From a virus: 37,199 bases of DNA. Made by a program: the position numbers and the translations under genes. The notes below the pieces were generated by a model. The model did no database searches. It worked only from the letters and a program-made list of their open reading frames with translations, and had not been told where the DNA came from. How positions within the stretch are numbered: the stretch's first letter is position 1; each line of letters opens with the position of its first letter. This document shows, in pieces, positions 1 to 37,199 of the stretch. The stretch lies in the IMG/VR virus record IMGVR_UViG_3300045589_000097, positions 1 through 37,199 of that record. One strand, given 5' to 3'.

Positions 1-35
1 TAGAGAGCTTCTTGTGTTTGTCGCCAAAGGGTCGT
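1..35. repeat. Terminal direct repeat, identical to 37165-37199 (closure overlap of a circular molecule; unique length 37,164 bp)
   Basis: tagagagcttcttgtgtttgtcgccaaagggtcgt occurs at both window ends. An ORF reads in frame across the junction. Confidence 0.9.
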
Positions 36-386
36 TCGGTCAACATGCAAGTGAGCGGCTAACTGAAGGCTGGATTTACGTGTCGTCTTTGGAGTCAGAT
101 AGCTCTCAACTAAAATGATCCGGTAGTTTTCATTCTCTAGAGATTCAATGGCACCTTCACAGCACGCTATATAGTACAGCTCGTCAGCGTGCGATACGAG
201 CTTGTCCTCGGCTTTGTTGCCATAGCTGGGTGACTTTGGCATGCCGTCCATCACGGGGCTTCTGAGCGCTATTTTGGTACGTTGAGCGAGCCGCTTGTGA
301 TGCCAGTAGTTCCCCAAGACCTCTTTGGCGTTTTCAATTGTTTTGTCATGATCAATTGGGCTAAAATATCTCGTTGCTCGCACCAC
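1..386 (-). CDS. arpU: ArpU-family phage late transcriptional regulator, 5' portion (continues 37164->37107; 147 aa in total)
   Basis: GTG at 386 lies 8 nt after AAGGAG. Reading 386->1 then 37164->37107 gives one 444-nt frame ending in TGA. The product (YFSPIDHDKTIENAKEVLGNYWHHKRL ... LQLAAHLHVDRTTLWRQ) has ArpU-like layout and the usual position ahead of the packaging genes. Confidence 0.65.
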   Translation of the reverse strand, partial: MVRATRYFSPIDHDKTIENAKEVLGNYWHHKRLAQRTKIALRSPVMDGMPKSPSYGNKAEDKLVSHADELYYIACCEGAIESLENENYRIILVESYLTPKTTRKSSLQLAAHLHVDRTTLWRQTQEAL

Positions 387-401
387 TGCGTCCACTCCTT
401 A

Positions 402-466
402 TGGTATAATTAAATTTGTAAAAGTTTGGGGAAACGGCGTGCCGTAATGGTGCGCTTTTGTTTTTT
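402..466 (+). ncRNA. Candidate small-RNA unit A1 (extended -10 promoter plus intrinsic terminator)
   Basis: TGgTATAAT at 402-410. Hairpin GCGTGCC 437-443 / GGTGCGC 449-455, followed by T-run 456-466. Contains GTTTGGGGAAAC at 424-435. Confidence 0.35.
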
Positions 467-467
467 G

Positions 468-536
468 TGATATACTTGCTGTTCAAATAATTCGATTTGA
501 TAGACTGAGTCGTCCTGTTAATCCGGGGCGACTTTT
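468..536 (+). ncRNA. Candidate small-RNA unit A2
   Basis: TGaTATACT at 468-476, directly after the A1 T-run. Hairpin GTCGTCC 509-515 / GGGCGAC 526-532, then TTTT 533-536. Confidence 0.35.
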
Positions 537-641
537 GCTATACTACCTTTGGAGATGCTTTCTTATGCGTGTTAACCTTATAAGTTGGGGAACAATCTGA
601 TTCAAGCATCTCCCGCGCGTTGCTTATGTGACGCGCTTTTT
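536..641 (+). ncRNA. Candidate small-RNA unit A3
   Basis: TGcTATACT at 536-544. Perfect 10-bp long-range helix GGAGATGCTT 551-560 / AAGCATCTCC 604-613. Terminator GCGCGT 615-620 / ACGCGC 631-636 plus T-run 637-641. Confidence 0.4.
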
Positions 642-739
642 GGTATACTGTATACGGAGGCCAAATCCTAATCTTTTATTTAATTCACTCTCAATCGTAC
701 GTCTGGCCTCCGGCGCGTCCTTCACCAGACGCGCTTTTT
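620..739 (+). ncRNA. Candidate small-RNA unit A4
   Basis: -35 TTGCTT 620-625, 18-nt spacer, TGgTATACT 641-649. Helix GGAGGCCA 656-663 / TGGCCTCC 704-711. Terminator GCGCGTC 713-719 / GACGCGC 728-734 plus T-run 735-739. Confidence 0.4.
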
Positions 740-747
740 GTTTACAA

Positions 748-828
748 TCATTTTCCTCTTTTCCAGTTAGCCCACGCCCAAATTGCAGCACCTGAGATGA
801 GCAATATAACGGCAATCATATGTTTCAT
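748..828 (-). CDS. Small hydrophobic peptide (26 aa, MKHMIAVILLISGAAIWAWANWKRGK)
   Basis: The ATG overlaps the TGA of the upstream gene (ATGA coupling). One predicted TM segment. It is the last ORF of the early operon. Confidence 0.3.
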   Translation of the reverse strand: MKHMIAVILLISGAAIWAWANWKRGK

Positions 829-1007
829 TGCCGATCCTCTCTGATTGCATCCGAAATGTCCCAAAGTGCAAACAAGACTGCTAGCAGTGTCAAGCCAGTA
901 AATGTTTTGTAAGCTCCAAAATTCATATATTTTGCAGGTAAAAATGAAGACGCCAGAGCTAATGTGAAACCAAGCCATGACATGAAACGGTAAGGCCCAT
1001 ATTTCAT
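825..1007 (-). CDS. Small membrane protein (60 aa, about 2 TM)
   Basis: ORF-track ORF, hydrophobic, in the gene-packed minus-strand operon. Confidence 0.5.
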   Translation of the reverse strand: MKYGPYRFMSWLGFTLALASSFLPAKYMNFGAYKTFTGLTLLAVLFALWDISDAIREDRQ

Positions 1008-1056
1008 TGTTTTCCCTCCAGTAGCTCCGGATTCTCCCTGAACTTAATCTCTCGTT

Positions 1057-1239
1057 TCATTTCTCCGCCTCCTCATACATCACTAGCGCAAACAGCATTG
1101 GGACACCATCAGCACCACGTGTTGGCTGGAACTTAATATCAACAATGTTTTTACCTTTTATGAATTCGTTTATTTCTCTTTCAAATTCAGAGCTTGTACA
1201 GGTGTCATTCCAAATATATCTAACTTTCATCTTCGCCAT
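1057..1239 (-). CDS. Hypothetical small protein (60 aa), resembles Cse60/DUF2758-type proteins (recalled, uncertain)
   Basis: ORF-track ORF preceded by GGAGATGG. Sequence MAKMKVRYIWNDT...IVDIKFQ...LFALVMYEE. Confidence 0.5.
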   Translation of the reverse strand: MAKMKVRYIWNDTCTSSEFEREINEFIKGKNIVDIKFQPTRGADGVPMLFALVMYEEAEK

Positions 1240-1288
1240 CTCCTAATCGAATACCGACTACACCTGCGAATAAGTCTAGAAATTTCAT
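1220..1288 (-). pseudogene. Remnant of the N-terminus of a cytosine-5 DNA methyltransferase (22 codons)
   Basis: Translates to MKFLDLFAGVVGIRLGDGEDES*. FLDLFAGxxGxRL matches C5-MTase motif I (DLFAGxGGxRL) with the GG degraded. The frame stops inside the next gene's start region. Confidence 0.3.
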
Positions 1289-1296
1289 GCGACCGT

Positions 1297-1668
1297 TCAC
1301 TCCTTCACCTCCAATTTCACGATTTCTCCGGTTTCCTCCACGCGCCAGACACCTAGCAACCATGCAAGGGCAAAAGTGTCAGCATCAAAAGCTATCCACG
1401 CCAAAGCGCCTGTTACTACGGTTCGTGTGATGCCTAGGTCTCTTACCATTCCAAGAACATCAACAAGATCACGATGGTACTTCCGCAATTCTTTGATATA
1501 ATCACCAACCATTTTCGGAATCATCGGCAGATCATCTGGCAAGGCGGCATCATAACGTTTCTTGTACCCATCCAGTGTTTCCCTAGGCCAACCATTGAAG
1601 AACACTTGATAGCCAGCAAGACGGTTCCAAACCGCCTCAAACACGTCCCGCTTCGTCTCATTGCTCAT
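1297..1668 (-). CDS. Hypothetical early protein (123 aa)
   Basis: ORF-track ORF. RBS GAGGTGA lies upstream of the ATG at 1668. Confidence 0.7.
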   Translation of the reverse strand: MSNETKRDVFEAVWNRLAGYQVFFNGWPRETLDGYKKRYDAALPDDLPMIPKMVGDYIKELRKYHRDLVDVLGMVRDLGITRTVVTGALAWIAFDADTFALAWLLGVWRVEETGEIVKLEVKE

Positions 1669-1834
1669 CGTCAGTCACCTCTAACTGTTCCTTGTTGTAA
1701 TCGATGATACGTTTATAGTTGTTGTTCGCCTGCCAGGCGCAATCATACAGACCACACAGATCAAGTTTGTTGATTGCATTGTTAGCGGCATCGATGGCCT
1801 TTTGCGCAGCGTCTATGTCAGCTTTAGTCGTCAT
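1658..1834 (-). CDS. Hypothetical small protein (58 aa, MTTKADIDAAQKAIDAANNAINKL...)
   Basis: Below the ORF-track cutoff. ATG at 1834 is preceded by GAGGTGA. It overlaps both neighbours by a few nt, which suggests translational coupling. Confidence 0.5.
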   Translation of the reverse strand: MTTKADIDAAQKAIDAANNAINKLDLCGLYDCAWQANNNYKRIIDYNKEQLEVTDDEQ

Positions 1835-2369
1835 CGTCAGTCACCTCTTCTTTTTCGCAGTCTTGCAAGCTGTAATGCTCAATCTCTGCTTCGGTGAACT
1901 GAGCCAATGAATCACTTTGGGCTTTGCTATGAAGAAACCATGCTACGGTTCCGGGATGAACCGTAGATCGGTATGCTTGAGCAAAATACTCATGCTTCTT
2001 CTTATCGACAAGCACTTTGTAGACCAGATACTTCTTCTTCACGGTGAAGCCGTTGACGTAAGCATTCATCAGCAGCTCTTCGTCATCATCAGAATTACCA
2101 GTATTATCAGTAATATACTTTGCTGGCCGCGTATAATCGTGTGCACGTTCAACGATTTTGGCTTGTTCCTTGCTCAACAATACCTTTTCAGGCTCCTCAA
2201 CGAGCGTGACAACGTGGCCGCCATGATCACTAACTACGTCTTTAGCATCTTCCTCTTCAGCCGTGGTCGGGCAAGATGCGAAGGTTAATTCAAAGAAGCC
2301 ATCTCGATCTGCAAAGTCCCAGTATTTGCCTTCATCGTTCTTAACCGCGTACAGCTTTTCTTCGCTCAT
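1824..2369 (-). CDS. Hypothetical acidic early protein (181 aa)
   Basis: ORF-track ORF. Its start overlaps the stop of the upstream gene. Confidence 0.7.
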   Translation of the reverse strand: MSEEKLYAVKNDEGKYWDFADRDGFFELTFASCPTTAEEEDAKDVVSDHGGHVVTLVEEPEKVLLSKEQAKIVERAHDYTRPAKYITDNTGNSDDDEELLMNAYVNGFTVKKKYLVYKVLVDKKKHEYFAQAYRSTVHPGTVAWFLHSKAQSDSLAQFTEAEIEHYSLQDCEKEEVTDDDD

Positions 2370-2551
2370 TTTTCGTCCTCCACTTTCTTGATAATCAGTG
2401 GTTCCGGAATATCTACCTTAATGTCATCGCCACGGGTGTTGTGCGATTCCGTGTGCTTGGCCATGTTCTCGTTTATCCATCGGATACACTGAGATTGATA
2501 CTTGGCTCGATAATACTCGGTTTCTGTGTTTAATCCTGCTACTACGTACAT
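2366..2551 (-). CDS. Hypothetical protein (61 aa)
   Basis: ATG at 2551 (MYVVAGLN...) lies 7 nt after GAGAGG. The longer ORF-track start would overlap the upstream gene. Confidence 0.55.
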   Translation of the reverse strand: MYVVAGLNTETEYYRAKYQSQCIRWINENMAKHTESHNTRGDDIKVDIPEPLIIKKVEDEK

Positions 2552-2562
2552 TTGTGTGCCTC

Positions 2563-3027
2563 TCATTTCGCGCTGACTGACTTCACAGCCTGATCTGAAT
2601 AGTCCTTGATGCTCTGCGCGTCTTTGATTGCCTGTGATAATTCATTGTTTGCCTGTTTGGCGGCTTCTAACTGTGATGTAAGGTCGTTGATTGTCTGTTG
2701 CTTAGCATCGACCTCAGCCTGTTTCTGGGCAACTGCTTGCTGGCCTTCAACGATCTTTTGCTGAATCTGGGCATCTTTGTTTGCCATGTCGTTTCCATAT
2801 TGCTGTTTTAGGGCCGCATACTGTGCCTGCGCGTCAGACAACTGATGTTGCAAATCGGACAAGCTAGATTTTGAAGCGTGAATCTTAGCCGTCAGCTTGT
2901 CGATATTGTTTTTGGTCTCCACGATGTTCTGGTGACCTTGCCAAACATTGTCGGCAATGGTGGTTGCACCGGCCCCAAACATAAGTCCTGCTAAAACAGT
3001 TACTGTAAATGTCAATTTTTTATTCAT
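2563..3027 (-). CDS. Secreted or membrane-anchored Q/A-rich coiled-coil protein (154 aa)
   Basis: N-terminal signal/anchor MNKKLTFTVTVLAGLMFGAGATTIA, followed by heptad-like Q/A/K-rich sequence. RBS AAGGAGAAAAAATC lies before the ATG. Confidence 0.7.
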   Translation of the reverse strand: MNKKLTFTVTVLAGLMFGAGATTIADNVWQGHQNIVETKNNIDKLTAKIHASKSSLSDLQHQLSDAQAQYAALKQQYGNDMANKDAQIQQKIVEGQQAVAQKQAEVDAKQQTINDLTSQLEAAKQANNELSQAIKDAQSIKDYSDQAVKSVSAK

Positions 3028-3039
3028 GATTTTTTCTCC

Positions 3040-3405
3040 TTAATCGATCTCTTCGACTTCAACTCTCGGATTAGCTTTGTCAATAAAGAACCGATCTCGC
3101 AGTTCTACAATGTGATCCCAGTTGTCGTTTTCTAAAAATTCAGCCTTTTGCATGCCGTCGAAGATAAACTTGTGCTGAAACGCGATGTTGTCCGGGTCTG
3201 TTCGCTTGTCATACCAGTACCAGTCGAAACTTAGAGGTTTTCCCCATTGAAATTTCACGCCCTGATTCATCGCTTTTCTAACAGCCAACATTACCGTTTC
3301 CGTTGCTTGTTTCTTGACTTTTGCTCCGCCGAACATATTGCCTCGTTCAACCTTGATGTACTGATTAAGAGTCATGAGGGGCAATGGAATAATGATCCTG
3401 TTCAC
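3040..3405 (-). CDS. rusA: RusA-family Holliday junction resolvase (121 aa)
   Basis: Size, position after the replication genes, and the RTDPDNIAFQHKFIFDGM...ENDN acidic motif pattern are typical of RusA. Confidence 0.6.
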   Translation of the reverse strand: MNRIIIPLPLMTLNQYIKVERGNMFGGAKVKKQATETVMLAVRKAMNQGVKFQWGKPLSFDWYWYDKRTDPDNIAFQHKFIFDGMQKAEFLENDNWDHIVELRDRFFIDKANPRVEVEEID

Positions 3406-3656
3406 GCTGGTTTCACGTCCTTCAGATAGTATTGATGTTGCTTGCCATCAACCATTTCAACCGTTGTGATTAGCTCTTTGGGTGCCTTGCCATCAAAAGC
3501 AACTGGCTTGTTGATGTCTTGACGTTCACCTCTGGCGTTGTATCGCTCGATTCTGATGATTCGTGCCACACCGCCAATATCACGCACGCCCATGAATACT
3601 CGATCAGGAACCATAACCAGATCACCAACCATCATTTTCGTTTTAATTGCTTGCAT
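3402..3656 (-). CDS. Hypothetical protein (84 aa)
   Basis: ATG at 3656 lies 8 nt after AGGAGGAA. The upstream part of the ORF-track frame lacks an RBS. Confidence 0.6.
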   Translation of the reverse strand: MQAIKTKMMVGDLVMVPDRVFMGVRDIGGVARIIRIERYNARGERQDINKPVAFDGKAPKELITTVEMVDGKQHQYYLKDVKPA

Positions 3657-3702
3657 TTGAAGATTCCTCCTGTAGTTTCTTGTATTATTCCTCGCTAAAT
3701 AT

Positions 3703-4152
3703 CTAACGACTCGCAATCTCTTCATGGCCGTTGTTGCGGCGGGGCAACTTGATATCAAACTCGCTTGCCACTCGTCTCACGAACGTTGTTGACTTCCCGA
3801 TCTGTTTTGCAACCTCTGTTAGTGTTTTGCTCTTGCTTGCCGCCTCAGAAACTTGTACTGCATACTTCTTACGGTTAGCTTCCCCGCGTTTGTTTACAGC
3901 CTTGATGCTGCTGATCAGTGCGACTGAAGGCATATCTCGATTATCAACACCGGCTACCGCACGTTTCTCGACAATCGCTTTCTTTGATACAACGATCCGG
4001 TTGTTGAACGCTTGCTTTTCGATTTTTGAGAATGCTTCGCTTTCAGAAATGCCTAGCATTGCTGCATTTTCGTAGCGCGTAATCAATTCAGCTTTGAAGT
4101 CGCGCCACACTTTGTCGCCTTGCTTGTATAAACGGACTGTTACTTGTGTCAT
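3703..4152 (-). CDS. Hypothetical protein with a C-terminal HTH-like segment (149 aa)
   Basis: RBS AAGGAGAG before the ATG at 4152. C-terminus contains KTLTEVAKQIGKSTTFVRRVASEF. Confidence 0.65.
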   Translation of the reverse strand: MTQVTVRLYKQGDKVWRDFKAELITRYENAAMLGISESEAFSKIEKQAFNNRIVVSKKAIVEKRAVAGVDNRDMPSVALISSIKAVNKRGEANRKKYAVQVSEAASKSKTLTEVAKQIGKSTTFVRRVASEFDIKLPRRNNGHEEIASR

Positions 4153-4364
4153 GCTTTCTTCTCTCCTTGCTTATCAGGCCTCAGTTCGTCAAGGCTAACG
4201 CCTAGAGCGTCTGCAATTCGTATCATCGTTGAAAATGACGGATCTTTGATGCCACCGGATCTAATCATGTATAAAGTTGATGGGTTGTTGTATCCTGCTA
4301 AATCAGCTAATTCTGGGATGCTAATTGATCGATCATCTAAAATCTTTTGAACAGAATCCCACAT
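4149..4364 (-). CDS. XRE-family HTH DNA-binding protein (71 aa)
   Basis: ISIPELADLAGYNNPSTLYMIRSG...IRIADALGVSLDEL is a classic HTH_3 pattern. RBS GAGGTGA. It is the first gene after a 117-bp divergent control region. Confidence 0.7.
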   Translation of the reverse strand: MWDSVQKILDDRSISIPELADLAGYNNPSTLYMIRSGGIKDPSFSTMIRIADALGVSLDELRPDKQGEKKA

Positions 4365-4398
4365 ATTGTGTCACCTCTATATGTTTAAGTACAGCATG

Positions 4399-4427
4399 TT
4401 GTATGGCGCATGCATTTTTGATATACT
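4399..4427 (+). promoter_or_regulatory. Sigma-A-like promoter for the plus-strand islet
   Basis: TTGTAT 4399-4404, 17-nt spacer, TGaTATACT (-10 at 4422-4427). It is followed by the inverted repeat TTACAGG 4432-4438 / CCTGTAA 4451-4457, a possible operator. Confidence 0.45.
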
Positions 4428-4481
4428 AAATTTACAGGCTACTGTAATGACCTGTAATAAATTAGATGGGGGGGACTATTG

Positions 4482-4601
4482 ATGGCAAAAACGAAAACTA
4501 GTGTTCGCGGAACCCCAACTAAGAAGATCGTTGTTGTAAAACCGTACACTAAGTCAAACGGAACTCGTGTCGGCGGTCACCGGCGTTCAACGCCAAACTA
4601 A
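4482..4601 (+). CDS. Small highly basic protein (39 aa, MAKTKTSVRGTPTKKIVVVKPYTKSNGTRVGGHRRSTPN)
   Basis: ATG at 4482 lies 7 nt after GGGGGGA. It has its own promoter and terminator. Below the ORF-track cutoff. Confidence 0.4.
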   Translation: MAKTKTSVRGTPTKKIVVVKPYTKSNGTRVGGHRRSTPN

Positions 4602-4624
4602 TCTTCAACAGTCTTTAGAATCTC

Positions 4625-4665
4625 CTCCTTCAGGGTATAAGGTTTCCCTGAGGGAGATTTTATTT
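4625..4665 (+). terminator. Intrinsic terminator or attenuator between the small basic ORF and the DUF2513-like gene
   Basis: Stem CTTCAGGG 4628-4635 / CCCTGAGG 4646-4653 (extendable), 10-nt loop, then TTTTATTT. Confidence 0.5.
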
Positions 4666-4692
4666 ACTAACAACGAAAGGAAATTGAAAATC

Positions 4693-5073
4693 ATGAAACT
4701 CAATCCAGACTGTTTACGTGATGTGCTTTTAGTTGTGGAAACCAATGCCTCTACCAGCCAATGGGTAGAAGCAAAAACACTTTTAGATGATCCTAGAATG
4801 AGCTCTTATTCTTACGAAGAGATCGCTTACCATGTACGCCAAGCAAATTGGGCAGGACTTTTAGCTGAAGTTAATTGGTTTATGGACGAAGGGTTTCTAA
4901 TCAAAGACTTGACGCCTAGTGGGCACCAGTTCTTGGCGGACATTCGTGAAGACACCAACTGGAATAAAGTGAAGTCTATTTTGAAAAAAGTTGGTTCGTT
5001 TTCAATTTCTGCGATTACTCAGGCTGCTGCTGGCGTGGTTCAGGCTGATATACAGAAACATCTAGGCCTCTGA
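4693..5073 (+). CDS. DUF2513-like winged-helix protein (126 aa)
   Basis: MKLNPDCLRDVLLVVE...YSYEEIAYHVRQANWAGLL...LTPSGHQFLADIRED matches my recollection of the DUF2513 family. Opposite orientation to the surrounding operons. Confidence 0.6.
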   Translation: MKLNPDCLRDVLLVVETNASTSQWVEAKTLLDDPRMSSYSYEEIAYHVRQANWAGLLAEVNWFMDEGFLIKDLTPSGHQFLADIREDTNWNKVKSILKKVGSFSISAITQAAAGVVQADIQKHLGL

Positions 5074-5203
5074 CAGGAACTAACCACTTCATTTCAACCT
5101 CTACAGGGTCATTCGCCTCAGCTTTGAAGTGGATCTTTTCAACCTGTCCAACCTCAATGCCATTCACAAAAACTTTGCCGTTTTGAATTCGTAGGCTATT
5201 CAT
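5015..5203 (-). CDS. Hypothetical small protein (62 aa)
   Basis: ATGA overlap with the stop of the replication gene. RBS AGAGGA. Its 3' end overlaps the convergent gene 4693-5073. Confidence 0.5.
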   Translation of the reverse strand: MNSLRIQNGKVFVNGIEVGQVEKIHFKAEANDPVEVEMKWLVPVRGLDVSVYQPEPRQQQPE

Positions 5204-6177
5204 TTCGAGTCCTCTTTCTTTCCAAGTGCCTTTAACTGCTCCATCTGCTCGGCTAGTTTAGCTCTGTCTTCCTCAGATACTTTTTTATGCTTGGGCTTGT
5301 AACCGTCCTGCGCCCAGACTGGTAGTTTCTCATTTCGAACTGGATTGCCGTAACGGCGCTGAGGCTGATTAGTTTTGCGTTCACTATCGTTTGCTTCGAC
5401 AGCAGCAACCGTGAGAAGACGCTTGCTTTCCCAGTTTTTCAATATGCCGTTGACGTACTTGTAGTTTCTGACATTGCTTTCAACCGCAGTCCGCAGCGCA
5501 TTTAGGACTAGCTTCTCAGGTTCAGGTGATCCTGCTTTTCGCATGTCAGCAACCCAATCAACAAGGCTTTCTCTGGTGAACGGTGACAGTTGTCCAAACC
5601 CGTTTCCTTCCCAGAAATTGCAAATATCAAGAATTGATGATGACGACGATGACGGTTCTTCAGCAGGCCTCTCTGCTGCCTTGACTGGAGCAGTAGTCTG
5701 TTGTCGTTTAGTTTTGTCTAGTTTAGTCTCGTCTTGTTTAGTGTATGTGCTACTGTGTTGCCTACTAGGTTGTAAACTACCTTGTAAACTGTGTTGCCTA
5801 CTAGGTTGCCTACTGTGTTGCCTACTATTTGACACACTGTCATCATCTTGACCACTAGGTTGCCTACTATCTGACGTACTAAGTTTTCGTGAAATATCGA
5901 TGACTGAGTAGGTCGTTGCCTTAACACCGTTAGTTTGAAAATCTATCAGCCCTGACTGCTTTAGCGCGTTACGGGATTTGACGATGCCCTGACGGCTTAA
6001 ACCAGTCAACGTTTCAAGTGTTCGATTCGGCATATTGAATTCGCTTGGCCAGCCTAGCTGGTTACATTGGTAAACCAGCCCATGCCATAATGCTATCTGT
6101 CCTGTGCTTAGCGGATTAACGCTTTGCTGAATGTAGAACTCTCGAATTAGCTTGAATAAATCCATGCGGTGAGTCAC
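5200..6177 (-). CDS. Replication initiation protein with a C-terminal DnaD/DnaB_2-type domain (325 aa)
   Basis: N-terminal winged-helix-like region, central SRQ/low-complexity repeat, and C-terminal FWEGNGFGQLSPF...NYKYVNGILKNWESKRL typical of DnaD-domain phage replication proteins. Confidence 0.75.
   Translation of the reverse strand: MTHRMDLFKLIREFYIQQSVNPLSTGQIALWHGLVYQCNQLGWPSEFNMPNRTLETLTGLSRQGIVKSRNALKQSGLIDFQTNGVKATTYSVIDISRKLSTSDSRQPSGQDDDSVSNSRQHSRQPSRQHSLQGSLQPSRQHSSTYTKQDETKLDKTKRQQTTAPVKAAERPAEEPSSSSSSILDICNFWEGNGFGQLSPFTRESLVDWVADMRKAGSPEPEKLVLNALRTAVESNVRNYKYVNGILKNWESKRLLTVAAVEANDSERKTNQPQRRYGNPVRNEKLPVWAQDGYKPKHKKVSEEDRAKLAEQMEQLKALGKKEDSK
5706..5868. repeat. Iteron cluster (putative phage replication origin) inside the replication gene
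   Basis: GTTTAGT x3 (5706, 5721, 5736; 15-bp spacing). TTGTAAACT x2 (5770, 5782). GTTGCCTACT x5 (5757, 5793, 5805, 5817, 5859). Confidence 0.5.
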
Positions 6178-6180
6178 CTC

Positions 6181-7092
6181 CTACTCGACCAGATCGTAGA
6201 GGCTGATGATCTGAGTCAGATGCTTAGTTGCCCGGCAATACTCACAGTGCTCACACCGTTTTGGTTCTTCTTCGCCGTTCTTAACGGCTTCAATGCGTGG
6301 CTGTAGTTCCTTAACTCGTTCCAACCAATAGTCCAGCAAATCTTGCGGCATTGAGACCGCCGCTTTATCTGGCGGATCCTGCTTTGATACTGCGATGATG
6401 ACAGGAACGGCTTGAACGCCATATTGCTGTCGAATTAGCTCCTGATACACGGCCATTTGCAGTGGGTAGTTGTAAGCCTCAATGAAAGAACCATAGCGAC
6501 GTTCTTCTGGTAGATAAAAACGCTTGTTGATGTCCATGGTGGTTTTCAAGTCAGCGAAGTATTTATGGTTATCCGCTAAGCAGTCAAGTTTGCCTTTCCA
6601 AGCCACCCCACCGATCTCGCCTTTGACAATGACTTCTTTTTTTCCTTGATAGAACTCTTTGAACTTAGGATCTGTTCGCAAAGTTCTAATCATGTTGTCA
6701 GCAACTTGATATTCTCTTTTGAGCTGTCCTTTTGTTGTACCGCGAGTTGAAATAATCTCTGGATGTTCCTGCTTAAACTTGTTGTGCGCATAGCGGCTTT
6801 GGAAGTAGCTGTGAAGATAGTTGCCGACCAACAAGGCTGTTGGGTCTCGCTTTGGCTTCCACTCGCCCTTCAATTCCGCCAAAGCTTCAGCCTCGCAGGC
6901 CATGAACTTCTTGAACCAAGTCGGTGACTGATACTGCCAATCCATACGATTCGTGTAATAGTTCCTACTTGTTAGCTTGATTCTGGAAGAGGTTCGAAAC
7001 TTCTTTGTCGGTAACTGGCCGATGTTCAGCTCGGTCTGCTTGACTGGTTTCTTTTGGCTTGGCTTCCTTGGCTTCTTTGGTATTTGCAGCAT
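6181..7092 (-). CDS. PD-(D/E)XK-type exonuclease partner of RecT (DUF3799/YqaJ-like), 303 aa
   Basis: KLTSRNYY N-terminal motif, DLKTT core, C-terminal CxxCxxC cluster. ATG at 7092 lies 7 nt after AAGGAGGAG and overlaps the recT 3' end by 128 nt in another frame. The start is uncertain. Confidence 0.6.
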   Translation of the reverse strand: MLQIPKKPRKPSQKKPVKQTELNIGQLPTKKFRTSSRIKLTSRNYYTNRMDWQYQSPTWFKKFMACEAEALAELKGEWKPKRDPTALLVGNYLHSYFQSRYAHNKFKQEHPEIISTRGTTKGQLKREYQVADNMIRTLRTDPKFKEFYQGKKEVIVKGEIGGVAWKGKLDCLADNHKYFADLKTTMDINKRFYLPEERRYGSFIEAYNYPLQMAVYQELIRQQYGVQAVPVIIAVSKQDPPDKAAVSMPQDLLDYWLERVKELQPRIEAVKNGEEEPKRCEHCEYCRATKHLTQIISLYDLVE

Positions 7093-7840
7093 GTTTCGGC
7101 TCCTCCTTCGGCTTGCTATCAATCAGATCATCAAAGTTTGGTGTCACGTCCTTAGGTTCCGCGTTGTCGTACTCATCGGCAGTGGTTTCATTGACCGCTC
7201 CCAGCAAAAGGTCGTTGTCAGAACTGGAGTTGATGAAGAACTTGGCAGCCCGGTTGAGCACCGTTCGCTTAGCCATTTCCTCGGGGAACTCTTGCTGAAC
7301 CTTTTTGGTTTTGGCATGACTCCAACTTTGATCAATCTGCTTCCTGGTCATGATGGTGAAGTTTTCAACACCGTTGTTGTCAACAATGACAGCAAATGCT
7401 GCGGCAATAGCGTTGTCTTGGTTCTCAATGCGTGGCTCAAAGACTTTTACCACAGTGCGCCCCTTATCGGATCCAATCTGGAACTTGTCGCCTTCACGAA
7501 CAACCTCGGCCCAAACATCCTGCACATTATCCAAACGCTTCAGGATCGCCAGGCTACCAAAGTATGAGCGCATCAACGTCAGGTCTTTACCGTAAGGAAT
7601 GAAGTAAACCTGATTCTTAGCTGGGCTGAGACCCTGAATCACCATATTCAGCAATGCTTTAGCTTGCGATTGCGGGGTAGTTTTATCTAACAGTGATGGC
7701 CCTTTGCTGTTATCTGATAGCGTGAGCCAAGCCGAATTCAGCGCATTGCTAGGGCTATAGTTCGCCGGAAGTTTCAAGCCTTCATGCTTCTGCATCTCTG
7801 CGATGCGGTTGTTGACACTTGCTACAATTTCATTTGCCAT
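6965..7840 (-). CDS. recT: RecT-family single-strand annealing recombinase (291 aa)
   Basis: NALNSAWLTL...QVYFIPYGKDLTLMRSYFG...VREGDKF pattern. RBS TAGGAGGAA. Paired with the downstream nuclease. Confidence 0.8.
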   Translation of the reverse strand: MANEIVASVNNRIAEMQKHEGLKLPANYSPSNALNSAWLTLSDNSKGPSLLDKTTPQSQAKALLNMVIQGLSPAKNQVYFIPYGKDLTLMRSYFGSLAILKRLDNVQDVWAEVVREGDKFQIGSDKGRTVVKVFEPRIENQDNAIAAAFAVIVDNNGVENFTIMTRKQIDQSWSHAKTKKVQQEFPEEMAKRTVLNRAAKFFINSSSDNDLLLGAVNETTADEYDNAEPKDVTPNFDDLIDSKPKEEPKHAANTKEAKEAKPKETSQADRAEHRPVTDKEVSNLFQNQANK

Positions 7841-7851
7841 TTCAATTCCTC

Positions 7852-8022
7852 CTAGTAGTCGGCGGCAATTGCTACACCGCCAAGTTCGTTCAATATATAT
7901 TCGCGGATTTCATCTGGATCATCTTTGATCGTGTCACCTTCAGGCCCGATATTCGTGATAACTGCTTCGCCTGAATAAATGGGATCACCCTTCCAATCAA
8001 GCCTTACAATCGTGGTATCCAT
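7852..8022 (-). CDS. Small strongly acidic early protein (56 aa)
   Basis: ATG at 8022 abuts the upstream stop. Its stop sits within the recT RBS. 13 D/E versus 4 K/R. Below the ORF-track cutoff. Confidence 0.45.
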   Translation of the reverse strand: MDTTIVRLDWKGDPIYSGEAVITNIGPEGDTIKDDPDEIREYILNELGGVAIAADY

Positions 8023-8023
8023 T

Positions 8024-8242
8024 TCACTTTGCCGCCTTTCGTGATAAACTTGGGCTATAAATTAATTTGCTTTGCTTTTCATTTCCCGTGGTTGCCGCCA
8101 TGGGATTTTTTTGTGCGCATTTATTGAGCATGATCAAGCTAAGTCGAAACATCCAATCCCAGCCACGATCTGCATGTCCTTTGTAAATGAGGTTCTCGAC
8201 CTGATCGTGCACGTCTTGCCAACACTCTTTTGTATCTCGCAT
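8024..8242 (-). CDS. Hypothetical early protein (72 aa)
   Basis: ORF-track ORF with RBS TAGGAGAAAAG. Confidence 0.55.
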   Translation of the reverse strand: MRDTKECWQDVHDQVENLIYKGHADRGWDWMFRLSLIMLNKCAQKNPMAATTGNEKQSKLIYSPSLSRKAAK

Positions 8243-8253
8243 GTGCTTTTCTC

Positions 8254-8382
8254 CTATTCAATCCACTGCTTCCATCCGCCCACCGCCGTGGCACCGATCA
8301 TGACGCCAGCCATAGCTACAAGCAGATACTTCCAAAACGCTGATGTTGGATCGAGCAGCACTGACATGATTGCTTCTAACAT
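8254..8382 (-). CDS. Small membrane peptide (42 aa)
   Basis: ATG at 8382 after GGGGGT. Contains the TM segment YLLVAMAGVMIGATAVGG. Confidence 0.4.
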   Translation of the reverse strand: MLEAIMSVLLDPTSAFWKYLLVAMAGVMIGATAVGGWKQWIE

Positions 8383-8385
8383 TGC

Positions 8386-8616
8386 CTATACCCCCTGCTG
8401 ACGTGCAAACCAACGCTCCATCTTCTCTGGCTCAACACGCTGGGTCTTACCGGGACCGACAAACGGAGCACCTTTTTTCTTCCAGCGACTAACTGTTGCC
8501 GCTGAAACCTGATAATGTTCCATAACATCCTTGGGCGCCCACCACTCCTTGGGTTTGAATGGCTTACGCTGCTTTTTTGGTTTAGCGACATCAATCAATG
8601 TGAATCCTTGTTCCAT
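8386..8616 (-). CDS. Excisionase-like (HTH_17/MerR-type) DNA-binding protein (76 aa)
   Basis: WWAPKDVMEHYQVSAATVSRWKKKGAPF is the typical Xis/AlpA-type HTH pattern. Confidence 0.5.
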   Translation of the reverse strand: MEQGFTLIDVAKPKKQRKPFKPKEWWAPKDVMEHYQVSAATVSRWKKKGAPFVGPGKTQRVEPEKMERWFARQQGV

Positions 8617-9143
8617 GCCTGCTCATCCTTCCTCATATAATGAAGTTTCTGGTAATGCGGGAGCCTTTCGCTGAAAAGATCCATGATTGAGATGCCTAGC
8701 ATTTCGCAAATAGCATTTAGTTCGGTTAGATCTGCGACTGTGCTATCAAGTTTCTCGAATGCGTATGCTTTCAAGTTTTTAGCGTCATCGCGTGTAAAGT
8801 TGGGGTCATTAGCAAGGCCCTCAATGTCGTGCTCGATGAAAGAAGCTTTCTCCTCGTCTTCTTCTCGTTTGTCGGTGAATAAAAGCCCGCGTAAATCGTG
8901 GTATATTCCGTCACCGCTAAACAGCTTAGGGATTCCTAGAAACAAGTTAGCCATTTCATAGCTTAGTTCGCTGTCATTCATCGAATTGGCAATGTCAGTA
9001 GCCTCATTTGCTCTAATGGGAGTTCCATGAAAATAGTTGTTGATCGTTGAGCGCCCTAATTTTGCTGCATAAGCGATCACCTTCTGTGGTGTTTTGGTTC
9101 TAGTAGCGAACCTATTCAAAGGGCTACTAATTGTTGCTTTCAT
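8595..9143 (-). CDS. Hypothetical early protein with an N-terminal HTH-like segment (182 aa)
   Basis: ATG at 9143 after AAGGAAG. The longer ORF-track start lacks an RBS. Contains PQKVIAYAAKLGRSTINNYFHG. Confidence 0.6.
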   Translation of the reverse strand: MKATISSPLNRFATRTKTPQKVIAYAAKLGRSTINNYFHGTPIRANEATDIANSMNDSELSYEMANLFLGIPKLFSGDGIYHDLRGLLFTDKREEDEEKASFIEHDIEGLANDPNFTRDDAKNLKAYAFEKLDSTVADLTELNAICEMLGISIMDLFSERLPHYQKLHYMRKDEQAWNKDSH

Positions 9144-9208
9144 ACGTTCCACTTCCTTTAAAAGATGAAATATTGGCGGATATTGATTCATGCTAGAGAG
9201 GGCTATGA

Positions 9209-9355
9209 TTAACCCATAGCAAGTTGATCAGCGTCTTCAGCTAGCCATTCGTCAACGTGACCCTTCAACTGCTCGTCCGGCATTTGTTCGAATGCAAAGG
9301 CCGGAACCTCTGGGTAGACGCGGGTCAAAAAATCAATCATTGCTTCGCGTGTCAT
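9209..9355 (-). CDS. Hypothetical small acidic protein (48 aa)
   Basis: ATG at 9355 lies 7 nt after AAGGAGGTGA. The rest of ORF-track ORF 9209-9589 is antisense to the plus-strand gene. Confidence 0.5.
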   Translation of the reverse strand: MTREAMIDFLTRVYPEVPAFAFEQMPDEQLKGHVDEWLAEDADQLAMG

Positions 9356-9442
9356 GTGGATCACCTCCTTAACTTGAAAACTGAATATTGTATGATTGCC
9401 TCCCGCCAAGTGCGATAATTGCATTGAAGGGAGGTGATTAAA

Positions 9443-9628
9443 ATGTACTTTTCGATCCGTAAGGCATCTGATGGCCAATACTACTTCGTGATAAAATCTG
9501 CGAATAATGAAGTCGTGGCGACCAGTGAGCCATACCACCGCAAGGAATCGGCTGTGAAAACAATTGATTCCATTCGGAACGGGATTCATCCGGACTCAGT
9601 CGTTGTGGATGTTACCGATGAGCCTTGA
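9443..9628 (+). CDS. YegP/DUF1508-family protein (61 aa)
   Basis: MYFSIRKASDGQYYFVIKSANNEVVATSEPYHRKESAVKTIDSIR is the DUF1508 repeat signature. RBS GGGAGGTGA. Possible TGcGATAAT extended -10 at 9411-9419. Confidence 0.7.
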   Translation: MYFSIRKASDGQYYFVIKSANNEVVATSEPYHRKESAVKTIDSIRNGIHPDSVVVDVTDEP

Positions 9629-9718
9629 TAGTTTGTTGGATAGCGCAATCAGCTGGGCTGCCTCTTCCAAAAGTGCATCGGCTGTTTGTGCTATTTGTTT
9701 GCGCTCGTTTTCGTTCAT
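9596..9718 (-). CDS. Hypothetical small helical protein (40 aa)
   Basis: ATGA overlap with the cro-like stop. RBS GAGAGGAGG. Its 3' end overlaps the convergent gene 9443-9628. Confidence 0.4.
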   Translation of the reverse strand: MNENERKQIAQTADALLEEAAQLIALSNKLSRLIGNIHND

Positions 9719-9990
9719 TTGATTGCCTCCTCTCGCTGGGCGGAAATGTGTTTAGAAACGGATTTTCTTTTCGATTTTCGCAACGATGAAACGAAAATTT
9801 TTTCATACGGTATTCCTAGCTCTTTCGCCACGGCTGGTATTTCAACTGCTCGGAACCGGTATTCACCCTTTTCACGGCGACTATACTTATCAGTTGAAGG
9901 AAGCCCCAGTATCTGGGCCATGTGCGTTAGTGACATTCCTTTTTTAATTCTTGTGTCTCGAATTAATTTGAGATTGACTTCAAAACTCAT
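9715..9990 (-). CDS. Cro-like XRE-family HTH regulator (91 aa)
   Basis: ATG at 9990 after GGGGGTGA. Contains IKKGMSLTHMAQILGLPSTDKYSRRE. It is the first gene of the early operon, divergent from the repressor. Confidence 0.75.
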   Translation of the reverse strand: MSFEVNLKLIRDTRIKKGMSLTHMAQILGLPSTDKYSRREKGEYRFRAVEIPAVAKELGIPYEKIFVSSLRKSKRKSVSKHISAQREEAIK

Positions 9991-10033
9991 CGGATCACCC
10001 CCTTTTTGCGATATTAGCAATCTCTATAACAGT

Positions 10034-10062
10034 ATAATACATAGCGATATTCGCAAAGTCAA
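10034..10062 (-). promoter_or_regulatory. Early lytic promoter (PR-like)
   Basis: Minus strand reads TTGACT (10062-10057), exact 17-nt spacer, TATTAT (10039-10034). The spacer is filled by operator 10042-10056. Confidence 0.6.
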
Positions 10063-10090
10063 CATTAAATTTGCGAATTAGGAAAAATAA

Positions 10091-10119
10091 TTAGTGAATA
10101 AAGCAAAGGGTGCTATATT
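10091..10119 (+). promoter_or_regulatory. Repressor (lysogeny) promoter
   Basis: TTAGTG 10091-10096, 17-nt spacer, TGcTATATT (-10 at 10114-10119). Operator 10122-10136 lies at the expected start site. Confidence 0.5.
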
Positions 10120-10153
10120 AGTTGCGTAAAGCGCAAAGCGGGAGGCTTATGTA

Positions 10154-10591
10154 ATGGATATTCTTAGAAAACGTCTCATTGATTTACGCGAATCTATGAA
10201 TCTATCTCAGGTGGAACTTGGCAAACGTCTTGGGATCAACAACACTGTGATCAATAAAATTGAAAGTGGGGCTCGTAATGTTTCAGCAAACGAGCTTTCT
10301 AAATTCGCTGAGTTCTATGATGTTTCGACCGACTACCTACTTGGAAAGTCGGAAAAACCTCACTATTACTCGCTAACGAAGAAGGATTACAAAGATGTTG
10401 AAGCCATTCTGAATGACGCAATGAATGGCGTGACGGGTAAGGCCGGGGTTAATTATTTCAAAAATGGGGGCGAACTTACGGATGAAGACCGTGCTTTGTT
10501 AGAAGCCTCAATGAGACAGACAATCATTTTGGCCAAAGAACTCGCAAAAAAGAAGTTCACCCCAAAGAAGTATCGCGGTAGCGAAGAGTGA
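10154..10591 (+). CDS. CI-like / ImmR-like XRE-family repressor (145 aa)
   Basis: LSQVELGKRLGINNTVINKIESGARNVSANEL HTH. RBS GGGAGG. Divergent from the cro-like gene and followed by ImmA. Confidence 0.8.
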   Translation: MDILRKRLIDLRESMNLSQVELGKRLGINNTVINKIESGARNVSANELSKFAEFYDVSTDYLLGKSEKPHYYSLTKKDYKDVEAILNDAMNGVTGKAGVNYFKNGGELTDEDRALLEASMRQTIILAKELAKKKFTPKKYRGSEE

Positions 10592-10609
10592 CTTAGGGGG
10601 TGACTTCTA

Positions 10610-11050
10610 TTGGGATATTCAGAAAGTGAAGCGCTAGCTGCTGCCGATCATATGTCTAATCGATACGGAACTAGTGACCCTTTTAAGCTTGCTAAACTTG
10701 ACGGTATTTCCATTCGTCGAAGTGACCTAGGCAATAATATACTGGGATATAGCATGCAAATTAGCCGTATGCCACTGATAGTCTTGTCCTGGTCGCTTAA
10801 CGATTGTCAGGCAACAGCGGTTTGCGCCCATGAGCTTGGTCATTGCAAAATGCATCGAGGATTAGACACCAACTTTTTTAGCAGAGTGGGAGCTGAGCCT
10901 ATGGTTGGTGATAACGAGTATCAAGCAAACTGTTTTATGTTTGAGCTTGTTTTCGGCGATCAGGAAGTTTCTCCTATGAATTACAATGCTGTTCTGGATC
11001 AGTATGAACTACCCCATTGGATGTGGCGCTACTTTGAAGTTATACATTGA
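10610..11050 (+). CDS. ImmA/IrrE-family zinc metalloprotease (146 aa)
   Basis: HEXXH motif (AHELGHCKMH). TTG start 6 nt after GGGGGTGA. Classic pairing with the preceding repressor. Confidence 0.75.
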   Translation: MGYSESEALAAADHMSNRYGTSDPFKLAKLDGISIRRSDLGNNILGYSMQISRMPLIVLSWSLNDCQATAVCAHELGHCKMHRGLDTNFFSRVGAEPMVGDNEYQANCFMFELVFGDQEVSPMNYNAVLDQYELPHWMWRYFEVIH

Positions 11051-11080
11051 GTCACAAATAATATTGACGGAGGATTAAAA

Positions 11081-11659
11081 ATGGGTCACGAAACACAAAG
11101 ATCTCATCGAGAAATCAAAAAGCCATTTTGGAAAAGTTGGAAATTTTGGATTCTTATAGTAGCAATCATAATTCTAGCTAAGGGTGCAATCAGCTGTACT
11201 AATTACTTATTTTCTGAGCCCCCCGCTCCTTCTAAAAAAGTTTATAAATTGAACAGTAACAAATCGGTAAAGGCGATGCTGAAGCACTATGAACCTGATT
11301 TGAAAGTCACTGAAGTAGGCGGTGTTTATGATGACCCCAAATCAAAAACCGTTCTTGTAACCATTAAAGAAGACAGCGGCGTGGACGACAAATATGCGGT
11401 CAAAACGATGCATGCTGACATCGCGTCAGTTTGGAAGGCATTCAAGAAATCAAAAGGCAATGATTTTGCAAATATAGCTGTCATGGTGACTTATCCATTC
11501 GATGACGCAGGAGGTAATACACATCAGCTAAAGGCCATGACAGCCGATCTAGACGGGTCAAGACTGAATGATTTGAATTTGGAAGGATTCTCTGATGGCA
11601 ATGTTTCAGCGTTTGCTACGAAATACTGGCAACGCAATGACATGCCGTCTATAAAGTGA
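11081..11659 (+). CDS. N-terminally membrane-anchored protein, superinfection-exclusion candidate (192 aa)
   Basis: Single TM segment (FWILIVAIIILAKGAI) followed by a soluble domain. RBS GGAGGA. Located between the repressor module and the integrase. Confidence 0.6.
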   Translation: MGHETQRSHREIKKPFWKSWKFWILIVAIIILAKGAISCTNYLFSEPPAPSKKVYKLNSNKSVKAMLKHYEPDLKVTEVGGVYDDPKSKTVLVTIKEDSGVDDKYAVKTMHADIASVWKAFKKSKGNDFANIAVMVTYPFDDAGGNTHQLKAMTADLDGSRLNDLNLEGFSDGNVSAFATKYWQRNDMPSIK

Positions 11660-11757
11660 TTTATATGTATTGCCCGAAAAGACAGCCGCTGCGGACAGCG
11701 TTGTCTATATAGCTTCATAATATTAACTGATATTATAAAAATATTAAGGGGAAGTTT

Positions 11758-12771
11758 ATGCAAAAAAGAAAACGAGTCATTTGGGTGGACATAGCAAAAG
11801 GCATCACTATTTTTCTTGTTGTATTTGGCCACGCTATCCAAGGCATAGTGTCATCTAAAGGTCTTGATATTAGTGGACCAAACTGGTCGCTTTTTTTTGG
11901 GAAACAATTAATTTATGGTTTCCATATGCCTGCATTTTTTGTAATGAGCGGTTTTTTTACAGGATATATTCATCGGAAATTTATTGGCACCCTTACGGAA
12001 AAGGCAGTTCGCTTGCTTAAGCCTTATTTTGTTTGGAGCTTCATTACCGCCTCAGTGATGCAGGCTTTTTCCTCCTATACGAACTTTGGAATGGGCATTA
12101 GAGATTTCTTGATGTCTCCTATAATACCGTTCTCAGAATACTGGTATTTATACGTTCTTTTCTTTATTAGCTTATTTTACTTAATAATATATCGTATCTT
12201 TGGTTATCGAACAGTTTGGGCTGGCCTATTTGCTGGAATTATTCTTTTTTTAGCAGAACCAATACTGCCGAATGTCTGGATCTTTAAAACCTTTTCCAGA
12301 TTTCTAGTTTATTACGCGATTGGCGCTATAATCTTTAAGCGACTCGATCTTGTGAACAAAATTTTCTATAAAAAAGAAAGCATGATATTGCTTGCATCCA
12401 TAATAGCATTTTCGATTGTCAACATCATTTTATATGAGTTGCTTATGTATAATAGCCATATAGCCTTGTACTACTACTCATTTGTTACATCATTTTTTGG
12501 AGCCGCCTTTATATTTGCTCTGTCAATGAAAGTTGGCCAATTAAATAATCCGCTGACAAAATTTTTCCAATGGCTTGGGTACAATTCAATGCAAGTCTAT
12601 GTTATGCATTTGGTCCCCTTAGCAGGAGCCAGAGTCGTCTTAATGAAACTGGGAATTATAAGTAACTATTGGATGTTGTCTGTTACCATTACTATAATAT
12701 CGTTGGCAATTTGTTGCGTAGCAATTATTATCATTAAAAAAATTGGCATATGCAAGTTACTGTTTGGCTAG
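11758..12771 (+). CDS. Acyltransferase-3 family integral membrane O-acyltransferase (337 aa)
   Basis: N-terminal VIWVDIAKGITIFLVVFGH motif and about 10 TM segments. RBS AAGGGGAAG. Visibly more A+T-rich than the flanking phage DNA. Confidence 0.8.
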   Translation: MQKRKRVIWVDIAKGITIFLVVFGHAIQGIVSSKGLDISGPNWSLFFGKQLIYGFHMPAFFVMSGFFTGYIHRKFIGTLTEKAVRLLKPYFVWSFITASVMQAFSSYTNFGMGIRDFLMSPIIPFSEYWYLYVLFFISLFYLIIYRIFGYRTVWAGLFAGIILFLAEPILPNVWIFKTFSRFLVYYAIGAIIFKRLDLVNKIFYKKESMILLASIIAFSIVNIILYELLMYNSHIALYYYSFVTSFFGAAFIFALSMKVGQLNNPLTKFFQWLGYNSMQVYVMHLVPLAGARVVLMKLGIISNYWMLSVTITIISLAICCVAIIIIKKIGICKLLFG

Positions 12772-12850
12772 ACACCCTTATATCGTTTTGCAATCACACT
12801 CATCATTTTTAGCAAATAACGATGATGGTAAAAAGGAGTGTAGTCAATTG

Positions 12851-12874
12851 ACCCCCGCGTGGGGTTTTATTTTA
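12851..12874 (+). terminator. Intrinsic terminator after the acyltransferase
   Basis: ACCCC 12851-12855 / GGGGT 12861-12865 with a 5-nt loop, then TTTTATTTT. Confidence 0.6.
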
Positions 12875-12935
12875 ATGGAAACACGAACATACGTTTGAAT
12901 TACAAGCTCTAAGAGTTCAAAAGGAGTGCGATATC

Positions 12936-14120
12936 ATGGCATCAATTACCTCATATAAACTAAAAGATGGCAAAAAGGCCTGGGAATTCTATATATTCGC
13001 TGGTGTTGATCCTCAGACAGGAAAAGAAATAAAGATCCATCGGCGCGGTTTTCCAACCGAAAAAACAGCCCAGCAAGAAGCGACTTTAGCTGAGGCCGAA
13101 ATAATCAAAGGCCACTCTCACTACCAAACTGAAAGAATTTTAATGGCTGATTATCTTAATCAGTGGATCACTAAGCTTAAGGTTAATGTCAAAGAGGGAT
13201 CCATGATCATCTATCGATATAACCTTAAGAAATACATTATCCCAAAAATTGGGGATATTCGACTGGCCAAATACACGCTTAAGGAACATCAGGAGTTCAT
13301 CAGCAGTCTATTCAATGATGGCTTGTCGCTTAACACAGTAAAGCTCATCAATGGAACGTTGCACAATGCGTTAAAAAAAGCCGTTGCAATTGGGTACATT
13401 ACTAAAAACCCTACCGTTGGTGTCGAGTTCAGTGCGTATGCTAAAGACAATTCCAAAGAACTTCACTTTTGGACAAAAGATCAAGTTGGATCTTTTATAG
13501 AAGCAGCTGAAGAAGATAAAGAGCCTATGTGGCTATCATTCTTTGTGACACTGATTGACTGCGGGCTTCGTGTGGGTGAAGCCATGGCTCTTCGCTGGTC
13601 AGACATTGACTTCAACAAAAATACCTTATCAGTCAATGCAACACGAATCTATCGTGCTGAAACTGGATCAAACACTGGCAAAATAGCGCTTGATCGTCCC
13701 AAAACATTAAGCTCTAAGAGAACCGAATACATGACCGCTCGAGTAAATGACCTTCTTCAACAACAATATGAGCGCCATTTCAGCCACGGCAACGTACAAG
13801 GTTTTCGGTTTTCTACTAGCCACAATAACGATTTTGTCTTCACCTATTCGTCTGATGCAAAGTTTGGACAACCCCTCCGATCTCGGGCAACGACTGGTGC
13901 TTTTAATCGCATCACCAATCGGGCTGGACTTCCTCACATCCGTATCCATGATTTAAGACACACGCATGCCGTTTTAATGCGTGAGGCAGGATTAAGCCTT
14001 GATGACATCAAAGATGATCTTGGGCATAAAGACATTTCAACCACTCAAATTTATGCTGAAATCTCTCCGGCAAAAAAGAAAGAAAACCATCAACAATTCG
14101 AAAAATACCTAAATCAGTGA
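12936..14120 (+). CDS. int: Tyrosine site-specific integrase with an N-terminal arm-binding domain (394 aa)
   Basis: RVGEAMALRWSDID, HDLRHTHAVLM and GHKDISTTQIYAE catalytic motifs. N-terminus SYKLKDGKKAWEFY is arm-binding-like. Confidence 0.9.
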   Translation: MASITSYKLKDGKKAWEFYIFAGVDPQTGKEIKIHRRGFPTEKTAQQEATLAEAEIIKGHSHYQTERILMADYLNQWITKLKVNVKEGSMIIYRYNLKKYIIPKIGDIRLAKYTLKEHQEFISSLFNDGLSLNTVKLINGTLHNALKKAVAIGYITKNPTVGVEFSAYAKDNSKELHFWTKDQVGSFIEAAEEDKEPMWLSFFVTLIDCGLRVGEAMALRWSDIDFNKNTLSVNATRIYRAETGSNTGKIALDRPKTLSSKRTEYMTARVNDLLQQQYERHFSHGNVQGFRFSTSHNNDFVFTYSSDAKFGQPLRSRATTGAFNRITNRAGLPHIRIHDLRHTHAVLMREAGLSLDDIKDDLGHKDISTTQIYAEISPAKKKENHQQFEKYLNQ

Positions 14121-14126
14121 ACACAA

Positions 14127-14211
14127 AAAGAGCTCCAGAACCTGTGTATAAGTCCGAAGCCTTCACCAAAACTTCACCACGGACTTTTCTAACATGATTC
14201 TGGAGCTCTTT
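14127..14211. repeat. 14-bp perfect inverted repeat bracketing the int-proximal arm sites
   Basis: AAAGAGCTCCAGAA 14127-14140 / TTCTGGAGCTCTTT 14198-14211, followed by a T-rich tract. May also terminate int. Confidence 0.5.
14161..14181 (+). repeat. Putative integrase arm-type binding sites (P arm)
   Basis: CTTCACCA at 14161-14168 and AACTTCACCACG at 14170-14181. The same 12-mer recurs at 14434-14445. Confidence 0.5.
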
Positions 14212-14246
14212 ATTTACCTTATTTCAAAACGCGCAAGCCCTTGCGA

Positions 14247-14321
14247 TTAAAGGCGTGCGTTCAATTCCTTAGTCATATCCTCATAACCCGGACGACCAAG
14301 CAGTGCGAACATGTTCTTCTT
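14247..14321 (-). other. Probable attP core: phage-borne copy of the 3' end of a glucose-6-phosphate isomerase (pgi)-like gene
   Basis: Minus-strand frame reads ...[24 protein letters not shown], which matches my recollection of the Firmicute Pgi C-terminus. It has no start or RBS. The frame is open only from 14387. Confidence 0.45.
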
Positions 14322-14423
14322 GTTGTGATTTGCTTGAGCACTGATTTCATAGGGTTTCAAATCGCCGGTGTAAAAGCAAAAATAGCTCTATATCAATTTC
14401 TTAGGTTTCACAATTTCGGATTC

Positions 14424-14445
14424 ACTTCACCACAACTTCACCACG
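14424..14445 (+). repeat. Putative integrase arm-type binding sites (P' arm)
   Basis: ACTTCACCAC 14424-14433 and AACTTCACCACG 14434-14445 in tandem. Confidence 0.5.
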
Positions 14446-14517
14446 AATTACTTATATTTATATTATTGCATAAGTAAAAAAGCCCTCCACCCGTATTAGC
14501 GAGCAGATGACTATTTG

Positions 14518-15702
14518 TTACCTGATATACAGGCTTTCGCCCGGATAGATCAGGCTGTAGATTGATTTGCCGTTGTTAGCGGCTAACGTGTACATGCTGA
14601 TGCCATACTTTCTGGCAATGCTCCAGAAGCTGTCACCAGAGCGGACCGTATAATACGTGTGGCTTACCGGTGAGGTGTATCCAGACGAACGCGAGCCATA
14701 GCTCTCCCCACCATTCACGCCCAAGGCAACATAATGATACCTGCCTGAGTAGCTGAGATAACGTGCCCAAACATATGTGCCACGGATATACACGTGATCA
14801 TAAATCACACTTTCACCGGGTGCATAGCTACCAACGGATGCATAGCCGGTGCCGGCACCAGTGCGAATGTTGACCGTCGTGGACGGCTTGAAAACACCCG
14901 CTTGCGCATAGTCGGTATCACTGGCTGCATTCGATTTCGCTGGTTGGCTTGGTGCCGGTGTTACAGGCACCGACGGAGTTGCTGGCTGCTTCGAGTATCC
15001 ATTATCGGTCACACCAAGCAGATCAATGTTACCATCGAGGCCTTGCGACAGCCCAAATGCGCTCGTGTACTGCCAAATAGCTACCCCATCCATACTCGGA
15101 AAATAACCGTAGTCTGGTTTGGTAGTTGGTAGATAATCACGGTAAGCAGCAATCCAAAGGCTGTTAGGAAATTCTTTCAGGATACGCTGATAATCGACGT
15201 GTGCCAATGTATATGGCTTGTAACTGTAATACATTGGCGTGTAGCCTTCTGAACGAATGCGCCGCATGCCAGCTAAAATTGCATCCGTATTAGCTGCCAT
15301 ATTGCCAGAAGCACCATCTTCGTAGTCCAAAGCAACGATGCTTCCCTTTGGTGTCTGCGCTTTGATACGAGGCATATAACGGTCAAGTGCTTCCAACCCC
15401 AACTGGCTACTTGCACCAACACCATACCAGATGTAGCTATGCACACGTTTTCCTGCCGCCTTGGCACTAGCAATTTGGCTATCATACGTCCACTGATCGA
15501 TGTAAGTGCCACCGTAAGTGCCGCCAATCTGAGCTATGACGAACTTGTCTTGATCTGTTCCATATCGTCCACTTGCTCCCTGATACTTTGACCAATCAGG
15601 TCCCTGATCTCCCTTGGCCGCATTGGCCTGCGATGGCAAGGCAAAAGAAATAGCCGCCAAGAAGGCGACTACCAAGGTGATTAGCTTAGTTTTTAGTTTC
15701 AT
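14518..15702 (-). CDS. Endolysin: signal peptide, GH25 muramidase, SH3b-like and LysM domains (394 aa)
   Basis: MKLKTKLITLVVAFLAAISFALPSQANA signal. GPDWSKYQG...FVIAQIGG GH25 start. P/T/S linker. C-terminal YYTVRSGDSFWSIARKYGISM...PGESLYI LysM. Confidence 0.9.
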   Translation of the reverse strand: MKLKTKLITLVVAFLAAISFALPSQANAAKGDQGPDWSKYQGASGRYGTDQDKFVIAQIGGTYGGTYIDQWTYDSQIASAKAAGKRVHSYIWYGVGASSQLGLEALDRYMPRIKAQTPKGSIVALDYEDGASGNMAANTDAILAGMRRIRSEGYTPMYYSYKPYTLAHVDYQRILKEFPNSLWIAAYRDYLPTTKPDYGYFPSMDGVAIWQYTSAFGLSQGLDGNIDLLGVTDNGYSKQPATPSVPVTPAPSQPAKSNAASDTDYAQAGVFKPSTTVNIRTGAGTGYASVGSYAPGESVIYDHVYIRGTYVWARYLSYSGRYHYVALGVNGGESYGSRSSGYTSPVSHTYYTVRSGDSFWSIARKYGISMYTLAANNGKSIYSLIYPGESLYIR

Positions 15703-15929
15703 TGTTTTGATTCATCCTTTCGCCTTTTTGAAAAGAATTCATGCCAATCAGTAATCATCAGGACCAACGAAATAAGGGTAAAGAATACCGTTAGTACCAT
15801 GACGAAAGCAGTAAGCACTTTGAATAGAAGACTCAGAAATGGGAATTGAATCAGAAAAATGTAAAGACCGAGTTCAGAAATAATAATCACAGCAATGTAT
15901 GAGAACATTTTCCAGAAGAAGTCTTCCAT
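15699..15929 (-). CDS. Small membrane protein (76 aa, 2-3 TM), holin-like accessory
   Basis: Very hydrophobic with a charged C-terminus (KRRKDESKQ). Lies between the holin and the endolysin, with its stop overlapping the endolysin start. Confidence 0.6.
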   Translation of the reverse strand: MEDFFWKMFSYIAVIIISELGLYIFLIQFPFLSLLFKVLTAFVMVLTVFFTLISLVLMITDWHEFFSKRRKDESKQ

Positions 15930-15941
15930 TTTGTTTCCTCC

Positions 15942-16388
15942 TTATTGTTGTGAAGCAGCAGATGATGGTGCCAGTTGATCCTTAACTGCGTCTGCGGCCG
16001 CCTGAGCTGCGGCAGCTACCTTGTTTTGATTAGATGCTTCCTGATCGACTGTCTTTTGCGGATAGGTTTCTGCTAGGCTATCCTTCAAGTCCGCGTAAGC
16101 TTTTTCAACTGCGTTGGCAATCGTCTGCTCGTCTGTGCTGGTGAAACCAAGCGACTTCAAACCATCTTTAACTGCTTGAATGGCAGTAGATTTCTTGACC
16201 GCACCGTCAATCGCCTGTGTCACACCGAGCTGTTCTGCTGCTGTTACCGAAGCATTTGCCAATGGACCTAATACCTTTACCAAAGTGAGTGCCTGTTTGT
16301 TAGCCAGCAGCTGTTTGGAAATCCAAGCCCCAATGATTGGGACTGCTGCTACTGCAAGTGATACCACAAGATCTGTCCAATTATTCAT
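15942..16388 (-). CDS. Holin, LL-H-type (Phage_holin_6-like), 148 aa
   Basis: MNNWTDLVVSLAVAAVPIIGAWISKQL N-terminal TM, then an A/Q-rich tail. The ATG at 16388 overlaps the upstream stop. Confidence 0.7.
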   Translation of the reverse strand: MNNWTDLVVSLAVAAVPIIGAWISKQLLANKQALTLVKVLGPLANASVTAAEQLGVTQAIDGAVKKSTAIQAVKDGLKSLGFTSTDEQTIANAVEKAYADLKDSLAETYPQKTVDQEASNQNKVAAAAQAAADAVKDQLAPSSAASQQ

Positions 16389-16590
16389 GATTGTTTTCCT
16401 TTCTGAGGCGCTCATTCTCACGTCTCAATCGATCATTATCTGCGCGTAATCTGTCGTTCATGTCCTCAAGCTCATCATGCCTGTTTTTCCGTTTACCCTC
16501 GCGGTAGGTCAAGTAGGCAATAACGGCCGATGCTATACCGGCAAGATATGGGGCAAAATCAACTATTGCTTTAGTCATCTCTGCTGTCAC
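16381..16590 (-). CDS. Small TM plus coiled-coil protein (about 69 aa)
   Basis: TM segment FAPYLAGIASAVIAYL, followed by DRLRADNDRLRRENERLRKEN. GTG at 16590 lies 8 nt after AAGGAG; the start is uncertain. Confidence 0.5.
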   Translation of the reverse strand: MTAEMTKAIVDFAPYLAGIASAVIAYLTYREGKRKNRHDELEDMNDRLRADNDRLRRENERLRKENNHE

Positions 16591-16966
16591 GGCTGTCACT
16601 CCTTCGTGCCAGAATCAGCACGAAGGCTGTTATGATCGCATTGCTGATCCAATTTGAGTAGATTCCAGTTGAGATCGAGGTCAAGAATTGCAGTATTGTC
16701 AAGAAAGACATTAAAAAGCTGGTAGTTGTGAGCAACAGACGATTTATCACGGCTAACTGTATTTGGTATAGCACCCAACCCCCAATCCCGAGTCCATCAA
16801 TGACAAACAAAAACCCCACAATATCATCGTTCAACCAGTCAGAGTAATGCGGAGGCCAGATGAAATAATGGTCATTGATGAGTAGAAACAAGCCAATGGC
16901 AACCATGCCAATGGCGAGTGCTGTGTGTGTCGGGTGATCTCTGATTTTATTTAGCATTGTCATCAC
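16571..16966 (-). CDS. Integral membrane protein (131 aa, about 4 TM)
   Basis: ORF-track ORF with four hydrophobic segments, at the head of the lysis cassette. Confidence 0.65.
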   Translation of the reverse strand: MMTMLNKIRDHPTHTALAIGMVAIGLFLLINDHYFIWPPHYSDWLNDDIVGFLFVIDGLGIGGWVLYQIQLAVINRLLLTTTSFLMSFLTILQFLTSISTGIYSNWISNAIITAFVLILARRSDSRDSRDD

Positions 16967-16990
16967 TTCCTTCTACGGTTAAACGTTTCA

Positions 16991-18151
16991 CTATAACTCC
17001 AAATACTTAGGATTATCAGAAAAATCAAGAGACATTGTTTGCCCATTAATCGACACGGAATGAGTAACTTCCCCAATTGGGGACCAATACACAATCATTG
17101 CTTTTGCTTTGCTGTGATATTCGAAGCAATATAGGTCTTGCATGAAGTCAGACGGGTTAGCAACCACGTTTACCTTTCTGTGAAACGTGAACCCATTCAT
17201 CTTTTTGATGAAATTATAATAGGCAAACGCAAGCGGGGTTAATGAAGCATTCGGGTTCAAAAATCCATAATTGTTTGCTCCTAAAGCATATTGCAAGATG
17301 ATGGGCCATCCAAGGTAGTCCAATATGAGCGTTTCTCTGATGGTATATTTGATTGCGTCTTGCATTGACCAGAGACCTTGCCAAGTATATTTTGGGTTAT
17401 CAACATCACGAGAATATCCAAATTCGGTAGCAATAAGTGGCAAAGATTTTGCTCTCGGTGACAAGTCATTCAAAGAAGAGTCTCTGATTAACACTTCCGG
17501 TCTGCCATTGTTTGCGTATGATGGTACATACGGGTGAAAGCTAATAAGGTCTACGTTTGAGTCGAATATACCAAAAGAATCAGCCATCTGAATGCTATCT
17601 TTCGCCTCTTTGTAATAAGCTATTGAGCATAGCGTTGCGTAGGTTGAACCGGGGTCATTTTCTTTTACGAATGCCCCCAGCCAAATATCAAAATCAGTCC
17701 ATGCTTTAATCGTTTCATCATTCTTAGACTCAGGGTAGGTCGTCCAAAAGCTTCCATCGGCTTCGTTAAAAGCCTCCCAAACGATATTGTTGCCCTTGTG
17801 ACTCAATACGAACTCTGACACCAATTCCTTGAACGCGGTCAGTCTTGATGGGGTGAACTGCGAATTGGTCTCTGTATTGTTTGATATAGGAGTTTCACCG
17901 TGGAATGAGATCAAAAGGGAGAATCCCCGTTTTTTTGCTTCTGATATAGCAAAATCATAGGTTGCGAAGTCACCAATCCCAGAATCAAGGGCGTCATTCT
18001 TAATGTACACATTCATTCGCATGTAGCTGAGGCCAATTGCTTTGGCTGCATCGAGCTGTTTAATCACATTGCCATCATAGGTCCATATCATGGTGCCAAG
18101 CTTATCAACAAGGGGCCTTCTTCTAGATACGTTGCTCGCGTTGCTGAACAT
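16991..18151 (-). CDS. Clan GH-A (GH5-like) glycoside hydrolase, probable tail-associated glycanase (386 aa)
   Basis: NIVWEAFNEADG (acid/base NE motif) and LIATEFGYS (nucleophile TEFG motif) at the spacing expected for a (beta/alpha)8 GH5-type enzyme. It is the last gene of the tail module. Confidence 0.65.
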   Translation of the reverse strand: MFSNASNVSRRRPLVDKLGTMIWTYDGNVIKQLDAAKAIGLSYMRMNVYIKNDALDSGIGDFATYDFAISEAKKRGFSLLISFHGETPISNNTETNSQFTPSRLTAFKELVSEFVLSHKGNNIVWEAFNEADGSFWTTYPESKNDETIKAWTDFDIWLGAFVKENDPGSTYATLCSIAYYKEAKDSIQMADSFGIFDSNVDLISFHPYVPSYANNGRPEVLIRDSSLNDLSPRAKSLPLIATEFGYSRDVDNPKYTWQGLWSMQDAIKYTIRETLILDYLGWPIILQYALGANNYGFLNPNASLTPLAFAYYNFIKKMNGFTFHRKVNVVANPSDFMQDLYCFEYHSKAKAMIVYWSPIGEVTHSVSINGQTMSLDFSDNPKYLEL

Positions 18152-18162
18152 TTTTTATCTCC

Positions 18163-18654
18163 TTATCCAACGTCAAATTCATGGGAAATGACGATTGAGA
18201 CAGTTGAAGGGTAGTTTGTAGCAGTGTCCCCTGCATTAGAAAAGGCATCAAAGTAGATTCCATACTGACCACCATTTGGTTGAAGGTCACGAAGGACGAA
18301 TTTTACCCTGCCGCTAGTTAAGTCTGTTGGAAATATGCGCTGTGGGATACCAATTGAACCGGATACTGAAGATGGGAATCCTAACACCATGGATTCAGGG
18401 GTACCCCAAGTAGCAGATAGAAGCTCATTTTTAATTACGACATCTGAATATATGGTGATCGTTTTGCGTGTGCCAAGTGTTACAATCCTATACTTTGATG
18501 ACGCTGAAGCCACGTTTTCGCCAATAATTAATCCGTCTGTTAGCCAACCTGTATCTGAAAATGGGATAATGTCCCCATTTATATTCTGGAAATTCTGATT
18601 GATAACATTTTGCCAATCAGATTGTCCCTTGTTTAATAAAGTAATGTCGCTCAT
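18163..18654 (-). CDS. Hypothetical tail-tip/baseplate protein (163 aa)
   Basis: ORF-track ORF with RBS AAGGAGATAA, between BppU and the glycanase. Confidence 0.6.
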   Translation of the reverse strand: MSDITLLNKGQSDWQNVINQNFQNINGDIIPFSDTGWLTDGLIIGENVASASSKYRIVTLGTRKTITIYSDVVIKNELLSATWGTPESMVLGFPSSVSGSIGIPQRIFPTDLTSGRVKFVLRDLQPNGGQYGIYFDAFSNAGDTATNYPSTVSIVISHEFDVG

Positions 18655-18666
18655 AATATTATCTCC

Positions 18667-19641
18667 TTATATTTTGAATACAGAGTCAATGTCAAGTGTT
18701 TTGATTGTCATATTGCTTATTTGAATAGCAAGATTTGATTGTCCTGATGTCAGATAGAGCTGGTTGCCGTTGATGGCATAGCTTGGGCTCTCCATTTGAT
18801 AACCTGGAATCAGTTTCTTAACATCAGTAATATCAACAAAAACGTCTGCTATTGATGATGTTCGATATACTATCCTGACATTCAATTCATACAAGGATGT
18901 TCCGCCAGCAATGTCAATAGGACTTTGTTGAGCAACGCCGGCACCATACTGATAGATCATGCACTTGATGTCTGGATAGAAGTTATCTTGATTTAAAAAA
19001 GTGACGCTGCCAAGGTGAACTTCAGATCGGATTGGCTCAAGATGATTCAAGCGCTCTTTCAAACTGACGTACGTATTTCCATCATCATCTGATCTTGCTT
19101 CAATTAATTCACTAAGTATCTTTCCCCCTGGATCAATATTCTTGAGAATATCTTTATTCGCATTAACAAAATCTGCCCAAGAAGAATGAGCATCATTAAC
19201 CCACTGGTTATATTGATTGATGATTTCGTTGAGATTGGAGATCCAATCCTTGGCACTTTCTTTAGTCATGTCTGCGGCTGGGTAAACAGCGAACATGATG
19301 TCGAAAGTCGACTGATTCCCGTTTGAATCAGTGAATGAGAAATAAGCAATCTTGATTTTCCCTGGAACTGATCCAAGTTGGCTTGGTACTTGATACGTAA
19401 ATTTGCCACCAGATGCATCTACAATTGAAAATCCAGTCGTATCTGATACGACTGCCTTACCGTCAGCGGTGTTTGCCATGAACGATGGCGTTAGCCCACT
19501 AATTGACACCGGGGTACCATTGTCCATCAGTGTGGCATCAATTACCACGGCGCCGGTTTTGTCTCCCTGACGCAAATATATAGGCTCAGGAGCGATGGCA
19601 TTTTTTGTGTCAAGAGTTACTTTGTATGTTCTGATTGCCAT
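18667..19641 (-). CDS. BppU-family baseplate upper protein (324 aa)
   Basis: N-terminus YKVTLDTKN...IYLRQGDKTGAVVIDATLMDNGTPV matches the BppU_N pattern. Confidence 0.7.
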   Translation of the reverse strand: MAIRTYKVTLDTKNAIAPEPIYLRQGDKTGAVVIDATLMDNGTPVSISGLTPSFMANTADGKAVVSDTTGFSIVDASGGKFTYQVPSQLGSVPGKIKIAYFSFTDSNGNQSTFDIMFAVYPAADMTKESAKDWISNLNEIINQYNQWVNDAHSSWADFVNANKDILKNIDPGGKILSELIEARSDDDGNTYVSLKERLNHLEPIRSEVHLGSVTFLNQDNFYPDIKCMIYQYGAGVAQQSPIDIAGGTSLYELNVRIVYRTSSIADVFVDITDVKKLIPGYQMESPSYAINGNQLYLTSGQSNLAIQISNMTIKTLDIDSVFKI

Positions 19642-21718
19642 TTGGTATCAGTCCCTCCATTTTTTCTAAATCTTCATAGGTGTCTTTTGTATCAACGAGG
19701 CGCTGATCCTCAAATCCTCGGCGCTTGCCTTTGAGTTCCCAACCAAACGATGAATTAGGACTGTCTGACGAAACGATGAAGTAGTCATTGCCACGTTCAG
19801 AAACCCAGAAGTGCGCATCACTGTAAGCAGTCAAGAAAACTTGGTAAGGCTTGTCTGTATTAATCAAATCAAAAACGAGCGGATCAATGTCAACTCGCAC
19901 TGTTTTGCCATTGCCCGTTTTACTCTCGCCAATATCGCCTACATAGTTTTCTGCCAACTCATATGCAGGAGTAGCACGAATGCCGTCACGGGTGACCTGA
20001 ACAGCGTTTTTAGAGCCATTGTATACATTGAAATTTCCCCACACATCAGTCTCAGAACTCGTGACGGTTAGATGTGTATTCACAACCCCAGTTGACGTGT
20101 CGGTTGCCCCGATGTTGACCTTTTCCGGAGAGGAAAGCCACAGCTTGTTTTCGGCAGTAATGAATTTCGAGCCCCCGCCAGCGAAGTTAAGGTCGGAATC
20201 TATCTTAGCGTTAATCTGAACCAGCGGCTTACTTTGCGTCGAGGTCGTGGGAACGGTGATAACGCCGACACTTTTACCGTTCCCGTCCGTTTGTGCCAAC
20301 CTGAGCGTGTTACCGTCATGGTTATTGATGTCAGTACCGGTTACCATTTGGTTAATACCGCCGATTAGTTGACTACCCTTGTACAGCTCCATAGCTCCAC
20401 CTTTTAGGCGAATTTTGTAGTGGCTTGCTGGGTCTTCTGTTTCGTAGGTGATACCAGAAATGAGGTTGCCGAATAGCCGATCAGCAACGACACCATCAGC
20501 AGTGACAGCGCTTTTGAATGTTTGACCCCCATCAGTAGATACGCCCAGACCAGCACTATTGAGAATCACAACCTTATTTGCGTCCGACTTATCAACAGCG
20601 ATGATTCCTTGATCAGTGAATCTAAGTTCTGTTCGTGCGGCAAGAAGACTATTAGTAGCCAACTGCACCTGTGACGTTAGCCACTCATTAGGCACTGGTA
20701 TTTTACCGGCGGCAACATTAGACAATGCTGATTGTGATGTCTTCTGTTGCTCGGCAAATGACAGGCTGCCACACTCAACTTCTGTTTTGGTCCTTGTGCC
20801 GCGAATATCATAATCACTGGTTACCTTGATGATTCGAACCTTGTCACTAAAGTTAAGGCTCTCATCAATCACTGTGATGTAGTCACCGGGGTTTGCCATC
20901 GCGTATTTATAGCCGACAGATTGTAGGTCAACAAGATTTAGGGTGAGTGAGATGTTCCAACTCTTGTCGACTTTTTCTTTCACAGCAGCAAGCAAATTTT
21001 CGGCAATCGTGTACCGCTCATCAGCAATAGGAACCGCTTCAATGGCGCCAAACTTCGGATAGTAGTAATCATATAGCGGCGATTTGTACTCAACTGTCAG
21101 GCGCTGGCTTGTGGTGTCATTCGGTTTGCTGTAGGCACCATAACCACGACCATAGGTGGCAAATGTTGTGTTATCAGTCTGAATCTCCGCTGTATCCAAG
21201 TTGAACTTTTTACGAACGATGGTAGACAGATCAGACCCCATAGTTGGCACGACATGAACAACTGTGCCCTCCACATAGAACTCAACGTTTGCTTGATCGA
21301 TAATGTCATTGAATAGCGACAGACGGTCACTCATGCCCCAGTCTTGCTTTTCAAAAGCCGCAACCGAGGCCGTGTTGTCGTACGTGTACCCTGTGCCAGC
21401 AAACAAAGCGTCAAGATAGCTGGAGAATGGGTGCGACCCATTCCAAGTTTCGTAGAAACCGGTCTTACTCATTTTGTAGAAGAATGCCTGAACGGCGCTG
21501 AACGCAACGGTGTTCTCTTTGTCATTCTTTGTGTACGTGACAACAACGTATTCTTCATCAAGAAACGATAGCGTCCAGCCCTTAGCAATGTTTTCTTTGA
21601 CGTCTTGGCCAAAGTAGATTGTCCCAGACAGTGACTTCTCGCCATTCACCGCATCGGTTTTCTCAATCTCGCACTGGGCCTGATATTCATTATTCTTAAC
21701 GTCTTTGAATGTAATCAA
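19610..21718 (-). CDS. Tail-associated protein Tal (prophage tail endopeptidase-type N-terminus), 702 aa
   Basis: Size and position after Dit. The N-terminal region resembles siphovirus Tal proteins. Confidence 0.75.
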   Translation of the reverse strand: MITFKDVKNNEYQAQCEIEKTDAVNGEKSLSGTIYFGQDVKENIAKGWTLSFLDEEYVVVTYTKNDKENTVAFSAVQAFFYKMSKTGFYETWNGSHPFSSYLDALFAGTGYTYDNTASVAAFEKQDWGMSDRLSLFNDIIDQANVEFYVEGTVVHVVPTMGSDLSTIVRKKFNLDTAEIQTDNTTFATYGRGYGAYSKPNDTTSQRLTVEYKSPLYDYYYPKFGAIEAVPIADERYTIAENLLAAVKEKVDKSWNISLTLNLVDLQSVGYKYAMANPGDYITVIDESLNFSDKVRIIKVTSDYDIRGTRTKTEVECGSLSFAEQQKTSQSALSNVAAGKIPVPNEWLTSQVQLATNSLLAARTELRFTDQGIIAVDKSDANKVVILNSAGLGVSTDGGQTFKSAVTADGVVADRLFGNLISGITYETEDPASHYKIRLKGGAMELYKGSQLIGGINQMVTGTDINNHDGNTLRLAQTDGNGKSVGVITVPTTSTQSKPLVQINAKIDSDLNFAGGGSKFITAENKLWLSSPEKVNIGATDTSTGVVNTHLTVTSSETDVWGNFNVYNGSKNAVQVTRDGIRATPAYELAENYVGDIGESKTGNGKTVRVDIDPLVFDLINTDKPYQVFLTAYSDAHFWVSERGNDYFIVSSDSPNSSFGWELKGKRRGFEDQRLVDTKDTYEDLEKMEGLIPNGNQNIQSNS

Positions 21719-21730
21719 TAATCACGCCTC

Positions 21731-22549
21731 CTATGCGTACAGATTTTGGAAACCAAGGATCTTGACGGATCCGGAAACATTGCAAGTGATCTTATTCGGC
21801 TTGTCCGGTTGCAAAATAAAATAGGCCTTGTTCGTCTTGCTGACGATACTTAGCCCATTTTGGGTGTAACTAAATCCGTTCAAAAGGATTACATCTCCAG
21901 CGACAACAGCCTTGCTAGAAGTTAGCTCAGTATCATCTATTTTGAACGACAATGAAGACGTTGACCCGGTTGCGGTTAGCTGAACAGCGAACCCTTGCTC
22001 AAGCTGATTGCATGGAACGGTTCCTCGGTATGGGACATTACTACTAACATCAATATCATTCGGCGGTGTCTCACCGTAGGGCAACTTCATCGTCTTGAAT
22101 TCGGCTGTCAACTTATACAAGAGTGTCCCATTGACGTTGCCAACAAGCTCCATCTCAGGCGCCTCTGTATAAACGAGGAACCGCTTGTGCGATGGATAAT
22201 CTTTGAGTTTATCGTAGTAGTTTCCAGACGTCTCTCCAGGCCTCTCAACAGCCGCCTCGGGCGATGTTTTTAGTTGTGTGATGTAATAACCATCAGGATC
22301 AGAAAGTAGCGCATACAGCTTCTCACGAAGTGCTTCTTCCTCGTCCATGTCATCTGCCCGGTAGTAACCAGTAATGTCGATTGTCTTGTCTGTATGCCAG
22401 CCTCCAAAGTCAATGTTCCCGTTGCGTTGATCGAGCTGCATGTTGTTCCGAGTGACTGATGGTGCCGATTCCTCGAATTCAGTTATCAGTACCTTATATT
22501 GGCTCAGGTAGTATCGGCTACCATCAAGCTTTTCAACTAATAGGTCCAT
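21731..22549 (-). CDS. Distal tail protein Dit (272 aa)
   Basis: Lies immediately downstream of the tape measure gene, with typical size. Confidence 0.7.
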   Translation of the reverse strand: MDLLVEKLDGSRYYLSQYKVLITEFEESAPSVTRNNMQLDQRNGNIDFGGWHTDKTIDITGYYRADDMDEEEALREKLYALLSDPDGYYITQLKTSPEAAVERPGETSGNYYDKLKDYPSHKRFLVYTEAPEMELVGNVNGTLLYKLTAEFKTMKLPYGETPPNDIDVSSNVPYRGTVPCNQLEQGFAVQLTATGSTSSLSFKIDDTELTSSKAVVAGDVILLNGFSYTQNGLSIVSKTNKAYFILQPDKPNKITCNVSGSVKILGFQNLYA

Positions 22550-22552
22550 ATA

Positions 22553-25423
22553 CTACCCTCCAATCGGTCGAAAGTAGCTGCTAACGGCTGCGTCATTAGC
22601 GTCCACTTCCTTTACCATGCTATTAATACCGTTCTTATCAACGTTGTTTTGAACGTAAACGTTAGGCGTGATTCGTTCACTTGCATCAATTGACTGCGTG
22701 ACATCCCCAGAACTGAATTGCGTGCCAGCCATGGACAAGTTACTGATATTGGCTGACATGTTGGCAGAAATATCGCTTGCCATGCCAGAAACCGTCTTCT
22801 GAACATCTCCGAATGACTTTTGCAGTCCTTGATTCAACCCGGCCATAATCGCATTACCAGCAGGAATTAACAACTTTGCGTCGTAGCTAATTGGACCTTT
22901 GTGCTTCTTGATCCACGAAGCAATTCCACCAACAAAACTGGTGATCGCATTCCACTTGCTTTTGAGGCCGCCTAAGAAGCTATCCATGATTGCTTGTCCG
23001 GCCGCACTTAAGCTTATTTTTGCAAGAGAATACATGGTGTTCCGGATTGACGAAGTTGTGCTGCTAGCTTTTCCTGACATCTGCCCAAAGCTCCCGCCTA
23101 AGCTGCTTGCTAAGCTCGATCCCGATTTTTTGCCAGAAGATGACATCTTTTCTAATGCGCTCCCAACAACATTAGACAAGCTATTTGCTGATCCCTTGCC
23201 ATTTGATGACATTCCTGACATTGAACCGGTAACGTTTTTGGCAAGACTGCTGATTGATCCAGAACCGTTTGTCCCCAATAGGGACAATGAGTTCCCTGAA
23301 GTTTGTGCAAAATCATTTGTCGTGTTTTTGCCAGCTGTTGAGGCGCCATTAAGATTGGCAATCGCGTTGATTAAGTTTGCAATGCCGTTTGTTGCAAGGG
23401 CAACTCCTACGCCAATAAGCAAGATGGCAGCACCAAAAGCGAGAATACCAACAGCTCCAGCTGTTAGAAGAGGGCCAAGCAGTGCAAATACAAGAGCAAG
23501 CGCACCAACAGAAACCGCCATTGTAATCATTAACTGATTAGAATTACCTCCAGAAGCTTGAAAGTTAGCAAAAGCATTCACTAACAGCGCTAATCCAGCA
23601 GATACTAACAATATGCTTGCACCAAAAGCAATCATACCGATGGCGCCCGCATTTAATGCAGGACCAACCAATGCGAACACGACAGCAAGTCCTCCTATGG
23701 ACAATGCAATAGCTGCCATCAGTTCAGCGGCGTTACCGCCTGCAGACTGAAATTTGGCAAATGAATTTACCAAAATAGCCATACCTGCTGCCACGAGTAC
23801 CATTGCTGCGCCAAACGCGATTAATCCTATAGCATTCTTTTGAAATGTAGGAGCTACGAGCTTAGCCACAATCATCAACGCTGCAATTGATACCGTCATT
23901 GCAGCCAAAGCAACAAGACCGTCAGTGCCCGTTTTTGCTAACTGGGCAACCGCAAGAGCCAGTAAAGCAAATCCGGCTGCTGCTAATCCAATTCCAAGCC
24001 CAGCACCAGCAGCTTTTACGCCCATTGCAGCAATCTGACCAGCAGATGCACCCATTGGCTTTGCTGTATCTCCAGCGGCTTTTCCTAATCCTTTGATCAG
24101 CTTAACTGGTGCACTAATAGTTTTAACAAGTTTTCCAATCGCCATTGATAATAGGCCAAAAGCCACTAATACAATCGCAATTACTGGTGACCATGCAATT
24201 AATCCTTTGACAAAAGAAGCCATTGGACTTTTGGACTTGTTAAGCCACGTTGCAAAATCACCTAACGCGTTAGCCACTGCTTTAATTTGTGGCGCAATTG
24301 TGCCAATGCTAGTCTTGATAACAGAATCGAATGCGTCTTCCATCTGAGCAATTGACTGACCAACGTTCTTTGTCATGTTGTTTGCGTTGTCAGATAGATA
24401 TTTGTTTGCTGATTTGGCTGTCTTACTTACTTTTCCTAGAGAATCAGAATAGGCATCCCAACCAGACTTGCCACTCTTGGTCTTCTTCTCCGTCTGAATA
24501 AGTAGTGGAAGCATAGCTTTGGCACCAGCAGCACCGTATAAGTTAGTCAATGCCGCAACCTTTTGAGACTTAGACATGCCATCAGTCGCTTTTGCAACCT
24601 CTTTAAGAATTTGTGGGAATGGCTTGAATTTTCCTTGAGCATCTGTATAAGTAATACCCAATTCTTTCATTTCGCCAGCAGCCACCTTTGACGGGCGTGC
24701 CATCAGAGTTAAAGCGTGAGCCAAGTCTTGAGAACCTTGCGCAGCACCAAGACCAGCATTACTCATCAGCCCAATGGCAGTTGATGTGTCTTTGATACCA
24801 ATTCCCAATGTGGCAGCAGTAGAGCCAACGTTAGCAAATGCTTGTCCCATGTCTTCGACTTCAGCATTGGACATATTGGCATTCAAGGCCAGAATTGCAG
24901 AATCTTTAGCAGCGTTTTTAGCCCCACCGCCCCAGATATTCATGGCTTGCTGAACGGTGGTAGCAGTGCCAGCTAGATCTGCACCAGCAACAGCAGAAGC
25001 CTTAGCAATAGCTGGGAACTCTGTTTTCAAGTCCTTGATTGAAGCACCGTTACGAGCCATTTCAATCATAGCGTTACCGGCATCTTCAGCACTGATAGGC
25101 AGTGTTTTACCCAACGATAGTGCTTCTGTTTCGAGATCCTTCATGTCACCCTTCAGTGACTTATTACTAGAACCAGCAATAACAGCCGCCTTGTTGATTG
25201 ATTCCTGGAATGTCCCGTAACTCTTGATAGCACCAGCGGCCATAGCACCAACAGCAAGGCCAGCAACTGTGCTCGCTTTACCGATGTTGGTCATAGCCCC
25301 ACCGACGCGTTGACCTGCATTTGAAGCAGCATCAGTACCAGCCTTAACAGATGCTGAAAGTTTACCCATTGCCGCTTGGAACGGTGCGATGTTTGCTGTG
25401 AATGTTGCGACGACGTTTGCCAT
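22553..25423 (-). CDS. Tape measure protein (956 aa)
   Basis: Longest gene, A/G-rich with hydrophobic repeats, following the G/GT chaperones. Confidence 0.9.
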   Translation of the reverse strand: MANVVATFTANIAPFQAAMGKLSASVKAGTDAASNAGQRVGGAMTNIGKASTVAGLAVGAMAAGAIKSYGTFQESINKAAVIAGSSNKSLKGDMKDLETEALSLGKTLPISAEDAGNAMIEMARNGASIKDLKTEFPAIAKASAVAGADLAGTATTVQQAMNIWGGGAKNAAKDSAILALNANMSNAEVEDMGQAFANVGSTAATLGIGIKDTSTAIGLMSNAGLGAAQGSQDLAHALTLMARPSKVAAGEMKELGITYTDAQGKFKPFPQILKEVAKATDGMSKSQKVAALTNLYGAAGAKAMLPLLIQTEKKTKSGKSGWDAYSDSLGKVSKTAKSANKYLSDNANNMTKNVGQSIAQMEDAFDSVIKTSIGTIAPQIKAVANALGDFATWLNKSKSPMASFVKGLIAWSPVIAIVLVAFGLLSMAIGKLVKTISAPVKLIKGLGKAAGDTAKPMGASAGQIAAMGVKAAGAGLGIGLAAAGFALLALAVAQLAKTGTDGLVALAAMTVSIAALMIVAKLVAPTFQKNAIGLIAFGAAMVLVAAGMAILVNSFAKFQSAGGNAAELMAAIALSIGGLAVVFALVGPALNAGAIGMIAFGASILLVSAGLALLVNAFANFQASGGNSNQLMITMAVSVGALALVFALLGPLLTAGAVGILAFGAAILLIGVGVALATNGIANLINAIANLNGASTAGKNTTNDFAQTSGNSLSLLGTNGSGSISSLAKNVTGSMSGMSSNGKGSANSLSNVVGSALEKMSSSGKKSGSSLASSLGGSFGQMSGKASSTTSSIRNTMYSLAKISLSAAGQAIMDSFLGGLKSKWNAITSFVGGIASWIKKHKGPISYDAKLLIPAGNAIMAGLNQGLQKSFGDVQKTVSGMASDISANMSANISNLSMAGTQFSSGDVTQSIDASERITPNVYVQNNVDKNGINSMVKEVDANDAAVSSYFRPIGG
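23345..23866 (-). repeat. About 189-nt (63-aa) tandem repeat, 2.7 copies, inside the tape measure gene
   Basis: LVAPTFQKNAIGLIAFGAAMVLV...FAKFQSAGGN, LVGPALNAGAIGMIAFGASILLV...FANFQASGGN, and LLGPLLTAGAVGILAFGAAILLI... Confidence 0.7.
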
Positions 25424-25878
25424 TAGCTACCACCTCCAAATGCGGCATTGAGTTTCTTAATCATTTCGACATCAGGCTTTCTTTCTCGATTGCCACTGCG
25501 TTTGAGTATCTTTTGTTCAGCTTTATCAATGTTTTTATAGCCAGTTTTAACTGACCGTTTAGGGTTCTTTGCGTTTTGAATGTTCGCAATGTTGACAGCA
25601 AGCTCCATCAGGTCGCGGCGCATGTCAACATCACGCAAAAATGACCCCTCCAGCATTGAACGAGCTTCCCACATGTATAATCTAAATGGCATATCGGGAT
25701 CGTATATCCCATGACGAGCAAAATCGGTTAAGAGAGACTCTTCTTCATTGCGTCCAGGGTATCCTTGGTCGCTGCTTCTTGAATTTTCTCTTCGGCTGTC
25801 TTGTTCTTCTTGTCCGTCAAGGCTTTCCCGTATTTTTCGGTCAAGTTCAGCCAACGTTGTGCTGCGTGTTTGAAAAAA
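25423..25878 (-). CDS. Tail assembly chaperone, -1 frameshift extension (gpT-like part of the G-T fusion)
   Basis: This frame is -1 relative to 25728-26168 and is open from just upstream of the slippery site to 25423, where its stop overlaps the tape measure start. Confidence 0.65.
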   Translation of the reverse strand, partial: FFQTRSTTLAELDRKIRESLDGQEEQDSRRENSRSSDQGYPGRNEEESLLTDFARHGIYDPDMPFRLYMWEARSMLEGSFLRDVDMRRDLMELAVNIANIQNAKNPKRSVKTGYKNIDKAEQKILKRSGNRERKPDVEMIKKLNAAFGGGS

Positions 25879-26168
25879 CCGGATTCATGAAGCTCCTGCT
25901 CAACTTCTTTGAACAGCTCTTGCGACTTGCCGTCTTCTTCGGCCTTGTCGAGCGCGTCCATGATGTCATCATCTGTGTATGACTTCGGTAACAGCACGCG
26001 TAATGCTTTGAATAATGCCATATCGTCATCAGTCACGAACGCCAGCCAGATTGAGCTTGCGCCATCGTTGGCACCTTCGGCAGAACTGTATAGCTTATTT
26101 GCGCGGAACAGCGCACGGAAGTTGAACTTTGCTTCTACTGGTTGACCTTTTACTTGAATTTCTAACAT
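25728..26168 (-). CDS. Tail assembly chaperone (gpG-like), 146 aa
   Basis: Located between the major tail and tape measure genes. Acidic. Overlaps the -1 frame ORF. Confidence 0.75.
   Translation of the reverse strand: MLEIQVKGQPVEAKFNFRALFRANKLYSSAEGANDGASSIWLAFVTDDDMALFKALRVLLPKSYTDDDIMDALDKAEEDGKSQELFKEVEQELHESGFFKHAAQRWLNLTEKYGKALTDKKNKTAEEKIQEAATKDTLDAMKKSLS
25872..25878 (-). promoter_or_regulatory. Candidate -1 programmed frameshift slippery heptamer T TTT TTC
   Basis: The minus strand reads GGT TTT TTC in the G frame. The -1 frame opens two codons upstream (TGA then ATC CGG TTT TTT...). Confidence 0.55.
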
Positions 26169-26292
26169 GAATATCCTCCTAGATTGTCGTTTCAGATCGG
26201 CCGCGGCCTACTCGTCTCTGTGTGCGATTAATTAGCTGAAACGGTGATTTACCCATCGCCGGTTGGGGCTGCATCAACCCCGGATGGGGCTG

Positions 26293-26943
26293 TCATTTTG
26301 ACGTTGTGGTCGTGGTTGTACTGGTTGACGTCGTGGTCGTAGTAGCAGAACCATCTGCAAACTCGCCTTCCTTTTCACCCGGGCGTTCGAATGCATAGAG
26401 CTGATCGAGCATTGCAACTTGTTCATCAGAAAGTGGGAACGTTCCCGGTGTACCGTCTTCATTCTTGTCAGCAAGCTTGCCGATGATGTTCAAGGTGAAG
26501 TCGATTTCGGAGAAACTGTCTTCATCAGAGATGTCGGCACTATCAACAACACCATATCCAAACATCGCTGGATAAGCCTTGTGGTCGCCTTCTACCACGG
26601 CCAACCGTTCATCAACAATGACACGCCATACTTTAACCTGACGGCCATTGTGCTTGGCATCAATGATGATTTCATGTGCTTTATCACCCGGAACCATGTA
26701 CGTTGTCAGCTCAATGCTGTCTTCGTTGGTGGATGCGGCAATGATACGGCCCATCTTGGTTTGTTCATCAAGAGAATCACCTTCAATGCTTGTATCGCCA
26801 GACTCTTGGTGAGCCGGCAGGATTGCAGGACTTCCAATTGGTGCTACTTTAGGATCTGTTGATTGGATGAAGTACCAAACATCTTTACCACGATAGGGGG
26901 TATCTTTCACAAATTCGATACCGTTGTTTACTGGATCTGCCAT
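26293..26943 (-). CDS. Major tail (tube) protein with a Thr-rich C-terminal tail (216 aa)
   Basis: Position and size fit. ATG at 26943 after AAGGAG. The C-terminus is SATTTTTSTSTTTTTTSK. Confidence 0.8.
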   Translation of the reverse strand: MADPVNNGIEFVKDTPYRGKDVWYFIQSTDPKVAPIGSPAILPAHQESGDTSIEGDSLDEQTKMGRIIAASTNEDSIELTTYMVPGDKAHEIIIDAKHNGRQVKVWRVIVDERLAVVEGDHKAYPAMFGYGVVDSADISDEDSFSEIDFTLNIIGKLADKNEDGTPGTFPLSDEQVAMLDQLYAFERPGEKEGEFADGSATTTTTSTSTTTTTTSK

Positions 26944-26945
26944 AA

Positions 26946-27311
26946 TCAATAATCTCCTTCTAGAGTAATGAGAAGCATGCAGCGGCGTAATGGTGTACTC
27001 TCGCCCATGCTTGTGTCGATTGAATTAGATGCCGTTAATGACTGCCATCGTGTCACTTTACTAAGCGACCATTTCACCTTGCGAACGAAGTCCTCCCATT
27101 CAGCCGGTGGAGTGTCGATGCTGTCGTAGATGTCAATCTGCTGACCAACACTCGATAGTGTCCCCGTTTTAGATGACATGTCAGCATCAACGTGAACGTT
27201 CACAAAAACTAATGGCAATGCGCTCTTAGCGTCAGGCTGAACGAACACAGGGTTAAGACCGTCAGCAGTCAATTGCGTTTGAACATCTTCATACCATTCC
27301 GAGAGTGTCAT
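26946..27311 (-). CDS. Tail completion/terminator protein (121 aa)
   Basis: Called from gene order in the head-tail joining block only. Confidence 0.55.
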   Translation of the reverse strand: MTLSEWYEDVQTQLTADGLNPVFVQPDAKSALPLVFVNVHVDADMSSKTGTLSSVGQQIDIYDSIDTPPAEWEDFVRKVKWSLSKVTRWQSLTASNSIDTSMGESTPLRRCMLLITLEGDY

Positions 27312-27682
27312 TTGAACGTGGCTGCCTCCTTCAACTTGTCCATTGTCGTTTTAATGAACACTGACTGCCCAGCAGATACGGCCGGCCGAATGAATGGCTG
27401 GGCTGACATTTTGTACGTGCCAAACTCAACAAAAGATGAATAATCGGCCTTGGCATTGACAGTCCCGGTTACAGATGTAGTTGTCTTCTTAACTGGCTCA
27501 ACACTAATGTTGTTTGCCATGTATCCGGTTCTTTTTGGTGCCACCTGTTTTGCTGTTGCTTGCACCTGCCCGGTAGTGACCTTCATCGCGGATGAAGCAG
27601 CCTCAATAGTCGCTTCCGCTGTCGCGCCTAGTTCTTCCATCAATTTGTCGAGCCCTGACCATTTAACGTTAATCTCAGCCAT
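27308..27682 (-). CDS. HK97 gp10-family tail-component protein (124 aa)
   Basis: MAEINVKWSGLDKLMEEL... and ADYSSFVEFGT are typical of the gp10 family. Confidence 0.65.
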   Translation of the reverse strand: MAEINVKWSGLDKLMEELGATAEATIEAASSAMKVTTGQVQATAKQVAPKRTGYMANNISVEPVKKTTTSVTGTVNAKADYSSFVEFGTYKMSAQPFIRPAVSAGQSVFIKTTMDKLKEAATFK

Positions 27683-27971
27683 TAGCAGCACCTCCAGACA
27701 CGATGAATACGGTTGACTTGCGGTTTACAAATGTCTTGTTGATTGTCCATTTGATGCCGTCAAGCTCGATTTCATTCACAGCCTTTACTGGGTTCTTTAC
27801 GTGTACTTCGTAGGCCATAGTGTTCACCAGTCCATATACAGACAGCTCCTGTGCACTGGTGATTGGGATTGTCAGGCAAGTTACCGTTTCTCGTGTTTCT
27901 GTCGGCCTATCATGCAATGGATCAGCTGGCGGCGACTTACGGATTAGGGTAATTCGATTGTTGTATCTCAT
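27675..27971 (-). CDS. Head-tail adaptor / head closure protein (98 aa)
   Basis: Size and order fit. The MRYNNRITLIRKS...TVTCLTIP pattern resembles Phage_H_T_join proteins. Confidence 0.65.
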   Translation of the reverse strand: MRYNNRITLIRKSPPADPLHDRPTETRETVTCLTIPITSAQELSVYGLVNTMAYEVHVKNPVKAVNEIELDGIKWTINKTFVNRKSTVFIVSGGAANG

Positions 27972-28309
27972 ACGAACCTCATCCCCGGTCTGCGGCTTTG
28001 CGATGACTCACGGTAGACATCGAGAGCGTCAGCATACTTAGATAAATCGATGGCTTCCCATGTGTTGGATACGTTGCCTTCGGTGCCGCTTTGCTTGCCT
28101 TCATCACCAATACGGTTGTACATCTTCACCACAATGTCCTTGATTACCCATGTGACCGCATCCGGAACAGTCTGGTTAACTACACCATCTTGATTGATAT
28201 AAGCCAACACGCGCGCTGTGGCGTCCTCAATTAGCTCATTCAGCAAGTTATCTTGCATTGTATCGGTCAAACCAATACGTAGCTTTACACTGTCTAAAAT
28301 CGCCATCAT
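27968..28309 (-). CDS. gp6-like head-tail connector protein (113 aa)
   Basis: MAILDSVKLRIGLTDTMQDNLLNELIEDATARVLAYIN is the typical gp6-like N-terminus. Confidence 0.7.
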   Translation of the reverse strand: MMAILDSVKLRIGLTDTMQDNLLNELIEDATARVLAYINQDGVVNQTVPDAVTWVIKDIVVKMYNRIGDEGKQSGTEGNVSNTWEAIDLSKYADALDVYRESSQSRRPGMRFV

Positions 28310-29184
28310 TTCACCGCCTTTACTGCTTGCACGTACTTGTATGAGCACTTGGACTTGTCAACGAAACTCAAATCATCTTCAAATGGCGTGTGATTAACAT
28401 ACTGCCCTTTGAAGAACAAGCGTTTGTCATTCACAGTAACGCCTGCGTTGTGCATGATTTTAGTTTCGTTCCATCGCTTGACTGGATCAGTAGCCCAACA
28501 AAAATCGAGCTCATTACTGATGACGGGCCCGATGTTGAAGTACATCATATTCCAAAGCTGCGACCACATTTCAGCAGTCCATTTTTGGATATTACTGTCG
28601 ACTGTCTGCAAGTATTGCCACAGTCGGTTGCTGTCGGCATAAACCTTGCGCCAGTATTCTGCTGACGGGTGACTGATGATCCATTGAGCACCGCCAGAAT
28701 TATGATTGATAGTTTCAAGCGACGCCAACGTGACTCCGACAATGTCAGCCATGTGTTTCAGGATGTCTTCTCCGTGTTCACACTGCTTGATATAGTCAAC
28801 GCTGATGTAGCTCAACGTGTTACTGCACAACCATCGATCAGGCTTTGCCTTGAGTTTGCGAAAGTCTGGACGTTTTCGGAAGATGACATCGCTGTCGAAG
28901 TAGAAATAATCCTCGTTCTCACGATCGGGGTCTTCCGCAAGATATTGCCACCAAAGCCAAGGCTTCACAGACGGGATATATTGCTTGTCTGTGCGCTTGT
29001 CGGTATACGTGTGTACTTCTACTCCATATTTGCTTGCAAGCGTTTCTGTCACCTTAGAATCATGCACAGTGAAGAGCAAAATGACATCTCTCATGTCAAA
29101 CCCGACACTTTGCAGATTGGTTAGGCAGACTTCCAACTCCCACTCAAAACGCTTGATAGCGGGTTGACACAAAATAAGCTTCAT
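28306..29184 (-). CDS. Glycosyltransferase-like (GT-A fold, DxD) protein inside the head module (292 aa)
   Basis: ATG at 29184 lies 5 nt after GGAGG. Begins with the beta-strand KLILCQPA, contains YFYFDSDVIF (hydrophobic-DxD-hydrophobic), and has a Trp-rich C-terminal half. Fold assignment is inferred, not searched. Confidence 0.5.
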   Translation of the reverse strand: MKLILCQPAIKRFEWELEVCLTNLQSVGFDMRDVILLFTVHDSKVTETLASKYGVEVHTYTDKRTDKQYIPSVKPWLWWQYLAEDPDRENEDYFYFDSDVIFRKRPDFRKLKAKPDRWLCSNTLSYISVDYIKQCEHGEDILKHMADIVGVTLASLETINHNSGGAQWIISHPSAEYWRKVYADSNRLWQYLQTVDSNIQKWTAEMWSQLWNMMYFNIGPVISNELDFCWATDPVKRWNETKIMHNAGVTVNDKRLFFKGQYVNHTPFEDDLSFVDKSKCSYKYVQAVKAVK

Positions 29185-29252
29185 TCTGTCCTCCAATCAG
29201 CCGCCCGGTTTCCCGTACTGTCCCATTTCGATAGGCGACTTGCATCAATTAA

Positions 29253-30170
29253 TTAAGCTTGCGAAGTAGTCGTTGTGGTAGACGGTGCCACAGTCGAAGT
29301 TGTGGTAGTTGCTGACGTCCCAGCAGTGAAGATTGCCTGACGGTTGTCATCGCTGATCCACTGGCCTGCCTTACCAGCACCTTGCAAAGCAACACCCGCA
29401 AAGTTCTCAGATTGAATTGTCCGAACAACATTGATACCCGTGAATGCGCGACCAATGTTGTCAGGTGAGAAGATGATTGCCTTACCAGCCATGTAGCGAG
29501 TAGGCGTCTTAGTTACAATAATGTCGCGGAAACGCATGATACCATTTTCGTCGATGTTAACGGCAGAGCCTTTGAAGCTGGTTACCAGCTGATGATCGAT
29601 GATCGCGTTGTATACTTCGGCAGTAACGTATGCACGAACCGGGACAACAACTTCAAGATCCGTGTAACGTTCGGATGCCGCTTCGAACACCTTGTTGACA
29701 TCATCAACCGCACCAAGGTCAGCAGCAGCACTATCAACCAAGTAGGCGCCCAGCTTGCCGTTAAACAGACGCGTCTTAGCTTGTGCTTGCAAGTTCAGGC
29801 GGTCAGCAACTGCAGCATTCAGATCGTTGTTGACAGTGAGCTGATCGATACCTTCGTTGAAACTCCAGCCGAAGGAATACGGTACATCGATGTCGCCGTA
29901 GATGATTTCCTTCATTGGCCCGAAGCGGTTGGAGTTGCTGGTGCCACTGCCAAACGCAACGTTAGGATCAGTGTTATAGGTGCCAACAGCAACAGGCACA
30001 TCATTTGCCTTAACACTGAACGCAATCGCGTTATTTTGAATGCCATCAAGTGCTTGCAGTGCACCGAATGTCGGGGTGAACGTGCTTTGAACACCGAAGA
30101 CGGTTTGCATCAAGCCAATAAACTGTTTCTGATAAAGACGTACTGGTAAATTGTTGTTTTCTGTAGCCAT
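29253..30170 (-). CDS. Major capsid protein with a Thr-rich C-terminal tail (305 aa)
   Basis: Follows the scaffold gene. The C-terminus is TSATTTTSTVAPSTTTTTSQA. Confidence 0.8.
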   Translation of the reverse strand: MATENNNLPVRLYQKQFIGLMQTVFGVQSTFTPTFGALQALDGIQNNAIAFSVKANDVPVAVGTYNTDPNVAFGSGTSNSNRFGPMKEIIYGDIDVPYSFGWSFNEGIDQLTVNNDLNAAVADRLNLQAQAKTRLFNGKLGAYLVDSAAADLGAVDDVNKVFEAASERYTDLEVVVPVRAYVTAEVYNAIIDHQLVTSFKGSAVNIDENGIMRFRDIIVTKTPTRYMAGKAIIFSPDNIGRAFTGINVVRTIQSENFAGVALQGAGKAGQWISDDNRQAIFTAGTSATTTTSTVAPSTTTTTSQA

Positions 30171-30183
30171 GATTAGCTACCTC

Positions 30184-30723
30184 CTATTTTTTATATTGTG
30201 CCATGATTTTCTTAAATGGATCGTCGGCACCATCAAGGGCAGAAGCACCATTCTTAGGCGGATCCGTTTGCAGCTTAGATTCAACCTGCTTGTTTACCGT
30301 CTCTTGAATTGTCTTTTGAATGTTCTCAACAGCCGTCTTGATCTTGTCAGCATCGCCCAAAGCAACCAACGGGTCAGCAAAATCAGTTGGCAGTCCTTTA
30401 TCAACGAGCAATGACTTTGTGCTTGTCGATAGTTCGCGCCGATTGAGTTCAGCTTCACGCTTGTCCAAGGCCGCTTGACGTTGTTTCTCAAGTTCTTGTG
30501 CCTTCTCGTCGGCCGACATCTTAGCCAACCGTGCGCCTTCACTCTTGGCTTCCTCAAGCGCCTTAGCCTGTTCTGCTTCCCACTTAGCCCTGGCTGTTTC
30601 CAGCGCCTTAGCTGCGCGTCTATCGGCCTCGCTGTCAAGCTGAGCCTGCGTATATGTGGTTGGTGCCTGACTGGTGGTTTCAGTTGTCTCGACTTCTTCT
30701 TGAGTTTGTGTATCTTCTGCCAT
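30184..30723 (-). CDS. Scaffolding protein (179 aa)
   Basis: Acidic N-terminus and A/E/K-rich helical body. Lies upstream of the capsid gene. Confidence 0.75.
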   Translation of the reverse strand: MAEDTQTQEEVETTETTSQAPTTYTQAQLDSEADRRAAKALETARAKWEAEQAKALEEAKSEGARLAKMSADEKAQELEKQRQAALDKREAELNRRELSTSTKSLLVDKGLPTDFADPLVALGDADKIKTAVENIQKTIQETVNKQVESKLQTDPPKNGASALDGADDPFKKIMAQYKK

Positions 30724-30753
30724 GATGGTTCCTCCTGTTTAGCCCAAAACAAA

Positions 30754-30810
30754 TAGACGTGCCAAATGATCCCAGCCACGCCATAAGACCCAGCCACGAT
30801 CACACGTCTA
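30754..30810. repeat. Nested inverted and direct repeats in the MuF-scaffold intergenic gap
   Basis: TAGACGTG 30754-30761 / CACGTCTA 30803-30810. TGATC / GATCA nested inside. CCCAGCCACG x2 (30771-30780, 30789-30798). Confidence 0.4.
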
Positions 30811-30863
30811 TCACTTCACGCTATTATTTTTGAGTAGTTTAGGGACTTGCTCGGGTCACGTTG

Positions 30864-31673
30864 CTATTCGTCTACTTCATCACCGGTATCATAAGCGGCC
30901 CATGAGCAAAGGCAGTTGGGATGAGCAGGTATCATACCCTCAGCTTGTTTCAGCGTGTAAACTTCTCCGCTGTGTTGCAAGCAGATGTCACATGCTCCTG
31001 AGTTGATGACCCAAATAACCTTTTTGTATCCGGCCTCACGAGCGTTCACAATGCTTTGGTGTGCCATGACGCGATCACTCTCGGTTCGAATGATACGGTC
31101 TGACTGATACTTCATGACGTCAAATTTCTTGCGAAGCGCCGGGCTTTGTGTAATTGGGTTGCTGTGCGTCAGCAGCGCATTCTTCATCATCTTTTTGAGA
31201 TCACTGCGCAAGGCGTCTTGATTCGACCATATGCGATCGCTCCATGTTGCACCGTCGAACATCTTATTGATCGCTGACAAATCTGCTCTGATATGCTTTC
31301 CGTAAATTGATGACCCTAACTTAGCGGTCTGCTTTGCCAAATCACCAAGAGCGGTACCGATATAATCGGCAACCTTAATGGCCACTGCTGTTGCGTAAAC
31401 ATAGGCTGCATATGACAGCAACTCATCATTGTTGGCAACTGATTTCTGCTTAACTCCGGCTTCTCGCGCGTCTCTGTCGACTTGTTCTTTTAGGCCTGGA
31501 TCGTAGTAGCGTGAATCATCAGCGTGCGTGTAGTCCTCATGCTTCTCGTTGAATGCATACCAGAAGGCCATGAATTCCGCGGTGTATTTGGCAACGTCAC
31601 TCGCTATCTGGCGGTGTTTCTTGTCTTGCTTGTCCGCGAACGCTTTGATCCGTTCCTTCGGTGTTTTCGTCAT
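30864..31673 (-). CDS. Minor head protein, Mu F / SPP1 gp7-like (269 aa)
   Basis: C-terminal IRTESDRV...CDICLQHSGEVYTL...PAHPNCLCSW is the Phage_Mu_F signature. The start is uncertain and overlaps the portal 3' end. Confidence 0.8.
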   Translation of the reverse strand: MTKTPKERIKAFADKQDKKHRQIASDVAKYTAEFMAFWYAFNEKHEDYTHADDSRYYDPGLKEQVDRDAREAGVKQKSVANNDELLSYAAYVYATAVAIKVADYIGTALGDLAKQTAKLGSSIYGKHIRADLSAINKMFDGATWSDRIWSNQDALRSDLKKMMKNALLTHSNPITQSPALRKKFDVMKYQSDRIIRTESDRVMAHQSIVNAREAGYKKVIWVINSGACDICLQHSGEVYTLKQAEGMIPAHPNCLCSWAAYDTGDEVDE

Positions 31674-33117
31674 TGTTTGTCAAGTCCTCACTGTAATCAC
31701 TGTCTGCTCGCTGTTTGGTAATCATGTCAGTGATCTCTTGTGGATCAGTGATACCGGGTGCGAACCTGTACAAGTATTCTTGTGGTAGTGTCGCACCAGC
31801 ACCAACAAGCGCCTGAATCTGCGTGATGTCGTCTGTTGGTAGATTGTCACGGAAGGTGAACTGAATCGTATTAGGATCCGTCTTCATGCCGCCTGACACG
31901 CTTTGATCAAGTGCGTAGATGATTGAATATCGCCGATACAATGACTTCTCAAACATTCTCCGCTTGATCGCTGCTAATTCGACAGTACCAAGCAGCTTGT
32001 ACTTCATCGCAACACCAGACACGTTAGACGCAAAGTTACTGTCGGTTAGGTCTGGTGTGTGGCTGAACTTGTGAATGTCATCGGCAATGCGTTTCTTGTA
32101 TGCCTCGGTGCCGCTGACGTCATATGACTTATTGATATACTTTGCGTCAACGCTCGTCTGCTGACCGGTTGCTGTCATTCGAGACTTGAGCAACAGCATG
32201 TTGGCGTCTTTCTGTTCTTTGATAAGCTCTAGTTTGTCCTGTGCGAGCTTTTTCATCGCCTCAGGATCGTTAGGGTCAACACCACTCATAAGCGTGCTAC
32301 CGTTGAATAAAGCGTCAATATCACCGCTGATAACCAGCAGTGCGTCATTGAGGTCTGTCATGTAGTTAGCAGTATCAGATTGCGCTGAATCGTAAAGGTC
32401 AATCAGTGAGATCACATGCTCAAAGTCGCCAGTTCGGAATCGATTGTTGTCATACTCAACAACGGGAAACACACGAATGATTTCACTGTGATCCAGATAC
32501 ATCGCTCCACCAACCGTCGTCGGCTTGTAAACGTCATGCTCTGTTGCTGTCCATGTTTCGGGGATGATGTTGATGATCGTCTTGTTGTTATCGTCAACCA
32601 GTTCAACTGAGTGATACCTGACTGCCATGATAGGTTGTGGATCAACATCAAGCGAGTAGATGACGAACGTGTCAAGCGGGTCTAGCCGCACACAATGCTC
32701 GATTGAGTCACTACCGTAGTAAACATACTCGTATGCGCGTCCATAACGCGTCATGTCGAGGAATAAATCGTAGTTGAGCGCGTCAAAGTCGTTCACTTGC
32801 GTAATCTGGTCGAGCCGCTTGTCATCTTCATCAAGCTTCACGTTCACTGGATTACCAACAGAGTAGGCAGTCTGGAAATCAGCGATGTACTTGCCGAACG
32901 AGTGAACAGCTCTGTGGTCTGACTTGCCGGTTTCAATGCGCCGTGACTGTGGGCTTAGAATGCCTTCATTTTGACCCTTGTAGTATCGGTCGAGCTTCTT
33001 CAGCCGTGGAAGCTGATACTCGTGATGATGAAAAATGAACTTCATGATCCGATCCGGAGTGAGGTTCGTAATGTCTTCCTGATAAAGCAAATTTGATTCT
33101 TCAAATGGTTCCATCAT
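31597..33117 (-). CDS. Portal protein, SPP1 gp6-like (506 aa)
   Basis: Size and position after TerL. N-terminus contains LPRLKKLDRYYKGQN. Confidence 0.9.
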   Translation of the reverse strand: MMEPFEESNLLYQEDITNLTPDRIMKFIFHHHEYQLPRLKKLDRYYKGQNEGILSPQSRRIETGKSDHRAVHSFGKYIADFQTAYSVGNPVNVKLDEDDKRLDQITQVNDFDALNYDLFLDMTRYGRAYEYVYYGSDSIEHCVRLDPLDTFVIYSLDVDPQPIMAVRYHSVELVDDNNKTIINIIPETWTATEHDVYKPTTVGGAMYLDHSEIIRVFPVVEYDNNRFRTGDFEHVISLIDLYDSAQSDTANYMTDLNDALLVISGDIDALFNGSTLMSGVDPNDPEAMKKLAQDKLELIKEQKDANMLLLKSRMTATGQQTSVDAKYINKSYDVSGTEAYKKRIADDIHKFSHTPDLTDSNFASNVSGVAMKYKLLGTVELAAIKRRMFEKSLYRRYSIIYALDQSVSGGMKTDPNTIQFTFRDNLPTDDITQIQALVGAGATLPQEYLYRFAPGITDPQEITDMITKQRADSDYSEDLTNNDENTEGTDQSVRGQARQETPPDSE

Positions 33118-33118
33118 G

Positions 33119-34417
33119 TCACCTCAATCCTAGATTTTTGATTGTCTGAATTCGTTCTTGGTTGCTCATGTAATGGCCGGCAGTTGTGAATACGAAAAGG
33201 CTCATTGCGTATCGTAATGCGTCAATCGCGTGATTATTCGCATCGACTGGCGTGTTCGTCCAGTTATCGAATTTGTCTTTTGCGTAAACATACGTGTTGA
33301 ACTCCTCAAGCAGTCCCTTAACACGCGGGTGAACAACAAAATGGTAAGACTGCATATACTGAATACCCTGTGAAACACTGTCTTTGCCTTTGCCAGCCGG
33401 TCTAATGTTTGGAACACCATGTGCCATAGTAAGCTCGCCAATCAGGTTTGCCGCAGCTTGATCGGCCATGATAGGAAGCCCATAAGCTTTATGACTTGCG
33501 AGCTCTTGAGCTATCTGTCCGGTAAGCAGTCCTTGCTGGTAAAACTCATCATAGATATACACAACTCTGTTCTGCTGATCGATTGCCATAAACTCGCCTG
33601 CTGTCGGGTCATGTTTGAACCCGAAGTCTAGGCCAACCGCTTTTGGCAGTGCTGCAATATCTTCCATACTGAAGTCACGCTGCTCGAACAGTCCATCAAA
33701 CACAAGCCCTTCTGCAATGCCCCAGTCTCCGTATACGGCAACACGAGCACGGTTAGGGTTGCGCTTGATCATGTCTTTTAGGCTTGCGATATAGTCATCA
33801 TCAAGATATGGGTTGTCCTTGTATGTGGTAGTGAACGACTTAGATCGTGGGTTCTTTGTGTCTTCATCGAAGAACTCACGCTTTAGCCAATGCTGATCAC
33901 TCCACGGGTTGAACGTGATAATCGACTGGTAATAGCCATCAGGATCGTCGATTTCACCACGCATGGTTTCTTCAACGGTCTTGAATGCGTCCAGCGATTT
34001 CAGCTCATACGCTTCCTCCCACCATGCACGAGCGAGCACACCAGTTGTTGGTTGCAATGAAGTGACGGCCAGTGGTTTATCCATGCCACGAAAAAACACC
34101 TTCTGGCCGGTTGGCTTAAAGGTGATTTCCAGTGGTGACAGTGTGAACTTGAATAGATCATAAACGCCAAGACGCATGGCTGCCTGTTGAATGGTGCTGT
34201 ATGTCGAATCCTTATTTGTATACGCGTACTGCCTGAGCACAATCCAGTTGACATAGGGGTGCATGATGATTTGCATAATCACATCCTCGGCAACAGAGAA
34301 AGACTTGCGCGATCCACGACTGCCCTTGTATGTCAGGTAGCGTGTTCTGTCATTGTAAAGCGGTGCGTAAGCCTTAGGGACGATTGAATCCAGATCGATA
34401 TTAATCTGCACTGTCAT
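33119..34417 (-). CDS. terL: Terminase large subunit (432 aa)
   Basis: ATG at 34417 after GGAGG (the ORF-track upstream extension lies inside terS). Walker-like YKGSRGSRKS and a nuclease C-terminus ending DANNHAIDALRY. Confidence 0.9.
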   Translation of the reverse strand: MTVQINIDLDSIVPKAYAPLYNDRTRYLTYKGSRGSRKSFSVAEDVIMQIIMHPYVNWIVLRQYAYTNKDSTYSTIQQAAMRLGVYDLFKFTLSPLEITFKPTGQKVFFRGMDKPLAVTSLQPTTGVLARAWWEEAYELKSLDAFKTVEETMRGEIDDPDGYYQSIITFNPWSDQHWLKREFFDEDTKNPRSKSFTTTYKDNPYLDDDYIASLKDMIKRNPNRARVAVYGDWGIAEGLVFDGLFEQRDFSMEDIAALPKAVGLDFGFKHDPTAGEFMAIDQQNRVVYIYDEFYQQGLLTGQIAQELASHKAYGLPIMADQAAANLIGELTMAHGVPNIRPAGKGKDSVSQGIQYMQSYHFVVHPRVKGLLEEFNTYVYAKDKFDNWTNTPVDANNHAIDALRYAMSLFVFTTAGHYMSNQERIQTIKNLGLR

Positions 34418-34952
34418 CGCCTCCGTCTTGATGAATTGGCTTGATGTTGATTGTGATGTTGCTAGTGTCTTCGCTAGTTTCACGTTTGGCCTTGGCTTCC
34501 ATGATGTCAGCCTCAGCTTTGGACTTGCGAACATCAGCCTTAGTTTTCTCAATATCAGTAATAATCTTCGTTAGCTGAGCATTGAGCAGCTCATCATTGC
34601 CAGGGTAACGTTTCAACAATTCACGTCCTGCTGCCATGCGGTCTTTGATGCTTGGCTCGTTTTCAACAGCATCTGCACCGTCTGGAGTGCTAACTATAAT
34701 TGTCTCTTTTGCCTCTCCACGGAGAACGGTAGTGAAGTATTTAAGTACCTCAGCAGCCTTGGCAATCTTGTCAGACTCGATGCGTTTCATGCGTTCAGCA
34801 ATATATGATTTTATACCGACATTCTCCGACAATTTTTCAGCATGAGAACGCGCGTAATTTTTAGAATATCCCGCTTCAATTGCTGATTGATACTTATTTC
34901 CTGACTTTATGAAGTTATCAGCAAATGCACGCTGTTTTGGGCTTAGTTTCAT
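34401..34952 (-). CDS. terS: Terminase small subunit (183 aa)
   Basis: MKLSPKQRAFADNFIKSGNKYQSAIEAGYSKNYARSHAEKL is the typical Terminase_4/P27-type N-terminus. Confidence 0.8.
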   Translation of the reverse strand: MKLSPKQRAFADNFIKSGNKYQSAIEAGYSKNYARSHAEKLSENVGIKSYIAERMKRIESDKIAKAAEVLKYFTTVLRGEAKETIIVSTPDGADAVENEPSIKDRMAAGRELLKRYPGNDELLNAQLTKIITDIEKTKADVRKSKAEADIMEAKAKRETSEDTSNITINIKPIHQDGGDDSAD

Positions 34953-35089
34953 TACATATCACCACACCTCCCGCGCTTTTTCTTGTCTTCCTGAGCTTTC
35001 TTCTGAGCTTCCTCTTTTGCGAGTTTCCCGATGATTGAGGCCTTAGCCTTCGACATGTATCCGAACTTGGTCATCACCATTTGAGCCAT
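34952..35089 (-). CDS. Small basic protein (45 aa)
   Basis: ATG at 35089 lies 5 nt after GAGGTGA. Its stop overlaps the terS ATG. Below the ORF-track cutoff. Confidence 0.4.
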   Translation of the reverse strand: MAQMVMTKFGYMSKAKASIIGKLAKEEAQKKAQEDKKKRGRCGDM

Positions 35090-35098
35090 GAAATCACC

Positions 35099-36247
35099 TC
35101 ACACATAGTAAATGGCACGGGTATCATGATCGCTGTATTCGACCAGCTCAAACGTTTTGTGAGCAACCACGCCAATGTCATCAGTCCACTTGTCGGTTGG
35201 CTTGCGTGTCGACACTTGACGCTGAACAAATCCGCCTAGGTCTTTGCTCATCTCTGAATGCAGATGCCCCGTGAACAGCTCGCGATTCTGTGCTGTGCCT
35301 AACATGAAGCCGAACTCATCTAGGTATTTTGCAAGGTAGTTGTTCTTACCCTTGTCTCCGTGAGTGGCGCCAATGAAGTTATGGCCTAACATTGTGCCTT
35401 TGTAATGCTTCAGTGATATATCCCAAGTGATGTTCGACTGGTTGCTGTAGGCACGTTTCAATAGACGTGCAAACATATATCCAACTGACGGGTCGTGGTT
35501 ACCTGGCGCATACATGACCTCACACTCATTGGCGTTCTTAATGATTGCTTCAATCAGTGTCTCGAAGTATTGCTCCATTTCGTTCACAGTCTCGCCCAGA
35601 TCGGTTGTTTCGAGCTGTGTACCCTTTGCTGTGGTCGAGTTGATGTTATCCACATGAGCCAGATCACCGCCCAGAATGAGCAATATTTTGGCGTAGTGGC
35701 CGCGTTGAATGATCTCTAGTTGCCGTTTAAGCGATTCAGCATAGATGTCAAACGTGTGACCGTTGAAATGCGTGTCGAAAGCAGGAATGACCAGATAGCG
35801 ATCTGATTCCACAAAAATAGGAGCCTTAGCTTGGTATGGCTCCTTGTGTGTGATGATGTCATTCATCAATGATTCATATTGTTCCGCTTCAACTAACGGC
35901 CTGATTTGTATCTTGCTCTGGTACAACGTTGCTTCAGGCGTCTGCTTCCAGAAGTTGCTTGTGGCACGTACAAGTTCCCACTTAGTGTAATCATACCCGT
36001 GAGCTTCCAGAACCTCTCTAGGCGTCATTTTGTGGCCTCTGACAACCTTTAGAATGGTTTCACTGGACTGTGTACCGTCTGAATCGTATTCGTTCTTGAC
36101 TGGTTTTTGGAACTCGATGCCAAGCCGTTTTGCTTTGCCTTGAAGCGCGTCGTAGCTAATTCCTAGCTTGTCGGCCGTTTCTCGTCTAGTAAAGCCTTCA
36201 GAGGCGAGCTTCCTAATGTCACCGATCTGTTCATCTGTCCATTGCAT
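35099..36247 (-). CDS. N-terminal HTH fused to a calcineurin-like metallophosphoesterase (382 aa); first gene of the late operon
   Basis: HTH FTRRETADKLGISYDALQGKAKRLG. Phosphoesterase motifs DTHFNG, GGDLAH, GNHD, GATHGD, GHLH occur in canonical order. RBS GGAGG. Confidence 0.75.
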   Translation of the reverse strand: MQWTDEQIGDIRKLASEGFTRRETADKLGISYDALQGKAKRLGIEFQKPVKNEYDSDGTQSSETILKVVRGHKMTPREVLEAHGYDYTKWELVRATSNFWKQTPEATLYQSKIQIRPLVEAEQYESLMNDIITHKEPYQAKAPIFVESDRYLVIPAFDTHFNGHTFDIYAESLKRQLEIIQRGHYAKILLILGGDLAHVDNINSTTAKGTQLETTDLGETVNEMEQYFETLIEAIIKNANECEVMYAPGNHDPSVGYMFARLLKRAYSNQSNITWDISLKHYKGTMLGHNFIGATHGDKGKNNYLAKYLDEFGFMLGTAQNRELFTGHLHSEMSKDLGGFVQRQVSTRKPTDKWTDDIGVVAHKTFELVEYSDHDTRAIYYV

Positions 36248-36360
36248 CTACTCGCCTCCGAAAATATAATGTCCGTGAGCAGTTTGATGACGCTGCTCAC
36301 ATTCTCATGAAGAACTTCCCGAGTTCTTAAGCCCTCGGATTCGGCCCCGAGAGCTTTTTT
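36242..36360 (+). ncRNA. Candidate small-RNA unit B1
   Basis: TTGCAT 36242-36247, 17 nt, TATAAT 36265-36270. Hairpins GTGAGCAG 36275-36282 / CTGCTCAC 36293-36300 and AAGAACT 36310-36316 / AGTTCTT 36322-36328. Terminator 36331-36354 plus T6 at 36355-36360. Confidence 0.45.
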
Positions 36361-36361
36361 G

Positions 36362-36475
36362 TTGCTTAAAAAATTTCGATGAGTTAGAATTAAATTGTTC
36401 CCAACAGATACTCATTTTCACTCCTCTGTAATACCCTATCTTTAGGCTCTCGGCCCCCAACCGAGGGCTATTTTT
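36362..36475 (+). ncRNA. Candidate small-RNA unit B2
   Basis: TTGCTT 36362-36367, 17 nt, TAGAAT 36385-36390. Terminator GCTCTCGG 36446-36453 / CCGAGGGC 36461-36468, then TTTTT 36471-36475. Confidence 0.45.
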
Positions 36476-36611
36476 GTATCTTCTATAAGGAATGTGCTAA
36501 TATATATGCGTGAGTAGTGTCTTTTCTCCTCCAAGTCAACCGCTGCTGCTCACACAAGTATTTCGTTTTTTCATTCTTTTGGCTCTTGGACTGGTCTCTG
36601 AGGGCTTTTTT
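36474..36611 (+). ncRNA. Candidate small-RNA unit B3
   Basis: TTGTAT 36474-36479, 18 nt, TGcTAATAT 36495-36503. Stem GTGAGTAG 36510-36517 / CTGCTCAC 36546-36553 with CTCCTCC in the loop. Terminator 36582-36605 plus T6. Confidence 0.45.
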
Positions 36612-36612
36612 A

Positions 36613-36717
36613 TTCCGATTTATTGCTACATGTGTTATACTCTTTTTCGGTACCGTTGTTTCACCTCAGTAAACACCGGTAGCTAGGCCCTCAGTTAATC
36701 GCTCAGAGGGCCTTTTT
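36613..36717 (+). ncRNA. Candidate small-RNA unit B4
   Basis: TTCCGA 36613-36618 (weak), 17 nt, TGtTATACT 36633-36641. Stem 36651-36661 / 36671-36681. Terminator GGCCCTC 36686-36692 / GAGGGCC 36706-36712 plus TTTTT. Confidence 0.4.
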
Positions 36718-36724
36718 GTTGCAC

Positions 36725-36757
36725 AAAAATAGCACCTCACCGTTTGGCGGAGTGCTA
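36725..36757 (-). terminator. Minus-strand intrinsic terminator closing the arpU / tRNA-like unit, back to back with the B4 terminator
   Basis: The minus strand reads TAGCAC...GTGCTA (36757-36752 / 36735-36730) followed by TTTTT (36729-36725). Confidence 0.45.
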
Positions 36758-36799
36758 TAGTCTGGTGCCTACTCCTATGGTTTACCAGACTTGATCCAA

Positions 36800-36876
36800 T
36801 GCAACCGGCGGGATTTGAACCCGCGACACCGACGCACGCGCGAACTATAGTCGGTGAGCCTATCTCAATCGGTTGC
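36800..36876 (-). tRNA. tRNA-like element (77 nt) with an aberrant anticodon arm; possible pseudo-tRNA or intron-bearing tRNA
   Basis: Perfect 7-bp acceptor GCAACCG/CGGTTGC. D arm TGAG-ATAGG-CTCA. T arm GCGGG-TTCAAAT-CCCGC. The anticodon stem CCGAC/GTCGG encloses a 16-nt loop, so no anticodon can be assigned. Confidence 0.4.
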
Positions 36877-36939
36877 TGCTCGCTCTCCCAGTGTCAGATG
36901 GGGTCATCGCAAGATGTGTCCGGTCGCTAAACTGGACAA

Positions 36940-37004
36940 TGTGGCATGCGGGAATCGAACCCGCCTGACTATCTCAGCCAGTCCTCATTGCCACGCCTTG
37001 CCAC
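36940..37004 (-). ncRNA. Second, more degenerate tRNA-like module
   Basis: T arm GCGGG-TTCGATT-CCCGC. Acceptor ATGCCAC pairs with a duplicated GTGGCAA (A-A mismatch). D-arm-like CTGA-GATAG-TCAG abuts the T arm. No anticodon arm. Confidence 0.3.
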
Positions 37005-37106
37005 AGCTTTATCATCACTGAGGCTCGGAGGAAAAATGCGGTGTCTCAGGTTTCTCACCTTTGGCACAATACAATCATATGACGGAAAAGCGTGTTTTTT
37101 GTTGCA

Positions 37107-37199
37107 TCATTGTTGCACGGATGTTGCAACTAGTTTCACTAGCGGACATATTTCAGCAAAAGCATAGAGAGCTTCTTGTGTTTGTCGCCAAAGGGTCGT
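37107..37199 (-). CDS. arpU: ArpU-family regulator, 3' portion (37165-37199 duplicates 1-35)
   Basis: Same frame as 386->1 across the circular junction. Ends ...AFAEICPLVKLVATSVQQ with TGA at 37109-37107. Confidence 0.65.
   Translation of the reverse strand, partial: TTLWRQTQEALYAFAEICPLVKLVATSVQQ
37165..37199. repeat. Terminal direct repeat, identical to 1-35
   Basis: Exact 35-bp match to the start of the window. Confidence 0.9.

Follow-up and report, generated by a model that had tools for sequence, protein, structure and literature searches.

Candidate small-RNA genes arrayed against the path to the late regulator gene arpU in a temperate Lacticaseibacillus phage

Genes and plus-strand units at the arpU locus

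The stretch of DNA that we analyzed, hereafter the window, comprises 37,199 nucleotides (positions 1 to 37,199 of IMG/VR virus record IMGVR_UViG_3300045589_000097). Its opening 35 bases recur at its end, and the window therefore represents a circular genome of 37,164 bp with a 35-bp terminal overlap. BLAST placed this genome among temperate siphophages of Lacticaseibacillus (casei, paracasei and rhamnosus), such as R3.1, iLp84/PLE3, Lrm1, phiAT3, and phage A2. Nearly all genes of the window are carried on the minus strand, with the early operon spanning 9589 to 748 and the late genes beginning at 36247. The sequence studied here, the A array, fills the 350 nt that separate arpU from the last early gene. 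The arpU gene crosses the circular junction and extends to ~37108; when translated across the 35-bp overlap, it encodes a protein of 147 amino acids. Its start agrees with the annotated coding sequence of phage R3.1, and a tblastn search with the protein matched ArpU-family regulators. In the literature, ArpU is needed for late-gene transcription and lysis, its gene stands at the end of the replication module, and direct repeats just past the gene serve as ArpU binding sites. For RinA of phage 80alpha, which is related to ArpU, control of the early operon by the repressor has been demonstrated (PMC3753634).

Four extended -10 boxes matching TGNTATAMT were found in the A array, at 402, 468, 536, and 641, each placed on the T-run that belongs to the preceding plus-strand terminator (Table 1), just as the first-pass annotation of this DNA had described. 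The same pattern has eight matches in the whole window, all on the plus strand, compared to 1.85 expected, and none of 100 shuffles reached eight. Each of the four A-array terminators leads into a T-run, and their energies lie between -11 and -15 kcal/mol. When the whole window was scanned for terminators with a custom detector, 8 of the 25 plus-strand matches at or below -10 kcal/mol fell inside the A array and its sister, the B array, which together make up ~2% of the window.

The perfect long-range helices previously claimed for A3 and A4 are likewise present. That of A3 has 10 bp, with the minor correction that its 3' arm lies at 604-613, and that of A4 has 9 bp (655-663 with 704-712) and contains the 8-bp helix noted before. 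These closing helices dominate the minimum-free-energy folds of the two units (z-scores of -6.0 and -5.2, respectively), and A2 folds with a z-score of -4.9. The terminator hairpin of A1 includes two G.U pairs and hence is specific to the plus strand. We placed the start site of A4 using the fixed 6-nt spacing to its GGAG; the 5' ends of two A4-type homologues lie 21 nt upstream of GGAG.

Table 1. Positions of the features around arpU in the window
Feature	Position	Strand	Details
arpU translation start	384..400	-	Shine-Dalgarno AAGGAG 400-395; GTG start codon 386-384
A1 extended -10 promoter, TGGTATAAT	402..410	+	1 nt from the complement of the arpU Shine-Dalgarno
A1 predicted sRNA, ~45 nt	418..466	+	18-nt single-stranded 5' end, terminator hairpin 436-456, U-run
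A2 extended -10 promoter, TGATATACT	468..476	+	on A1 terminator T-run
A2 predicted sRNA, ~56 nt	483..540	+	predicted start site; 5' hairpin 483-500, terminator 508-533
A3 extended -10 promoter, TGCTATACT	536..544	+	on A2 terminator T-run
A3 predicted sRNA, 91 nt	551..641	+	helix GGAGATGCTT (551-560) with AAGCATCTCC (604-613), 43-nt loop, terminator 615-636
A4 extended -10 promoter, TGGTATACT	641..649	+	on A3 terminator T-run
A4 predicted sRNA, ~86 nt	656..741	+	helix GGAGGCCA (656-663) with TGGCCTCC (704-711), 40-nt loop, terminator 712-735
26-aa hydrophobic peptide gene, MKHMIAVILLISGAAIWAWANWKRGK	748..825	-	last early-operon gene in this phage
B array, four predicted sRNA units	36262..36720	+	terminators 36329-36356, 36445-36469, 36581-36606, 36685-36713

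Since the genes lie on the minus strand, the plus-strand A units are antisense to the path from the early operon to arpU. This is the sole evident path, as had been proposed, with neither a sense-strand terminator nor a good sense promoter found in 402-748. The accompanying claim that minus-strand signals are missing here held for terminators and requires qualification for promoters, as one weak promoter-like match runs from 694 to 665. With moderate confidence, we read 402-748 as a tandem array of four independent plus-strand small-RNA genes of ~45, 56, 91, and 86 nt. Each unit is predicted to be transcribed by the host sigma-A RNA polymerase from its own extended -10 promoter and to end at its own intrinsic terminator. 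The units are placed on the strand opposite to all neighboring genes and in an untranslated stretch that early transcripts must cross to reach arpU.

The B array opposes the late operon, being antisense to its long leader. Because its units share the promoter-on-terminator layout, the suggestion that arpU is bracketed by two such arrays stands with regard to layout; with regard to structure, the B units belong to a different family, carrying a 5' helix of the GUGAGCAG type in place of GGAG...CUCC.

Searches for known elements gave no match. Rfam returned no hit at the gathering threshold in the whole window, while a permissive search of 1-1100 yielded only E-values >2 and one of 36200-37199 only noise; GOLLD or ROOL RNAs, which we had suspected from the prophage and tRNA context, were thus unsupported by Rfam. 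ARAGORN detected no tRNA or tmRNA in the window, and Tandem Repeats Finder detected no tandem repeats in the array. A type III toxin-antitoxin (ToxI-like) array was rejected for lack of direct repeats, only the terminator modules of A3 and A4 being alike (76%). With respect to protein-coding potential, the units contain only open reading frames of 6-11 codons that are broken by indels among variants, and none is common to the subfamilies.

Homologous transcripts in L. paracasei BL23

RNAs homologous to these units have been published: they are listed, with sequences in supplementary tables, among the 307 sRNAs that mDOT-seq detected in lysogens of L. paracasei BL23 (PMC8220740). The libraries were made from pooled, uninduced cultures with 50-500-nt size selection, such that a 45-nt A1 monomer would have been lost. 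Five of the catalogued RNAs (sLCB573.2-, sLCB573.5-, sLCB573.6-, sLCB1264.7-, and sLCB1264.9-) are direct homologues of the A units that share their promoter-on-terminator layout and 5' ends and lie upstream of arpU in two BL23 prophages. The unit content of these prophages differs from that of the window, with five units in the 572-kb prophage and four in PLE3.

The 5' end of sLCB1264.9- corresponds to window position 418, 7 nt past the A1 box (97.8% identity over 45 nt), and that of sLCB573.5- falls exactly at 551, the first G of the A3 GGAG, again 7 nt downstream of a -10 box. sLCB573.6- corresponds to 437-538 (94% identity) and represents read-through from A1 to A2, extending from the A1 terminator through the A2 terminator; sLCB573.2- corresponds to 639-739 in A4 (87% identity), and sLCB1264.7- has its 3' end at 741. 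The 3' ends of the BL23 RNAs are located in U-runs. Several of these RNAs cover two or three units, indicating that the terminators leak. For the B array, sLCB577.3-, sLCB577.2-, and sLCB577.1- map to window positions 36277-36360, 36397-36474, and 36510-36610, respectively, and sLCB577.2- was verified by Northern blot (PMC8220740).

In terms of abundance, the catalogue reports ~400-2,300 CPM for the A-array homologues and up to ~10,000 CPM for the B array, compared to ~36-120 CPM for sense-strand fragments (PMC8220740). One of the latter, sLCB1264+, extends across the homologous array of PLE3 at ~36 CPM, and its authors flag a promoter of its own inside a unit; arpU expression may therefore not rest wholly on read-through. 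The sense fragments sLCB1264+ and sLCB577+ have ends that fall within loops of the terminators. Taken together, the transcripts seen in these homologues, of which those of the A array are 86-98% identical over the matched parts, support the prediction that the A and B units are real, transcribed plus-strand sRNA genes. This agrees with the earlier description of mini transcription units that read away from arpU. The A-unit homologues are list entries classed as "antisense" or "intergenic", and the text consulted draws no link to a prophage, arpU, an array, or a function (PMC8220740).

Variation of the array and the unit next to arpU

We compared 92 loci with a Lacticaseibacillus-type arpU, drawn from 79 of 80 IMG/VR contigs, 9 GenBank phages, 3 genomes, and the window, which reduce to 82 distinct upstream regions. 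IMG/VR was by far the richer source, since an ArpU search of genome contigs gave only three loci. The first-pass annotation had asked whether homologous phages keep the number of units. They do not: arrays contain one to five units in a mosaic arrangement, always in the promoter-on-terminator layout. A1 is found at 91 loci, with L038 as the only exception, and A4-type units are found at 72, whereas A2 (21 loci) and A3 (18 loci) are in the minority.

A3, A4, and several other subfamilies follow one design, which consists of TGNTATACT, exactly 6 nt, GGAG(GCC)..., a loop of 35-45 nt, ...(GGC)CUCC, 2-3 nt, and a GCGCG-type terminator. In the 41 distinct bodies compared, the closing helix never departs from GGAG/CUCC at positions 1-4, and positions 5-7 are paired in at least 90%, with several compensatory pair types. 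Covariation was evident in 161 paired cells, whereas shuffles averaged 123 and never exceeded 144. A search of genome contigs with the pattern TGNTATACT-N6-GGAGGCM gave, among the matches listed, only chance ones from unrelated phyla. The terminator stems of A1 and A4-type units contain G.U pairs that the opposite strand could only render as A.C mismatches, and selection must therefore act on the plus-strand RNA. Loop sequences are kept within subfamilies, and many members carry ACUCC in the loop (AAUCC in A4 of the window). Loops, promoters, and terminators have been reshuffled between phages, making this region a mosaic hot spot. We also considered whether conservation of the 5' end of arpU reflects an upstream element of A1, and rejected this because the entire N-terminal half of arpU is conserved throughout, while its C-terminal half is allelic.

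The conservation of an A1-type unit next to arpU extends beyond this phage group, a point absent from the first-pass annotation. In distant ArpU phages, whose regulators share 25-35% protein identity with that of the window and whose DNA is unalignable, the complement of the Shine-Dalgarno sequence of arpU is abutted by an opposite-strand TGNTATAAT, after which a short terminated transcript follows. Such a unit was found in Enterococcus phages phiFL2A, phiEf11, and EG-TP1, L. reuteri phage LR1, and S. thermophilus phage P9853; phage LM 4-11-1 has the box with no clear terminator after it. Among IMG/VR sequences of the Enterococcus type, the box is present in 33/33 distinct upstream regions at a constant distance of 19 nt from the start codon, with a terminator in 31, and among those of the Streptococcus type it is present in 62/62 at 14-18 nt from the start codon, with a terminator in 59. 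Predicted RNAs range from ~28 to 142 nt. Outside Lacticaseibacillus, the exceptions are S. oralis phage OlisA2 and the satellite Javan537. Since the sequences are related within each group, the independent evidence amounts to recurrence in roughly five or six lineages. Given these counterparts in other genera and the homologous RNAs seen in a lysogen, A1 is probably a safety catch that restrains lysis.

Candidate functions of the units

Our preferred reading, in which we place about as much belief as doubt, is that the A array consists of constitutive cis-antisense sRNA genes whose head-on transcription and RNA pairing would hold down leaky expression of arpU. It draws on the antisense geometry of the route to arpU, the absence of a sense-strand terminator between the early genes and arpU, the low level of sense RNA in BL23 relative to the homologous antisense RNAs, the cross-genus conservation of A1-type units beside arpU, and the finding that the one strong pairing partner of each unit in the phage is its own complement. 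Polymerases at or firing from the A promoters would collide head-on with polymerases reading toward arpU, and a polymerase sitting at A1 would have the ribosome-binding site and start codon of arpU within its footprint. As the sRNAs build up, they would pair perfectly with the read-through transcript to form duplexes of 45-90 bp, which are expected substrates of RNase III, and cutting would detach arpU from the early mRNA. The A1 RNA ends ~17 nt before the arpU Shine-Dalgarno sequence, and it therefore cannot block ribosome binding directly. In a lysogen, weak leaky transcription would be quenched, preventing accidental lysis; after induction, strong early transcription, amplified by genome replication, would outrun this filter and switch arpU on. 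The extra units A2-A4 may raise the threshold, and the A terminators would keep antisense transcripts from entering the early genes. Besides the gap before the Shine-Dalgarno sequence and the promoter flagged for sLCB1264+, two points speak against such a filter: arrays of one to five units all seem viable, so the extra units appear dispensable, and pure interference would require neither a conserved GGAG...CUCC helix nor stable RNAs.

Stable, structured RNAs would fit action in trans, and the main rival to the filter, which we rate as rather unlikely, is superinfection exclusion. The A sRNAs of a prophage, and those of the B array, would pair in trans with the arpU and late leaders of incoming relatives and block their late programme, while the induced prophage would escape through dosage or timing. 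High expression of the homologous RNAs in lysogens is consistent with this, as is the shuffling of units among near-identical phages, which an arms race predicts. Opposite-strand constitutive genes in lytic modules typically serve defence (bioRxiv 10.1101/2025.02.27.640495), and there is a precedent in STnc6030 of the Salmonella prophage BTP1, which excludes BTP1 and leaves induction unimpaired (PMC7067206). Like the A units and their BL23 homologues, STnc6030 runs opposite to lytic genes and reaches high levels in lysogens; it acts by perfect complementarity, and its own prophage tolerates it (PMC7067206). However, a phage would escape exclusion simply by lacking a unit, and yet A1 is near-universal in the Lacticaseibacillus phages and conserved across genera. 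A placement so fixed relative to the Shine-Dalgarno sequence of arpU points to action in cis. The filter and superinfection exclusion are mutually compatible.

The units could also be trans-acting sRNAs, a kind of non-coding "moron" whose A3/A4 loops or A1/A2 5' tails would pair imperfectly with host or phage mRNAs, for instance via CUCC/ACUCC motifs resembling an anti-Shine-Dalgarno sequence; their adjacency to arpU would then be incidental, reflecting an insertion hot spot. A structured 5' body followed by a terminator is typical of Firmicute sRNAs, and both the loop conservation within subfamilies and the mosaic character of the region agree with this possibility. The ACUCC of many family loops would complement the GGAGU of the arpU Shine-Dalgarno sequence. 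However, the window's own A4 lacks this motif, and the arpU translation-initiation region ranked only at ~1,500-3,300 of 7,433 windows as a target for all four units. When duplex energies were scanned across the entire minus-strand transcriptome, only the complement of each unit itself stood out, and complementarity elsewhere in the phage genome was limited to shared 11-13-mers, which is the chance level. Moreover, the GGAG-type sRNAs of BL23 are confined to the two prophage arrays. We consider this explanation improbable.

In Bacillus subtilis prophages, bsrG/SR4 and txpA/RatA pair a small hydrophobic peptide gene with a convergent sRNA that overlaps it at the 3' end. The window offers a similar layout, in that the 26-aa peptide gene (825 to 748) converges on A4, with its stop codon ~12 nt past the A4 terminator, and related peptides or a 49-aa membrane protein are found at this spot in some relatives. 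A4 could accordingly be the RNA antitoxin of a type I pair, overlapping the 3' untranslated region of the peptide gene. In contrast with the Bacillus systems, the linkage to the peptide is inconsistent: the gene directly upstream of the array varies across the 82 distinct arrays, most commonly encoding a small helix-turn-helix protein, and the peptide is in the minority. The peptide gene also lacks a promoter of its own, being ATGA-coupled to the preceding open reading frame, and a toxin-antitoxin role would leave both A1-A3 and the arpU-adjacent conservation unexplained. Membership in type I toxin-antitoxin pairs is therefore not supported, and we regard it as very unlikely.

Finally, we see hardly any prospect that the units have no RNA function, acting as one-way insulators or DNA structures with chance -10 boxes, or that they are CRISPR-repeat mimics (RNA anti-CRISPRs): TATAAT-like words are frequent in AT-rich intergenic DNA and the helices, being inverted repeats, let both strands fold well, but the box count exceeded all 100 shuffles, homologue RNAs begin 7 nt past the boxes, a sister B unit was confirmed by Northern blot, and no significant likeness to the Lacticaseibacillus type II-A repeat was found. 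A likeness of A2 to a CRISPR repeat or tracrRNA was examined using a type II-A repeat recovered from L. chiayiensis (21 copies). None of the units scored above shuffles after multiple-test correction (the best type II-A p value was 0.012 among 16 tests, and that of A2 was 0.18), and on this type II-A comparison repeat or tracrRNA mimicry by A2 was rejected.

Short antisense transcripts or face-to-face promoters that lower a developmental regulator are known from lambda (paQ and OOP), P22 (sar), and coliphage 186 (pR/pL), with paQ targeting the late regulator Q. Those systems are single units that overlap a coding sequence or promoter, whereas up to five tandem, self-terminated units are found here and none lies over the arpU coding sequence. 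Further differences of the present case are its Gram-positive hosts and its regulator, an ArpU-type activator and not an antiterminator. In the non-contiguous operons of Staphylococcus aureus, an oppositely transcribed embedded gene leads to mutual, RNase III-dependent regulation, since the operon mRNA is fully complementary to the gene embedded within it. The elements described here are, in contrast, non-coding and multiple, and the continuous sense transcript is a predicted one. The term non-contiguous operon is used in bioRxiv 10.1101/2025.02.27.640495, and OOP and P22 sas are mentioned in PMC7067206. STnc6030 is a single 786-nt RNA antisense to structural-gene coding sequence, while the A units are several short RNAs of 45-90 nt, each with its own terminator, arrayed in an untranslated leader that adjoins a late activator. 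In the literature searched, we found no functional study of these RNAs and no description of mosaic arrays flanking arpU, of the GGAG...CUCC family, or of a cross-genus A1-type partner of arpU.

A bolder generalization is that the opposite-strand, self-terminated mini-gene at the arpU Shine-Dalgarno sequence is an ancient and obligatory partner of ArpU throughout the Lactobacillales (Lacticaseibacillus, Limosilactobacillus, Enterococcus, and Streptococcus), serving as a general "safety catch" on lysis through RNA and transcriptional collision, and that the mosaic arrays of the L. casei group also exclude superinfecting relatives. We advance this tentatively and think it more doubtful than the filter itself.

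What a specialist would probably not expect is that the A1-type unit is conserved across genera. How Gram-positive temperate phages silence and time their late activators (ArpU, RinA, and other Ltr proteins) is little understood apart from read-through out of the early operon, and the arrangement described here, if true, would provide a compact, conserved control point at the RNA level directly on arpU. The units would additionally offer ready-made strong promoter and terminator parts for these hosts. If true, such control would be relevant to dairy and probiotic Lacticaseibacillus, where spontaneous prophage induction is a practical problem.

Early-region features and the end of the early operon

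Two other opposite-strand elements were found in the early region (see table). The cassette at 4419-4660, which combines TGATATACT with a very basic ORF and a strong terminator, has the appearance of an inserted moron or defence-type element. The terminator at 8084-8105 shares homology with the 3'-terminal half of sLCB1258-, a 55-nt antisense sRNA from the early region of prophage PLE3 in L. paracasei BL23. At the end of the early operon, the gene for a 26-aa hydrophobic peptide is ATGA-coupled to the preceding membrane-protein gene, and variants of this peptide recur beside A4-type sRNA units (GGAG...CUCC family) in several relatives.

Features of the window and of related arpU loci
Feature	Position	Strand	Context
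26-aa hydrophobic peptide (MKHMIAVILLISGAAIWAWANWKRGK)	825->748	minus	end of early operon
60-aa membrane protein	1007->825	minus	close to early-operon end
Opposite-strand cassette	4419-4660	plus	inside early region
TGATATACT	4419	plus	part of cassette
39-aa very basic ORF (MAKTKTSVRGTPTKK...)	4483-4602	plus	part of cassette
Strong terminator	4625-4656	plus	part of cassette
Terminator, then T7	8084-8105 (within 8050-8111)	plus	homology to BL23 sLCB1258-
Intrinsic terminator (-15.7 kcal/mol), then TTTTGTGC	36729-36758	minus (sense)	inside late leader
Two tRNA-like elements	36797-36876; 36940-36994	minus	inside late leader
Three TGCAAC direct repeats	37102, 37112, 37124 (GTTGCA on plus strand)	read on minus	overlap last arpU codons and stop codon
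Small "hypothetical protein" CDSs (GenBank annotation)	L003 (iLp84) 3599-3739; L004 3443-3613; L005 3578-3748; L007 3587-3808	arpU-sense
12-bp inverted repeat	L098 (phage LM 4-11-1), about 1100-1170	both	one arm is opposite-strand TGATATAAT box

The arpU locus in related phages

The small CDSs annotated in GenBank records of related phages span the array and overlap its sRNA units; they show no conservation from one phage to another and are probably erroneous gene calls. At the arpU locus of phage LM 4-11-1, the other arm of the inverted repeat is a sense-strand TGATATAAT situated ~35 nt ahead of the Shine-Dalgarno sequence of arpU, so that the presence of this box on both arms gives a pair of predicted face-to-face promoters.

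Comparison among phages of the two parts of arpU, 386->136 and 136->37108, showed that the gene is itself a mosaic. The N-terminal part (~250 nt) keeps 93-100% identity from phage to phage, while the C-terminal halves represent different alleles: identity is about 40-70% for phage A2 and the L085 locus, and the other phages compared gave no alignable match. Conservation returns in the final 45 nt of the gene, where the TGCAAC repeats lie.

The probable late promoter and the late leader

The three TGCAAC repeats are similar to those reported as ArpU-binding sites in phiFL2A, and a TATGAT -10 element follows them on the minus strand (37067-37132). Position 37067 corresponds to the mapped 5' end of BL23 sLCB574.1+ and is probably the late-promoter start, which would place a leader of ~820 nt ahead of the ORF starting at 36247.

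Of the two tRNA-like elements in this leader, one forms a cloverleaf: its acceptor stem is 7 bp long, its T arm reads GGGUUCAAAUCCC, and its "anticodon" loop is oversized at 16-18 nt. The second lacks a D arm and consists of an acceptor stem, a single hairpin and a T arm. ARAGORN called neither element, and Rfam returned only sub-threshold tmRNA-type and mascRNA-type matches to them. iLp84 and PLE3 carry a real tRNA-Ile at this site. In BL23, sLCB574.1+ has its 3' end exactly past the second element's acceptor stem, a position that would fit tRNA-style cleavage.

The strong sense terminator at 36729-36758 lies upstream of both the B array of plus-strand sRNAs and the first late ORF, and its equivalent in BL23 is where sLCB574.4+ ends. 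Read-through or antitermination would be needed for late transcription.

Follow-up and report, generated by a model that had tools for sequence, protein, structure and literature searches.

A phage whose host group is Lacticaseibacillus encodes, among its head and tail genes, a soluble enzyme of the GT-A type that probably glycosylates the threonine-rich C-terminal tails of the major capsid and tail-tube proteins, forming a sugar coat on the virion. The enzyme would be a metal-dependent, retaining glycosyltransferase made late in infection, alongside the structural proteins. It would draw on a nucleotide-sugar of the host, most likely a UDP-hexose, and attach the sugar, presumably in alpha linkage, to Thr and Ser residues of the oligo-Thr tails at both C-termini. 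The expected outcome is a mucin-like coat on head and tail, a surface decoration that may serve adhesion, stability or shielding.

The window, that is, the whole stretch of DNA analysed (37,199 nucleotides), had been read earlier from its letters only, and that sequence-only reading placed an ORF of 292 aa at 28306-29184. Both limits are exact, and the gene lies on the minus strand, which had been left unstated. The ORF was also said to sit between the major capsid gene and a gp6-like connector gene, and PHROG and Pfam matches on either side bear this out (Table 1). A TTG at 29196 falls within the Shine-Dalgarno region of the gene, and the ATGA overlap of its stop codon with the likely start of the connector gene suggests translational coupling in a late operon. 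A scan of the 26-31 kb region for promoters and terminators gave no signal above the shuffled expectation. The protein has no transmembrane segments.

Table 1. Enzyme gene, its neighbours and the proposed acceptor tails (positions in the window)
Feature	Position	Strand	Evidence and remarks
Glycosyltransferase-like ORF, 292 aa, 34.6 kDa, predicted soluble	28306..29184	minus	ATG 29184, stop 28308-28306
Shine-Dalgarno GGAGGA of the glycosyltransferase gene	29189..29194	minus	strong; 4 nt upstream of the ATG (sequence read)
gp6-like head-tail connector gene	27968..28309	minus	Pfam Phage_connect_1, E 1e-15; downstream of the glycosyltransferase gene; likely ATG 28309-28307 overlaps the stop TGA 28308-28306 as ATGA (sequence read)
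Major capsid protein, 305 aa, proposed acceptor	29253..30170	minus	PHROG 840 major head protein, E 3.5e-121; upstream of the enzyme gene
Capsid C-terminal oligo-Thr tail AGTSATTTTSTVAPSTTTTTSQA + stop, proposed O-glycosylation tag	29253..29324	minus	
Major tail (tail-tube) protein, 218 aa, TP901-1 family, proposed acceptor	26293..26949	minus	PHROG 238, E 1.3e-49; TIGR02126, E 1.7e-22
Tail-tube C-terminal oligo-Thr tail DGSATTTTTSTSTTTTTTSK + stop, proposed O-glycosylation tag	26293..26355	minus	

The structural model of the 292-aa protein (AF2; pLDDT 97, pTM 0.93) shows one alpha/beta/alpha domain, Rossmann-like and built on a mixed central sheet, the architecture of a GT-A domain. Two motifs had been picked out by the sequence-only reading, one as a Rossmann-like strand and one as a GT-A-like DxD, and both hold up in the model: the N-terminal KLILCQPA (the protein starts MKLILCQPA) forms a beta strand at residues 2-8, and the DSD of YFYFDSDVIF, D97 and D99, comes after the strand at 92-95, is placed like the DxD motif of GT-A enzymes and is conserved across the family. 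That reading had also named Foldseek on an AlphaFold model as a check, and against the PDB this returned 286 matches at E ≤ 0.001, of which the best 50 were, with few exceptions, retaining GT-A enzymes at probability 1.0. The best matches were the catalytic domain of UGGT (GT24), WbbM, glycogenin and LgtC (GT8), GT6 enzymes and XXYLT1, at E-values of 1e-8 to 5e-6, TM scores of about 0.5 and 7-13% identity; the structure matches in BFVD were viral GT8 and GT6 proteins. The model thereby supports a GT-A nucleotide-sugar transferase fold and, since its structural neighbours are almost all retaining enzymes, we infer that the phage enzyme retains the anomeric configuration as well.

Among 146 diverse representatives of the family (29-49% identity), no substitution occurs at D99, H245 or K259, and D97 (at least 90%) and Q167 are nearly invariant. 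To judge from sequence and model together, YFYF-D97-S-D99, which closes a hydrophobic strand, would bind the metal and the diphosphate. We propose D97-x-D99, H245, K259 and the G165-A166-Q167 loop as the catalytic residues, and by analogy H245 and K259 may be the counterparts of the metal-binding His and diphosphate-binding Lys of GT8. The phage enzyme resembles GT8 and GT24 in having a DxD after the central strand and may also share with them, towards the C-terminus, a His followed after two residues by a Gly and, further on, a conserved Lys. However, its (near-)invariant H245-N-A-G248 ... K259 differs in spacing from the HxxGxxKPW of LgtC (1G9R sequence) and lacks the PW, and the structural similarity to these families is limited to the modest scores given above, with no sequence or profile match.

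The protein matches PHROG 4417, labelled 'unknown function' in PHROGs, over its full length, while searches of Pfam (E ≤ 1), NCBIfam and the PDB (phmmer and profile searches) returned no match. Against a place in CAZy GT8 (Glyco_transf_8, PF01501) stands the lack of any Pfam match at E ≤ 1, and no Pfam GT24 model matched at E = 1 either. An hhalign comparison of the family with LgtC (1G9R sequence) reached a probability of 1.4% and gave no alignment, so we do not file the family under GT8; we would rather regard it as a family of its own within the GT8/GT24 structural neighbourhood. This family is large, unannotated and mostly phage-borne, comprising 872 clusters at 50% identity called 'hypothetical'; one member goes under the name 'Glycosyl transferase family 8' in a UniRef record. 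Of 64 long members, at least 15 have another glycosyltransferase domain besides the family's own (nine times Glyco_transf_7C, four times GT2, and once each GT6, GT25 and two further models of GT2 type), which points to multi-step glycans in some lineages. A distant two-domain relative is located in a bacterial RiPP-like cluster, where the C-terminus of the RiPP-like precursor is rich in Thr and Pro; the family is thus not confined to virions.

The sequence-only reading had further claimed that the capsid and tail-tube proteins both end in Thr-rich tails. This is correct for each, and they are the only such proteins in the window: among ORFs of at least 60 aa in all six frames, no others reach seven or more Thr in any 12 residues, which places the runs beyond chance. 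Ser and Thr make up 15 of the 23 residues of AGTSATTTTSTVAPSTTTTTSQA on the capsid protein and 16 of the 20 residues of DGSATTTTTSTSTTTTTTSK on the tail-tube protein, and outside the tails the Thr fraction of the two proteins is 5-7%. An origin as a trinucleotide repeat or by DNA slippage was considered and rejected, because the Thr runs mix ACT, ACC, ACA and ACG codons and are therefore not a simple DNA repeat. The extensions, which we take as the likely acceptors, are absent from relatives lacking the enzyme: the capsid protein is 69-71% identical to the 286-aa capsids of phages ATCC8014 and phiJL-1, both without enzyme and without tail.

A link between enzyme and tails, proposed in the sequence-only reading from this one phage, is borne out by strong co-occurrence in related and unrelated phages and by close relatives that have neither. 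When the tail-tube protein, trimmed of its tail, was used as the query and one genome per species was kept (18 loci, one of them cut at a contig end), all five loci with the enzyme had Thr tails on both tail-tube and capsid proteins, and none of the 12 loci without it had Thr tails. Tail-trimmed capsid sequences searched against viral contigs gave the same picture, with capsid Thr tails in 24 of 25 enzyme loci (the remaining one, L133, is frameshifted) and in 0 of 17 loci without the enzyme. Across 92 enzyme loci, 89 reached a threshold of 7 Thr in 12 residues and the other three (L037, L041 and L052) fell just under it, with 5-6 Thr in tails of the TTTTT/TTTTTT-SHA type; two apparent exceptions, L091 and L069, are loci that end at contig ends. 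About 320 kb of loci lacking the enzyme contained no genuine Thr-run C-terminal tails, and relatives without the enzyme lack the tails at 67-79% identity. The one real exception is L116, where the tail-tube protein has a Thr tail although no enzyme is encoded within 8 kb. Many of the loci are closely related, and the raw counts therefore overstate the number of independent events.

The association spans about ten unrelated structural modules in phages of Lactobacillaceae, Enterococcus, Lactococcus, Staphylococcus and Clostridium. It is seen in phiFL1A, bIL285, P1046, phiCTP1, VPE25, SA2, Iacchus, L041/R9.1, L100 and L157, whose capsid and tail families are non-homologous. In phiCTP1 the proteins with Thr tails are the portal, gp11 and the tube. 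The enzyme gene always lies directly after the capsid gene, the tail-tube gene or another Thr-rich gene. Adjacency does not always mark the acceptor, as VPE25, bIL285 and SA2 show: there the capsid protein encoded beside the enzyme is of the HK97 type and lacks a Thr tail.

In relatives that lack the enzyme, the same sites hold a different decoration. Where the sequence-only reading had expected small structural genes, they have a gene of 64-75 aa for a Big_2 Ig-like decoration protein, and Big_2 domains occupy the positions of both the enzyme gene and the Thr tails: in close relatives they occur as a separate gene after the capsid gene, as a C-terminal fusion to the capsid protein or as a C-terminal fusion to the tail-tube protein. 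The tail-tube proteins of such relatives either have no tail or have a Big_2 domain in place of the Thr tail. The shared positions imply that the capsid and tail-tube C-termini face outward and point to an equivalent role in surface decoration, although the Big_2 system consists of protein domains and needs no post-translational step, whereas the present one would combine an enzyme with a tag.

Three other explanations deserve consideration. GT-A enzymes of prophages that modify wall polymers are known (prophage TarP and the Gtr systems), and the enzyme could be a factor of lysogenic conversion or superinfection exclusion that glycosylates host teichoic acids or cell-wall polysaccharide, the Thr tails being unrelated. 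The phage is indeed temperate, with an integrase at 12936-14120, and carries an Acyl_transf_3 gene as another candidate for envelope modification. However, a TarP- or Gtr-like enzyme would be expected in a lysogeny or moron location and with a membrane partner or anchor, none of which the phage gene matches: it is part of the late structural operon, where it overlaps the connector gene, and lies outside the lysogeny module, its product has no membrane segment, and there is no flippase or bactoprenol partner nearby, nor any Gtr-type partner among the large ORFs of the window. VPE25, SA2 and Iacchus, one of them a herellevirus, also carry the enzyme, in a locus around which no lysogeny genes are annotated. 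As the tight link to Thr tails on virion proteins would be left unexplained too, we regard a wall-polymer target as highly improbable.

An acceptor of some other kind (phage DNA, a host protein or a small molecule), with the tails being linked flexible spacers or unglycosylated adhesive tails, is very unlikely in our judgement. The Thr tail of L116 without a nearby enzyme would agree with it, as would the relative in the RiPP-like cluster, but the Thr/Pro-rich C-terminal peptide of the precursor there fits a peptide-Thr acceptor, and a scan of the large ORFs turned up no gene for a hydroxymethylase or for base modification. Linkage alone, moreover, fails to account for tails that recur on non-homologous proteins in at least ten lineages, or for the joint loss of tails and enzyme in relatives of 67-79% identity. 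It is also conceivable, though unlikely, that the tails are glycosylated with a host enzyme adding the first sugar and the phage enzyme extending or capping the glycan, or the reverse. XXYLT1, UGGT and LgtC among the structural neighbours extend existing glycans, fusions with a second transferase domain are found in many relatives, and the orphan tail of L116 could be served in trans by another enzyme. Yet tails are missing where the phage enzyme is missing, in several host genera, which would be unexpected if hosts primed usefully, and direct action of retaining GT-A enzymes on protein side chains is well known from glycogenin, the large clostridial toxins and the ppGalNAc-transferases.

Direct glycosylation of the Thr tails by the phage enzyme, the reading we prefer, would follow the same logic as mucin-type O-glycosylation by the GT27 ppGalNAc-transferases and the glycosylation of bacterial serine-rich-repeat adhesins, in which a retaining transferase acts on unstructured Thr/Ser tracts and builds a dense glycan brush. 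The phage enzyme differs from these in lacking homology and a lectin domain and in being cytoplasmic, and its presumed acceptor tracts, of about 10-20 residues, are much shorter and belong to structural proteins of a virus.

Virion glycosylation of mycobacteriophages, in Che8 and its relatives, was reportedly described by Freeman et al. in 2023, and to our knowledge it has been shown so far for mycobacteriophages only; for phages of Firmicutes, neither virion glycosylation nor Thr-rich tails came up in a full-text literature search. Two publications describe phage glycosyltransferases of Che8 and relatives thought to modify major capsid and tail-tube subunits, giving a glycan coat (PMC11256854, PMC10877033). 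The present system resembles that of Che8 in that GT2, GT25 and Methyltransf_24, the domain types of gp108-110, occur as fusion partners in distant members of the enzyme family. Both the enzyme family and the acceptor tag are nonetheless unlike those of Che8. By Pfam, gp108 is a GT2 plus methyltransferase, gp109 a GT2 and gp110 a GT25; hhalign of gp108 against the present family gave a probability of 0.2%, and gp109 and gp110 are set apart by Pfam assignment only. The three Che8 genes lie at the right genome end rather than singly within the head-tail operon, the Che8 capsid and tail proteins end in ...FNKTGS and ...QYSDGS, without oligo-Thr runs, and the hosts are Actinobacteria instead of Firmicutes.

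Enzyme and tag may travel together as a two-part module, passing from one structural gene set to another, unrelated one. On balance we lean towards the broader view that the new family and the oligo-Thr tag make up a self-contained glyco-tagging module, laying down a mucin-like O-glycan coat in many Firmicutes phages. If so, virion glycosylation would be no peculiarity of actinobacteriophages but widespread in gut, dairy and pathogenic Firmicutes phages, including phages of Enterococcus, Staphylococcus, Lactococcus and Lactobacillaceae that are used in the laboratory or relevant to therapy. It would bear on how Enterococcus and Staphylococcus phages are recognised by antibodies and cleared in phage therapy, on phage behaviour in mucus and dairy fermentations, and on the reading of cryo-EM maps and virion proteomics, in which C-terminal peptides would be missing or mass-shifted. 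PHROG 4417, a large 'hypothetical' family, would gain a function, and phages would have in the module an evolutionary alternative to decoration by Ig-like domains; the swap of Thr tail plus enzyme for Big_2 at identical sites offers an experimental handle on the purpose of phage surface decoration.

A very short tag served by a single soluble enzyme would also be usable for protein glycoengineering, as a simple cytoplasmic O-glycosylation tool whose tag could be transferred to any protein. For fusion to another protein, the oligo-Thr tag could take the form GSATTTTTSTSTTTTTTSK.

The window holds a temperate siphophage of Lacticaseibacillus that shares 88% DNA identity with phage R3.3 across the head-tail region. 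On the minus strand, its late genes follow the order scaffold, capsid, enzyme, connector, neck, tube and tape measure, which places the 292-aa ORF between the major capsid gene and the gp6-type connector, as the sequence-only reading had it. The gene starts at an ATG (29184) just preceded by GGAGGA, its TGA stop overlaps the connector ATG as ATGA, and a scan for promoter and terminator signals around it found none above shuffled expectation; these features suggest a late gene that is co-transcribed and coupled in translation. The product is a soluble protein of 34.6 kDa in which no hydrophobic segment of membrane-spanning length was found. Its exact sequence falls in a 744-member protein cluster, largely from L. 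paracasei, every member of which is named 'hypothetical' or 'prophage protein'.

Coordinates of features in the window and in loci (L) gathered by comparative searches
Locus	Feature	Position	Strand
Window	Scaffold	30184-30723	-
Window	Major capsid protein	29253-30170	-
Window	292-aa ORF (enzyme)	28306-29184	-
Window	gp6-type connector	about 27968-28309	-
Window	Head-closure, neck and terminator genes	between connector and tube gene	-
Window	Tail-tube protein, TP901-1 family	26293-26949	-
Window	Two overlapping ORFs between tail-tube and tape-measure genes, where a tail-assembly chaperone pair produced by programmed frameshifting is usually found	25423-25854 and 25728-26168	-
Window	Chaperones and tape measure	22553-25423	-
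Window	Acyl_transf_3 membrane acyltransferase, 337 aa	11758-12771	+
Window	Integrase	12936-14120	+
Window	Distal tail module	16991-18151, 18667-19641 and 19610-21718	-
Window	382-aa protein upstream of terminase genes	35099-36247	-
L084	Big_2 at the position of the window's Thr tails or enzyme gene	5688-5915
L085	Big_2, likewise	12128-12322
L136	Big_2, likewise	10561-11340
L151	Big_2, likewise	10548-11426
L116	Natural swap in a close relative	8001-9119 and 10573-11223
L133	Prophage with enzyme and shifted capsid tail	~8001-8845
L083 (phiCTP1)	Portal and gp11, with terminal Thr runs	2356-3945 and 7134-7532
L087 (SA2)	Tube gene	19117-19713
L087 (SA2)	Overlapping out-of-frame ORF	19667-19930
L088 (Iacchus)	Thr-rich pair before enzyme gene	18955-19461 and 19610-19996
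L156	Bacterial cluster with P0161	2-7931

The enzyme has no match in Pfam (E ≤ 1), in NCBIfam or, by sequence or family profile, in the PDB, and PHROG 4417, which covers it end to end, carries no assigned function. Built from 47 homologues, an AlphaFold2 model reached very high confidence (pLDDT 97, pTM 0.93). Foldseek returned 286 PDB matches at E ≤ 0.001, and the best 50 of these are nearly all retaining GT-A glycosyltransferases (probability 1.0, TM-scores ~0.5), in line with the GT-A resemblance proposed from the sequence. They include the UGGT catalytic domain (GT24), WbbM, glycogenin, LgtC and XXYLT1 (GT8), blood-group and alpha-3-Gal transferases (GT6) and the Skp1 alpha-galactosyltransferase. 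The best matches in a viral structure library are to an uncharacterised phage protein (TM 0.92) and to Orf49 of Lactobacillus phage LP65; among the named neighbours, those nearest belong to GT8 and GT6. The hydrophobic-DxD-hydrophobic motif YFYFDSDVIF picked out earlier holds up: YFYF forms strand 92-95 of the model and is followed by D97-S-D99. Among 146 representatives with 29-49% identity to the enzyme, Y69, D99, G165, W202, M206, H245 and K259 are invariant and D97, A166, Q167 and G248 nearly so; the motif is real and functional-looking. The DxD, together with H245-x-x-G248 and K259 further on, recalls the pattern of GT8 enzymes, but the spacing differs from the HxxGxxKPW of LgtC and the PW is absent; we do not file the family under GT8, because hhalign of the family against the LgtC sequence (validated against 1G9R) gave no alignment. 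That the 292-aa protein is a glycosyltransferase is, in our judgement, almost certain.

The major capsid protein ends in AGTSATTTTSTVAPSTTTTTSQA and the tail-tube protein in DGSATTTTTSTSTTTTTTSK, bearing out the Thr-rich tails noted on both. These are the only Thr runs in all frames of the window, and both are encoded by mixed codons. The same module occurs in ATCC8014 and phiJL-1, two L. plantarum phages (capsid 69-71% and tube 75-79% identical), and the enzyme is absent from both genomes. Their capsid proteins stop at ...AIF(S/T)ATPKA, 19 residues before that of the window, their tube proteins have no Thr run, and the slot of the enzyme is taken by a gene for a 64-75 aa Big_2 Ig-like decoration protein.

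We searched one genome per bacterial species with tube sequences from which the tails had been trimmed, to keep the tails from influencing which loci were retrieved. All five loci with the enzyme, from four Lacticaseibacillus species and Latilactobacillus fragifolii (enzyme only 43% identical), have Thr tails on both tube and capsid; none of the 12 loci without it (Lactiplantibacillus, Weissella, Periweissella, Streptococcus) has them, and one further locus, truncated 689 bases upstream of its tube gene, is uninformative. The same procedure seeded with the capsid and applied to viral contigs found a capsid Thr tail at 24 of 25 loci with the enzyme and at 0 of 17 without it whose flanking sequence was long enough for a decision. 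A Thr run at a C-terminus, with 7 or more Thr in 12, is present at 89 of 92 enzyme loci, raw counts that overstate the number of independent events since many loci are closely related; the other three have TTTTTTSHA-type tails barely below the threshold. ORFs with such runs occur at 0.88 per 10 kb at loci with the enzyme versus 0.06 at loci without, where both counted ORFs come from truncated enzyme-positive contigs.

The only real exception is L116, a close relative (capsid 94% identical) that has lost the enzyme and carries a Big_2 domain fused to the capsid C-terminus in place of the Thr tail, with the tube Thr tail kept; the latter could reflect recent enzyme loss or an enzyme acting in trans. 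The one capsid-seeded enzyme locus lacking the tail, prophage L133, is frameshifted: the capsid tail region lies in another frame (...PPHPLWHRLPLLPLRTLN) and the tube gene is truncated, whether through decay of the genes or through errors in assembly.

As a mosaic cassette, the enzyme gene is paired with Thr tails again and again, irrespective of ancestry. R9.1 and locus L041 share the enzyme at about 88-90% identity, yet their capsid is unrelated (PHROG 29, not 840) and still ends KTTTTTTSHA, the tube ending TTTTSTSHA. The gene sits right behind the tube gene in Enterococcus phiFL1A (Thr runs on capsid and tube), and behind it in Lactococcus P1046 (capsid-protease fusion and tube), Clostridium phiCTP1 (portal, the 132-aa head protein gp11 and tube) and Staphylococcus SA2 (tube); it follows the capsid gene in Lactococcus bIL285 and Enterococcus VPE25 (tube in each). 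The tagged portal and gp11 of phiCTP1 indicate that the set of tagged virion proteins varies between phages; the HK97-type capsid proteins adjoining the enzyme gene in VPE25, bIL285 and SA2 have no Thr tag. In the 138-kb L. plantarum herellevirus Iacchus, the gene lies amid replication genes, directly behind those for a 168-aa protein with a Thr tail and a 128-aa protein that consists almost wholly of TTTTTSTTTVKP repeats and is annotated 'major tail protein'. The SA2 tube gene stops at ...TTTTTTTTP, and the out-of-frame ORF overlapping it adds ~60 residues, most of them Thr; a programmed frameshift may yield a longer Thr-rich tube variant.

In enzyme-less relatives Big_2 is either a separate small gene behind the capsid gene or a fusion to the tube C-terminus, the latter at the very site of the Thr tail in four loci (L136, L144, L151 and L155). 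C-terminal add-ons of tube proteins, as in phage lambda gpV and SPP1 gp17.1*, decorate the outer surface. Big_2 at the same C-termini, together with this precedent, argues that the Thr tails are very probably external on the virion, and the tail plus enzyme seems to serve as a substitute for Ig-like decoration.

Fold, conserved residues, operon position and co-occurrence with Thr tails lend computational support to the virion O-glycosylation suggested by the sequence-only reading; acceptor, donor, alpha linkage and biological role we infer. A late, cytoplasmic, Mn-dependent retaining GT-A enzyme would draw on host UDP-hexose and attach O-linked sugar to the oligo-Thr tails on the capsid and tube subunits, giving the virion a mucin-like coat. 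Direct modification of protein side chains by retaining GT-A enzymes has precedents in glycogenin, large clostridial toxins and polypeptide GalNAc-transferases. We regard glycosylation of the Thr tails by the enzyme as likely. Modification of the host cell wall for lysogenic conversion fits poorly with a late-operon gene whose product has no membrane features and is associated with Thr tails, and which is also found in VPE25, SA2 and Iacchus with no lysogeny genes near the locus. A rival role in DNA glycosylation is countered by the failure to find base-modification genes among the large ORFs scanned in the window. Tail glycosylation may also be work that the phage enzyme shares with a host enzyme.

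Glycosylation of capsid and tube subunits has been reported for mycobacteriophages, for example Che8 (Freeman et al. 2023, as cited in PMC11256854 and PMC10877033). The Che8 enzymes (GT2 plus methyltransferase, GT2 and GT25) are grouped at the right genome end and are unrelated to the family described here, and the Che8 capsid and tube C-termini, unlike those of the window, are not oligo-Thr. Our literature search found no report of virion glycosylation in phages of Firmicutes; enzyme family, very simple acceptor tag, gene arrangement and host phylum all differ from the mycobacteriophage system.

An exhaustive profile search gathered 872 family clusters at 50% identity, and 60 of the 150 best-scoring are 450-780 residues long. 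At least 15 of 64 long members have a recognisable second glycosyltransferase domain: Glyco_transf_7C in nine, GT2 in four, and GT6, GT25 and two other GT2-like models with one match each. Other long members carry a methyltransferase or radical-SAM/SPASM domain, and such fusion partners are to be expected for an enzyme that builds glycans. A metagenomic phage of 85 kb has a two-domain relative behind three structural genes whose products contain internal mucin-like T/S tracts. P0161, a distant two-domain relative, lies in a bacterial cluster resembling a RiPP pathway, with a precursor-like ORF (double-glycine leader, end ...KTTTAAPAPTNPTPSVE), a radical-SAM enzyme and a weak resemblance to LanC; glycosylation of peptides by this family may extend beyond phages.

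Elsewhere in the window, the acyltransferase gene of the lysogeny region (Pfam E 3.9e-32), which adjoins the integrase gene, is probably a lysogenic-conversion gene O-acylating a host envelope polymer. The distal tail module encodes GH5-like, BppU_N baseplate and Prophage_tail proteins; the GH5 cellulase-like match is weak (E 1.6e-5), and the protein may be a glycan-degrading receptor-binding component. Finally, the 382-aa protein, encoded upstream of the terminase genes, has a GcrA-like N-terminus and a weak metallophosphatase match, an unusual combination.

Follow-up and report, generated by a model that had tools for sequence, protein, structure and literature searches.

A tandem array of three small RNA genes and a predicted fourth opposite the late operon of a Lacticaseibacillus phage

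Among the described systems that come closest to the locus analyzed here, the small RNAs LhrC1-5 of Listeria monocytogenes bind the Shine-Dalgarno (SD) sequence of their targets through CU-rich motifs and block translation without requiring Hfq (Sievers et al. 2014, PMC4132741). Like the RNAs considered below, they are sibling sRNAs of about 100 nt whose loops, unpaired stretches, and terminator loop carry CU-rich (UCCC-type) motifs. The two groups have no sequence or structure homology; the LhrC genes, of which lhrC1-4 are adjacent, are chromosomal and controlled by LisRK, whereas the units described here are phage cargo, diverge strongly from each other, and lie antisense to a predicted phage leader. 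Prophage-borne sRNAs are, to our knowledge, well studied in E. coli and Salmonella and hardly in lactic acid bacteria. The enterobacterial ones (Pas sRNAs, DicF, IsrK) are likewise accessory and horizontally moving, their presence, copy number, and sequence varying by strain; they are single genes of Hfq-using Gram-negative hosts, whereas ordered arrays of two to six units are found here in a Gram-positive host, at the junction of the late activator and the late operon. Finally, P22 sar, lambda OOP, and anti-Q are short constitutive RNAs transcribed opposite a lytic control gene that damp lytic functions. Each is a single RNA overlapping the coding region or ribosome-binding site (RBS) of its target, whereas here four separate units, with three or four more in a second array, are spread along a non-coding leader, and relatives do without the block. 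We are not aware of a described phage in which several distinct sRNA genes form an ordered array.

The window, a stretch of 37,199 nucleotides of viral DNA (IMG/VR record IMGVR_UViG_3300045589_000097), contains four such units, A-D, which form array 1 (Table 1). The array lies upstream of the packaging and lysis genes of a Lacticaseibacillus phage and on the opposite strand, which is the strand of the lysogeny genes. The original prediction had read this region as consecutive units of sigma-A-type promoter, short structured RNA, and intrinsic terminator, and our data support this reading as largely right. All the sequence features it described are present at the predicted positions: the promoter hexamers, the four GC-rich plus-strand hairpins followed by T-runs, the three CU-rich runs, and the stem GTGAG(C/T)AG...CTGCTCAC common to two units. 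The terminator stems, described as paralogous, indeed form a repeat family (GAGGGCTTTTTT) with a spacing of 114, 137, and 106 nt.

Table 1. Positions of the genes, predicted RNAs, and signals discussed in the text
Feature	Position	Strand	Description
First late gene	35099-36247	-	GcrA-like N-terminus and metallophosphatase; followed by TerS and TerL
Array 1	36242-36717	+	four back-to-back small-RNA genes, units A-D, each with its own promoter and terminator
Unit A promoter	36242-36270	+	-35 TTGCAT (36242-36247), overlapping the opposite-strand start codon (ATG) of the first late gene; 17 nt; -10 TATAAT (36265-36270)
sRNA A	36277-36360	+	84 nt; 5' hairpin GAGCAG/CUGCUC, second hairpin with UCCC loop, terminator (36329-36360)
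Unit B promoter	36362-36390	+	TTGCTT (36362-36367), 17 nt, TAGAAT (36385-36390)
sRNA B	36397-36475	+	79 nt; conserved core AUACUCAUUUUCACUCCUC (anti-AUG, anti-SD), CU-rich run ACTCCTC (36420-36426), terminator with C-rich loop (36445-36475)
Unit C promoter	36474-36503	+	TTGTAT (36474-36479), 18 nt, TAATAT (36498-36503); extended -10 TGcTAATAT
sRNA C	36510-36611	+	102 nt; 12-bp 5' stem, loop exposing UUCUCCUCCAAGUCAA, CU-rich run CTCCTCC (36526-36532), U-rich linker, terminator (36581-36611)
Unit D promoter	36613-36641	+	TTCCGA (36613-36618), 17 nt, TATACT (36636-36641); extended -10 TGtTATACT
sRNA D (predicted)	36648-36717	+	70 nt; 5' stem with CACCUCAGU loop, CU-rich run CACCTCAGT (36662-36670), terminator (36685-36717)
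Minus-strand intrinsic terminator	36721-36758	-	ATAGCACTCCGCCAAACGGTGAGGTGCTAT and T-run; conserved, faces the unit D terminator, right edge of the cassette slot
Candidate late -10	37064-37069	-	TATGAT; inferred late start at about 37058
Candidate ArpU box	37100-37128	-	three TGCAACA direct repeats, 11-nt period, immediately beyond the arpU stop codon
Array 2	405-740	+	same layout as array 1, on the other side of arpU
Array 2 extended -10s	starts 405, 471, 539, 644	+	TATAAT/TATACT
Array 2 predicted RNAs	417-536, 551-641, 656-740	+	

The -10 hexamer of each unit sits 6 nt ahead of the predicted start, and the succession of a -10, 6 nt, and the first base of a 5' stem recurs in units A, C, D, E, and F and in two units of array 2. 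Hairpins and -10 elements are kept across 16-41 distinct homologs per unit, as the original prediction would have it. The -10 of unit A is invariant in 32 homologs and that of unit B at five of six positions in 41, while 8 of 11 promoter positions in unit C (35 homologs) and 10 of 11 in unit D (16 homologs) do not vary. The -10 elements of A and C are near invariant (0.96-1.0) and the 6 nt after them are the most variable segment (0.80-0.82), a contrast that is absent in B and D. A generic promoter scan missed the hexamers of array 1 because their -35 boxes are weak, matching the consensus only in TTG. Under a strict definition of a terminator (stem of at least 8 bp with at most one mismatch, at least four GC pairs, and a T-run), array 1 has four on the plus strand and none on the minus strand, whereas 1000 dinucleotide shuffles of it gave 0.098 on average and two at most. 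Seven of the nine strict plus-strand terminators of the whole 37-kb window lie in array 1 or in the block 433-735. The enrichment appears only under this stricter definition, the loose count of the generic promoter/terminator scan being not above that of its shuffles.

The discrete plus-strand RNAs of 60-110 nt that were anticipated have been detected for the homologs of three units, unit D remaining a prediction. The catalog of L. casei BL23 small RNAs by Mickute et al. (2021, BMC Biol 19:129, PMC8220740) lists sLCB577.3-, sLCB577.2-, and sLCB577.1-, with a promoter and a terminator called for each and with lengths of 86, 79, and 101 nt, against 84, 79, and 102 nt predicted by us for A, B, and C. 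According to these entries, sLCB577.3- has the same hexamers as unit A (TTGCAT, TATAAT), sLCB577.2- has TTGCTT and TAAAAT, and the promoter of sLCB577.1- carries TGCTATTAT; in promoter hexamers, terminators, and Northern probe the three entries correspond to unit types A, B, and C and are the same RNA genes. When the ends were mapped via a contig holding all published BL23 strings, the 5' ends fell at the bases equivalent to 36277, 36397, and 36510, each 6 nt past the homologous -10, and the 3' ends within the T-runs. The catalog entries report about 150-10,000 CPM by sRNA-seq in three libraries, with about 10,200 CPM for the unit C homolog sLCB577.1-, and verification of sLCB577.2- by Northern blot with a probe corresponding to the unit B variant found in relatives; the cultures that express these homologs are described, in the text consulted, without mention of induction (PMC8220740). 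The published copies adjoin a CsbD gene and differ from those in the window by 2-3 substitutions per terminator. We conclude that A-C are sRNA genes whose homologs are transcribed in a relative, whereas unit D is predicted from its sequence. The claim that no described module has this layout holds only in part: the RNAs had already been published as anonymous "intergenic" or "antisense" entries of a genome-wide catalog, and what is new is the phage array, since Mickute et al. make no mention of phage context, array, unit D, second array, or function.

Predicted folds of the four RNAs are consistent with exposed CU-rich segments. sRNAs A and D fold with -29.8 and -27.6 kcal/mol (z-scores of -3.8 and -5.0), and UCCC in A, CACUCCUC in B, and UCUCCUCC in C are placed in loops; the loop of unit D contains CACCUCAGU, part of which is paired in the minimum-energy fold, and the terminator loop of sRNA B reads CCCCCAA. 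In unit C, the anti-SD loop is at least 90% invariant across 16 nt, and 97.5% of cells in its helices are paired, compared with 37-51% when the 3' partners are slid. Loops as a whole are conserved only modestly above linkers (0.92 versus 0.84). The expectation of covariation was borne out in part, with some compensatory changes, including four pairs of the sRNA B terminator, and many replacements of G-U by Watson-Crick pairs. Both sides change in only one of 22 pairs of unit C, for which pair-count measures were no higher than in column shuffles and the covariation score alone stood out (reached in 8 of 500 shuffles). These column-shuffle statistics were weak, and more could be learned from how unevenly G-U pairs are distributed between the two strands. 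Helices of units B-F are canonical in 98-99.8% of cases on the plus strand versus 76-91% on the minus strand (99% versus 87% in unit D), the lower values resulting from their use of G-U pairs, and plus-strand folds are mostly more stable than their complements. The anti-SD motif by itself is silent on the relevant strand, because anti-SD runs on the plus strand are SD-like runs on the minus strand. The plus strand of array 1 has no ORF with an RBS.

No known RNA family accounts for the region on either strand, in agreement with the original prediction. At gathering thresholds, Rfam gave no credible family in the whole window, and at E-values up to 10 no LhrC, csRNA, or RsaE match was found in 36150-37199 and 1-1000; hits were confined to weak tRNA-like or tmRNA-type matches on the minus strand at 36797-36994, and ARAGORN found no tRNA in the window. 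Genes of the streptococcal csRNAs carry a CiaR box, TTTAAG-N5-TTTAAG, upstream of the -10. Control of this type was rejected here: allowing up to two mismatches, the box has no match in the arrays, and the four found in the rest of the window are as many as expected by chance.

The distribution of array 1 is that of an accessory element. The slot that it occupies in temperate Lacticaseibacillus phages extends from the conserved minus-strand terminator to the RBS of the first late gene. About 100 distinct slots or prophages have homologs in the order A-B-C-D-csbD-F, with individual units present or absent; these were found by seed-based patterns, whereas a degenerate terminator pattern lacked specificity and yielded 120 loci, most of them attributable to chance. 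Compared with J-1, CL2, phiAT3, T25, and Lrm1, the block 36265-36720 forms an indel; it is lacking in J-1, PL-1, CL1/2, phiAT3, T25, Lrm1, and others. The minus-strand terminator is kept in nearly all relatives and lies 14-40 nt from the late-gene RBS where the array is missing. The plasmid pMGB0734-1 carries A-B-C-csbD-F between IS elements, without the late operon. The cassette thus has the marks of a phage moron: its own promoters and terminators, a position between conserved phage genes, and a presence that varies among close relatives.

Array 2 contains four terminators where 0.1 are expected and includes very short RNAs that are barely more than a terminator. Its homologs in BL23 are among the detected RNAs of the catalog (sLCB573.6-, 573.5-, and 573.2-). 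Next to arpU, the window holds three 7-nt repeats that we regard as a candidate ArpU-dependent late promoter box by analogy with the binding repeats of ArpU/RinA (Quiles-Puchalt 2013, PMC3753634), with which they agree in number, length, and position. The 5' end of sLCB574.1+, another entry of the BL23 catalog, maps onto the base equivalent to the inferred late start. The candidate late promoter would thus lie upstream of the first late gene at a distance of about 810 nt, and late transcripts would cross array 1 in antisense; this makes it plausible that the units are antisense to the late leader, as had been proposed. They overlap the inferred leader and neither the RBS nor the coding region of the first late gene, the start of unit A being 30 nt upstream of the ATG.

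We propose that array 1 encodes prophage-cargo regulatory sRNAs pairing with their targets through conserved CU-rich anti-SD loops, a reading to which we give an even chance. The units would be four independent small-RNA genes, each with a sigma-A-type promoter, a 5' stem-loop, and an intrinsic terminator, belonging to a mobile cargo ("moron") cassette with the presumed full form A-B-C-D-csbD-F, and their RNAs would be made in uninduced cells and probably work through base pairing. The stretches that are most exposed and conserved in them appear to be CU-rich copies of the 16S rRNA anti-SD (UCCC in A, CAUUUUCACUCCUC in B, UCUCCUCC in C, CACCUC in D), which may occlude the RBSs of target mRNAs, most likely those of the host, without Hfq, in the mode of LhrC, RsaE, and the streptococcal csRNAs of other Firmicutes. 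Given a late promoter upstream of the array, each RNA would also be a perfect antisense partner of the late leader. The seeds of B, C, and D have no second complementary site in the phage genome, where exact or near-exact complements are confined to the antisense locus; this points to targets in the host should the RNAs act in trans. For loop-only duplexes with 33 start regions, as well as with the start regions of csbD, arpU, and the first late gene, energies deviated from background by no more than about 1-3 standard deviations, and whole-sRNA duplexfold runs covering 188 start regions yielded energies that were inflated and uninformative. A 12-bp match between an array 2 RNA and the TerS RBS does not exceed the estimated chance expectation.

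Complementarity confined to the antisense leader would suit a cis-antisense and transcriptional-interference mechanism, in which array 2 would silence arpU, and array 1 the late operon, in lysogens; we consider this, the main rival reading, possible but rather unlikely. Head-on promoters would collide with read-through transcription, and duplexes of the RNAs with a leader extending past the minus-strand terminator would trigger cleavage, trans targets being unneeded. Both arrays do lie within the 5' leaders of two key lytic control points, and late RNA starting downstream of the candidate ArpU box must cross array 1. In each array, moreover, the first promoter overlaps the region where translation of the gene behind it begins (the first late gene for array 1, arpU for array 2), which looks designed for cis control and counts against the cargo reading. 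Expression of the homologs in BL23 cultures, with no induction mentioned in the available text, fits as well, and so does sLCB577+, an 85-nt late-strand fragment that the catalog entries list with neither promoter nor terminator called (PMC8220740): its ends fall inside the regions complementary to B and A and look like those of a duplex-processing product. However, many close relatives lack array 1 and have only the terminator beside the RBS, so the array is not needed for late control; the cassette travels with csbD and is kept on the IS-flanked plasmid fragment, where there is no late operon to silence; and a perfect antisense partner would need neither conserved loops nor 5' stems. The same loops, together with the abundance and stability of the RNAs (about 10,000 CPM for the BL23 homolog of unit C in the catalog entries), tell against the improbable view that the units are insulators with functionless RNAs, whose terminators would prevent plus-strand transcription, for example from the csbD or lysogeny side, from entering arpU and the early genes in antisense.

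In such an insulator, promoters and short RNAs would be by-products of duplicated cassette ends, and this is where the paralogous look of the terminator stems, the joints that share TTTTTTGTTGCA, and the array 2 RNAs that extend little beyond a terminator would fit; the terminator hairpins are moreover among the best-conserved parts of the array (0.94-0.985). Yet a single terminator would suffice for insulation, and four promoters, invariant -10 positions, and a fixed distance to the 5' stem are left unexplained. A function on the minus strand, with the hairpins as leader structures of the late mRNA and the SD-like run GAGGAGTGAAAATG starting a 36-aa protein or leader peptide (36413 to 36305), is highly improbable, although late transcripts must traverse the region, the SD is strong and ideally spaced to its ATG, and an ORF of 29-39 aa is kept in most variants. 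This ORF overlaps the unit B promoter, which explains its conservation; its variable columns fall at codon positions 1, 2, and 3 in numbers of 10, 12, and 10, with no coding signature, and in some relatives it is truncated (6-18 aa) or frameshifted. On the minus strand, the helices lose 8-24% of their canonical pairs; T-runs follow the hairpins on the plus strand only, and it is the equivalent of the plus strand that carries the abundant BL23 RNAs in the catalog entries. The cargo reading and the silencing of lytic genes could also be combined. The two arrays might form a two-sided antisense sRNA "fence" of seven or eight constitutive head-on genes around arpU, covering the leaders of both the late activator gene and the late operon, which would set the threshold and timing of the switch from lysogeny to lysis together with the conserved leader terminator and tRNA-like leader elements, and would retune host translation in lysogens through 16S anti-SD mimics. 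We regard this scheme as doubtful; if true, it would amount to a phage decision device built from multiple sRNAs, for which no counterpart has been described.

High levels of three of these RNAs have already been found in a commonly used probiotic or dairy species, so that their function is directly testable, and the presence or absence of the array among similar phages provides natural controls. Spontaneous prophage induction is a practical problem in dairy fermentations, and the position of array 1 between ArpU and the genes that it activates makes the array a candidate handle on this process. If the CU-rich loops act in trans, the RNAs would be lysogenic-conversion RNAs that reprogram host translation.

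A type I or type III toxin-antitoxin RNA was also considered and rejected: the only hydrophobic ORF (36517-36672, plus strand) has no RBS, spans the third terminator and the fourth promoter, and is truncated in relatives. Where the array has a neighbor, it is csbD and not a toxin ORF, and this csbD gene of the cassette lies on the plus strand with a promoter and terminator layout like that of the sRNA units.

Array 1 consists of four plus-strand units (A-D) opposite the late genes, each a separate sRNA gene (D by prediction) on the same strand as the lysogeny genes, and is carried as an accessory cassette; cultures of Lactobacillus casei BL23 express homologues of A-C. In the sRNA catalogue of that strain (Mickute et al. 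2021; PMC8220740), three minus-strand RNAs adjoin the CsbD family gene LCABL_RS02850; the published strings are present in the homologues of units A, B, and C, as is the Northern probe sequence when reverse-complemented. When BL23 coordinates were placed via contig L176, which carries all published strings, the 5' ends fell at TATAAT-ggccgt/GAGCAG, TAAAAT-taaatt/GTTCC, and TATTAT-gtagtc/GTGAG (the slash marks the start), equivalent to 36277, 36397, and 36510 in the window, and the 3' ends lie within the T-runs. BL23 is without unit D, whose sRNA is a prediction from sequence. The text of the catalogue paper gives the three RNAs no name, context, or function, and no later paper on them was found in our literature search.

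Features of the window, with matching BL23 transcripts from PMC8220740
Feature	Position	Strand	Details
sRNA A (predicted, 84 nt)	36277-36360	+	sLCB577.3-, 86 nt; -35/-10 TTGCAT / AAATATAAT; terminator GGCTCTCGGATTCGGCCCCGAGAGCTTTTTT; 148-459 CPM
sRNA B (predicted, 79 nt)	36397-36475	+	sLCB577.2-, 79 nt; -35/-10 TTGCTT / AGCTAAAAT; terminator AGCTCTCGGCCCCCAACCGAGGGCTTTTTT; 1,057-8,123 CPM, Northern-verified
sRNA C (predicted, 102 nt)	36510-36611	+	sLCB577.1-, 101 nt; -35/-10 TTTAGT / TGCTATTAT; terminator GGCCCTTGGACTGGTCTCTGAGGGCTTTTTT; ~10,200 CPM in two of the three libraries and 2,779 in the remaining one
sRNA D (predicted)	36648-36717	+	
Array 1 hairpin/T-run terminators	36329-36360, 36445-36475, 36581-36611, 36685-36717	+	
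Array 2 terminators	433-459, 509-532, 615-636, 712-735	+	chance expectation 0.1
TGCAACA x3, 11-nt period	37100-37128	-	directly past arpU stop codon
-10 TATGAT	37069-37064	-	past TGCAACA repeats
tRNA-like element 1	36797-36876	-	
tRNA-like element 2	36941-36994	-	
Conserved intrinsic terminator	36758-36721	-	inside the inferred late leader
First late gene	35099-36247	-	GcrA-like N-terminus and metallophosphatase domain
TerS	34401-34952	-	
TerL	33119-34552	-	
Endolysin	14518-15702	-	
Acyltransferase-3 family gene	11758-12771	+	
Isolated hairpin/T-run elements	8040-8112, 4590-4665	+	in minus-strand early region

The promoter hexamers, spacings, hairpins, and CU-rich runs of the original prediction, which had described four consecutive promoter/structured-RNA/terminator units, are all present at the coordinates given there. 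Strict terminators in array 1 number four on the plus strand and none on the minus strand, with a chance level of 0.098 on average and 2 at most (1000 dinucleotide shuffles); in a loose promoter/terminator scan of the array, terminators were not above chance, and the -35 hexamers are weak. The predicted transcripts, taken from the seventh nucleotide past each -10 through the end of the T-run, fold on the plus strand with z = -3.8, -2.9, -1.4, and -5.0 for A, B, C, and D, and in most cases this fold beats that of the complement. Six nucleotides separate the -10 from the first 5' stem base in types A, C, D, E, and F (the letters also denote unit types in relatives) and in two units of array 2. 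The -10 elements are among the best-conserved segments of every unit (major-allele frequency 0.95-1.0), and the 6 nt that follow are the most variable segment in A and C (0.80-0.82), a contrast absent from B and D. Consensus helices of units B to F are canonical in 98-99.8% on the plus strand versus 76-91% on the minus strand, a difference due to the alternation of G-U with Watson-Crick pairs. Compensatory changes are present in the terminators: that of unit A reads GCCCTCGG/CCGAGGGC in some homologues and GCTCTCGG/CCGAGAGC in others, the window holding a mismatched intermediate. In unit C just 1 of 22 pairs changes on both sides; with sequences this similar, formal covariation statistics are weak.

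In BLAST comparisons with phage records, 36265-36720 is an indel: BH1 and the R-series phages of L. rhamnosus and L. casei carry it at 95-97% identity, JNU_P10 carries part of it, and J-1, PL-1, CL1/2, iLp1308, phiAT3, T25, Lc-Nu, and Lrm1 lack it. Among ~100 distinct versions of this slot, from genome and IMG/VR scans, both edges are fixed, the left one being the RBS of the first late gene and the right one the conserved minus-strand terminator; in empty slots the two lie 14-40 nt apart. The contents are plus-strand cassettes in the constant order A-B-C-D-csbD-F, with individual units present or missing (A-B-C-D in the window), type E in place of C/D in some phages, and csbD alone in others. 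The csbD-like gene (Pfam CsbD match, 1.3e-12) lies on the same strand as the units with a like layout of promoter, RBS, and terminator; a 72-aa CsbD-family gene occurs in the same plus-strand array in many prophages (e.g., L013, L014, L029, L176). An A-B-C-csbD-F copy lies between IS elements on the conjugative L. paracasei plasmid pMGB0734-1 (NZ_CP064305.1; contig L307, 2814-3830), with just 170 bp of the late gene.

A second plus-strand array (array 2, 405-740), of three or four promoter/small-RNA/terminator units, lies right upstream of arpU on the opposite strand. Its T-runs abut extended -10 elements (TGgTATAAT, TGaTATACT, TGcTATACT, TGgTATACT); in the final two units a 5' stem (GGAGATGCTT/AAGCATCTCC; GGAGGCC/GGCCTCC) follows after a 6-nt spacer. 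According to the catalogue (PMC8220740), homologues are transcribed in BL23 as sLCB573.6- (117 nt), sLCB573.2- (107 nt), and sLCB573.5- (196 nt, and also a shorter ~92-nt form). Array 2 elements are commoner than those of array 1 among these phages.

The window carries the same 35 nt at both ends (1-35 and 37165-37199) and is a complete, circular or circularly permuted genome of a temperate Lacticaseibacillus siphophage. Every lytic gene lies on the minus strand, and the lysogeny genes (HTH repressor, ImmA-like peptidase, acyltransferase, and integrase) on the plus strand. The acyltransferase gene separates the ImmA/repressor pair from the integrase and is probably a moron for lysogenic conversion by surface modification. 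The arpU gene, for an ArpU-family late activator (TIGR01637, 47.2 bits versus a cut-off of 43.1), bridges the window junction, and a non-coding gap of ~860 bp extends from its stop (~37107) to the ATG of the first late gene (36247).

ArpU, RinA, and LtrC bind three 7-nt direct repeats just distal to their own genes, in an intergenic region with a terminator and the late promoter (Quiles-Puchalt et al. 2013; PMC3753634). The late promoter may have its ArpU operator in the TGCAACA repeats, which agree with the ArpU/RinA binding repeats in number, length, and position; BL23 sLCB574.1+ has its 5' end at the equivalent of ~37058. By inference, the late start would lie ~810 nt ahead of the first late ATG, and the transcript would pass through the two tRNA-like elements and the conserved terminator before crossing array 1 in antisense. 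The claim that the units are antisense to a leader which late transcription must cross is therefore plausible, not proven, on the basis of the repeats, the -10, and the sLCB574.1+ end. In phages without array 1 the terminator leaves no room for a promoter before the RBS, so late expression would need read-through or antitermination. The layout is similar to that of lambda PR'-tR'. Both tRNA-like elements have a 7-bp acceptor stem and the T-arm GGTTCRAWTCC; their anticodon regions are aberrant, and neither was called by ARAGORN. Relatives carry 'tRNA-???' with 2-nt anticodons, or real tRNA-Met/Ile, in a like position between arpU and the late genes. The 3' terminus of sLCB574.1+ is the acceptor 3' end of the element 2 homologue, and sLCB574.4+ starts just past the 3' end of another tRNA-like element, which suggests tRNA-type processing of the late leader.

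As to function, we consider it most likely, with about even confidence, that the sRNAs are base-pairing regulators whose CU-rich, 16S-like anti-SD loops would act on ribosome-binding sites, the same mode as in LhrC, RsaE, and the csRNAs. This is favoured because the loops are both conserved and exposed, the cassette is retained where the late operon is missing and travels with a stress gene, and no second site complementary to the sRNAs was found in the phage genome. The main rival, possible and less probable, is a lock on arpU and the late operon by cis-antisense RNA and transcriptional interference. In its favour, each of these two lytic control points has an array in its leader, and in both arrays the first promoter reaches into the start region of the gene behind. 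The same lock is supported by sLCB577+ of BL23 (85 nt, late-gene strand, no promoter or terminator called), placed via L176 at ~36338-36422 (-): it bridges the gap between sRNAs B and A, with both ends within their complementary regions, and may be a processing product of a sense-antisense duplex. Base-pairing regulation and such a lock are not mutually exclusive. An insulator role, with RNA that has no function, appears improbable, and a minus-strand leader or small ORF in place of plus-strand sRNA genes very improbable.

The RNAs of units A-C themselves are already catalogued in PMC8220740, and the array RNAs are in kind prophage-encoded sRNAs, distinct by organisation and position. As far as our literature searches show, what is new is the recognition that the units make up a modular, mobile sRNA-csbD array of set order, its placement where the late activator of the phage adjoins the late operon, the predicted unit D and the second array, and the relation to the candidate ArpU box.

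Cassette joints of the form TTTTTTGTTGC[A/T], at 36355-36367, 36712-36724, and 37095-37107, share the sequence of the third repeat of the candidate ArpU box with its A-run (TGCAACAAAAAA, minus strand), and may mark where cassettes recombine in and out or serve as additional ArpU half-sites. In the early region, CTATAAAT stands just before the plus-strand hairpin at 8084-8105, and this element could be a further short antisense RNA; a comparable 59-nt antisense sRNA, sLCB568-, Northern-verified, is listed for a prophage-like region of BL23 in the catalogue (PMC8220740).

Follow-up and report, generated by a model that had tools for sequence, protein, structure and literature searches.

Small stable RNAs that decode nothing can be released by tRNA-type processing of a tRNA-like polycistron, as is the case for the stable RNAs C and D from the tRNA cluster of phage T4 and for the 3'ETS-leuZ spacer of E. 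coli. Late promoters of Gram-positive phages that depend on activators of the Ltr family (ArpU/RinA) were reportedly described by Quiles-Puchalt in 2013. To our knowledge, a conserved tRNA-like leader closed by a terminator is absent from the published description of these promoters. Plant-mitochondrial t-elements (Forner et al. 2007, PMC1920247) and mascRNA (MALAT1/MEN-beta) are non-canonical tRNA-like structures inside longer transcripts; their borders coincide with RNA ends, and the structures are read as signals for RNase Z and RNase P. In Lactobacillales phages, structured RNAs of the ROOL and GOLLD type are found among tRNAs in phage tRNA islands (Weinberg 2017, PMC5737381; RF03087). Small RNAs homologous to those described below are listed in Tables S2 and S8 of a small-RNA sequencing study of L. 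casei BL23 (Mickute et al. 2021, PMC8220740).

The locus analyzed here is closest in function to the t-elements and mascRNA (PMC1920247), and closest in place to the ROOL/GOLLD phage tRNA islands (PMC5737381), with which it shares the setting of structured RNAs in a Lactobacillales phage. In contrast to t-elements and mascRNA, with which they have no sequence homology, the tRNA-like structures belong to a phage late-operon leader, where several of them are strung around conserved small RNAs and element 1 remains attached to the leader on its 5' side. The locus also differs from the tRNA islands in that the window contains neither ROOL nor GOLLD, the elements are non-decoding, and their place behind an ArpU promoter is fixed. 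With the Ltr-family late promoters it has in common, in the window and in its relatives, the position between activator gene and packaging genes and the activator-specific repeat boxes. T4 RNAs C and D and 3'ETS-leuZ come from unrelated hosts and have unrelated sequences. The BL23 RNAs are the nearest relatives: their leader with element 1 is only a few bases off that of the window, with the same start, the same module B start and the same terminator. The BL23 prophages differ from the window in carrying cassettes other than its element 2, and the RNAs were listed as sRNA candidates derived from a 3' UTR or a 5' UTR, with no use of the term tRNA-like in the main text (PMC8220740). These RNAs had thus already been sequenced and were not recognized there as tRNA-like; the match between RNA ends and element borders is new here. 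Literature searches found no described phage tRNA-like late leader.

The window, which is the whole stretch of DNA analyzed (37,199 nt), is a complete 37.2-kb viral record with terminal repeats and represents a phage of the L. casei group (Lacticaseibacillus) with its genes on the minus strand. The C-terminal end of arpU was located at 37199-37107 and the first late gene, encoding an HTH-phosphoesterase, at 36247-35099, both on the minus strand, and the latter is followed by terS, terL and the portal gene. Both tRNA-like elements fall within the 860-nt gene-free gap between arpU and the first late gene. When the relatives were aligned, a fixed order was found, consisting of phage-specific direct repeats, an invariant promoter core, a block of approximately 190 nt, a variable slot and a terminator. 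The leader terminator is, in most relatives, directly followed by the first late gene, whose RBS and ATG come within approximately 15-25 nt. The window has an insert of four plus-strand small-RNA units between the leader terminator and the first late gene, and a gap of 7-8 bp separates the minus-strand terminator from the T-run of a plus-strand terminator, which ends at approximately 36717.

The promoter architecture looks like that of an activator-dependent late promoter. Three TGCAAC boxes (GTTGCA on the plus strand) with 11-bp spacing lie at 37101..37128, across the arpU stop codon, and their class match with ArpU makes them the probable ArpU operator. They are followed on the minus strand by the core promoter (37067..37079), in which direct reading revealed a -10 box TATGAT (37079..37074), a poor -35 region and, at 37067, a G as the inferred transcription start site (TSS). 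The core was identical in all relatives aligned. Upstream of it, seven classes of repeat box were found (TGCAAC, TGAGACC, TTGCGGA, TGGGAA, CGGACA, GCGAAC and T[AG]ATTGA), and across 134 loci these matched seven classes of ArpU C-terminus one-to-one, a pairing that provides a ready specificity table for the ArpU activator family. The activator-specific repeats, the weak -35 region and the location between activator gene and packaging genes are those of an ArpU/Ltr-dependent late promoter. Moreover, the BL23 RNAs sLCB574.1+ and sLCB1265.4+ both begin with the same GUGCCAAAGG, 7 nt past the -10 TATGAT. To the first-pass annotation the elements looked co-transcribed with arpU; simple co-transcription was not supported, as the unit has its own promoter past the arpU stop codon, the boxes of this promoter co-vary with the allele of ArpU, and the RNA 5' end published for BL23 follows TATGAT at the distance just given. 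Since a late promoter of the activator-dependent type lies behind arpU, the modules form the head of the late unit rather than a tail or 3' debris of arpU. The untranslated head of the ArpU-activated late transcription unit spans 37067..36725 (minus strand) and is a series of small structured RNAs with non-decoding tRNA-like modules between them. The earlier suggestion that the elements are embedded in a larger structured RNA was supported in this sense, both being part of the structured late leader.

The RNAalifold consensus places two hairpins in the 5' leader (36996..37067, minus strand), P1 at approximately 37067..37041 and P2 at 37028..36996. The P2 loop contains UGAUGAUAAAG, and P2 pairing is kept through C:G/U:G and A:U/G:U changes. 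Element 1 (36994..36940, minus strand) was recognized by direct reading, folding and conservation as a 55-nt tRNA-like three-way junction. Its 6-bp acceptor GTGGCA/TGCCAC encloses a 7-nt linker with a conserved GG, a single 5-bp hairpin with a 7-nt loop, and the T arm GCGGG-TTCGATT-CCCGC at 36964..36948; the discriminator A at 36940 is followed by TTG. Both the fold and direct reading show that it has no anticodon arm. Folded alone, element 1 adopted the three-way junction at -24.9 kcal/mol with a z score of -3.5. Two details of its first description needed correction: the supposed duplicated 5' acceptor strand is actually the 3' strand of the upstream hairpin GCCNNNG...CTGTGGC, and the D-arm core TGAGATAG thought to be shared with element 2 is not conserved, the loop of element 1 differing among phages with only GATAG constant. 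Covariation in element 1 was not significant among 100 copies, because its sequence hardly varies: 97% of positions were paired, only three pairs were doubly changed, and 80 of 500 shuffles did likewise.

Element 1 is directly followed by module B (36877..36939, minus strand), a 63-nt spacer RNA delimited by its near-invariance and made up of two hairpins. The second hairpin (36913..36879) has the sequence pattern of a kink-turn, with the C-stem GCUUGC/GCGAGC, a GAU bulge and tandem GA. This candidate kink-turn reads GCUUGC-GAU-GA-C-CCCA...UGGG-A-GA-GCGAGC, and a few variants break one G.A pair. Module B was nearly invariant in relatives and 95% identical in the unrelated virulent phage Lbab1. 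Downstream of element 2, a conserved trailer hairpin AGUCUGGU...ACCAGACU (36759..36791, minus strand) shows U:A/U:G variation in J-1, CL2, JNU_P9 and others. The leader unit is closed by an intrinsic terminator (36725..36757, minus strand) with a 12-bp stem containing one mismatch, an AAAC loop and UUUUU. The trailer hairpin together with the terminator (36757..36725) was very stable, with a z score of -3.8. In the leaders of the BH1 / R18.1 type (L086:8292-8794, L012, L002), the terminator hairpin stands between AUCACCUCAA upstream and UUGAGGUGAU downstream, the downstream copy being the RBS of the first late gene. Because AUCACCUCAA and UUGAGGUGAU flank the terminator in this way, the RBS could be sequestered within read-through transcripts of this type, or it could be a target in trans of the terminated RNA sLCB574.4+.

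Element 2 (36876..36800, minus strand) was delimited by direct reading and folding as a 77-nt tRNA-like cassette with a 7-bp acceptor GCAACCG/CGGTTGC and the T arm GCGGG-TTCAAAT-CCCGC at 36824..36808. Its interior consists of a short D-like hairpin and a 5-6-bp stem with a 16-nt loop, and the discriminator A at 36800 is followed by TTG (UUG trailer). Folded alone, it formed a cloverleaf with the 16-nt loop and a z score of -2.1. No antisense target of this loop was found in the window at up to 3 mismatches, or in two host genomes at up to 2 mismatches. This allele recurred in only two other contigs, L054 and L136, in other module contexts. By comparison of the slots, element 2 belongs, as one allele, to a family of cassettes in which acceptor, T arm and "N-UUG" trailer are fixed and the interior is very variable. 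The interiors measured 45-113 nt and were mutually unrelated, each type being itself conserved, and one type carried a compensatory stem change (T25 vs LJ). The acceptors were the same or compensated (GCAACCG/CGGTTGC, GCAACTG/CAGTTGC, ACAACTG/CAGTTGT, GAGGCCG/CGGCCTC, GAGGATG/CGTCCTC and GTGGCTG/CAGCCAC). All had the T arm, a discriminator A or G and mostly a TTG trailer, the latter being present in 22 of the 40 distinct tRNA-like contexts, and none had a normal anticodon loop. The slot was sometimes empty while element 1, module B and the terminator stayed. Among the temperate-phage leaders examined, the sole certain tRNA in the slot was the tRNA-Ile of PLE3 (71.8 bits). The commonest cassette in the slot, found right after module B in L005, L103, L060, L127 and approximately 17 other loci, has the look of a class II tRNA, with the acceptor ATCGCTG/CAGCGAT, a D arm GGCGGAATAGGTAGACGC, the T loop UGCAAAU and an abnormal anticodon region.

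Direct reading of the minus strand and the folds thus agreed with the first-pass annotation in that the two elements have textbook T arms and paired acceptors and that neither is a canonical tRNA. The acceptor is stacked on a T arm whose loop follows the consensus UUCRANY in both, and neither has a 7-nt anticodon loop or an assignable anticodon. Since neither has a usable anticodon arm, the elements are non-decoding and cannot read codons. ARAGORN at default settings found no tRNA in the window; under relaxed settings (intron, pseudogene, mitochondrial and tmRNA options) it made only low-score, conflicting calls, including Tyr(ata) with an 11-nt intron and Pro(agg), so that no normal tRNA with an assignable anticodon was returned. 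A permuted tmRNA call under these settings was spurious. When searched against Rfam 15, no family was found at gathering thresholds. At E<=10 with 4227 families, 36200-37199 gave partial matches driven by the T arm and none to tRNA, GOLLD, ROOL, HEARO or Y RNA, and the 29 bits of the tRNA model (RF00005) were accordingly not reached. The weak scores included tmRNA at 18.7 bits (threshold 47) and mascRNA at 17.9 bits (threshold 42.5), the latter over 36941-36994. With the tmRNA model (RF00023), only the acceptor and T arm align and the G3:U70 pair is missing, position 3:70 being G:C in element 1 and A:U in element 2; tmRNA was rejected, as was the bacterial Y RNA YrlA, given that no Y RNA was among the E<=10 matches. 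The proposed kinship with GOLLD or ROOL found no support either, as neither covariance model (RF01998 and RF03087, respectively) matched in the window. Neither GCAACCG nor GTGGCA occurs as an acceptor in the host tRNAs, and a search for a tRNA or tmRNA counterpart in the host found none, element 1 matching prophage copies only. A protein-coding reading was also rejected, in view of the differing frame and length of the ORFs annotated over the leader and the 1-3-nt indels inside the conserved block. GenBank records carry 'hypothetical proteins' of 147-330 nt over the leader (J1_56, A2 ORF51, iLP1308_48, phiAT3 ORF48 and LJ orf27), and on this evidence the leader ORFs of J-1, A2, iLp1308, phiAT3 and LJ are probably not genes.

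Absence from relatives had been named as evidence against the elements; they are instead widely conserved. Homologues of the leader region were found in 45 records of L. casei-group phages (A2, J-1, PL-1, Lc-Nu, Lrm1, phiAT3, CL1/2, iLp84/1308, PLE3, T25, BH1 and others) and, within IMG/VR, in at least 119 contigs, all likewise from phages of this group. Identity across these was 92-99%, both for element 1 itself and for the leader that includes element 1 and module B, and the block of approximately 190 nt formed by the two hairpins, element 1 and module B had a mean identity of 95%. Among 185,579 species genomes, the leader was found only in L. chiayiensis, in L. zeae and in one contig of a 'Prevotella' metagenome-assembled genome (MAG). 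That contig, CALNBT010000079.1 (L140), is binned with an uncultured Prevotella MAG, carries the Lacticaseibacillus phage leader and is probably a mis-binned phage contig.

RNA ends from the related BL23 prophages were then compared with the element borders; in these prophages the leader is 95-99% identical, and the data cover the homologues of element 1 and two other cassettes, other than element 2 of the window. Two RNAs from two prophages, sLCB574.1+ (127 nt) and sLCB1265.4+ (128 nt), begin with GUGCCAAAGG and end in ...UGCCACA (PMC8220740), so that they reach from the predicted TSS to the discriminator of element 1. In the prediction columns both are flagged 'promoter +, terminator -'; sLCB574.1+ was found in each of the three libraries, without deviation of its 5' or 3' end, and sLCB1265.4+ in library N only (PMC8220740). 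The 162-nt sLCB1265.7+ starts at the UUG just after the discriminator of the element-2-type cassette of PLE3 and ends one nucleotide before G+1 of the tRNA-Ile (PMC8220740). The 129-nt sLCB574.4+ (407-905 CPM) extends from the first U of the UUG of module B to the U-run of the terminator (PMC8220740), and its start lies 203 nt past the end of sLCB574.1+. In contig L086, module B and the terminator are identical to those of the sLCB574.4+ prophage, and the last part of the corresponding 203 nt is a mini tRNA-like element, ...CGGCCTC-A, with TTGTCCAG right behind it. Four junctions in the BL23 prophages therefore fall at tRNA-type borders to the nucleotide. These findings show that, as with t-elements, RNA ends lie in vivo at the borders of element 1 homologues and of two other cassettes. 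The leader plus element 1 RNA was modest in amount in uninduced cells (12-75 CPM), and the RNA starting at module B was approximately 10 times more abundant. The leader was also covered by RNA-library contigs, which show neither ends nor strand, and one metatranscriptome contig had a depth of 881 compared to 24 for the arpU contig.

We read the BL23 RNA ends as the outcome of processing of the RNase Z/P type. In L. zeae DSM 20178, no CCA is encoded in 51 of 54 tRNA gene contexts (from ARAGORN, which found 51 genes, a few listed twice), and U is the first nucleotide of most trailers; RNase Z together with the CCA-adding enzyme is therefore the normal route of tRNA 3' maturation. The 'N-UUG' trailer of the phage matches these U-starting trailers of the host. 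Among the options offered by the first-pass annotation, that of functional tRNA mimics or processing signals fits best, since in two BL23 prophages the RNA ends coincide exactly with the tRNA-like borders.

Taken together, the modules probably serve as handles by which the late leader is cut, in the manner of a tRNA precursor, into discrete stable RNAs. They appear to keep only the parts recognized by tRNA-end-processing enzymes, namely acceptor, T arm, discriminator and a trailer starting with U. Host RNase Z would cut past each discriminator, and RNase P would probably cut before modules with a free 5' side. By analogy with the BL23 prophages, the predicted products in the window are the leader plus element 1 of approximately 128 nt (37067..36940), module B of 63 nt (36939..36877), element 2 of 77 nt (36876..36800), and the trailer with the terminator. 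From these prophages and from host tRNA maturation we infer the cutting enzymes, the same cuts in the phage of the window, and the addition of CCA. Selection on the top half of the tRNA is suggested by the element 2 family, in which the acceptor is compensated and the interiors are wholly different. Ends of this kind at the foot of stable helices can also result from exonuclease trimming by RNase J1 or 3' exonucleases. The dominant element 1 RNA of BL23 retains its 5' leader, and RNase P therefore apparently does not cut there. Furthermore, the near-invariance over approximately 190 nt exceeds what a bare cutting signal needs, so that a further function is likely. An additional role of the released RNAs is suggested by the near-invariance of element 1 and module B and by the way element 2 varies as a cassette. 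Candidate roles are a decoy for a tRNA-binding host factor, an aid to read-through of the terminator, and protein binding by the putative kink-turn of module B. It is rather unlikely, though worth stating, that the top half of the tRNA provides phages of Lactobacillales with a natural scaffold for expression; exchangeable small-RNA cassettes would be excised by host RNase Z and RNase P, stabilized by the tRNA frame, and would then act in trans. The cassettes would be the interiors of the element 2 family and module B, and might, for example, regulate the late switch or serve as decoys for defence systems directed at tRNA.

The released RNAs could alternatively be non-decoding tRNA mimics that act in trans, occupying or misleading a tRNA-binding factor of the host, with processing as mere maturation. 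The factor could be a defence nuclease, an enzyme of modification or charging, or a toxin of the nucleotidyltransferase type that works on acceptor ends. We consider this mimic reading possible but on the doubtful side. It would account for an element 1 that is almost invariant among phages with mosaic flanks, for RNAs stable enough to be sequenced in BL23, and for the arms-race-like pattern of element 2, in which interiors are hypervariable yet conserved within types and one stem is compensated (T25 vs LJ); no partner protein is known, however, no host tRNA or tmRNA resembles the elements, and elements that have no anticodon loop could not be decoys for anticodon nucleases. That the leader acts in cis as an antiterminator of the put-/EAR type, or of the lambda 6S/tR' type, for read-through into the late genes is unlikely. 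In every relative, the promoter, the leader and an intrinsic terminator are followed directly by the RBS of the first late gene, and the late genes therefore need read-through; the leader is also invariant while terminator types differ, as expected for an action on the polymerase rather than on the terminator. Against antitermination, there is no Rfam match, no alternative pairing with the terminators was found, the leader occurs in pieces in BL23, and we know of no antiterminator RNA that is tRNA-like.

That the elements are decaying, functionless tRNA pseudogenes of the phage is very improbable. Related phages do have real or near-real tRNAs at this place (the PLE3 tRNA-Ile at 71.8 bits; elements of A2, Lrm1 and CL2 at 45-47 bits), but more than 160 sequences have element 1 at 92-99% identity, consensus T loops are kept, acceptor changes are compensated, and the RNAs accumulate with defined ends in BL23. 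The first-pass suggestion of decayed tRNAs thus sits poorly with a near-invariant element 1 and compensatory changes in the element 2 family. We give equally little credence to conservation at the DNA level, as a recombination linker or as an attachment site like the tRNA 3'-end copies in attP: the module junctions at shared ...CA-TTG boundaries and the mosaic region would suit it, but the region does not adjoin an integrase, no host tRNA or tmRNA has such a 3' end, and the BL23 homologues are transcribed and processed. Least probable of all is that the elements are part of a giant RNA of the GOLLD/ROOL class or of a small-protein gene as annotated in J-1, A2 and iLp1308. A ROOL RNA (201.5 bits) does lie directly upstream of homologous modules in Lbab1, and several records annotate ORFs of 147-330 nt over the leader; on the other side, the window gave no GOLLD or ROOL match even at E<=10, the annotated ORFs disagree in frame and length, and indels of 1-3 nt occur in the conserved block.

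The near absence of change in approximately 190 nt, across all known temperate L. casei-group siphophages and amid mosaic surroundings, points to strong selection on a leader that is in no RNA family database and for which genome records are blank or carry spurious ORFs. If the modules are indeed processing handles, they would bring to a bacteriophage late operon the tRNA punctuation otherwise known from organelles and MALAT1, and would explain the origin of the discrete prophage small RNAs sequenced in BL23. If the scaffold reading were true, the leader would parallel, in nature, the engineered polycistronic tRNA-guide arrays. In practical terms, the annotation of dairy and probiotic Lacticaseibacillus phages can be improved, with the late promoter and its operator classes defined. 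Because the same modules flank ROOL in Lbab1, the leader also offers a route towards the unexplained association of ROOL/GOLLD with tRNA islands.

In Lbab1 (L011:1647-2900), the only place where ROOL adjoined homologous modules, the ROOL RNA (201.5 bits) directly precedes an insert-bearing tRNA-like element of 107 nt, which is annotated as tRNA-Ser and scored 32.9 bits. The series then continues with a 155-nt module of Lrm1 and BH1, module B, and further modules common to CL2 and JNU_P10.
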